This document shows positions 1-64,000 of a DNA stretch of 64,000 nucleotides, one piece after another (within the stretch, counting starts at the first letter, position 1; each line of letters starts with the position of its first letter). The DNA is from Eledone cirrhosa (Eukaryota). The notes under the pieces are model-generated. The model was not told the DNA's origin, searched no databases, and saw nothing but the letters and a program-made list of their open reading frames with translations. Made by a program: the position numbers and the translations under genes. The stretch lies in NCBI GenBank assembly GCA_964016885.1, contig OZ024742.1, positions 31,186,001 to 31,250,000 on the forward strand. Reading direction: 5' to 3'.

Positions 1-37
1 TGGTTGTTTGTTCTATGTGTGTGTTTTCATTTTGTCC

Positions 38-2320
38 TTAATTGTAAGTTGTGATGTTGCTGTTCCACTCATGTTTTCTATTTAATTTTGGTTGTAATTC
101 ATTTATGTTTATTGCCTCTGTGATTTGTCTAAACATTGCGTCTTTTCTGTGTGTAGATTTTATTTTTATTTCTATGTTCTCTAATTTGCCCTTATGTTCT
201 ATTCTAGCATGTTGGTGGAGTGTTGATGATTCTTTTTTATCTTGAAGTTCTCGCCAGTGTTCATTTAACCGTTCTCCTATACTACGAGCTGTCTCACCTA
301 TGTACACTATATTCTTATCTTTACATTGTCCTTCAGTACATCTTATGCTATATACTGTTTCTAGTTTTACAGTTAATATGGGGACTTAGTTTACAGATTA
401 TGCATTTCTTATCTACACAGGGAGGTCTTTGAAAAATGTATGTATTACTAATAAGTGTTTTTATGGAGGTACCTGGTCTTTCTACTATCTTAATATTAAG
501 TTTAAGTTTATCTAGGGCCCTTCTAAATTTGTAAGCTAATTCACCTCTAGGGGTTGTATTGATGAACATTACACTCTGATATTTATTGCTATCATACCAT
601 GAGTTTATTCTATTAACCTTATTCCTAGTTCTTTCTATTCTATTCCAAAATTTGCTCCTATACAAGGGGCAGGTCCCATTTGTATCATTATTTACCATTT
701 TTTCCCATTTGGTTCTAGCTCCTTTATATACTCTGATTTTATCTCTCTGATTGTAACCAGAGAACTGCATACGGTGGATGAAGTGTTGTATGTGTCTCTC
801 TAGTTCTTCGGGGTTGCACATGCGGGACACGTTTCTCATCACCCGTACTAAATCCGCAATCAGTATGTTGATTTTGGTGTGATCCGAAACAGCTGAGTTT
901 CGGTGGATCAGATATTTGGAAGTCATGGGTTTGGCATAATGGGAATGGAGGATTTGTTTTTTGTTATTGATGGTTTCTAACCAGAGCTCTGTGTCTAGTA
1001 CAGGTAATCGATGGTTGGGGTGTTTGCTTGGGTAGTCTATAGTAATTCTAATACTCTGGTAGATGGGGTTAGCTATTTGCTGGATGCTTTCCATGGTGTT
1101 TTTCTCTAATTCCTGACTGTTCTCTAGTGGGGGTGTTTTTACTACGATGTTTATATCATCAACGTAGCGAGAGTACATTATCAAGGTTAAGAGGTTGCTG
1201 TCTTCTAATTGTTCTTTAAGTTTATTGTCCCACCATACCATGAATAGGATAGCTATGTCACCTGCAATGTTAACACCAATGGCTGTTCCCTCATCTTGGG
1301 CATATGTTTTTCCATTAAATTTGAACATATGTTCCTTAAGGGTTAGTTTTATACTGGCCCCCACCGCATGTGCAATCATTTTTTTAGTTCATCGTGGTTT
1401 TCGGGGGTCCGTATGGCTCTGTTCCACCCGTTCCATCTTTTTGTGTGGGTTTTCTTGACCATTGAGGTAATGGTAGGTGGTCTGCCTCTTGCTGGTCTTG
1501 TAGGGCACAGGTTGCTAAGGTCATACGTATCTAGATAATCATTACTATAAGTAAGTTTAAGTAGGAGTCCCAGCTCACTGGTGTCAATCCCACGGAATTC
1601 AACATTGCTCTCACTGATCATTTCTACGCATTTCTTCACAGCAAATTCCACGTCAATTGATGGATATAGGGACATAACATCCATACTACCTATTATACAG
1701 TTTGTTAGGTCCCTAGATCGGTTATTTTCGCTGATTCTGCTGAGGAGGTCCTCCGTGCTGTCACATATATCCGTGGACATTTCAATGATGGGGCGTATGA
1801 TCAGGGAGAGGAAGTAGGAAAGTCTGTAGTTACTAGCAATGTTAGCTCCACAGACTGGCCGTGTTAGTGGTCTTGTGACTGGGTCACTGTTCGTCTTATG
1901 GTCTTTTCGAAGCCCATACAACGTTGGCACGTCATTGTTCCAGGCCTGGAAGTTGTTGGCAGTCCGTTTATTGGGCTGCATTATGTTTGTCCATACCATC
2001 ATATGAGCATTGAGGGTTTTCTCCCTATCCTCATGCTCTTGTGGTGTTACTTCTCTTGTGTTAGTGATGTGGGGTTGCATTGCCTGGATGTAGTTTGACA
2101 GACTGTCAACCAACATTCTGCCAGACTTGTCTGTTGGAAAGCATACAATCTCTCCATTACGTGAGCGCTGCATGAGCTTACGCAAGCCATTTGCAGATTT
2201 TTCTCCCAGTTGCTGGGCCTCCATTCTATTTTGTTTCTTGCTATACTGTTCTATAATATTTCTAAGTTTAGATCTAGCTATACTAAATTGTGCTTCTGTT
2301 TGTTCATCGACCTATATATA
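38..2320 (-). mobile_element. Penelope-like retroelement (RT + C-terminal GIY-YIG endonuclease), 5'-truncated and frameshifted; relative of the 38736-43705 family
   Basis: ORFs 1376..2224, 348..1379 and 38..307 join into one PLE protein: DKSG, LYGLRKDHK, RPVCGA, SMDVMSLYPSI (motif A), YSRYVDDIN (motif C), CxxxxCxxC, YIGETARS and ITEA..I...PKLN. Frameshifts at ~1378 and ~355. Confidence 0.92.
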
Positions 2321-2489
2321 GCGAAGAGGTAAAATCTCAAACTGCGAGCCTTATCGTTTCAACTTGAGGTCCACAAACATTTTCAATGGAATATATATTT
2401 TGATTAAGTTCACATATGTACGTTCGTTAAACATACATTCAGCTTCACAGTATAAACAGAAGCTTTGGTAAAACCAAACACTGTCTCTC

Positions 2490-2860
2490 CATGTGGTAAA
2501 ACTAAATACTCTAACGAATAACGTTACCCCAAAGACTCTTCGGAGGAACCCCATTTCGACAGCTTGTATTCGCAATCGTATTCTTTCGGTCATTACCCAA
2601 GATCCATGACCATATGTAAGGGTTAACACGAATACCAAATTGAAGATAGCGAGTTTGGTTTTTACACCTACCTCCCTTCTGATTACCGAATGCTGAAGTT
2701 GGTGCATTACTGTACCAGCTCATGCAATTCTTGCACTAAATTCAGCCTTCTGCCTTCCTTTGTGAACACGGCCCAGAAATAATTGAACCACTCCACCTGC
2801 TTCAGTGGAACTTCATTCACATGTAGAGTGAACTGTGCAGGTTTCCTTGAGAGGACAAGT
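2490..2860 (-). pseudogene. Decayed RTE-clade LINE fragment (post-RT region)
   Basis: Translation KTKLAIFNLVFVLTLTYGHGSWVMTERIRLRIQAVEMGFLRRVFGVTL matches the LxYGxExW...E(M)xFLR motif of RTE ORFs. Confidence 0.7.
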
Positions 2861-2881
2861 TTGTGTGTATATATATATATA

Positions 2882-3245
2882 TATAAAATAACAGGCGGCT
2901 GGACTGGTGTAATTCCTTAAAAGGTTTATTATACTATGATCATTTCAAGTCTTGAGGCGGCCGACCAGGCTAGAAGCTGCTAAATGTTCAGCCTCCCTCC
3001 TGTCTCTGATTTTCAGCCACATGGATTTTGTCTATTATATTCCTTTGTTATATTTCGAATACCTGATGATGTCACCGGATTCATACTGAACCCGGTCATT
3101 GAAATGATCATAGTGTAATAAACCTTTTAAGGAATTACACCAGTCCAGCCTCCTGTTATTTTATAATAATTAACTCCGTACTCGCACCACCAACTACACA
3201 AACGAAGACGGGTGAGTTGCATTACGTTGAGTGCTCTCCATAATA
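2882..3245 (+). mobile_element. Mini PLE pseudo-LTR insertion: ~67-bp inverted repeat (2882-2948 / 3099-3165) plus 3' tail, next to (TA)n
   Basis: TATAAAATAACAGGCGGCTGGACTGG...GATCATTTCAA is the reverse complement of TTGAAATGATC...CCTGTTATTTTATA. It contains a hammerhead. Confidence 0.75.
3059..3116 (+). ncRNA. Type I hammerhead ribozyme (PLE minimal type)
   Basis: ATAC-CTGATGA-stem II (ACCGG/CCGGT, TTCA/TGAA)-GAAA-TGATCA-TA-GTGT, with palindromic helix III ATGATCAT. Confidence 0.7.
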
Positions 3246-3689
3246 TTACATCGAGGTTGACCATACGGAAGACCAGTTCTATCCAGTGGTGAACCAACAA
3301 ACCTAAATAAATATATATATAAGAGAGTATTGAAGTTTGCTTGAAGCATTGTAGAATAATAAAATGTTTTTTTTTGTCGTTTTGGAAGCCTCAAGAATGC
3401 AGATGGGTAAATCTCCGGGTAACAGAATCCGGTGGTGAAGAGTGGGATGTAAAGGAATGTAGAATGAGATGTATAGTGTGTAGAGGAATGTATGAAAGAG
3501 CGTAAAAAATAAAAATAATAACACGAGATAGAGTTACCTTGGGAGAGATTTAATTGTCCCTATATTTCGGATTCGCATCCATCAACTGGGATTTTTCCGG
3601 GAGGTGGGGGTGGGAGTAGGGGAAGTTATCTGTCGGAGAGGGACGGTACGTGGCCTCTGTTGTCCGCTGTTTGTATATATATATATATA

Positions 3690-4100
3690 TTCTCAGCCAC
3701 TTGCACGTTAATTTCATGAACACACACACATACGGAATTCTACCGAACTACACATAACATAGTTCTGAGAGAGATTGAGCGTGACACTGTGTGCCAAAGC
3801 TGGCCCTTTGAATTACAGATGTTTTCCAGCTTGGTGGACTGGGGCAACATGAAATAAAATGTATTTTTTGCTCAAGGATAATAAGACACCGTATACTCTC
3901 TACTACTAAGGCAGGCACCTTCACTAAACCACCAAACCACCACCAAACTACCAAACCACGAAAGCACCAAACTGCCACCAAACCACCAAACCACCAAACT
4001 ACCAAACCACCACCAAACCAGTAAGCAGCCAACCAATATCTGCTGTTTATTCTCTGAAATAATTCCACTAAAAGTAAAGTATCTTGCTCAAGGCCCATTA
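3690..4100 (-). mobile_element. Degenerate pieces of the SINE family seen at 29353-29690, interrupted by ACCAA-type repeats
   Basis: GCTGGCCCTTTGAATTACAG, TTGCTCAAGG and CAGCCACTTGCACGTTAATTTCA match parts of 29353-29690. Confidence 0.5.
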
Positions 4101-4399
4101 GACACCGTATGCCCCTAACCCCTAAGCACCTTCACCAAACCACCAAACCACCAAACCAACAAACTACTCAAACTACCAACCAGTAAGCAGCCATCCAATT
4201 TCTCCTGTTTATTGAAATAATTCCACCAAAAATTCCATCACCAGCTGTCGCTAAGATTCCGATGTTTTTTCCTAACATTTCTTCCTCAGTCTGTGGCTCT
4301 AACACTTGCTACGTTCCTTCATTGTAGTATTGTTGCCTTTTCTATTAACTAGAAAGTAAATAAACCTACCATCTTTACACACACATCTACACACATAGA

Positions 4400-4509
<110 letters not shown>

Positions 4510-4664
4510 CTGATACAGTCACACACATTTTCACACTCATACACACACACAGAGGAACACACAGACACACTCAGACACATACAGACACTCAGACACACTC
4601 AGACACATACACAGACACACGCACTACCCCTCCCTCCTCTGTTACTACACTAATCCTTCAAATA

Positions 4665-7600
4665 ACACACACACACAGACACACACAGCCACACAGACAC
4701 ACACAGCCAAACACAGCGACACACAGCCACACACAGCCACACAGACATACACAGCCACACACAGACATACACAGCCACACACAGCCACACAGACACACAC
4801 AGCCACACAGACACACACAGCCACACACAGCCACACACAGCCACACAGACATACACAGCCACACACATACACAGCCACACACAGCCACACAGACACACAC
4901 AACCAAACACAGCGACACACAGCGACACACAGCCACACACAGCCACACAGACACACACAGCCACACACAGCCACACACAGCCACACACAGCCACACACAG
5001 CCACACACAGCCACACAGACACACACAGCCAAACACAGCGACACACAGCCACACACAGCCACACACAACCACACACAGCCACACACAGCCACACACAACC
5101 ACACACAGCCCCACAGCCACACACAGCCTCACAAACATACACAGCCACACACAACCACACACAGCCACACACAACCACACACAGCCACACACAGCCACAC
5201 AGCCACACACAGCCACACACAGCCACACAGCCACACACAGCCACACACAGCCACACACAACCACACAGCCACACAGCCACACACAGCCACACACAGCCAC
5301 ACACAGCCACACAGCCACACACAGCTACACAGCCACACACAGTCACACACAGCCACACAGCCACACACAGCCACACACAGCCACACACAGCCACACACAG
5401 CCACACAGCCACACACAGCTACACAGCCACACACAGTCACACACAGCTACACAGCCACACACAGTCACACACAGCCACACAGCCACACACAGCCACACAG
5501 CCACACACAGCCACACACAGCCACACAGACATACAGACATACACAGTCACACAGACACACACAGCCACACACAGCCAGACACAGCCACACACCCACACAG
5601 CCACACACAGCCACACACAGCCACACAGACATACAGACATACACAGCCACACAGACACACACAGCCACACACAGCCACACAGCCACACACAGCCACACAG
5701 CCACACACAGCCAAACACAGCCACACACAGCCACACACAGCCACACTGCCACACACAGCCACACACAGCCACACAGCCACACACAGCCACACACAGCCAC
5801 ACAGACATACAGACATACGCAGCCACACACAGCCACACACAGCCACACACAGCCACACACAGCCACACAGCCACACACAGCCACACACAGCCACACAGCC
5901 ACACAGCCACACACAGCCACACAGCAAAACACAGCCACACACAGCCACACAGCCACACACAGCCACACACAGCCACACACAGCCACACAGCCACACACAG
6001 CCACACAGCCACACACAGCCACACACAGCCACACAGACATACAGACATACGCAGCCACACACAGCCACACACAGCCACACACAGCCACACACAGCCACAC
6101 AGCCACACACAGCCACACACAGCCACACAGCCACACAGCCACACACAGCCACACAGCAAAACACAGCCACACACAGCCACACAGCCACACACAGCCACAC
6201 ACAGCCACACAGCCACACACAGCCACACACAGCCACACACAGCCACACAGACGTACACAGTCACACACAGCCACACACAGCCACACAGCCACACACAGTC
6301 ACACACAGCCACACAGCCACACACAGCCACACAGCCACACACAGCCACACACAGCCACACAGACATACAGACATACACAGTCACACAGACACACACAGCC
6401 ACACACAGCCAGACTCAGCCACACACCCACACAGCCACACACAGCCACACACAGCCACACAGACATACAGACATACACAGCCACACAGACACACACAGCC
6501 ACACACAGCCACACAGCCACACACAGCCACACAGCCACACACAGCCACACACAGCCACACACAGCCACACACAGCCACACTGCCACACACAGCCACACAC
6601 AGCCACACAGCCACACACAGCCACACACAGCCACACAGACATACAGACATACGCAGCCACACACAGTCACACACAGCCACACACAGCCACACACAGCCAC
6701 ACAGCCACACACAGCCACACACAGCCACACAGCCACACAGCCACACACAGCCACACAGCAAAACACAGCCACACACAGCCACACAGCCACACACAGCCAC
6801 ACACAGCCACACACAGCCACACACAGCCACACACAGCCACACAGCCACACACAGCCACACACAGCCACACACAGCCACACAGCGACACACAGCCACACAC
6901 AGCCACACACAGCCACTCACAGCCACACACAGCCAAACACAGCGACACACAGCCACACACAGCCCCACACAGCCACACACAGCCACACACAGCCACACAG
7001 CGACACACAGCCACACAGCGACACACAGCCACACACAGCCACACACAGCCACACAGCCACACACAGCCACACACAGCCACACACAGCCACACACAGCCAC
7101 ACACAGCCACACAGCCACACACAGCCACACACAGCCACACAGCGACACACAGCCACACACAGCCACTCACAGCCACACACAGCCACACACAGCCACACAC
7201 AGCCACACAGCCACACACAGCCACACAGCCACACACAGCCACACACAGCCACACACAGCCACACACAGCCACACACAGCCACACAGCCACACACAGCCAC
7301 ACACAGCCACACAGCGACACACAGCCACACACAGCCACACACAGCCACACACAGCCACACACAGCCACACAGCCACACACAGCCACACACAGCCACACAC
7401 AGCCACACACAACCACACACAGCCACACAGCCACACACAGCCACACACAGCCACACACAGCCACACAGCGACACACAGCCACACACATCCACACACAGCC
7501 ACACAGCCACACACAGCCACACACAGCCACACACAGCCACACACAGCCACACACAGCCACACACAGCCACACACAGCCACACACAGCCACACACAGCCAC

Positions 7601-9750
7601 ACACAGCCACACACAGCCACACAGCCACACACAGCCACACACAGCCACACAGCGATACACAGCCACACACAGCCACACACAGCCACTCACAGCCACACAC
7701 AGCCACACAGCCACACACAGCCACACACAGCCACACAGCCACACACAGCCACACACAGCCACACACAGCCACACACAGCCACACAGCCACACACAGCCAC
7801 ACACAGCCACACACAGCCACACACAGCCACACAGCGACACACAGCCACACACAGCCACACACAGCCACACAGCCACACACAGCCACACACAGCCACACAC
7901 AGCCACACACAGCCACACACAGCCACACACAGCCACACACAGCCACACACAGCCACACAGTGACACACAGCCACACTCAGCCACACACAGCCACACACAG
8001 CCACACACAGCCACACACAGCCACACACAGCCACACAGCCACACACAGCCACACACAGCCACACAGCCACACAGCCACACAGCCACACAGCCACACACAG
8101 CCACACAGCCACACACAGCCACACACAGCCACACAGCCACACACAGCCACACACAGCCACACACAGCCACACACAGCCACACACAGCCACACAGCGACAC
8201 ACAGCCACACACAGCCACACACAGCCACACAGCCACACACAGCCACACACAGCCACACACAGCCACACAGCCACACACAGCCACACAGACACACACAGCC
8301 ACACAGCGACACACAGCCACACACAGCCACACACAGCCACACAGCCACACACAGCCACACACAGCCACACAGACACACAGCCACACACAGCCACACACAG
8401 CCACAGAGACATACAGACATACACAGCCACACACAGCCACACAGAGCCACACAGCCACACACAGCCACACACAGCCACACAGCCACACACAGCCACACAC
8501 AGCCACACAGCCACACACAGCCACACACAGCCACACACAGCCACACACAGCCACACACAGCCACACACAGCCACCCACAGCCACACAGCCACACACAGCC
8601 ACACAGCCACACAGCCACACACAGCCACAGACACATACAGACATACACAGCCACACACAGCCACACACAGCCACACAGCCACACACAGCCACACACAGCC
8701 ACACAGCCACACACAGCCACACACAGCCACACAGCCACACACAGCCACACACAGCCACACACAGCCACACACAGCCACACACAGCCACCCACAGCCACAC
8801 AGCCACACACAGCCACACAGCCACACAGCCACACACAGCCACACACAGCTACACACAGCCACACACAGCCACACAGCCACACACAGCCACACACAGCCAT
8901 ACAGCCACACACAGCCACACACAGCCACACAGCCACACACAGCCACACAGCCACACACAGCCACACACAGCCACACACAGCCACACAGCCACACACAGCC
9001 ACACACAGCCACACACAGCCACACAGCCACACACAGCCACACAGCCACACACAACCACACAGCCACACACAGCCACACACAGCCACACAGCCACACACAG
9101 CCACACACAGCCACACAGCCACACACAGCCACACACAGCCACACACAGCCACACAGCCACACACAGCCACACAGCCACATACAGCCACACACAGCCACAC
9201 ACAGCCACACAGCCACACACAGCCACACACAGCCACACACAGCCACACACAGCCAAACACAGCCACACAGCCACACACAGCCACACAGCCACACACAGCC
9301 ACACAGCCACACAGCCACACATAGCCACACACAGCCACACACAGCTACACACAGCCACACACAGCCACACACAGCCACACACAGCCACACAGCCACACAC
9401 AGCCACACAGCCACACACAGCCACACAGCCACACAGCCACACACAGCCACACACAGCCACACACAGCCACACACAGCCACACACAGCCACACAGCCACAC
9501 ACAGCCACACACAGCCACACAGCCACACACAGCCACACACAGCCACACAGCCAGACACAGCCACACACAGCCACACACAGCCACACACAGCCACACAGCC
9601 ACACACAGCCACACACAGCCACACAGCCACACACAGCCACACACAGCCACACACAGCCACACAGCCACACAGCCACACACAGCCACACAGCCACACAGCC
9701 ACACACAGCCACACAGCCACACACAGCCACACACAGCCACACAGCCACAA
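4665..9750. repeat. ~5-kb simple satellite of mixed ACACACAGCC (10-bp) and ACACAGCC (8-bp) units
   Basis: Direct reading. It generates the spurious CVAVCGCVWL ORFs. Confidence 0.97.
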
Positions 9751-9859
9751 CACAACTACCAACAATTGGTGTTACATAAATTTCACTAAAACTGATAGTT
9801 TTGTTTTTATTTCTTCTCTCGTTATTTTTTCCTTCTCAATGTAATAAGTCATTTCTCCC

Positions 9860-10280
9860 GCCACCACCACCAGCACCAGCACCAGCACCACACACCACCA
9901 TACACCACCAAAAGCACACATCACCATCACCACCACCGCATCCACCACATCACACCACCACAACTACCTCCACCATAACCACCACCACCACATCCACCAC
10001 ATCACACCACCACCACCACTACTTCCACCATAACCACCACCACCACCACCAACAACAACACCACCACATCACACCACCACATCCAACTCCACCATAACCA
10101 CCACCACCACCAACAACAACACCACCACCACATCACACCACCACAACTACCTCCACCATAACAACCACCACCACCAACACCACCACCACCACCACTACTT
10201 CCACCATAACCACCACCACCACCAACAACACCACCACCACATCACACCACCACATCCAACTCCACCATAACCACCACCAC
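9860..10280. repeat. (CCA)n-rich low-complexity repeat
   Basis: CCACCACCA/CAACAA runs with internal duplications. Confidence 0.9.
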
Positions 10281-10521
10281 TATTATATTGTTTTTGTATC
10301 ACACACATATACCCACATACACAGGTCCAGGTTCATCTATAACCTGTTCCTATTTTCGTTATTGTGGTGGCTTTGTGCCAGTTTTTATCCGGCTACAATT
10401 TTCAATTTGTCACACCTTTAACGTATGTTTATTACTCTGAGCTATAATATATCGATTTATCGATATCATCTCATTGAGTGCTCGTGCCAGCTGCAACTTC
10501 GATTTTACTCACGATCATTGT

Positions 10522-10562
<41 letters not shown>

Positions 10563-10751
10563 GTATATATATATATGTATATATATATGTGTGTGTGTGT
10601 TAGTATGTATATATATATGTGTGTGTGTGTGTGTATGTATATATATATATATGTATATATATGTGTGTGTGCGTGTGTATGTATATATATATATATATGT
10701 ATATATATATGTGTGTGTGTGTGTGTATGTATATATATGTATATATATATG

Positions 10752-10843
<92 letters not shown>

Positions 10844-10844
10844 C

Positions 10845-10891
<47 letters not shown>

Positions 10892-10984
10892 ATGTATATA
10901 TATACATATATATATATCTATATATCCATGTATGTATGTATATATATACATACATACATGTATATTTATATATATATAGAGAGA

Positions 10985-12027
<1,043 letters not shown>

Positions 12028-12326
12028 ATATATATACCCATATACACATTCTCTTTGTCTATATCACACACACACAGATACACATTCATAGACATATATA
12101 TATAGAGAGAGAGCCGTACATACACACACTGTCTGTGTCTCTCTCGCTGAAAGTGTCAGAATTTAATCCATGAAGACTGAGTCTAAAATGTATAATTGTA
12201 CCAATATCCAAAGTTATGTTAAAGACCCTCTTTTCGTCACAAATGTTGACTCCTCTCTTGTGTCCAATTCAACATTTGACACTCAACAGATTTTCTAGAA
12301 CTGGTGTCTCCGATTGGATCAGGAAG

Positions 12327-12956
12327 GGCGTTGGATTGGCAGTATCGGTAGGGCGTCGGACAGCATGCTTTTCAGAATAGAGTTACGACCCTTTACGGTC
12401 TGAGTTCAAATCCAGCTTTGCATTTCATCCTTTAGGTCGATAAAATAAAGTACCAGTAATGCACTAGGGTCTATTTAATCAACTTTCCCCTCCCCCAAAT
12501 TGCTGGCCTTGTGCCTATAGTAGGAATCATTATTATTGGACCTGTAGAGCGTCGGACAATAGTTACGGCTTTGCAGCTTAGAGTTACGTCCCTTGACGTT
12601 ATGGTTTCAAATCCAAGGTTAGCTTTGCTTTTCATTCTCACGAGGGTCGATAAAATAAAGTACCAGTAGCGATTAAATTGATTTTCCTCTCCCCCCAAAA
12701 ATTGTTTACCTTGTGCGTAAATCAGAAACCATTATTTCTCATGACGGAGGTGGTGGATTGGCAGTATCGGTAGAGCGTCGGACAACATGCGTTGCAGCAT
12801 TTAGTTACGGCCATCTATGTTCTGAGATCAAATCCCACCGAAGTTAACTTTGCCTTTCATCATTACGGAGTCAATAAAATAAAGTACCAGTAATGCATTG
12901 GGATCGATTTAATCGGCTTTCCCCTTCAAATTGCTGGTCAAGGTAGAAATAATTAT
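12327..12956 (+). mobile_element. Three tandem copies of an octopod-type tRNA-derived SINE (approx. 12327-12536, 12543-12736, 12748-12956)
   Basis: A-box TGGCAGTATCGG, B-box GAGTTCAAATCC, body GTCGATAAAATAAAGTACCAGT and an (ATT)n tail in each copy. Confidence 0.85.
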
Positions 12957-13340
12957 CGAATTGGCTGAATCATGAGAGCATCGAACAAATAGTTGTATAA
13001 ATGTAAAACTATATAACAGATCGTATTAAATAACCACATTAACAGAAATATCGATCACCTAAATCGAATGTTCGTTCGATCACCTCTATCGAAAATGAAA
13101 ACAAAAGACCAAAGATTTGATATCGATTCAAAAAGCTTTTGAATATTGTATTATGCATGTTCTTTCGACCACATCTAGTAACTACCAAATATGGAAGTAT
13201 ATCAATGTCATGACGTCTACAGTCTATATGTATGTCCTGTAGTCTGTATACATGAGGGTTAAAAAGGATCTCCCCGAAAGGTATATATACATACATACAT
13301 ACATAAAACATACATACATACATGCATACATACACACATA

Positions 13341-13793
13341 CTGAAAATAAAAACTGCCACCAAATTAAAGCACAACCGGCCTGATATTGTTGTTTGGGAC
13401 CACACATTGAAAACGTGTTCTGTTGTGGAGATCAGCTGCCCACGTGATGTAAATGTTGTCAGAAAAATACAGGAGAAGGAGGACATCTACGGACCATTGA
13501 TGAGGAGTTTACAAATCCAGTATCCAAGATACACCTTTAGCTTCATACCCATCATTATTGGAGCTACGGGTTATATACCAACCCGCTTGGACCAAAGTAT
13601 GACTGAACTTGGATTTGCGGACAAAGAGCGCAGCTCCCTAATTCATAGTCTACAAATGGCTGCGATAGCTGGCACCTTCAAAATTTGCAAAACATTCTTG
13701 CGATTCAAGGGATGACAATTTCTTTTCTTTTACAAGGTTGCCACCAGGAAGGTGGCCGGTCAAAAAAATATACTCGAAATTAAGAGAAAGAGA
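13341..13793 (+). mobile_element. 3' end of an RLE-type non-LTR retrotransposon (R4/Dong-like), 5'-truncated, inside a (TACA)n array
   Basis: Open frame from 13341: KHNRPDIVVWD..C.VVEISCP.D...EKEDIY..L...IPIIIGATG, a PD-(D/E)xK restriction-like endonuclease. Stop at 13715, then a 3' UTR hairpin GCCACC/GGTGGC. Confidence 0.85.
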
Positions 13794-14046
13794 CATACAT
13801 ACATAAAACATACATACAAACATACATACATACATACATACATACATACATACATACATACATACATAAAACATACATACATACATACATACATACAAAC
13901 ATACATAAAACATACATACATACATACATACATACATACATAAAACATACATACATACATACATAAAACATACATACATACATACATACATACATACAAA
14001 CATACATAAAACATACATACATACATACATACAAACATACATACAA

Positions 14047-14075
<29 letters not shown>
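13794..14075. repeat. (TACA)n tetranucleotide array with TAAA variants
   Basis: Direct reading. The same array is upstream at 13285-13340. Confidence 0.95.
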
Positions 14076-14078
<3 letters not shown>

Positions 14079-14137
14079 TTCTATTTCATCTTTATTTCTC
14101 ACGATGAAGGACTATATATCCACATGTGGTTGACGCC

Positions 14138-14245
14138 TGAGAGAATAGAGTACTCAATAATGAAGTAGAGTTTAAATATTCGTTTTATTAAGGCCAAATA
14201 GTGAGTCTTGTTACTCTGGAGTTTCGCCTCTTTATGACAGTGTAT
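14138..14245 (-). mobile_element. PLE pLTR-like fragment homologous to 63716-63830
   Basis: The reverse complement GGCGAAACTCCAGAGTAACAAGACTCACTATTT...AACTCTACTTC..TATTGAGTACT resembles 63737-63827. Confidence 0.55.
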
Positions 14246-14647
14246 GTGTGGCAGAGAGAAGGACAGAGAGATAGTGTGTGTGTATGAGAGAGAGTGAGAG
14301 AGAGATGCGTATTGACTGGTGGCGGCGGTGATGGCGGAGGTGGAGGAAATGGTGGAGGAGACGCCGGGCAGTGTGGTGTCGAGAGAGAGAGAGGGTGATA
14401 GAGAGAGAGGGGGGTACTGGAGGTGGAAGGGGGAGAGGACTGTGCAGTGTTAAAAGCAGCTGTTGTGTTGATGCAGGGAGAGAAGGAAATTATTTGAAAA
14501 AATATTTTCGACATTTCTAAGAATTTTGTTTTTCACTTTTCTAGAAATCATCATCACTGCCACGACTGTCATTACCACCATCATCATCGCAATCATCATT
14601 ATCATAACTGCAATCATCATCACTATCATCATCGTCATCATCATCGC

Positions 14648-14765
14648 CGTAAGGATGAATGACTAAGCTAACCTCAGCGGGATTTGAACTCAGAACGTAA
14701 AGGGCCGTAACTATATACGGCAAAGCATGTTGTCCGATGCTCTACCGATTCTACCAATCTACAAC
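14648..14765 (-). mobile_element. tRNA-derived SINE, 5' half
   Basis: GGGATTTGAACTCAGAACGTAAAGGGCCGTAAC...TGCTCTACCGATTCTACCAATC is the reverse complement of the SINE head. Confidence 0.75.
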
Positions 14766-15307
14766 TCTTTTGTCATGAGAAATAATAAAAACAAGGTTTA
14801 TTTTCTGTTATCTGATCAATCTGTCTGCATACGTTCCATTATATCTCTTCATTGTTAAACTCTAAGACAGGTGGGCGTTCGGATGTACACAACATTTTTT
14901 CGTAAACAAAAATCTATTTTCTTATCCCTGACATCTGACGTCTGGTTAAAGCATTCTTTTAATTAAGAGATGTTTATGATGTTTCCATTGTAAAGTGTGT
15001 GAATAATTGTCACAATTCAAATTCTTTTACAACCCCCTACCGCCCCAAAATAACAACAGCAACAACAACTTCCACAATGAATGACTTATTGGAATGTGTT
15101 TTACTACAAACATTCTACTAGAGGTCAGTGGCTCAGACTGTTTTTTTTCATGGGAATAGTTCCGGATATTTTCCCACTTTCTTTCCTTTATAACTTGTGT
15201 AGGAATCCCAGATACCGTGAGAACGTGAAGTAAAAATTAACTTCCCTGCTAACTTCCGGAAACTCAAGGAGGCGAGTTCTCTAATAATAATAATAATAAT
15301 AATATAT

Positions 15308-15381
<74 letters not shown>

Positions 15382-15422
15382 CGAAACATAAGTCAATTAC
15401 ATGAACTCTTAATCCTTTATTT

Positions 15423-15478
15423 ACTGCTATATATATTTCGATGATAGCCATTGAATGGCTATGACCTCATCAGGCAGT
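15423..15478 (-). ncRNA. Type I hammerhead ribozyme in a PLE pLTR fragment (15377-15535)
   Basis: ACTGC-CTGATGA-GGTCATAGCCA(TTCAA)TGGCTATCATC-GAAA-TATATA-TA-GCAGT. The pLTR end is repeated at ~16949-17000. Confidence 0.8.
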
Positions 15479-15616
15479 TAGTCAGTTCTTAGATATGCCA
15501 GCTCTGTGTTTATAGTGTTGATGGTATCAGAGCCTTGGGACATATATATACACACATGCATATATACATACATACATATATATATAATATTATATATAGA
15601 GTTATAAACTCAAATA

Positions 15617-15679
<63 letters not shown>

Positions 15680-15680
15680 C

Positions 15681-15745
<65 letters not shown>

Positions 15746-15748
15746 TGC

Positions 15749-15783
<35 letters not shown>

Positions 15784-16164
15784 CATATATATACTAGGTT
15801 TTGTTTTATTTCTGTCGATAGCTGAATGTGAGGAAATCCCATATACACAGTTGTGTGTGACCTCCTCAAGACATCAACCTTGGATGACAATGTTGTGGTT
15901 GATAAGAATCAACCTTATATTTAGAAACATTCCTATGTGTCTGAATTTCCGAAAGGAGGAATGGACATAGTTATAAATTTATCTATTTGAAATAATGTCT
16001 TAATAGAGGTTGTTATGATCTCAATGTTTTGACTGCTGGACCATCAGGTCAACCGTTAGTTCAGTGCAATTATCTGCCATTTGGTTGTCAGTTCAATCCC
16101 CGTGTCAGTACACACAGACACACACACACACAGACACACAGACACACACACACACACACACACA

Positions 16165-16216
<52 letters not shown>

Positions 16217-29070: not shown

Positions 29071-29220
29071 GGTGGAAATAATTATAATGATTAAACGATA
29101 TATGTAACCTCAGCATCTTATTTTGTTATTTTTATAAAAATTCTCCATCGTAACTAAAAACAACGATTGTTGAGAGCTTTCCCCTGTTTACTCCTGTTTT
29201 TACCAAAACAATCTTTTCCG

Positions 29221-29348
<128 letters not shown>

Positions 29349-29352
29349 TACA

Positions 29353-29690
29353 AACATCCATACATCCATAGAGGCACTCCGTCGGTTACGATGACGGGTG
29401 TTCCAGTTGATCCAATCAATGGAACGGCCTGCACGTGAAATTAACGTGGAAGTGGCTGAGCATTCCACAGGAACGTGTACCCTTAACGTAGTTCTCAGTG
29501 AGATTCAGCGTGACATGGAATGTGACAAGGCTGGCCCTTCAAATTACTGGTATAACTCATCTTTGCCAGCTAAGTGGGCTGGAGCACCAGGAAATAAAGT
29601 ATCTTGCTCAAGGATATAACGCGCCGCCGGGAATCGATCCCACAACTTAACTATTGTGAGCCGAATACCCACACCAAAAGGCCACGCACC
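29353..29690 (-). mobile_element. Second tRNA-derived SINE family (octopus-type)
   Basis: Minus-strand tRNA-like head GGTGCGTGGCC...GGATCGATTCCCGG, body CCTTGAGCAAG, 3' end CGACGGAGTGCCT. Flanked by (CA)n. Confidence 0.75.
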
Positions 29691-29812
<122 letters not shown>

Positions 29813-29845
29813 AACTCATGAGTGTGAATGCAATAATGAAATTGT

Positions 29846-30336
29846 CGTATATTAAGAAAGTGTGAGGTATACCAAAAAGTAAGTAGGTCTGTATTATCAA
29901 GGTGAATCGTATTATTAATAAGTTAAGAAAGTGTCATATATAGGCAGAGGTAAGTAGACTGTAATATCAAGATGTACCCCTAACGTATTATTAATAAGTT
30001 AAGAAAGTATTAAATATAGGCAGAGGTAAGTAGGTCTGTAATATCAAGATGTTCTCCTAACGTATAAGTTAAGAAAGTGTTAAATATAGCCAGAGGTAAG
30101 TAGGTCTTTAATATCAAGGTGTCTCCCTAATGTATTATTAATAAGTTAAGAAAGTGTTAAATATAACCAGAGGTAAGTAGGTCTGTAATATGAAGGTGTC
30201 ACCATAACGTATTATTAATAAGTTAAGAAATTGTCAAATAAGCCAGAGGTAAGCAGGTCTTTAATATCAAGGTGTCTGCTTAACGTATTATTAATATGTT
30301 AAGAAAGTGTTAAATAAGCCAGAGGTAAGCAGGTCT
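29846..30336. repeat. ~76-bp minisatellite, ~6 units
   Basis: CGTATTATTAATAAGTTAAGAAAGTG...CAGAGGTAAGTAGGTCT..AATATCAAG repeated. Confidence 0.9.
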
Positions 30337-30661
30337 AGGTTTAACATGAAACGAAGGAGACGACATCATTCTGAGGAAGTAAAATAGCTGAGGATTGTCT
30401 GCTGCTCTATATTAATGTTTTATTCGCACGTTTGTTGAGGTATTTACTTGTGAGGAAGTGACCAGCCATCGTCAACCTTTTGGTCACTGCTTCACCGAAC
30501 ACACTGGATACTATGGACAGGATTCCCGCCCTGGAGGAAGAAACTACTAACCATTGGTGGGAACTATTGAACTATCCTATACCCACAATATAAAACACAT
30601 GCGTACAGACATACACACACTCGTACTCTCCTCCCCCTTCCTCTCGCTCCCTCTCTCTCTC

Positions 30662-33060
<2,399 letters not shown>

Positions 33061-33181
33061 ATATTAATAAGAGGAATTCCAACTTTGTCTGATTTACTCG
33101 TTTTATTTACAATCCTTTAAAATATATATAATGGTATTATAATGAAATAGTATGATAGAATATTAAATTCTAAGTGTTAAT

Positions 33182-33220
33182 TGAACAAGTACTTTCATGC
33201 TTTCGCAATCTTCAGGTTCA
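33182..33220 (-). ncRNA. Minimal hammerhead, left arm
   Basis: Mirror of 38062-38100. Confidence 0.8.
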
Positions 33221-33595
33221 TGATATGTGGTGACAGTCGAGTTTGCAATTTTCAACTGTAATGAGATGGGTAAATTTCCTACCTTTTATACATTTTATAC
33301 AGAGAAAAGTGGCTCCAGAATGCAAAGCCCTGTAAACTGTATTTCGACCAATCAGTGTGTAGTTTCACTGAATTACTACAGCTGATTGGTTTAAGCGTCA
33401 CGGCTGGTTGAGCATGCTAACGACCAATAGTCATATCCAACGTATCAATTGTTTTGCTTTTTTGAAATGATGAAAATAGCATTTTCTATTAATCATCACC
33501 ATCAACATCACTTTTATTATTATTATTATTGTTGTTGTTGTTGTTGTTAGTGGTCGTGGTCATAGTGGTAGTAGAAGTAATACCCCTAGGCGTTA

Positions 33596-35631
33596 TTATT
33601 GTTCATTTAGCTTGGGTTTGAATTTATCAATAAAATTCTTTTCTTTGATTTTTCTCTTGATTTCATTTGGGCTGTGTAATTTGTAGAATGGGAATATTAT
33701 AAATATTCCCTGACCACATGTTGCCAGGTGGCCGCTTAGGGGTATCTGACGGACATTTGGGTCTCTGATTTGTTGACGGTGTACCCGTGCACGTTCCGAT
33801 AGTGCATTTCCAGTTTGACCGACATATAGTTCTTCACAATTCGGGCATTTAATGCAGTAAATTAGATTTCTGCTTTTGCAGTTCATATTTGCATTTGTGA
33901 ATATTTTTCCAGTTTTTGTTTTCATATATTGACCGGCGTGTATGGATTGACATGTGCCGCATCGATTATCATTGCATTTAGATACAGTGAATGATTGGTC
34001 TTTGTTGTTAAGGTCAAACTTTGCTTTTGTTAGCAATTGCTTCAAATTTTTTGGCTGTCTTTTACTAAGAGTCAAAGATCGATCTGTGATTAAGCCTTTT
34101 AATTCATTACTTTGAGCAATGATCGGTAGGTTTGCTTTGGCAGTGTTGAAGATATTCTGGTGACATGGGTTGTGTGTCATTATAAATGGTATGACCAGTT
34201 CTTGGTTTCTTCTTCTTTGGGTTGTTCTAAGTTGTTGTATAGGTATTTTTATAGCCCGCTGTATGCCATTTTCTATAAGTAGAGATGGGTATTTTTGTTT
34301 GAGCAAAAATTCTCTTAGTTCTGTTAGGCGTTTGTACCTGGTATTCGTATCTTCTACAATGGTACAAATTCTTCTGGCTAGGCAGTATGGGATGTTGCGT
34401 TTTGTATGAGGTGGATGGCACGACTTAAAATTCAGATATTGATGGGTGTCTGTGTGTTTATAATATATATCCGTGGTAATGGTGGTGTCGTTTTTGATTA
34501 TCATTATATCTAGGAATGGTAATTTGGTCCTACTCATCTCTTTTGTGAATTGGAGAGATGGGTGTAGGTTATTCAGGAGGATATTGAACTCATCCAGAGT
34601 ATCTAAAGATTCTGTCCAGATGATGAAACAGTCGTCAAGGTATCTCTTCCAAGATTTTTCAATGTACTTTCTAAAGTCAGTACTATATTTTTCCTCTATT
34701 TCTTGGTAGAGTTGTTGTTCTAAGTATCCCATTACAGAGTTCGCGTAAACGGGAGCAAACTTCGTTCCCATCTCTGTGCCTCTAATTTGGATGTAATTCT
34801 TTCCATTGAAGAAGAAAGTGTTGTTTTCCAGAATAAGTTTAACTGCGTCTAATATAAATGGCGCTGTGAATCTAATGGGAATCACTTCTCTATGTTTTTC
34901 CACCCAGTATTTAACCGCCTTTATTCCTAAATCATGTGTAATGTTGGTGTAAAGGCTTACCACATCAAAACTGAGTAGAAGTGAATTCGTTTCCGTGGTT
35001 TTGGGAAGATGGGACAGGAAGTCGATATCATCCCGGATGAAACTGGGTATGTGAATACATAGTGGTTTCAAAATAATGTCAACAAAATTGCTTAGACGGT
35101 GAGTGGGGCATGTTGGACCAGCTATAATAGGTCTAAGTTTTAAGTCTTTTGGGTGTCATAATTTAATGTACTCACTGTTTTGTTCTCTTACTGCCAGTTG
35201 TATTTCTTTTGACTTGTGAACTTTCGGTAGGCCATACAGGTTGCTGGGTTTCGGCTCAAAATTGGTGATGTAGTCTCTTTCCTTATCAGTAAATGAGTTG
35301 TGGTATTTTGAAGCCAGGTTGTTGATCTTCTTCATGATGTTGTGGTCTATATTTGACGGTATTTCATGATAGAATGTTGTGTCTTTCAGTTGTTCCTCAA
35401 CCAAATCCTTGTAGTATTCAGTATCCATTATAACAACTGCACCCCCTTTATCTGCTTGTTTAATTATTATTGTTTTATCATTTTGTATACGTTTAAGTGC
35501 AGACATTTCTGATTTGTTAATGTTTGGCCTAACATTAGTATTATGTCTAAGAGGAAATTTAGACAGGATGTCAATGTATTGGTCGAGATAGATATTTCTT
35601 CCTTTTGGCGGAGTGAAATTTGATTTATTCA
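33596..35631 (-). pseudogene. PLE RT/GIY-YIG ORF, left arm; 5'-truncated, one in-frame TGA (35156-35158)
   Basis: Mirror of 35651-37686. Confidence 0.9.
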
Positions 35632-35650
35632 AAAGGAAGAAATATCTATC

Positions 35651-37686
35651 TGAATAAATCAAATTTCACTCCGCCAAAAGGAAGAAATATCTATCTCGAC
35701 CAATACATTGACATCCTGTCTAAATTTCCTCTTAGACATAATACTAATGTTAGGCCAAACATTAACAAATCAGAAATGTCTGCACTTAAACGTATACAAA
35801 ATGATAAAACAATAATAATTAAACAAGCAGATAAAGGGGGTGCAGTTGTTATAATGGATACTGAATACTACAAGGATTTGGTTGAGGAACAACTGAAAGA
35901 CACAACATTCTATCATGAAATACCGTCAAATATAGACCACAACATCATGAAGAAGATCAACAACCTGGCTTCAAAATACCACAACTCATTTACTGATAAG
36001 GAAAGAGACTACATCACCAATTTTGAGCCGAAACCCAGCAACCTGTATGGCCTACCGAAAGTTCACAAGTCAAAAGAAATACAACTGGCAGTAAGAGAAC
36101 AAAACAGTGAGTACATTAAATTATGACACCCAAAAGACTTAAAACTTAGACCTATTATAGCTGGTCCAACATGCCCCACTCACCGTCTAAGCAATTTTGT
36201 TGACATTATTTTGAAACCACTATGTATTCACATACCCAGTTTCATCCGGGATGATATCGACTTCCTGTCCCATCTTCCCAAAACCACGGAAACGAATTCA
36301 CTTCTACTCAGTTTTGATGTGGTAAGCCTTTACACCAACATTACACATGATTTAGGAATAAAGGCGGTTAAATACTGGGTGGAAAAACATAGAGAAGTGA
36401 TTCCCATTAGATTCACAGCGCCATTTATATTAGACGCAGTTAAACTTATTCTGGAAAACAACACTTTCTTCTTCAATGGAAAGAATTACATCCAAATTAG
36501 AGGCACAGAGATGGGAACGAAGTTTGCTCCCGTTTACGCGAACTCTGTAATGGGATACTTAGAACAACAACTCTACCAAGAAATAGAGGAAAAATATAGT
36601 ACTGACTTTAGAAAGTACATTGAAAAATCTTGGAAGAGATACCTTGACGACTGTTTCATCATCTGGACAGAATCTTTAGATACTCTGGATGAGTTCAATA
36701 TCCTCCTGAATAACCTACACCCATCTCTCCAATTCACAAAAGAGATGAGTAGGACCAAATTACCATTCCTAGATATAATGATAATCAAAAACGACACCAC
36801 CATTACCACGGATATATATTATAAACACACAGACACCCATCAATATCTGAATTTTAAGTCGTGCCATCCACCTCATACAAAACGCAACATCCCATACTGC
36901 CTAGCCAGAAGAATTTGTACCATTGTAGAAGATACGAATACCAGGTACAAACGCCTAACAGAACTAAGAGAATTTTTGCTCAAACAAAAATACCCATCTC
37001 TACTTATAGAAAATGGCATACAGCGGGCTATAAAAATACCTATACAACAACTTAGAACAACCCAAAGAAGAAGAAACCAAGAACTGGTCATACCATTTAT
37101 AATGACACACAACCCATGTCACCAGAATATCTTCAACACTGCCAAAGCAAACCTACCGATCATTGCTCAAAGTAATGAATTAAAAGGCTTAATCACAGAT
37201 CGATCTTTGACTCTTAGTAAAAGACAGCCAAAAAATTTGAAGCAATTGCTAACAAAAGCAAAGTTTGACCTTAACAACAAAGACCAATCATTCACTGTAT
37301 CTAAATGCAATGATAATCGATGCGGCACATGTCAATCCATACACGCCGGTCAATATATGAAAACAAAAACTGGAAAAATATTCACAAATGCAAATATGAA
37401 CTGCAAAAGCAGAAATCTAATTTACTGCATTAAATGCCCGAATTGTGAAGAACTATATGTCGGTCAAACTGGAAATGCACTATCGGAACGTGCACGGGTA
37501 CACCGTCAACAAATCAGAGACCCAAATGTCCGTCAGATACCCCTAAGCGGCCACCTGGCAACATGTGGTCAGGGAATATTTATAATATTCCCATTCTACA
37601 AATTACACAGCCCAAATGAAATCAAGAGAAAAATCAAAGAAAAGAATTTTATTGATAAATTCAAACCCAAGCTAAATGAACAATAA
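35651..37686 (+). pseudogene. PLE RT/GIY-YIG ORF, right arm (Cys-linker, Neptune-like); 5'-truncated, one in-frame TGA (36124-36126)
   Basis: ADKGG, LYGLPKVHK, RPII, SFDVVSLYTNI, GTEMGTKFAP, WKRYLDDCF, CNDNRCGTC, LIYCIKCPNCEELYVGQT, H..H, PKLN. Confidence 0.9.
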
Positions 37687-38061
37687 TAACGCCTAGGGGT
37701 ATTACTTCTACTACCACTATGACCACGACCACTAACAACAACAACAACAACAATAATAATAATAATAAAAGTGATGTTGATGGTGATGATTAATAGAAAA
37801 TGCTATTTTCATCATTTCAAAAAAGCAAAACAATTGATACGTTGGATATGACTATTGGTCGTTAGCATGCTCAACCAGCCGTGACGCTTAAACCAATCAG
37901 CTGTAGTAATTCAGTGAAACTACACACTGATTGGTCGAAATACAGTTTACAGGGCTTTGCATTCTGGAGCCACTTTTCTCTGTATAAAATGTATAAAAGG
38001 TAGGAAATTTACCCATCTCATTACAGTTGAAAATTGCAAACTCGACTGTCACCACATATCA

Positions 38062-38100
38062 TGAACCTGAAGATTGCGAAAGCATGAAAGTACTTGTTCA
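38062..38100 (+). ncRNA. Minimal type I hammerhead in the PLE 3' pLTR
   Basis: TGAAC-CTGAAGA-TTGC(GAAA)GCAT-GAAA-GTAC-TT-GTTCA. Helix III is the palindrome AGTACT. Confidence 0.8.
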
Positions 38101-38430
38101 ATTAACACTTAGAATTTAATATTCTATCATACTATTTCATTATAATACCATTATATATATTTTAAAGGATTGTAAATAAAACGAGTAAATCAGACAAAGT
38201 TGGAATTCCTCTTATTAATATAATCTTCTATACACAATCATACACACCCGTGTATATTTACCTATCTATATCTATATGTATATATATATATGTATATATA
38301 TATGTATATATATGTATATATATATGTGTATATATATATATGTATATATATATTTATATATATGTATATATATATATATATGTGTATATATATATATATG
38401 TATATATATGTATATATATATATATATGTG

Positions 38431-38507
<77 letters not shown>

Positions 38508-38508
38508 G

Positions 38509-38694
<186 letters not shown>

Positions 38695-39256
38695 GTTTTG
38701 CGAGGTTTTTTATATGAAATCGTGTGTCGAAACAGATATTGTTATATTTGGGGAGGGTCATATTTGCGTAATATTGCCAGAATTAATAACAGAACACACT
38801 CACTGTTTGGTTGGTTTTCGCTTCTCGCTGTCTTTTATATATATATATCTGCGATCTAACTTACTCGGTCCTCAATGTTGCCATTGACTGACCGGCGGTC
38901 AAAAATAATACAGATACAATATAGACACAAACACATATATATAGTTTACATAATTTACATAAATCTTTCGTTGCACATCTGCAACATCGTCAGTGGTGTT
39001 ATATTCATTGTTCCTCCTGTTGTGTTGTATGTCTACGCCATTTTTTTTTTGTTCAGTCTGTCTATATATTTATTTATTTATTTGCTTGTTTGTTTATCTT
39101 ATTTTATTTTGTCTTCTTTGCGCATGCGTTTGCGTGTGTGTATAGTGTGATGTGTGACTAGTGTGTATAGTGTTGTGTCTGCTGGGTGACTAGTGTGTGT
39201 TTATGTGCTTGTGTATGTATTTATTTATCTTATTTTATTTAATTTTATTTACTTAT

Positions 39257-40856
39257 TTATACTTCTCTTAGGTCAGTGTTGTTTGTTTGGGTGTTGTTGT
39301 TGTTCCACTCATTCTTTCTGTTTAGCTTTGGTCTTCTAATTTCTATTTCACTGGCCTCTCTGATTTGCCTATCTGCTGGGTCATTCCTATGTTTAGATAT
39401 TATTCTAATTTCTATGTTGTCTATGTTACCGTCATGTTGTTGTCTAGCATGTTCGTATAGTACTGACCCGTTTTTTCGTCCTTTTAGTTCCCCCCAGTGT
39501 TGGTCTATCCTTTCACCTATGCTACGAGCTGTCTCACCTATGTATGTTGTTGTCATGTTTCTGCAAGTACCCTCTGTACATCTTATGCTATAGACTACGT
39601 TTCTAGTTTTACAGTTTATCCGGGGGTTCACCTTACAAATGATACATTTCCTATTGGTACAGTGGGTTTTCTTAAAAGGGTAGGTTTTGCTGATCAGGGA
39701 TTTTATGGTGGTTCCTGGCTTTTCTACCACCTTTATTTTTAAGTGGGTCTTTCTCAGGGCCTTTCTACACTGGTTAGCTAATTTCCCTCCAGGGGTGGCG
39801 TCCACAAACATGACACTCTGATATCTCTGGTTGTCGTACCATGATGTGGCCTTCCCTATCTTATGTCTAGCCCTATCTAAGCTATTCCATGATTTGCTCC
39901 TGTATAGTGGGCAAATTCCTTTCATGTCCAGTTCTATGAGGGTCTTATACTTTTCCATGGCTCCTTCGTATACTCTGACTCTGTCTCTTTGGTTGTAGCC
40001 AGAGAACTGCATGCGGTTGATGAAGTGTTGGATGTGTCCTTCCATTTCTGTTGGGTCGCACATGCTGGACACATTCTTCATCACTCGTACCAAATCTGCG
40101 ATCAGAATATTAAACTTAGCACTACTGGACATTGCTGAGTTTTTGAGTATCAGGTATTTGGAGGCCATGGGTTTAGCATAGTGTGAGTGGAGAATTTGGG
40201 CTCTCTCGTCTATAGTGTTAATCCAGAGTTCTGTGTCTAATACAGGTAGTCTATTGTTAGGGTGTTTGGAAGGGAAGTCTATAGTTACAGTTATACTCTG
40301 GTGTATGGAATTAGCTATCTGCTGGATGCTTTCCATCGTGCTACGTTCTAAATCAAACTTGTTAGTGCTCTCTAGTGGGGGTGTTCTTATAACTATATTG
40401 ATATCGTCTACATAACGAGAGTACATGATGAGGTCTATGGAGCTTTCATTAAGGAGATCTTTAAGTCTCCTTTCCCACCATACCATGAAAAGGTTGGCAA
40501 CATCACCAGCTATGCTGACGCCGATGGCTGCTCCCTCATTTTGGGTGTAGATTTTCTCATTGAACTTAAATATGTGGCCCTTTAGGGTAGTTTTGATACT
40601 AGCCCCTATTGCATGTGCGACCATTTTTCTTACCTGATCAGTGTTTTGGGGGTCCGTATAGCTTTGGTCCACCCAATCCACCTTCCTATGGGAGTCTTTT
40701 TAGCCATTGAGGTTATGGTGGGGGGTCTACCTCTTATAGGTCTACTAGGGCAGAAACATCTAAGGTCATGGCTGTCTAGGTAGTCAGTGTCGTAGGTAAG
40801 TCTAAGTAGGAGGCCCAGTTCGTCTGTGTCGACGTCGCAGAACTCCACCTCACTCT
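39257..40856 (-). pseudogene. PLE RT C-terminal half + GIY-YIG, left arm
   Basis: GAAIGVSIAGDVA, YSRYVDDIN, CTNRKCIIC, VVYSIRC..C...YIGETARS. Confidence 0.9.
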
Positions 40857-43184
40857 TTAATAAAAGAGTTTGCATACCACAGCAAATAGATGACGAGACG
40901 GAGGCACAGTTCACCATAGCTAGAAACAAGATTAGACAAGTAGTAGACAGGTACACTATGAGACAGAGCAGACCAGAGGCCCAACAACTTGGGATAAAAC
41001 CTGTAGAAGGCTTGGTTAGCCTCAAGCAGCGCACAAGGGATGGTGAGGTAGTGTGTCTACCCACAGATAAGTTCTGGTAGGATGTCAATAGATAGCATGC
41101 CGAACTACATCGAGGCAATGCAACCCCACATCACCAACACGAGCGAAGTTGCACAACTAACACACGATGGGAGAGAAAAAATCCTCAACGCTCACATGAT
41201 GATGTGGACTGACATCCTAAAGCCAAGCAGACGCACTGCCAACAACTTCCAGGCGTCTAACAATGGCATACCACCCTTGTATGGGCTCCGCAAGGACCAC
41301 AAGACAGTCGACGACCCGACAACAGGACCACCAACAAGACCCGTATGCGGAGCTAATATAGCTAGCAACTACAGGATCTCCTACTTCCTCTCAATGGTTA
41401 TACGCCCCATAATCAAGATGTCCCAGATGTATGTGAAAGTACAGAGGACCTCCTCAGCAGAATCAGTGAGTGCAACAAAAACAGGAGCCTATCCAACTGC
41501 ATAATAGGCAGCATGGATGTGGTGTCACTGTACCCATCCATTAACATTGATTTTGCTGTGAAAAGATGTGTGGAGATGATCATTGAGAGTGAGGTGAAGT
41601 TCTGCGATGTCGACACAGACGAACTGGGCCTCCTACTTAGACTTACCTACGACACTGACTACCTAGACAGCCATGACCTTAGATGTTTCTGCCCTAGTAG
41701 ACCTATAAGAGGTAGACCCCCCACCATAACCTCAATGGCTAAAAAGACTCCCATAGGAAGGTGGATTGGGTGGACCAAAGCTATACGGACCCCCAAAACA
41801 CTGATCAGGTAAGAAAAATGGTCGCACATGCAATAGGGGCTAGTATCAAAACTACCCTAAAGGGCCACATATTTAAGTTCAATGAGAAAATCTACACCCA
41901 AAATGAGGGAGCAGCCATCGGCGTCAGCATAGCTGGTGATGTTGCCAACCTTTTCATGGTATGGTGGGAAAGGAGACTTAAAGATCTCCTTAATGAAAGC
42001 TCCATAGACCTCATCATGTACTCTCGTTATGTAGACGATATCAATATAGTTATAAGAACACCCCCACTAGAGAGCACTAACAAGTTTGATTTAGAACGTA
42101 GCACGATGGAAAGCATCCAGCAGATAGCTAATTCCATACACCAGAGTATAACTGTAACTATAGACTTCCCTTCCAAACACCCTAACAATAGACTACCTGT
42201 ATTAGACACAGAACTCTGGATTAACACTATAGACGAGAGAGCCCAAATTCTCCACTCACACTATGCTAAACCCATGGCCTCCAAATACCTGATACTCAAA
42301 AACTCAGCAATGTCCAGTAGTGCTAAGTTTAATATTCTGATCGCAGATTTGGTACGAGTGATGAAGAATGTGTCCAGCATGTGCGACCCAACAGAAATGG
42401 AAGGACACATCCAACACTTCATCAACCGCATGCAGTTCTCTGGCTACAACCAAAGAGACAGAGTCAGAGTATACGAAGGAGCCATGGAAAAGTATAAGAC
42501 CCTCATAGAACTGGACATGAAAGGAATTTGCCCACTATACAGGAGCAAATCATGGAATAGCTTAGATAGGGCTAGACATAAGATAGGGAAGGCCACATCA
42601 TGGTACGACAACCAGAGATATCAGAGTGTCATGTTTGTGGACGCCACCCCTGGAGGGAAATTAGCTAACCAGTGTAGAAAGGCCCTGAGAAAGACCACTT
42701 AAAAATAAAGGTGGTAGAAAAGCCAGGAACCACCATAAAATCCCTGATCAGCAAAACCTACCCTTTTAAGAAAACCCACTGTACCAATAGGAAATGTATC
42801 ATTTGTAAGGTGAACCCCCGGATAAACTGTAAAACTAGAAACGTAGTCTATAGCATAAGATGTACAGAGGGTACTTGCAGAAACATGACAACAACATACA
42901 TAGGTGAGACAGCTCGTAGCATAGGTGAAAGGATAGACCAACACTGGGGGGAACTAAAAGGACGAAAAAACGGGTCAGTACTATACGAACATGCTAGACA
43001 ACAACATGACGGTAACATAGACAACATAGAAATTAGAATAATATCTAAACATAGGAATGACCCAGCAGATAGGCAAATCAGAGAGGCCAGTGAAATAGAA
43101 ATTAGAAGACCAAAGCTAAACAGAAAGAATGAGTGGAACAACAACAACACCCAAACAAACAACACTGACCTAAGAGAAGTATAA
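40857..43184 (+). pseudogene. PLE RT + GIY-YIG, right copy, four single-base frameshifts
   Basis: ORF pieces 40826-41080, 41082-41504, 41513-41812, 41761-42702 and 42711-43184 are colinear with the element at 38-2320. Confidence 0.9.
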
Positions 43185-43443
43185 ATAAGTAAATAAAATT
43201 AAATAAAATAAGATAAATAAATACATACACAAGCACATAAACACACACTAGTCACCCAGCAGACACAACACTATACACACTAGTCACACATCACACTATA
43301 CACACACGCAAACGCATGCGCAAAGAAGACAAAATAAAATAAGATAAACAAACAAGCAAATAAATAAATAAATATATAGACAGACTGAACAAAAAAAAAA
43401 TGGCGTAGACATACAACACAACAGGAGGAACAATGAATATAAC

Positions 43444-43484
43444 ACCACTGACGATGTTGCAGATGTGCAACGAAAGATTTATGT
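43444..43484 (+). ncRNA. Minimal hammerhead in the pLTR (mirror copy at 38957-38997, minus strand)
   Basis: CA-CTGACGA-TGTTGCA(GATG)TGCAAC-GAAA-GATT-TA-TG. Helix I is short. Confidence 0.6.
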
Positions 43485-43708
43485 AAATTATGTAAACTAT
43501 ATATATGTGTTTGTGTCTATATTGTATCTGTATTATTTTTGACCGCCGGTCAGTCAATGGCAACATTGAGGACCGAGTAAGTTAGATCGCAGATATATAT
43601 ATATAAAAGACAGCGAGAAGCGAAAACCAACCAAACAGTGAGTGTGTTCTGTTATTAATTCTGGCAATATTACGCAAATATGACCCTCCCCAAATATAAC
43701 AATATATG

Positions 43709-43825
<117 letters not shown>

Positions 43826-43847
43826 ATATATACATATACATATATAC

Positions 43848-44151
<304 letters not shown>

Positions 44152-44170
44152 GTATATATATATGTATATA

Positions 44171-44287
<117 letters not shown>

Positions 44288-44392
44288 GTATATATATGTA
44301 TATATATATATATGTATATATATATATGTATATATATGTATATATATATATATGTATAAATATATATATGTATATATATATATATGTATATG

Positions 44393-44425
<33 letters not shown>

Positions 44426-44466
44426 GTATATATATATGTATATATATATATATATGTATATATATG

Positions 44467-44497
<31 letters not shown>

Positions 44498-44574
44498 GTA
44501 TATATATGTATATATATATATATGTATAAATATATATATGTATATATATGTATATATATATATATATGTATATG

Positions 44575-44623
<49 letters not shown>

Positions 44624-44933
44624 GTGTATATATATGCATATATGTATATATATATATGTGTATATATATGCATATATGTATATATATATATGTATGTATA
44701 TATATATATGTATATATATATATATGTATATATATGCATATATGTATATATATATATGTATGTATATATATATATGTATATATATATATGTATATATATA
44801 TATGTATGTATATATATATATGTATATATATATATGTATATATATATATGTATGTATATATATATATGTATGTATATATATATATGTATATATATATATG
44901 TATGTATATATATATATGTATATATATATATGT

Positions 44934-44974
<41 letters not shown>

Positions 44975-45097
44975 TATGTATATATATATATGTATGTATA
45001 TACATGTATATATGCATATATGTATATATATGTATATATATATATATGTATGTATATGTATATGTATATATATATATGTATGTATATGTATATATAT

Positions 45098-45668
45098 CCC
45101 AGTACAACCTGTCTCATGGTCGGGTCGTTGGCGACTAAACTGGCAACCCCACCAAGGTTTCTTGGTGAGAAGGGTAACTTTGGACATCCTGCAGGACTAA
45201 AAACAAAACCTGTCAAAGGGCAAAGAGCTCTTAAGAGTCAATGGCCATCCAAAATCACCGGGAGAGATGACCCCTTAGCCTTTGTCAAAGCAGAATTCTA
45301 GGAGAAGGAAAACTCTGATATAACACCTGCAACCCTGATGGTATCCAATGATGTTGACTTGTTCTTCTTTTTGGTAAATATCATCTTGGTTAAGAGAGTG
45401 GGACTGGCTTTGTGCAGTGCCTTTGCTCACTATAAAAGCTTCACGGCACAGGCATTGCTTTATATCTGGAGATCTCTCTGCACTTGTCGTAACATGGTAC
45501 CATGGGCCCAGCACTATGTGTCAATAATTGTCACAAGTGTAGTGTTTGTACCAGAGTATTCAAGTCGCTAGCTGGACTAAAAAGTCACTTGTTCAGCGCA
45601 TCGGTAGGGGTTCTCCTACATGGGTATAAAGTAGTGGCCGTACTCGAAAACGAGTTAGCATACACCAT
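45098..45668 (+). mobile_element. Non-autonomous, internally deleted RTE derivative, copy 1
   Basis: RTE-like 5' UTR joined to a 3' end encoding [17 protein letters not shown], with an ACTCG/CGAGT hairpin tail like that at 11996-12027. Confidence 0.65.
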
Positions 45669-45777
45669 GTATACATGTATGTGTATCTATGTATGTATGT
45701 ATATATATACATATATGTAGATAGATAGATATGTTGATAGATAGATATGTATAGAACATAAAAACGAAAATATATGT

Positions 45778-46060
45778 ATGCCCCACACCCTCCCACTGCA
45801 GGGTGGTCGTGGGGGTGCCACGGCAAAGGAGCACCCAGCCCACACTGTAGGGTGGACTTGTAGGCACCACGAAAAGGCGCCCAGCACTCACTGTGGATGG
45901 GGTTGGTGTTGGGAGGGGCATCCAGCTGTGGAGGTCGAGCCAAGTCAGTTCCTGTATGAGCAAGGCATGGTCAGCTGACCAGACACTGCCCACAACAGGA
46001 CAACCCGTCTAACCCTGCTAGCATGGAAGAGCGGACGTGGAACGGTGATGATGATGATGA
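45778..46060 (+). mobile_element. SINE or RTE 3'-tail fragment ending in (GAT)n
   Basis: GGGCATCCAGCTGT and CCCGTCTAACCCTGCTAGCATGGAAGAGCGGACG..(GAT)n resemble the 3' UTR of the LINE at 59417-59700. Confidence 0.65.
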
Positions 46061-46130
46061 TTATGGTGTCTATCTGTATATTTGTATATGTGTGTATATG
46101 TATGTATACATATACGTATATATGTTTATG

Positions 46131-46657
46131 TCAGGTCACCAGTTGGTGCTACTGGTAACATGTATCCCAGTACAACCTGTCTCATGGTCGGGTCGTTGGC
46201 GACTAAACTGGCAACCCCACCAAGGTTTCTTGGTGAGGAGGGTGACTTTGGACATCCTGCAGGACTAAAAACAAAACCTGTCAAAGGGCAAAGGAGCTCT
46301 TAAGAGTCAATGGCCATCCAAAATCACCGGGAGAGATGACCCCTTAGCCTTTGTCAAGGCAGAATTCTAGGAGAAGGAAAACTCTGATATAACACCCTGT
46401 GCAGTGCCTTTGCTCACTATAAAAGCTTCACGGCACAGGCATTGCTTTATATCTGGAGATCTCTCTGCACTTGTCGTCACATGGTACCATGGGCCCTGCA
46501 CTATGTGTCAGTAATTGTCACAAGTGTAGTGTTTGTACCAGAGTTTTCAAGTCGCTGGCTGGACTAAAAAGTCACACTCGTTCAGCGCATCGGTAGGGGT
46601 TCTCCTACATGGATATAAAGTAGTGGCCGTACTCGAAAACGAGTTGACAGCCACCAT
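46131..46657 (+). mobile_element. RTE derivative, copy 2 (extra ~35 bp at 5', ~70-bp internal deletion)
   Basis: Homologous to 45098-45668. Confidence 0.65.
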
Positions 46658-46687
46658 ATGTATATATATATATATGTATATATATAT

Positions 46688-46737
<50 letters not shown>

Positions 46738-46822
46738 ATATATGTGTATATATATATATATGTATATATATATATGTGTGTATATATATATGTATATATA
46801 TATATATGTATATATATATATG

Positions 46823-46855
<33 letters not shown>

Positions 46856-46962
46856 GTGTATATATACGTATATATATATATATATGTATATATATGTATA
46901 TATGTATATATATATATATGTATATATATGTATATATGTATATATATATGTATATATATATG

Positions 46963-46997
<35 letters not shown>

Positions 46998-47031
46998 GTA
47001 TATATATGTATATGTATATATATATATATGT

Positions 47032-47065
<34 letters not shown>

Positions 47066-47142
47066 GTATATATACGTATATGTATATATATATATATATA
47101 TATGTATATAATATATATATATATATATGTATATATATGTAT

Positions 47143-47176
<34 letters not shown>

Positions 47177-47193
47177 GTATATATACGTATATG

Positions 47194-47248
<55 letters not shown>

Positions 47249-47249
47249 G

Positions 47250-47298
<49 letters not shown>

Positions 47299-47499
47299 GT
47301 ATATATATATATATATATGTATATGTATATATATGTATATATATATATGTATATATATGTATATATATATATATGTATATGTATATATATGTATATATAT
47401 ATATATATGTATATATATGTATATAATTATATATATATGTATATGTATATATATGTATATGTATATATATGTATATATATATATATATGTATATATATG

Positions 47500-47531
<32 letters not shown>

Positions 47532-47589
47532 CATATATATACATATATGCATATATACATGTATATACATACATATATATATATACATA

Positions 47590-47621
<32 letters not shown>

Positions 47622-47639
47622 CATATATATATATACATA

Positions 47640-47678
<39 letters not shown>

Positions 47679-47679
47679 G

Positions 47680-47710
<31 letters not shown>

Positions 47711-47721
47711 GTATATATATG

Positions 47722-47778
<57 letters not shown>

Positions 47779-48032
47779 GTATATATATGTATATATATAT
47801 ATGTATATATATGTATATATATATATGTATATATATATATGTATATATATATATGTATATGTATATATATATATGTATATATATGTATATATATATATGT
47901 CTATATATGTATATATATATATGTATATATATATATATGTATATATATATGTATATATATATATGTATATATATATGTATATATATGTATATGTATATAT
48001 ATATGTATATATATATATGTATATATATATGT

Positions 48033-48064
<32 letters not shown>

Positions 48065-48440
48065 GTATATATATATGTATATATAAGTATATATGTATAT
48101 TTATATGTATATATATATGTATATATAAGTATATATGTATATATATATATGTATATATATATATATGAATATATATAAGTATATATGTATATATATGTAT
48201 ATATATATATATGAATATATATACATATATGTATATATATGTATATATATATATATGAATATATATACATATATGTATATATATGTATATATATATATAT
48301 ATGAATATATATATATATATATGTATATATATGTATATATATATATGTATATATATATGTATATATATGTAAGTATATATGTATATATATGTATATATAT
48401 ATATGTATGTATATATATATATGTATATATATATATATGT

Positions 48441-48481
<41 letters not shown>

Positions 48482-48499
48482 TATGTATATATATATATG

Positions 48500-48531
<32 letters not shown>

Positions 48532-48654
48532 TATGTATATATATATATGTATGTATATACATGTATATATGCATATATGTATATATATGTATATATATAT
48601 ATATGTATGTATATGTATATGTATATATATATATGTATGTATATGTATATATAT

Positions 48655-49225
48655 CCCAGTACAACCTGTCTCATGGTCGGGTCGTTGGCGACTAAACTGG
48701 CAACCCCACCAAGGTTTCTTGGTGAGAAGGGTAACTTTGGACATCCTGCAGGACTAAAAACAAAACCTGTCAAAGGGCAAAGAGCTCTTAAGAGTCAATG
48801 GCCATCCAAAATCACCGGGAGAGATGACCCCTTAGCCTTTGTCAAAGCAGAATTCTAGGAGAAGGAAAACTCTGATATAACACCTGCAACCCTGATGGTA
48901 TCCAATGATGTTGACTTGTTCTTCTTTTTGGTAAATATCATCTTGGTTAAGAGAGTGGGACTGGCTTTGTGCAGTGCCTTTGCTCACTATAAAAGCTTCA
49001 CGGCACAGGCATTGCTTTATATCTGGAGATCTCTCTGCACTTGTCGTAACATGGTACCATGGGCCCAGCACTATGTGTCAATAATTGTCACAAGTGTAGT
49101 GTTTGTACCAGAGTTTTCAAGTCGCTAGCTGGACTAAAAAGTCACTTGTTCAGCGCATCGGTAGGGGTTCTCCTACATGGGTATAAAGTAGTGGCCGTAC
49201 TCGAAAACGAGTTGGCATACACCAT
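48655..49225 (+). mobile_element. RTE derivative, copy 3 (duplicate of copy 1 including microsatellite flanks)
   Basis: Near-identical to copy 1 at offset 3557 bp, with matching upstream TA-variant pattern. Confidence 0.7.
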
Positions 49226-49301
49226 GTATACATGTATGTGTATCTATGTATGTATGTATATATATACATATATGTATATATATATATATGTATATATATA
49301 T

Positions 49302-49349
<48 letters not shown>

Positions 49350-49434
49350 ATATATGTGTATATATATATATATGTATATATATATATGTGTGTATATATA
49401 TATGTATATATATATATGTGTATATATATATATG

Positions 49435-49468
<34 letters not shown>

Positions 49469-49574
49469 TGTGTATATATATGTATATATATATATATGTA
49501 TATATATGTATATATGTATATATATATATATGTATATATATGTATATATGTATATATATATGTATATATATATG

Positions 49575-49609
<35 letters not shown>

Positions 49610-49643
49610 GTATATATATGTATATGTATATATATATATATGT

Positions 49644-49677
<34 letters not shown>

Positions 49678-49694
49678 GTATATATACGTATATG

Positions 49695-49747
<53 letters not shown>

Positions 49748-49751
49748 GTAT

Positions 49752-49785
<34 letters not shown>

Positions 49786-49802
49786 GTATATATACGTATA
49801 TG

Positions 49803-49859
<57 letters not shown>

Positions 49860-49860
49860 G

Positions 49861-49896
<36 letters not shown>

Positions 49897-49994
49897 TGTA
49901 TATATATGTATATATATATATATATATGTATATATATGTATATGTATATATATGTATATATATATATGTATATATATGTCTATATATATATATG

Positions 49995-50028
<34 letters not shown>

Positions 50029-50140
50029 TGTATATAATTATATATATATGTATATATATGTATATGTATATATATGTATATATATATATATATGTATATA
50101 TATGTATATATATATATATATGTATATGTATATATATATG

Positions 50141-50187
<47 letters not shown>

Positions 50188-50282
50188 GTATATGTATATA
50201 TATATGTATATATATATATATGTATATGTATATATATATATGTATATATATATATATGTATATGTATATATATATATGTATA

Positions 50283-50319
<37 letters not shown>

Positions 50320-50320
50320 G

Positions 50321-50413
<93 letters not shown>

Positions 50414-50424
50414 GTATATATATG

Positions 50425-50481
<57 letters not shown>

Positions 50482-50508
50482 GTATATATATATATATGTA
50501 TATATATG

Positions 50509-50541
<33 letters not shown>

Positions 50542-50542
50542 G

Positions 50543-50593
<51 letters not shown>

Positions 50594-50604
50594 GTATATA
50601 TATG

Positions 50605-50659
<55 letters not shown>

Positions 50660-50832
50660 GTATATATATGTATATATATATATGTATATATATGTATATA
50701 TATATATGTATATATATATATGTATATATATATATGTATATGTATATATATATATGTATATGTATATATATATATGTATATATATGTATATATATATGTC
50801 TATATATGTATATATATATATGTCTATATATG

Positions 50833-50887
<55 letters not shown>

Positions 50888-51967
50888 GTATATATATATG
50901 TATATATATGTATATGTAATATATATATGTATATATATATATGTATATATATATGTATATATATGTATATGTATATATATATATGTATATATATATGTAT
51001 ATATAATTATATATGTATATTTATATGTATATATATATGTATATATAAGTATATATGTATATATATATATGTATATATATATATATGAATATATATAAGT
51101 ATATATGTATATATATATATGTATATATATATATATGAATATATATAAGTATATATGTATATATATGTATATATATATATGAATATATATACATATATGT
51201 ATATATATGTATATATATATATATGAATATATATACATATATGTATATATATGTATATATATATATATATGAATATATATATATATATATGTATATATAT
51301 GTATATATATATATGTATATATATATGTATATATATGTAAGTATATATGTATATATATGTATATATATATATATATGTATATATATATGTATAAATATAT
51401 ATGTATATATATATGTATATATATATATATAAGTATATATATATGTATATGTATATACATATATATATGTATATATATATGTATATATATATATAAGTAT
51501 ATATGTATATATATATGTATATGTATATATATATGTATATATATATAAGTATATATGTATATATATGTATATGTATATATATATGTAAGTATGTATGTAT
51601 ACGTACATACATATATGTATACAGATGTACAGTAGCATGTATATATATACATACAGGCACACATACATATATGCACGTATCAGTTTACCGAACATTTATT
51701 ATAATGCTCGGTTTGTTCGTTTGTAAACAAACAAATAAACAGCCTGAATTACGCCGTACAGTGTTTAGGCAACCACGTCACCTTTTTGTTCAACACTGAC
51801 ACAGGAACGATGTACTAGTTTCAAGCTTATTAGCTATCGTAAGCACCGTATACCTTTCTGCACCGTATACCTTACCGTATACGATATGCAAATTAGGCTG
51901 CTAAGCCGTTAATTTTCATAAGGAAAGTATATACTTTCGGACGTTCAACCATCTGGCAGAAAGGTAT

Positions 51968-52010
51968 ACGGTGCTGACGATAGCTAATAAGCTTGAAACT
52001 AGTACATCGT
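51968..52010 (+). ncRNA. Minimal type I hammerhead
   Basis: ACGGTG-CTGACGA-TAGCT(AATA)AGCTT-GAAA-CTAG-TA-CATCGT. The inverted copy at 51807-51849 has a mutated core, CTTACGA. Confidence 0.85.
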
Positions 52011-52409
52011 TCCTGTGTCAGTGTTGAACAAAAAGGTGACGTGGTTGCCTAAACACTGTACGGCGTAATTCAGGCTGTTTGTTTGTTTACAAACGAACAA
52101 ACCGAGCATTATAATAAAGGTTCGGTAAACTGATACGTGCATATATGTATGTGTGCCAGTATGTATATATATACATGCTACTGTACGTTTGTATACATAT
52201 ATGTATGTACATATACATACATACTTACATTTAAGTAAGTGCCGTACTAAGAGTGAGAAATGAAATTTCGTTTCATTCTATTCCATTTATTGTTTACGGT
52301 GCGCCTGGCCGACTGAACTCACTCGATATGCAAATTAGGCTGCTCAGCCGGTAATTTTCATAAGGAAAGTATATACTTTCGGACGTTCAACCATCTGGCA
52401 GAAAGGTAT

Positions 52410-52452
52410 ACGGTGCTGACGATAGCTAATACGCTTGAAACTAGTACATCGT
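52410..52452 (+). ncRNA. Minimal type I hammerhead, second unit
   Basis: Same as 51968-52010, offset +442. Confidence 0.8.
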
Positions 52453-52808
52453 TCCTGTGTCAGTGTTGAACAAAAAGGTGACGTGGTTGCCTAAACACTG
52501 TACAGCGTAATTCAGGCTTTTTGTTTGTTTACAAACGAACAAACCGAGCATTATAATAAATGTTCGTAAACTGATACGTGCATATATGTATGTGTGCCTG
52601 TATGTATATATATACATGCTACTGTACGTCTGTATACATATATGTATATACGTATACATACATACTTACATTTAAGTAAGTGCTGTACTAAGAGTGAGAA
52701 ATGAAATTTCGTTTCATTCTATTCCATTTATATATATATGTATATATATATAAGTATATATGTATATATGTATATGTATATATATATAAGTATATATGTA
52801 TATATATG

Positions 52809-52861
<53 letters not shown>

Positions 52862-52940
52862 GAATATATATATATATGTATATATATATAAGTCTACATG
52901 TATATATATGTATATATATATATTTATATATATATATGTT

Positions 52941-52971
<31 letters not shown>

Positions 52972-53002
52972 GTATATATGTATATATATGTATATATGTA
53001 TA

Positions 53003-53042
<40 letters not shown>

Positions 53043-53048
53043 GATATG

Positions 53049-53081
<33 letters not shown>

Positions 53082-53158
53082 GTATATATATATGTATATA
53101 TATATATATATGTATTTATATATGTATATATATGTGTATATATATGTATATATATATG

Positions 53159-53222
<64 letters not shown>

Positions 53223-53234
53223 TGTATATATATA

Positions 53235-54128
53235 TGGTATTTTCTTCGGGGTTATAAGAGGCTTAGCTCTATTTCTCGACCGTTATATCACGTGACTATC
53301 TCCCCCTCCGCCTTTTGGGATTCTTTCTCACGTCGTGTAGACGCGTTCTTGAGACTAGTAAAATGAGGTATCCTCTTGATAAGTCGGCAGACCTCGCAGG
53401 GACTCTATATCTTTATGATGTATTGTTTTTGTTTATGCCACGAAACTACGTAGTCGAGGAATCTAGGAGCAGTTTAGGTATGATACATTTTATTACTAAT
53501 TATATCTAAATGTTTCTTCTCTCTTCATAATGTATTTTTAACTCTGATACTGGTTCAATCTGGTTCAACCGGATTGGTCTGTCCGAGTCATTCATTGAGC
53601 AGCATCGGTGAGGTTGGCACCCTTAACTCGCGGTTGGGTGCGGATGCATTCATGTATGTGTGTGTGTCCGCATGTATCTGTGTGTTTCTAAATATATTGT
53701 TAATAACTCCCTCTGGTCGAGCAACCTTTGAAGTGTGGGGACTGCTGAAAAGCTTCCATTACTCATACTCCTCGTCTCCTTCACCACCTCTTCTACGGCT
53801 TCGATATAAATACCCCCTCCGCCTCCGTGGTATTTTATTCGGGGTTATAAGAGGCTTAGCTCTGTTTCTCGACCGTTATATCGCGTGACTATCTCCCCCC
53901 TCCGCCTTTTGGGATTCTTTCTCACGTCGTGTAGACGCGTTCTTGAGACTAGTAAAATGAGGTATCCTCTTAATAAGTCGGCAGACCTCGCAGGGACTCT
54001 ATATCTTTATGATGTATTGTTTTTGTTTATGCCACGAAACTACGTAGTCGAGGAATCTAGGAGCAGTTTAGGTATGATACATTTTATTACTAATTATATC
54101 TAAATGTTTCTTCTCTCTTCATAATGTA
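53235..54128 (+). mobile_element. ~594-bp non-coding unit in 1.5 tandem copies with a variant hammerhead; retrozyme-like
   Basis: TGGTATTTT.TTCGGGGTTATAAGAGG at 53235 and 53828, flanked by (TA)n. Confidence 0.8.
53371..53460 (+). ncRNA. Type I hammerhead with U3:A8 core and long helix II (copy at 53965-54054 has G5A)
   Basis: TCCTC-TTGATAA-GT.GGCA...TGCC.AC-GAAAC-TACGTA-GTC-GAGGA. Helix III is the palindrome ACTACGTAGT. Confidence 0.78.
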
Positions 54129-54250
54129 TATGTATATATATGTATATATATGTATATATATGTATATATATATATATGTATATGTATATATATGTATATG
54201 TATATATATATGTATATGTATATATGTGTATATATATATATATGTATATG

Positions 54251-54299
<49 letters not shown>

Positions 54300-54328
54300 A
54301 TATATATATGTATATATATGTATATATG

Positions 54329-54396
<68 letters not shown>

Positions 54397-54428
54397 TATA
54401 TGTAGATATGTGTATATATATATGTGTG

Positions 54429-54477
<49 letters not shown>

Positions 54478-54536
54478 GTATATATGTGTATATATATATA
54501 TATGTGTGTATATATATATGTGTGTATATATATATG

Positions 54537-54617
<81 letters not shown>

Positions 54618-54618
54618 G

Positions 54619-54681
<63 letters not shown>

Positions 54682-54692
54682 GTATATATATG

Positions 54693-54761
<69 letters not shown>

Positions 54762-54762
54762 G

Positions 54763-54795
<33 letters not shown>

Positions 54796-54806
54796 GTATA
54801 TATATG

Positions 54807-54841
<35 letters not shown>

Positions 54842-54908
54842 GTATATATATGTATATATATATATTTATACATATATATATATATATGTGTATATATATG
54901 TATATGTG

Positions 54909-54955
<47 letters not shown>

Positions 54956-54982
54956 GTATATATATGTATATATATATATATG

Positions 54983-55033
<51 letters not shown>

Positions 55034-55094
55034 GTATATATATGTATATATATATATTTATACATATATATATATATATGTGTATATATATATG

Positions 55095-55141
<47 letters not shown>

Positions 55142-55158
55142 GTGTATATATATATATG

Positions 55159-55283
<125 letters not shown>

Positions 55284-55832
55284 TATTTACGTATCGAGAA
55301 AGAGAAAAAAAGGGGAGGATAGGTGATACATATAGTTATTTGCCAAGTAGTGTATGCCAAAGGTGCTCGATACTAGTGCCGGCAGTATTAAATATTCGAA
55401 GTGTTAATATTTAGTGGGCTAGAGAGTTGGCAGAGCGTAAGCACGTGGGAAAGTAAAAAATCGGAGAATAGACCGTTAAAACATGTTTATTTAAAACAGC
55501 ACCTACGTACGTTTCGCCCAGTTGGGCTCTCAGGGGTATAAATAATCACAAATGTTCCTTATATTGCTCGGAAAGAGTTTTTGGGGTTAAATCCACATCA
55601 AGGTTTATTGCTCGCAAAAATAGGTTGTTTTGATTTTGCAACAGCAGGTCAAGGGAGGTAACTCTGGCCGGTGTTAGGGAAGTCTATCCCGGACAATTTT
55701 TTTTTTTTTTTTAGCCGCATCTGTTTGTCTGAGGCTGGGTATGGTATGCAAGGATTGTTTCCTGGGTGTTATTTTGCAGCACCTGTCCGCCGGGGTGTTA
55801 AGACTTGTTGCAGGGAGATCCGGTGTACGGTT

Positions 55833-56717
55833 TCACTCCTCATCCTTAACCCATCTGAAGAAGAATATTTTTAAGCGATGTGTACAATTTATCGCTGTTT
55901 CAGCTCTGCTGTTGATGAGCTCATGGGGTGCAGTTATGATGTGGTAGAGCTCCATGAGGCAAATATCGCATTTACTCTTGAAGTTGTACGGTGCAGCCCT
56001 GCCGACAATCTCCCAGTGCGTGGAGAAGCTGATGTTTAAGTCCTTTAGTGATGTGATGTAGTCCGCGAGCGAAGTGGAGTGCCTTAGTTTTCTATTTGTG
56101 AAAGAGTGGAGATGTGTTCGAAACCTAATTTTGAACGGGCCGGAGGTAGCCCCTATATAATGTTTAACGCTATTGTGGCTAGTAATAGTGCATCTATATA
56201 TAACCCTATCAGTCAAGCAGTAACCTCTAAGGGGGCAGCATCCTCTGTCGCGGCAGTTGCAATTTCTGTCGTGGTTCCGTCTATTTCCCACGGTAAGGCT
56301 ATCATTGTTGCTGCCTACGTTGTTACCTACGCTACCGCAGCTGTCGTTAGCACCATTACAACCCACTGCACGCGGGGTGGTGCCATTGTTATTCCGCACG
56401 TCATGTCCTGCATGTTCCCCAGTCATTTCGCGGTTATGCTGGTTGCGTCTGCGGATGCCGTTGCCAACACTATTGGATGCTGCCAGGGAGTTGTTAAGGG
56501 TGATATAGTTATTGTCAGGTGTAGATGCGTCTGTGTGGAGGTGCTGTGTCTTGGTGATCTTACTGTGGTTCGTTGTTCCTATGATGTCTGCTAGATTAGG
56601 AGTAGTAGAGAAGGATATTTTTATATTGTTCCTATTAAGAATTTTTCTATACCTATGGTTGGGCGGGAAGTTCTTTTCTAAGGCTTTGAAGAACATCCGG
56701 GGTATGTTGGAGGCCAC
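55833..56717 (-). CDS. PLE C-terminal fragment with GIY-YIG endonuclease (CxCx5C linker)
   Basis: FPPNHRYRKILNRNNIKISFS, CNCRDRGCCPLRGYC, VIYRC..HYIGAT..FK.RF..H..SF, WEIV, CDICLME. Confidence 0.8.
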   Translation of the reverse strand: MASNIPRMFFKALEKNFPPNHRYRKILNRNNIKISFSTTPNLADIIGTTNHSKITKTQHLHTDASTPDNNYITLNNSLAASNSVGNGIRRRNQHNREMTGEHAGHDVRNNNGTTPRAVGCNGANDSCGSVGNNVGSNNDSLTVGNRRNHDRNCNCRDRGCCPLRGYCLTDRVIYRCTITSHNSVKHYIGATSGPFKIRFRTHLHSFTNRKLRHSTSLADYITSLKDLNISFSTHWEIVGRAAPYNFKSKCDICLMELYHIITAPHELINSRAETAINCTHRLKIFFFRWVKDEE

Positions 56718-56774
56718 AATCTTTCTCTACTACTCCTAATCTAGCAGACATCATAGGAACAACGATTATTTATG

Positions 56775-56811
56775 ACCCTGAGAAGCCTAACTGGGCGAAA
56801 CGTACGTAGGT
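56775..56811 (+). ncRNA. Hammerhead-like motif with non-canonical core CTGAGAA (mirror at 55501-55536 has CTGAGA)
   Basis: ACC-CTGAGAA-GCCTA(AC)TGGGC-GAAA-CGTACG-TA-GGT. Confidence 0.55.
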
Positions 56812-56867
56812 GCGGTTTTAAATAAACATATTTTAACGGTCTATTCTCCGATTTTTACTTTCCCACG

Positions 56868-56899
<32 letters not shown>

Positions 56900-57350
56900 A
56901 ATATTTTCGAAACAGCGAGTGGGTTTGAAATTATTAGAAATGCAAGTTATCGCCGTATTTTGACTAAAGAAATTAAAGAAATTATTTAGCCTGATATTGG
57001 GGTTAAGAAACCCCTGGAGAAATGGAAAAAGATGAGTATTGACGTACATGTACGTCAATATACGGCGATAACTTACATTTACATGTATGCTCTTTGTGTT
57101 TGTGTAGCCTCTGCACACCCTCTGCACCATACTATCGACGCCACCCCATCTATGGTTCAGCTAACCACTCGACTCCCGGGAATGAATATGACCGCAGCTA
57201 GTAAACAAGGACCCACACCCCACCCTCCCGCACCAAAATAAGACTTAAAATTAGACTTATCGTCCCCTACTTTTGCTCTTTACTCTCTTTACTCTTTGTT
57301 CTTGAATGTTTGGTTGGTAGAGTCCATAACACCAATCAAACCCTTTTATA

Positions 57351-57395
57351 GCTCTGACGAATCCTACGGTTACGTAAGGAAGAAACATTGTAAGC
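57351..57395 (+). ncRNA. Type I hammerhead in an orphan pLTR-like segment (~57130-57540)
   Basis: GCT-CTGACGA-ATCCTACG(GTTA)CGTAAGGAA-GAAA-CATTG-TA-AGC. Confidence 0.75.
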
Positions 57396-57714
57396 CAATA
57401 AAAATCTTTTGATGTTGTAGACGCTCTGGTGTTCCTTATCATATATACGGCTCTGCTCCAAAGCATAGAGCTAATTATTATGCTGCCAATACCTTAATGG
57501 GACACGGGTATACAATACCTAACTCCTATTAACCTAAGTATATATATTATATATATTATATATATATATATATAATATATATTATATATATAATATATAT
57601 TATATATATTATATATTATATATATTATATATATATTATATATATTAGATATATATATATATATATTATATATATATATATATTATATATATTATATATT
57701 ATATATATTATATA

Positions 57715-57846
<132 letters not shown>

Positions 57847-57960
57847 ATAATAATAAATTTGAAGACTAAAATCCAAAGAGGGCTCGATAAGGATAATATA
57901 TATCAGAAGACCCCGTTAAGGGGGAAAGCAGCGATTCTTTGCTTAAACTTTAATCTGTTA

Positions 57961-58153
<193 letters not shown>

Positions 58154-58209
58154 TATATATATATTATAAATATATTATATATATATTATATATATATATA
58201 TATAAAATA

Positions 58210-58251
<42 letters not shown>

Positions 58252-58264
58252 TATATATTATATA

Positions 58265-58396
<132 letters not shown>

Positions 58397-58399
58397 ATA

Positions 58400-59310
58400 C
58401 TAGCAGTAAAGCCCGGCGTTGCTCGGTGTCGCTCAGTAGCTGTGTTAAAGTTACAATGTTAAGTTTCTTTCTTGGCTTAAAAACTGTAGTGTCTACTGTG
58501 CAGACTTGCATGGTGTTTTTGATTAATATTCCCTCAACCAACAATATGCCTTATGAAGTTAAGAAAACATAACGATAACCCGAATGTTATAACAAAAGAG
58601 GATGCTGGGGATAGAAACTGCACTGGTTATTTATTAACAAAGATCGAAAATGTAAACACTGCAACGCAGAGAAAAACATTAGCGTAACCAAATTATCAGT
58701 TATGTCTGTCTGCACGCCTATATCACCTCTCTGCACGACTGTCTGTCTGCACGCCTATATCACCTCTCTGCACGACTATCTGTCTGCACGCCTATATCAC
58801 CTCTCTGCACGACTATCTGTCTGCACGCGTATATCACCTCTCTGCACGACTGTCTGTCTGCACGACTGTCTGTCTGCACGCCTAACGACGAAATATTTGC
58901 TTGTTTTACGTAGTCTTTAAATAGACTTGTTTTCAAGTAAAAATATTGTTTAAAATGCTTTTAAATGGAAATGAAGCAAAACGGAAGCCTAGTGTTCGAA
59001 CTGATGAATTTTGCAGGTCAATATTTTGCTGGCTCGACAACTGTTAAAGCCAGCGTAATTTTTTACGTAAGACGCTCAATGTAAACAGAACAAAGGGAAA
59101 TAACTGATCACTTACGCTCAAAAATCGATACATTATATTCGATTTCGTCACATAGGGTGGGTCAATTTGAAATTTTTTTTTTCCGATGTCTTCGCTAGGG
59201 CTCAATGTACAAGTATAGCAATTTCGGTGCAATTCCGTGAGAGATTCTAAGAGGAGATGTGTGCCAAAAATCGATAGACAGACAGACAACCACAGTTTTA
59301 TATATATAGA
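58400..59310 (-). mobile_element. Non-autonomous Helitron (911 bp) with an internal 37-bp minisatellite (58703-58882)
   Basis: Minus strand A|TCTATATATATAAAA..(CTGT)n...CCGAGCAACGCCGGG..CTAG|T: 5' TC, 3' hairpin + CTAG, AT target. Confidence 0.85.
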
Positions 59311-59311
59311 T

Positions 59312-59417
<106 letters not shown>

Positions 59418-59923
59418 CATCATCATCATCATCATCAGGTTTAGCGTCCGTGTTCCACGCTTGCATGGGTTTGGACGGGGGTTTTCCCACTTGAGGCAAG
59501 AGTGGTTGTCTTGCTCGCATAGGACTGTCTGGCGGGTTTTCTACAGTTGGATGCCCTTCCTAACAGCAACCACATTTACAGTGTGGGGCTGGGAGGTTTT
59601 TACCGTGTTGCCTACACGGCCACATTACAGCGTGGACTGTCTGGCGGGTTTTCTACAGCTGGATGCCCTTCCTAACACCAACCACATTTACAGTGTGGGG
59701 CTGGGAGGTTTTTACCGTGTTGCCTACACGGCCACATTTACAGCGTGGACTGTGTGTTTTTTTGTCGTGACACCTACACGATCTCATTTGTTTCGGCCTG
59801 GATGTTGTGGGACCAACATAACTTTACATTGAAAGGGGCGGTGTGGATGGGGTGGAGGTGGTGGGACGGGGGGGGTGTTTTGATAGAGATGCCTACTGAC
59901 TGTAGTAGGTTTTTACTTTGTAT

Positions 59924-61891
59924 TTAGGTAAGGCGGGTCTTCTCTATTACTGAGTACCGCCAAAGGTCTCGGTCCAGTGACATTGTCTTGGAGAGGTGTA
60001 AGCGTGTGAGGTCGGAATTTATCAGCTCGTCCCATGTTTTTCTGGGTCTGCCTACTCCGTGGCTACCGTCTATCTTTATTGCCCTGCACTTTGTTATACA
60101 GCTGTCGTCTTTCATGCGCATCACGTGACCGTACCAACGTAGCCTTCTCTCGAGTAAACAACATCTGATCCCTCTTATTTCTAATTTTTTCCTTAGTTCG
60201 TCTATGCTTTGCCGTTCACGTATATTACTATTGCACATCCAGCGGAGCATGCAAGCTTCGTTCCTCTCTAGTCTGCGTATATCCTCTGCACACAATGCCC
60301 AGGTCTCACTGCCATGCAGCATTGCTGTTCGTATGCAGGCATCGTATAACCTGCCTTTCATTTTTAGGCAGAACCCTCTAGCGGCTAATAGTGGTATAAG
60401 CTCTCTGAACTTTTTCCATCCAGTTCTGACTCTAGCTACTGTACTTTCAGAGCACCCTCCCCCACTGCTGATTTTGTCACCCAGGTAACGGAAGCTGTCC
60501 ACTATTTCTATAGAACCCTCTGCGCAGTTGAAGGAGCTAGTATTCTGTGGGCACTTGCTGCTACTTATTGCACCAGAGCACCGGCCACATGTAAAATCTA
60601 TGTTCTTAGTTAGCTTACCTGTGATCCCACTACATCTTTTATGCACCCATACTTTGCATTTGGGACATAAAATGGAGTTTCTACCTACGCCTTTCCTACA
60701 CACTGAGCATGGCCACTTCCCAGATGGGACCGCCGCCTTATTTTCTTTCCTACAAACTAGAACTTTAGTCTTAGCCAGGTTAATTTTAAGGCCTTTTGAT
60801 TCTAGGCCGTGCTTCCATGTTTGGAATTTCTTCTCTAGTTCGGTCATTGATTCAGCTATGAGCGTTAGATCATCTGCGTATAGGAGTTCCCATGGGAAGC
60901 CGGTCTTGAACTCCTCTGTTATAGCCTGAAGGGCAATAATAAATAGTAGGGGGCTAAGAACAGAGCCCTGATGGACACCAACTTTTACGCTAAACTCTTC
61001 ACTATATTCGTTGTTAATTCTAACCTTACTGACTGTTTCTTTATACATGGCTTGTATAGCTCTCACAAGCCATTCGTCAACACCTAGTTTTCTAAGAGAC
61101 CACCAGATAATGGAACGGGGAACTCTGTCGAAGGCTTTCTCCAAGTCGACGAAAGCTAAGTATAGGGGTTTACTTTTAGCTAGGTACTTCTCCTGTAGTT
61201 GTCGTACAATGAAAAGAGCGTCTGTGGTACTTTTGCCTGACACAAACCCGAACTGCATTTCATCTAGATCAATTCTCTCTCTGATTAGTTGCGCTATTAC
61301 TTTTTCCGTGACCTTCATGACCTGGTCGATTAATTTAATGCCTCTATAGTTACTCCTATCTAGGGCATCTCCTTTTCCCTTATAGCAGTTAACGATGATG
61401 CTGCTACGCCAGTCCTTCGGAACAACCCCATTCTGTACGACTTGGTTAACTATCCGGGTGACCATGGTGTGTCCCACCGAACCAGATGCCTTCAGCATCT
61501 CAGCAACTATTTCCGAAGGACCAGCCGCCTTACCCGTCTTCATATCTTTGATTGCCTTGCTTATTGTACTACCCTGGACTAACACTGCTGGTCCCTCTAT
61601 TGGGTCGATGTGGGGGAGACTGTCTTTCTCCCATTTGTTCTCCTCATTTAGAAGCCTTTCGTAGTGACACTTCCAAGCTACCTTCTTATCAGCGTCGGTG
61701 ATGGCAAGTATGCCATCATCGTTAAGTACACACTTCTCCCCGACAATATCACGGTTTTCCTTGACACATTGCCTGGCAATCCTGAACATCTCACGTTTTT
61801 GGTCCTCATGTTGTAGAACATGCTTGAACTTTCTTTCCTCTGCTTCCCTTCTTGCGAAGTACACTTGTCTCCTAGCTTCCCTCCTGGCCAC
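59924..61891 (-). CDS. LINE reverse transcriptase with embedded PHD-like Cys/His finger
   Basis: NYRGIKL, QFGFVSGKSTTDA, FVDLEKAFDRV, GVHQGSVLSPLLF, LLYADD, CSVC..CPKC..VHKRC..CGRC, MLHGSETW, RLRWYGHV. Confidence 0.93.
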   Translation of the reverse strand: MARREARRQVYFARREAEERKFKHVLQHEDQKREMFRIARQCVKENRDIVGEKCVLNDDGILAITDADKKVAWKCHYERLLNEENKWEKDSLPHIDPIEGPAVLVQGSTISKAIKDMKTGKAAGPSEIVAEMLKASGSVGHTMVTRIVNQVVQNGVVPKDWRSSIIVNCYKGKGDALDRSNYRGIKLIDQVMKVTEKVIAQLIRERIDLDEMQFGFVSGKSTTDALFIVRQLQEKYLAKSKPLYLAFVDLEKAFDRVPRSIIWWSLRKLGVDEWLVRAIQAMYKETVSKVRINNEYSEEFSVKVGVHQGSVLSPLLFIIALQAITEEFKTGFPWELLYADDLTLIAESMTELEKKFQTWKHGLESKGLKINLAKTKVLVCRKENKAAVPSGKWPCSVCRKGVGRNSILCPKCKVWVHKRCSGITGKLTKNIDFTCGRCSGAISSSKCPQNTSSFNCAEGSIEIVDSFRYLGDKISSGGGCSESTVARVRTGWKKFRELIPLLAARGFCLKMKGRLYDACIRTAMLHGSETWALCAEDIRRLERNEACMLRWMCNSNIRERQSIDELRKKLEIRGIRCCLLERRLRWYGHVMRMKDDSCITKCRAIKIDGSHGVGRPRKTWDELINSDLTRLHLSKTMSLDRDLWRYSVIEKTRLT

Positions 61892-61988
61892 TTGATAGTC
61901 TTCTCTACTTCCCCCATCCCGCCATACTTTCCAAGCCTGCTTTTGGCCTTAATTGACTCCTCCACCTTACTGTTCCACCACCATGTTA

Positions 61989-62702
61989 CTACTCGCTAAT
62001 TATCAGTCTATGTTGGGAGGTGAATTCTTCATGGGGGAGGGATTTAGTGTTAACAACAGACACTCTGTCACGTCTTCTGGTAAGGATATAATCTACCTGG
62101 CTTGTGTGTTCCCCCGATCTATAGGTGATCAAGTGATTGTCTCGTTTTTTGAAGTTAGTGTTACAGATAGTTAAGTTATTTGCGTCGCAGAATTCCAGGA
62201 TTCTGGAGCCTTCCTCATTTCTAGTACCGAACCCATAGCCTCCATGGATTCCGTCATAGCCGTCACAATGTTGTCCAACGTGACCATTTAGGTCGGCTGC
62301 AATAACTATATAGTCACTGTCGGTTATTTGGGAGGTAGCGAGCATCAGTGTCTCGTAGAATCTGTCTTTTATAGCGCCGGGCAGTCCGGATTGGGGTGCG
62401 TACGCAGATATTACTGTCACCGTAGTTTTATTGAGGACAAGTCTTATTTTAATTATTCTGTCGTTCACTCTATTTACGTCTATTATCTTATCTGCCCACT
62501 TTTCTGCTACCATGATTCCTACCCCACCCAACCCATTGTCATTTCCCACCCAGAAAAGCTTATAGCATCGTTCTTTACCCACGATGAATCTAGCCGACCC
62601 TCCCCTCCACCTGGTCTCTTGAATACAACAAACATCGACCTCCTTACGTTCAAGCATTTCTACAACCTCGTTAGAGCGACCCTTTAAGGTGCCTACATTC
62701 AT
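61989..62702 (-). CDS. LINE apurinic-like endonuclease domain
   Basis: NVGTL, CIQETRW, GVGI, SAYAPQ, DLNGHVG, VDYIL, QHR. Joined to TWWWN by a deletion at ~61990. Confidence 0.9.
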   Translation of the reverse strand: MNVGTLKGRSNEVVEMLERKEVDVCCIQETRWRGGSARFIVGKERCYKLFWVGNDNGLGGVGIMVAEKWADKIIDVNRVNDRIIKIRLVLNKTTVTVISAYAPQSGLPGAIKDRFYETLMLATSQITDSDYIVIAADLNGHVGQHCDGYDGIHGGYGFGTRNEEGSRILEFCDANNLTICNTNFKKRDNHLITYRSGEHTSQVDYILTRRRDRVSVVNTKSLPHEEFTSQHRLIISE

Positions 62703-62807
62703 GGTACCAACTCTGAAGTTTTGGATTGCGTTTGGAGGGTGGGAGCGGTGGGGCGCGGGGGGGATGGGGTTATGTTAGCCATGGATCTCGGGAATTTTAC
62801 CCGCCTT

Positions 62808-63313
<506 letters not shown>

Positions 63314-63319
63314 ATATAT

Positions 63320-63365
<46 letters not shown>

Positions 63366-63374
<9 letters not shown>

Positions 63375-63665
63375 TAATATTAATAAATGGAAAATATCAT
63401 ATTTATTTTATTATACGTATTTCAAAGGTACTAATATTTAAGTACGCTTTCGTCAGATAAAATATAATAATTGGTGTTAAGACAGTGACATATCTTCATG
63501 TAAACTTAATGGTATAAGTCTGGACTTATACCATTATCCCTGAAATACGTATAATAAAATTAATAAAATAAATATGGTTTTATAAAGATATTTTCCATTT
63601 ATTAATATTATTAATATTAATGATACTCCAAATAAAGCTTGTTAGGTGCTTCTAATCTGTTGTAA
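63366..63665. mobile_element. PLE pLTR inverted mini-insert with a central 14-bp hairpin
   Basis: 63366-63424 mirrors 63541-63619. TAATGGTATAAGTC-TG-GACTTATACCATTA lies at 63507-63536. Confidence 0.7.
63405..63463 (-). ncRNA. Type I hammerhead ribozyme
   Basis: ATTTTAT-CTGACGA-AAGCGTACT...AGTACCTTT-GAAA-TACGTA-TA-ATAAAAT. Confidence 0.8.
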
Positions 63666-64000
63666 GATTAACTTTGTTGAATAATCAACAAACCATATAA
63701 CTCATTATATATAGTCTGATGACCCTCTGATAAACTGGCGAAACTCTAGTGTAATATGACTCACTATTTAGCTTTAATAAACTGAATATTAAAACTCTAC
63801 TTCGGTATTGAGTACTTTTTTCTCTCACCATTCAACCTTCTTTCGCCCCCTCTGTCATGTCAGTTAACTCTTCCTCACACTTTCACTCACTCACTGTTTC
63901 TCCTCTCTTCATTTCATCCTGTACACCACGAAGGCTATTTTTCTCTCTTCTCACATGGCCATCGTTCGTGTCAGGTCTTTTTTCTAAAACGCTCATATAT

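Follow-up and report, generated by a model that had tools for sequence, protein, structure and literature searches.

Layout of the element

The window is the whole stretch of Eledone cirrhosa DNA that was analyzed (64,000 nt). It contains a non-coding tandem repeat that forms one insertion within a long TA microsatellite (Table 1). The original prediction had placed this element at 51583..52731; the right edge stands, and the left edge lies at 51580 instead. The predicted 442-bp tandem repeat was recovered, with a period of 442 and 97.1% identity between the two units over 409 nt. No ORF had been expected, and only five ATG-started frames were found (42-72 aa), all over low-complexity sequence. 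The upstream inverted copy, said to lack the final ~60 nt, lacks 57 nt; it is also 5'-truncated and carries one change in the catalytic core. Judged by its CTTACGA core, the hammerhead of the inverted arm is likely inactive.

Table 1. Features of the retrozyme insertion and its flanks (window positions)
Feature	Positions	Strand	Description
Left flank	46656..51579	.	TA-rich microsatellite (target)
Whole insertion	51580..52731	.	Short-ended inverted arm and long-ended direct arm of 1.9 units
Inverted arm	51580..51861	-	Unit positions 75-352; ends at the short (internal) fixed site; 96.1% identity to unit 1
Inverted-arm hammerhead	51807..51849	-	Core altered to CTTACGA; limits from alignment offset
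Junction insert	51862..51881	-	20 nt; sequence immediately upstream of the hammerhead, re-copied in two short pieces
Unit 1	51882..52323	+	442 bp
Octamer plus flanks	51885..51896	+	TATGCAAATTAG; same sequence as the -78 element of a host U6 gene; doubles as 5' arm of an RNA hairpin
TATA-like box	51927..51933	+	GTATATA; 41 nt after octamer start
Hammerhead 1	51968..52010	+	Type I; 6-bp helix I, 3-bp helix II plus U.U, palindromic helix III; cleavage predicted after 52004
Monomer or circle	52005..52446	+	Predicted; 442 nt, cut to cut
Unit 2	52324..52731	+	Unit positions 1-409; ends at the long fixed site
Second octamer 12-mer	52327..52338	+	
Second TATA-like box	52369..52375	+	
Hammerhead 2	52410..52452	+	Type I; predicted cut after 52446
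Tail	52675..52731	+	57 nt between the two fixed ends, with a small hairpin; lacking in the inverted arm; internal copy at 52234-52290
Right flank	52732..53235	.	TA-rich microsatellite (target)

The position at which unit 1 begins (51882) is only the 5' truncation point of the direct arm. Unit position 1 was considered as a natural start and was rejected as an artefact of query choice. We infer that the junction insert came from template jumps. The output of a repeat finder on the window was dominated by TA repeats. Local near-identical duplications lie at 45098-45666 / 48655-49223 (569 bp) and 53236-53535 / 53829-54129 (301 bp), in both cases beside TA tracts, and at 24674-26089 (807 bp).

Hammerheads and predicted monomer

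The CTGACGA cores of the direct arm are at 51974 and 52416, and stem I begins at 51968 and 52410. Canonical minimal hammerheads had been predicted at these positions. The positions are correct; the word minimal does not apply in its technical sense (PMC4209133), given a 6-bp helix I, a palindromic helix III of 2 bp, and a U.U mismatch at 10.1-11.1 in place of G-C. Helix I of hammerhead 1 can be extended to 51943-52029. The 39 Rfam matches at E<=10 included no hammerhead family, only microsatellite-driven miRNA matches below the gathering score; the hammerheads were therefore identified by manual pairing. The axolotl retrozyme hammerhead HHR_Amex2 is active with a U.U at the base of helix II, and it cleaves better as a dimer (PMC7229834). 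Eight of nine Xenopus retrozyme dimers showed no cleavage in vitro (bioRxiv 10.64898/2026.07.22.740005).

The predicted cuts give the 442-nt monomer that was originally proposed. It folds at -136 kcal/mol (z = -5.1), and none of 100 shuffles was equally stable. The catalytic core is not formed in the minimum-energy folds. It is kept across two retrozyme families that are ~66% alike.

A loose pattern that does not consider pairing gave further hammerhead-like cores in the window at 57354 (+), 63456 (-), 63716 (+) and 15473 (-). A small element at 2852-3161 has inverted ends (2886-2948 / 3099-3161) and a hammerhead-like core at 3063, and it adjoins a TA run.

Copy number, families and arrays

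The exact hammerhead motif has 10,367 matches in the 3.0-Gb genome, against 0 for the reversed control. Subfamilies of the 442-bp family have units of ~420-540 bp, with identities from 97-99% down to ~80%. A sister family (L070:4682-6144; L101-L130, contig C1) has a 469-bp unit, is ~66% alike and encodes a fully canonical hammerhead. Its pattern has 3,332 matches versus 2 for the control, and the 100 matches listed all belong to the sister family. It contains the octamer and hairpins of the 442-bp family and has two fixed ends ~70 nt apart. A decayed copy at L328:1400-1560, possibly of a third family, has the same octamer 12-mer ahead of a hammerhead. Diverged matches to the unit are also present in public sequence runs of two other organisms. 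The six runs listed with matches included no RNA data set, which speaks neither for nor against expression.

Some copies form large arrays. On contig C2 (382988000-383007999, L064-L065), 442-bp units ~95% alike run end to end over at least 20 kb, and motif matches extend over ~50 kb. L300 (contig C1, 14040500-14050400) contains at least 14 sister-family units, with a short end on one side and an inverted long arm on the other. Variants in L300 recur every second unit, which suggests later expansion of a two-unit block. A region with an apparent period of 3.5 kb was considered as a PLE and was rejected, as it consists of duplicated retrozyme arrays.

By its sequence, the insertion at 51580-52731 is a copy of an abundant non-LTR retrozyme, for which cleavage and RNA are predicted. 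The testable features of such elements were found: a short tandem unit with one type I hammerhead each, no coding capacity, dispersed copies in high number and a self-paired monomer. The retrozyme class and its link to PLEs are already known, and the family described here is a new member.

Insertion ends

Arms were taken from 77 of 83 position-ordered loci of the 442-bp family (6 overlaps dropped), 29 of 30 best matches (one near-duplicate removed) and 30 of 43 sister-family loci (13 overlaps removed; L101-111 and L300-302 excluded). All samples were picked via the hammerhead motif, mostly from the first 71 Mb of one contig. Seven insertions cut by a locus edge were not counted.

Two fixed sites account for 200 of the 224 arm ends, and the windows that define them cover ~13% of the unit. 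They are at positions ~342-352 or 409 in the 442-bp family and at ~359-364 or 433 in the sister family, which leaves a tail of 57-74 nt between them. TA repeats adjoin 170 of these 200 ends. At non-simple targets (n=4), duplications of 12-18 bp overlap with the ends of the element; a further match, 33 bp long, lies within TA-rich sequence. Independent public contigs have TA-repeat loose ends at the long site (52290), and as contigs they cannot show transcript starts or circles.

The original prediction called for a survey of the tandem plus inverted layout at other loci. It was found as 73 inverted pairs in the 136 loci. Fifty-eight pairs join a long arm to a short arm, one is long+long, none is short+short, and 14 have one arm that ends elsewhere. 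The classifiable pairs are thus long+short in 58 of 59 cases. Short ends also occur alone (30 single insertions). Within pairs, the long arm stops where the short arm starts in 6 of 58 cases, with 5.5 expected. Single-RNA twin priming therefore does not fit the geometry and was set aside, and the two arms were likely made independently.

The two fixed ends and the long+short pairing match the tail signature of PLEs. A tail with two sites is described as unique to PLEs and corresponds in vitro to two reverse-transcription start sites (PMC11167929). The inverted 5' copy with a one-sided tail is likewise known from PLEs (PMC8557442; PMC3846280). The insertions here combine the two-site one-sided tail, an inverted 5'-truncated copy with a partial tandem, and a TA target with a short duplication.

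Mobilization

The element is very likely a non-LTR retrozyme inserted in trans by a PLE reverse transcriptase and GIY-YIG endonuclease, with arms that end at two sites 57 nt apart. The original claim that a non-coding retrozyme was integrated by PLE machinery agrees with the two fixed ends, the long+short pairs, the TA targets, the 12-18-bp duplications and the lack of continuation into an ORF. The inverted-copy-minus-tail layout is common to both autonomous PLEs of the window, as had been noted, with a one-sided extension of ~45 nt. On the other side, the partner PLE was not found in the loci searched, and the tail of 57-74 nt is longer than the usual 30-40 bp.

The PLE at 33065-38262 is a 5'-truncated inverted pair with RT and GIY-YIG matches, hammerheads at 33215 (-) and 38067 (+), and a ~45-nt tail on one arm. 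The PLE at ~38690-43709, also an inverted pair, has hammerheads at 38993 (-) and 43448 (+). It is related to a PLE at 246-2311, with 72% DNA identity and a cysteine-rich C-terminal endonuclease region. The window also contains a LINE at 59924-62774 (-), which encodes an AP endonuclease, RT and a C-terminal PHD finger.

The comparison of 3' tails proposed in the original prediction gave no shared tail with the window's PLEs or in the DNA downstream of 30 of the 150 listed GIY-YIG loci. The unit has no detectable sequence in common with the window's PLEs, and the retrozyme tail was not shared in 29 variant-hammerhead loci. No RT plus GIY-YIG ORF flanked by the unit was found in 210 loci with four protein and six DNA queries, and no sampled copy acted as the end of an autonomous element. 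The four PLE protein queries matched in 33 of the 210 loci. In the junction test with the six PLE DNA queries, one PLE stretch ran colinear into the unit, and that stretch proved to be an unrelated family's terminus. The remaining contacts were of two kinds: PLE copies into which a retrozyme had inserted, and head-to-head junctions, which involved several different PLE families. A scan of 19 nearby ORFs gave three Pfam matches, two of LINE type and one GIY-YIG that points away from the element.

At L062:5579-9815, L099:1003-1350, L265:2561-4101 and L054:618-1236, retrozyme arms are joined at their 5' side to 5'-truncated PLEs. These joins are possible template switches during insertion. They were rejected as a pointer to one partner, as the PLE families differ. 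At L062:5536-7839, a 768-aa PLE ORF has no Pfam match at E<=0.001, and ~1.8 kb of AT-rich sequence precedes the hammerhead. At L007, L031 and L067, retrozymes have inserted at an AT-rich hairpin in the terminal repeats of a single PLE family, and two of the three share an insertion position.

Two other origins were weighed against insertion in trans. The repeat could be only the pseudo-LTR (pLTR) of an autonomous PLE, derived from 5'-truncated insertions and then expanded in tandem as DNA. In its favor, pLTRs have hammerheads and a tail arranged in the same way, homology links Xenopus retrozymes to them (bioRxiv 10.64898/2026.07.22.740005), and one rare master element could escape notice among 10,000 copies. 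This origin is nevertheless very unlikely, since the units join tail to head without a gap. Arms longer than one unit also carry both fixed ends, so that whole tandem stretches were reverse transcribed. The refuting outcome named in the original prediction, that copies always run into an RT ORF, did not occur; PLE proteins are present at 33 of 210 loci, and the single colinear case belongs to an unrelated family. Equally improbable is mobilization by a LINE of the RTE, CR1 or L2 type through target-primed reverse transcription with twin priming. LINEs are abundant in the genome, and twin priming yields 5' inversions. Against it, the unit itself lacks a poly(A) or repeat tail, some short ends are solitary, and long arms do not stop at the short site beyond expectation.

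Template

Units in genomic copies read through the predicted cleavage site and are contiguous. This continuity makes a circle or a uniform multimer the likely template. The 5' ends are scattered around the unit, and no pile-up was found among the 224 arms at either the cut site or the predicted start. A uniform spread would put ~5.5 of the 224 ends at each place; 3 were found 5 nt or less from the cut site and 8 near the predicted transcription start. Arms longer than 450 nt number 116 of 224, and those longer than 900 nt 22 of 224. In these 5'-end and length counts, one arm per locus was selected for its hammerhead, which biases them.

In young insertions of the sister family, within-arm divergence is 0.72% and between-arm divergence 0.75%; different insertions diverge by 1.82%. 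Among insertion-unique variants, 50 are common to all overlapping segments of their insertion and 317 are private. These patterns are most simply explained by repeated copying of a single unit, as in a circle. The shared variants could also be explained by a uniform source array or by later gene conversion. In the window's subfamily, divergence is similar within an arm (2.2%) and between insertions (1.9%). Units of the large array (n=5) diverge by 4.4%, more than either value, so the large array is unlikely to have been a linear template. A search for RNA-editing scars gave a raw A>G excess among shared variants that was no longer significant (15 versus 7, p = 0.13) when restricted to insertion-unique variants at clean sites.

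Octamer-TATA block

The octamer was located in the unit near 51886 and 52328, as predicted. The box at 51927-51933 places the predicted start near 51958. Five host Pol III genes (three U6, U6atac and RNase MRP; loci L155-L157, L216 and L222, upstream 100 bp) contain TATG[CG][AT]AAT[TG]AG at -77 to -79 and GTATA[AT]A at -31. The 12-mer has an exact match in both retrozyme families. A match to a U1/U2-type promoter was not found in eight upstream regions. These regions reach 12-mer scores of at most 10.0 versus 16.8-18.9; the best of them (10.0) stands against 18.6. The U1/U2 genes contain AATTA near -90 and TCAGT near -57. Three host U6 genes have a distal element near -265 to -290, and a TTACCTCCC-like word occurs near -260 to -290 in both snRNA gene classes (U6-type and U1/U2). 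Of 16 further U6 matches, two in a tandem array have the 12-mer and TATA block, and 14 were found on inspection to be without the full block. Five of six U6atac matches are also without it. Matches without the block look like retrocopies. The promoter of newt satellite 2 reportedly includes an octamer.

The 12-mer score was reached by 2 of 3,000 and 1 of 3,000 shuffles for the two families, and the score of the octamer and TATA pair by 0 of 1,000, with a spacing range set after seeing the data. When a near-match is required, the octamer-TATA spacing is 41 in 77 of 80 copies, and the distance from TATA to ribozyme is 39 or 47. The spacing is 41 and 40 nt in the retrozyme families versus 45-47 in the host genes, about 5 nt or half a helical turn short, so the retrozyme box does not match the host-type spacing of the U6 promoter. 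The 8-mer is constant in six of six subfamily majority sequences; its hairpin partner arm varies and keeps one mismatch. Runs of T4-T7 are present in every subfamily. The suggestion that the octamer is an internal promoter element gains from the host U6-type match; its function stays that of a candidate, given the short spacing and the hairpin. We lean narrowly toward reading the block as a promoter. That such a promoter would be served by Pol III is a tentative reading of the same words, and we consider it doubtful.

Both the template and the block have a competing account. A PLE could have used an uncut linear multimer from a uniform source, with no role for circles or cleavage. An anole PLE used uncleaved RNA in vitro, and its ribozyme mutants still inserted (PMC11167929). 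Only 22 of 224 arms exceed 900 nt, and the shared variants are compatible with a uniform array. This account is rather unlikely, given that 5' ends do not pile up at the predicted start, the sampled large array is too heterogeneous, and the catalytic core is kept in both families. Circles have also been demonstrated for other retrozymes, in coral, mussel and axolotl (PMC7229834). Between a circle and a uniform uncut multimer, we favor the circle with some reserve. The octamer-TATA block, for its part, may be RNA structure only, forming two hairpins, with transcription from flanking read-through or by Pol II. The octamer pairs with a downstream arm, the TATA lies within the second hairpin, and the one variable position beside the octamer (A/G) retains pairing. 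The spacing falls half a helical turn short, and the T runs would hinder Pol III read-through. The invariance of the 8-mer beside a varying partner arm points the other way, as do the rarity of equal scores among shuffles and the fixed spacing of 41 beside a variable TATA-to-ribozyme distance. A purely structural role is a serious contender to which we give somewhat less than even weight.

Proposed mechanism and significance

Transcription of a tandem copy would be driven by the octamer-TATA block, which lies shortly before the ribozyme. The hammerheads would cut the read-through RNA, probably as a dimer, to give a 442-nt monomer whose 3' end holds the promoter and which a host ligase would close. 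The PLE enzyme would then nick both strands of an AT-rich target ~12-18 bp apart. Priming would occur at the long site for one arm and at the short site for its partner. Each would run around the template for a random distance, and the 5' ends would be joined head to head. Some copies may later expand into satellite arrays. The promoter would survive retrotransposition because tandem transcription and ribozyme cutting put it inside the circle. The full combination, a dimeric Penelope enzyme that copies two templates at once, invariably starting at the long site on one and the short site on the other and so yielding back-to-back arms, and a self-promoting RNA circle with a compact U6-type promoter, is put forward tentatively, as a possibility we think unlikely in its entirety.

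Arguments over which enzyme moves animal retrozymes have so far relied on co-occurrence and homology. The arm-end rule (58 of 59 pairs) adds a footprint open to counting in any genome and points to two precise RNA positions for testing in the PLE assay already established in vitro. Tail formation in PLEs is constrained as well, since each start site would give rise to its own arm and the two arms were likely made independently. Should the octamer-TATA block be a true promoter, it would account for the expression of a protein-free repeat and would give this animal group a compact native promoter for short RNAs. The data give quantitative structural support to the proposed mechanism, and the promoter, as a reading of sequence, is plausible but unproven.

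Comparison with known systems

Literature searches, mainly of openly available papers without supplements, found no cephalopod retrozyme, long+short rule or U6-like retrozyme block. Evidence from arm ends for PLE mobilization was not found in the literature examined. Further related literature includes PMC6962438.

The closest relatives are the metazoan non-LTR retrozymes (Cervera and de la Pena 2020, PMC7229834). These also have tandem non-coding units of 150-450 bp with one type I hammerhead each, low GC, a self-paired monomer and PLEs in the genome, and axolotl HHR_Amex2 has the same U.U at the base of helix II. Their mobilization by PLEs was proposed from shared traits. Their RNA has been demonstrated; for the family here it is predicted. 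The two fixed ends, the long+short rule and the promoter block are found here and are not described in the available part of that paper.

Li, Clavereau and Pollet (2026, bioRxiv 10.64898/2026.07.22.740005) treat retrozymes as non-autonomous PLE sequences, arguing from co-occurrence and pLTR homology, and describe monomers, dimers and long arrays. They reach the same conclusion on the partner. Their evidence, in the text available, is mostly from vertebrates, whereas here it comes from insertion anatomy in an invertebrate, with no pLTR homologue found.

Insertions of EN+ PLEs (PMC8557442, PMC3846280, PMC11167929) also consist of a partial tandem and an inverted 5'-truncated copy with a one-sided tail. 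The tail likewise lies between two RT start sites downstream of the hammerhead, and targets are AT-rich with short duplications. The usual tail is 30-40 bp in those elements, and here it is 57-74 nt and there is no ORF. Non-autonomous PLEs have been noted in Chlamys (PMC8557442). MRC1 and the others are non-coding, multicopy, head-to-tail and PLE-mobilized, as here. They share 3' sequence with autonomous families, whereas none was found here, and canonical hammerheads are described as absent from the Chlamys PLE clade.

Newt satellite 2 (Coats, Zhang and Epstein 1994, cited in PMC2220036) is also a hammerhead satellite with an internal snRNA-type promoter. It is transcribed by Pol II, whereas the words in the retrozyme match the host Pol III genes U6, U6atac and MRP and not U1/U2.

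Follow-up and report, generated by a model that had tools for sequence, protein, structure and literature searches.

A high-copy non-coding 593-nt repeat family of Eledone cirrhosa with a hammerhead motif, probably a non-autonomous Penelope-like element

The genome of Eledone cirrhosa contains a high-copy, non-coding family of 593-nt units that lies in (TA)n tracts and carries a hammerhead motif. The family is probably a non-autonomous Penelope-like element (non-LTR retrozyme) whose RNA cleaves itself, becomes circular and is copied by a Hydra-clade reverse transcriptase; the cleavage, the circles and the mobilising partner are what we infer. One copy lies in the window (the whole 64,000-nt stretch analysed, from contig OZ024742.1), with the following parts.

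52729-53235 (no strand): left (TA)n target tract
53236-54129 (+): whole insertion, 1.5 units, 5'-truncated and stopping at the short 3' end of the family
53236-53828 (+): first unit, 593 nt, non-coding (longest ATG frame 78 codons as a circle)
53303-53312 and 53814-53823 (+): 10-nt C-rich motif, two per unit
53526-53535 (+): short 3' end of the family (unit position 300) with a TA-like junction, used at 54129 in the window copy
53536-53698 (+): 163-nt tail from the short end to the long end (unit positions 462-467), structured
53829-54129 (+): second partial unit, unit positions 1-300, 98.3% identical with one extra C
53958-54054 (+): second ribozyme copy, with a private G5A at 53972 and C17 at 54049
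54130-55280 (no strand): right (TA)n target tract; the tract call itself is 54127-55280

Direct reading of the sequence places 1.5 repeat units between (TA)n tracts on both sides, as had been claimed in an earlier reading made from the sequence alone (the sequence-only reading). The last base of the element is 54129, and its last 301 nt duplicate the first 300 with 4 substitutions and the extra C. By the spacing of the cut sites the unit measures 594 nt in this copy, which has a 1-nt insertion, compared with 593 nt in the family; the 594-nt monomer proposed earlier holds for the window copy and not for the family. Also as claimed, the unit is unlike a 609-bp unit of the same window outside the core (BLASTN with word size 7 gave no alignment), and the second copy reads TTAATAA, at 53970-53976. 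No frame exceeds 78 codons when the unit is read as a circle, indicating that it is non-coding. In the cleavage register, the monomer has a strongly self-paired predicted fold (z = -4.9). The 10-nt C-rich motif also occurs twice in the unit of a sister family, and a weakly similar stretch (E = 0.1) lies upstream of the ribozyme of Hydra-A, an autonomous family described below; the motif could be a promoter or a protein-binding site. Rfam returned only microsatellite-driven miRNA matches over the whole window, and for the element three weak unrelated matches and no hammerhead up to E=10, as would be expected if its models disallow a long helix II.

A relaxed type I descriptor gave 10 matches in the 64-kb window, and the U3-A8 matches were the site at 53371 and two sites in the 609-bp unit. 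The helix I, TTGATAA core, long helix II and palindromic helix III described previously were all located in the first ribozyme copy, which is laid out as follows.

53364-53369 (+): leader UGAGGU, predicted 5' strand of a pseudoknot
53371-53375 (+): 5' strand of helix I, with its partner at 53456-53460
53376-53382 (+): catalytic core UUGAUAA, with U3-A8 replacing C3-G8
53383-53441 (+): helix II domain of 59 nt, comprising a bulged basal stem (53383-53389/53436-53441), an internal loop and an apical stem at about 53396-53432 (z = -3.2)
53391-53396 (+): internal-loop strand ACCUCG, predicted 3' strand of the pseudoknot
53442-53444 (+): GAA after helix II
53445-53454 (+): palindromic helix III, ACTACGTAGT, with C17 next at 53455
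53455-53456 (+): predicted cleavage site after C17 (hammerhead numbering of PMC3088659)

Copy 1 has the 3-8 pair, G12-A13-A14, A15.1-U16.1 and H17 of a type I core, and is thus intact as a U3-A8 variant. The palindromic helix III had been taken to imply a dimer, and folding predictions agreed: pairing of the palindrome between two ribozymes was predicted at -12.9 kcal/mol compared with +1.5 kcal/mol for folding back, and two ribozymes were predicted to cofold as a swapped double hammerhead (-61.7 versus 2 x -24.0). Because helix I is swapped in this cofold, with each core cutting the site of its partner, the G5A of copy 2 would be expected to block the cut at 53455 rather than the one at 54049.

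The ribozyme motif of the family had 6,622 exact matches in the 3.0-Gb genome and none in the reversed control. Given this result and the few descriptor matches in the window, the motif at 53371 is not a chance occurrence. A genome-wide descriptor search had been proposed in the sequence-only reading, whose view that a class of elements and not a one-off mutation was involved is borne out by the 6,622 intact motifs of this family. A search at the DNA level gave 1,853 first-look candidates; among the best 40 of 1,853, which were scored, full units were 96-98% identical. Identity of 97% among the best-scoring matches suggests a young family. A sister family, 67-72% identical, likewise has a unit of 593 nt. 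The family is dispersed and high in copy number, its tandem non-coding units carry one type I hammerhead each, and autonomous Penelope-like elements occur in the same genome.

It had been allowed that the family consensus might be CTGATGA. Instead, UUGAUAA was present in 199 of 206 family units, a sample picked in part by a core-containing pattern. With a pattern accepting either core, U3-A8 was found in 98 of the 100 matches listed first and C3-G8 in none of them. UUGAUAA is the family core and G5A private decay. Private mutations were equally frequent in the ribozyme and the rest of the unit, so copies decay after insertion, G5A being such a change, and the window copy is probably inert as a source of monomers. 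By contrast, variants common to at least three loci avoid the ribozyme, numbering 2 over 56 ribozyme sites and 63 over 496 other sites (p = 0.047), as would be expected under selection. Among 40 loci not chosen by pattern, the same test was not significant, with 0 over 56 and 17 over 496 (p = 0.24). The two shared ribozyme variants, a bulged helix II base and a change of U.G to U-A in the predicted pseudoknot, both keep the structure.

When the 593 family was excluded, the pattern found 521 further motifs and none in the control; these counts were used because the 4,563 matches of another pattern were inflated by one abundant unrelated repeat. The 156 distinct motifs in the loci retrieved fell into 43 clusters when grouped at 85% identity, and 41 motifs were aligned after two clusters were set aside as inversion-junction artefacts. 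Across these divergent motifs, helices I-III paired in 88.6% of cells with 46 two-sided changes, a result reached in 0 of 500 shuffles, while slid controls were 28-41% paired; the shuffle takes no account of relatedness, and the core and first pairs were fixed by the search patterns. Two-sided change was seen at three of five helix I pairs, four of five basal helix II pairs and one of four helix III pairs. Helix II spans 48-65 nt in these motifs, with an internal loop separating the basal stem from an apical stem that varies, and helix III is in most cases palindromic over 8-12 nt, its sequence changing between motifs. The helix II domain folded better than z = -1.5 in only 22 of the 41 motifs, and RNAalifold on a MAFFT alignment recovered only helix III.

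A canonical-core pattern with the same fold gave 18 matches compared with 1 in the control. Fourteen were true C3-G8 cores; the other four were rejected because they matched through the leader. The claim that the rare core marks a class is accordingly right in that a class exists, but rarer families with the same fold carry the canonical CUGANGA. Similarly, helix II is long in both units for which the rare core had been linked to an enlarged helix II, but the U3-A8 ribozyme of Hydra-D, a Penelope-like family described below, has a short one. Since C3-G8 sister families share the fold and U3-A8 occurs with a short helix II, the class is not defined by the rare core; on present alignments it would be defined by an extended helix II with leader pairing, the core alternating. 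One C3-G8 family (L418-L430) has a helix II domain of more than 100 nt whose length varies by internal repeats, while its basal stem, leader pairing and palindromic helix III are all retained. Loci L068, L069, L079 and L080 belong to a tandem family of 523 bp in which TTGATAA and GAAAC are spaced as in a ribozyme but no helix I was recognised in the register used. The window itself holds further canonical-core hammerhead candidates with palindromic helix III at 51974 (+), 52416 (+), 63456 (-) and 15473 (-); the first two, 442 nt apart, may represent another tandem family. Outside this genome, viral contigs gave 120 loose matches, six with a downstream GAAA and none with convincing helices, and metagenomes gave four matches lacking the helices. 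These were judged by eye to be chance matches, in collections that exclude animal genomes and so are silent on distribution in animals.

The class has a second conserved feature, which the sequence-only reading had missed. A leader, UGAGG, precedes helix I by 0-2 nt, and the internal loop of helix II contains its complement, CCUCA/G. All five positions pair in 26 of the 41 motifs, four of five in 12 and fewer in 3, and leader complementarity was absent from the search patterns that found them. The mean Watson-Crick run was 4.05, compared with a shuffle maximum of 3.74 and with 2.70 for a window farther upstream. In C3-G8 motifs, CCUC loops go with G at the fifth leader position and UCUC loops with A, the latter seen in L370, L372 and L379, which are clean copies, and in five decayed copies. 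C3-G8 sister families thus have UGAGA/UCUCA in place of UGAGG/CCUCA, and a pattern forcing UGAGA/UCUCA gave 151 matches versus 19 in the control. In two more C3-G8 families the unforced sixth and seventh pairs match as well: UGAGAC/GUCUCA, with a helix II of more than 100 nt, and UGAGAAG/CUUCUCA.

The likely explanation, from structure prediction, is that the leader and loop form a pseudoknot replacing the usual contact between loop I and loop II. The two strands might instead form an alternative hairpin that sequesters the core and delays cleavage, or be two protein-bound motifs. Both strands flank the core and could close a hairpin around it, none of the pseudoknot pairs shows two-sided change within the 41 U3-A8 motifs, and the 609 family and Hydra-A, which have U3-A8 and a long helix II together with a stable helix III, show weak or no leader pairing. 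Compensatory change is seen only between families; there, however, the pairing covaries at the fifth and sixth pair. It is also compatible with helices I, II and III together and sits at the position of the loop I-loop II contact, where pseudoknots accelerate other hammerheads (PMC3088659, in the text available). We therefore regard the hairpin or protein-site reading as unlikely and retain the predicted pseudoknot.

Ninety insertions of the 593 family were classified, leaving out overlapping loci and pieces shorter than 150 nt. Fifty-five were inverted, consisting of two head-to-head arms, and 35 were direct. In 49 of the 55 inverted pairs an end at unit position 300 was combined with one at 458-472; the remaining six had one irregular end, and the same end was never used twice (0/55). 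Among the direct copies, 23 ended at 300, 11 at 463 and one elsewhere. If ends were chosen independently at this 23:11 ratio, the probability of 49 mixed pairs in 49 would be about 3e-18. As the short end lies at 300 and the long end at 458-472, one end carries a tail of about 163 nt. Relative to the cut site, the family ends lie about 77-80 and 243 nt downstream. Most arm junctions abut or overlap by a few bases. Arms longer than 593 nt were common (56 of 110, both arms in 12 of the 55 pairs), the longest measuring 3,787 nt. Only one of 145 5' ends fell within 5 nt of the cut site, and the omission of pieces shorter than 28 nt accounts in part for a surplus of 5' ends at unit position 1. In contigs from public runs the same ends pass into (AT)n, both ends in X1, whose contigs are possibly the source of the window itself, and the long end in X4 and X6; the four public runs consist of contigs, so that the lack of a pile-up of ends bears neither way on expression. 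The published signature of Penelope-like elements combines partial tandems with an inverted 5' copy and a one-sided tail, given as 30-40 bp (PMC8557442, in the portion available), and the family has all three together with 5' truncation.

These observations suggest the following model. A tandem copy would be transcribed, and two type I hammerheads would pair via the palindromic helix III and cut each other's site, the leader-internal loop pseudoknot standing in for the loop I-loop II contact (a prediction whose helices are supported by covariation). The 593-nt monomer would then be ligated to a circle, as in other animal retrozymes. A Penelope-like endonuclease, the putative enzyme, would nick (TA)n. 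DNA synthesis would start from either of two fixed TA-like sites, which are observed about 80 and 243 nt past the cut, and pass the junction for a variable length. Extension of both target strands in most sampled insertions would produce the observed head-to-head arms, one with each end.

Between loci, units diverged by 2.9%; the values within an arm (0.5%) and between opposite arms (0.35%) are lower and fit repeated reading of a circle. An element of the same type might dispense with the circle, its template being an uncleaved or poorly cleaved linear multimer and its long arrays arising by local duplication after insertion. Some arrays do look like such duplication (L474 and L475), and mosaic private variants in these two and in L006 and L020 fit it. 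Moreover, Penelope-type hammerheads are described as weak in vitro (PMC4209133), and in the accessible part of a recent study one of nine predicted retrozyme dimers cleaved in vitro, which counts against the model, the other eight Xenopus dimers remaining uncleaved (bioRxiv 10.64898/2026.07.22.740005). On the other hand, six rare variants are identical in both inverted arms of the 8-unit L164, the 10 units of L459 have no rare variant at all, and opposite arms are as alike as neighbouring units. The cleavage junction is also conserved across divergent families, although the searches forced part of it. A linear template therefore appears improbable, and we favor the circle.

Far less probable is that the unit represents no more than an autonomous element's pseudo-LTR, the loci being truncated 3' ends of that element. 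Xenopus retrozymes do resemble pseudo-LTRs (bioRxiv 10.64898/2026.07.22.740005, available portion), and Penelope-like families are dominated by truncated 3' ends. However, sequence upstream of the ribozyme re-enters the same 593-nt unit, for up to 10 units, the 90 insertions consist of unit sequence bounded mostly by (TA)n, the sister family has kept the unit length, and the unit lacks any frame above the 78 codons noted above. This reading is nearly excluded already, and the non-autonomous element remains the preferred one.

The window contains several autonomous Penelope-like elements. Two families have Hydra-clade motifs, and a member of one of them lies immediately beyond the right (TA)n tract.

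55281-56870 (-): Hydra-D, a truncated Hydra-clade Penelope-like element; separate insertion with an inverted arm and a 161-nt tail

Hydra-D gave 2,658 first-look candidates. In 25 of 30 of its ribozyme motifs the core reads UUGAGAA; helix III is palindromic and helix II short, and both window copies are decayed. Its ends lie about 60 and 223 nt past the cut, which gives the 161-nt tail. The second family, Hydra-A (L148 at 5343-9108 (-), L239 and L240), is autonomous and young, and occurs as tandem copies of 3,531 bp with many intact 784-aa frames and a 1.1-kb 3' region; in its U3-A8 ribozyme, helix II is long and bulged and loop III holds an 8-nt palindrome. The ends of Hydra-A are 17 and 97 nt past the cut (80-nt tail), and 19 longer homologues were found. 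Since Pfam found nothing in five Hydra-type frames, assignment to the Hydra clade rests on motifs, namely DKT, CxCX5C and no CCHH in Hydra-A and endonuclease-part features in Hydra-D. Two complete head-to-head Penelope-like insertions in (TA)n (33060-38263 and 38694-43702) have tails near 40 nt and a canonical-core minimal hammerhead; the arms of the first are 2,572 nt long and 100% complementary.

By geometry only, Hydra-D is the best candidate for the mobiliser, since its 161-nt tail is near the 163 nt of the family while the tails of the other elements are 80 or about 40 nt. Its distances from cut to end also overlap those of the L092 sister family, in which the short end is mostly 53-63 nt past the cut and the long ends are scattered, four of them at 224-242 nt. 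It is nevertheless quite possible that another Penelope-like family (Hydra-A, another Hydra family, a Neptune-like element or Naiad) mobilises the unit. None of the 11 element ends tested shares sequence with the 593-nt unit, and the 593 tail showed no similarity to that of Hydra-D (score 80 versus a shuffled mean of 79). In addition, the frames of Hydra-D reach at most 466 aa within the short flanks examined, compared with the many intact frames, U3-A8 ribozyme and long helix II of Hydra-A, and other (TA)n-targeting elements are abundant in the window. The match in tail length is what favors Hydra-D over these. A tblastn search with Penelope-like proteins over the fetched loci found no autonomous carrier of the pseudoknot-type ribozyme. 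Apparent carriers were rejected, L214 and L206 as separate insertions divided by a TA tract and L410/L417 as a nested insertion.

Comparison with known systems draws on the portions of the cited papers available to us. Non-LTR retrozymes consist of non-coding units in tandem that carry type I hammerheads and are expressed as circles, ligated mostly by a tRNA ligase (PMC7229834), and units of 51-972 bp with a Penelope origin were reported in 2026 (bioRxiv 10.64898/2026.07.22.740005). The 593 family resembles them in being tandem, non-coding, dispersed, high in copy number and found alongside Penelope-like elements (PMC7229834), in its highly self-paired monomer and in its length, which is within this range. 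It differs in exceeding the 170-400 nt of RNAs shown as circles and in its U3-A8 core, 59-nt helix II and predicted pseudoknot in place of the canonical loop contact. In the available descriptions of retrozymes we did not find strict (TA)n targeting, inverted arms or the two-end rule. Plant LTR retrozymes differ from the family, having type III hammerheads in LTRs and a 4-bp target duplication instead of type I motifs, tandem units and (TA)n flanks.

Minimal hammerheads of Penelope-like elements share with the family type I topology, a short helix I, a palindromic helix III and predicted dimers (PMC4209133). U3-A8 occurs in the Cercyon elements of Schistosoma mansoni, with about 1,300 matches (PMC4209133), and together with palindromic helix III and dimer action has been described for Penelope-like elements (PMC4209133; review PMC6765202). 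The variant core reported earlier is confirmed and has this published precedent. Unlike the 593 family, minimal hammerheads have a helix II of 7-8 bp, are mostly single rather than in tandem units, and are described in a main text that does not use the word pseudoknot (PMC4209133). The "long helix II" of viral hammerheads is 6 bp (PMC13725137). Pseudoknotted hammerheads, about 40% of representatives and in all three types, have a stem I-stem II pseudoknot comparable to the one predicted here, and natural U3-A8 covariation is known among hammerheads (PMC3088659). Their stem II is commonly very short, whereas in the present class the predicted pairing strand lies in the internal loop of a helix II of 48 to more than 100 nt, in a dimer-type ribozyme of a mobile repeat.

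With the Hydra clade the family shares the (TA)n target, partial tandems, inverted 5' copy and one-sided tail (PMC8557442); unlike autonomous Hydra elements, which have a single frame with RT and C-terminal GIY-YIG, as seen in Hydra-A, it encodes no protein. The Hydra ribozymes in File S2 of PMC8557442 all have CUGA cores and loops II of at most 10 nt, and two spike-moss PLE-X ribozymes in that file have loops of about 30 nt. By comparison, the two Hydra families here have U3-A8 and tails of 80 and 161 nt rather than 30-40 bp. We did not find the combination of features, or a two-end rule in a retrozyme, in the literature covered, which includes few subscription papers. What appears to be new is the combination, as U3-A8, palindromic helix III and pseudoknots have each been published. 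At the level of sequence, the element has the features of a new structural variant that would work like a non-LTR retrozyme.

Thousands of predicted ribozymes in one genome escape Rfam, implying that similar families may be missed elsewhere. The natural compensatory pairs (C3-G8 versus U3-A8 and UGAGG/CCUCA versus UGAGA/UCUCA) can serve for testing the fold of a dimer-gated pseudoknotted hammerhead, and a small non-coding element whose inverted insertions strictly combine a short end with a long one offers a simple substrate for studying Penelope-like integration and the one-sided tail. The family would also link a retrozyme to the little-studied Hydra clade. More tentatively, there may be a superfamily of retrozyme circles of roughly 500-600 nt, with a dimer-gated pseudoknotted hammerhead and an extended helix II, missed by Rfam and short-helix descriptors, that rides Hydra-clade elements, each insertion arising from two priming events at two fixed circle sites. 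If so, tail length would fingerprint the mobilising enzyme and open a direct route to the mechanism by which inverted insertions of Penelope-like elements are made.

The 609-bp family (24608-26089 in the window) gave 1,707 first-look candidates at 97-100% identity. It has a U3-A8 core with A opposite A at the base of helix II, a long stable helix III and only one 3' end, situated about 240 nt past the cut, with no inverted arms among the matches listed. The two units had been placed in one class; the U3-A8 core and long helix II are indeed common to both, but the stable long helix III, the one 3' end and the lack of inverted arms among the matches listed make the 609-bp unit a different type, which probably uses a different mobiliser. 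Elsewhere in the window, at 59924-62774 (-), lie frames of 674 and 261 aa that we take to be a LINE-like reverse transcriptase and endonuclease.
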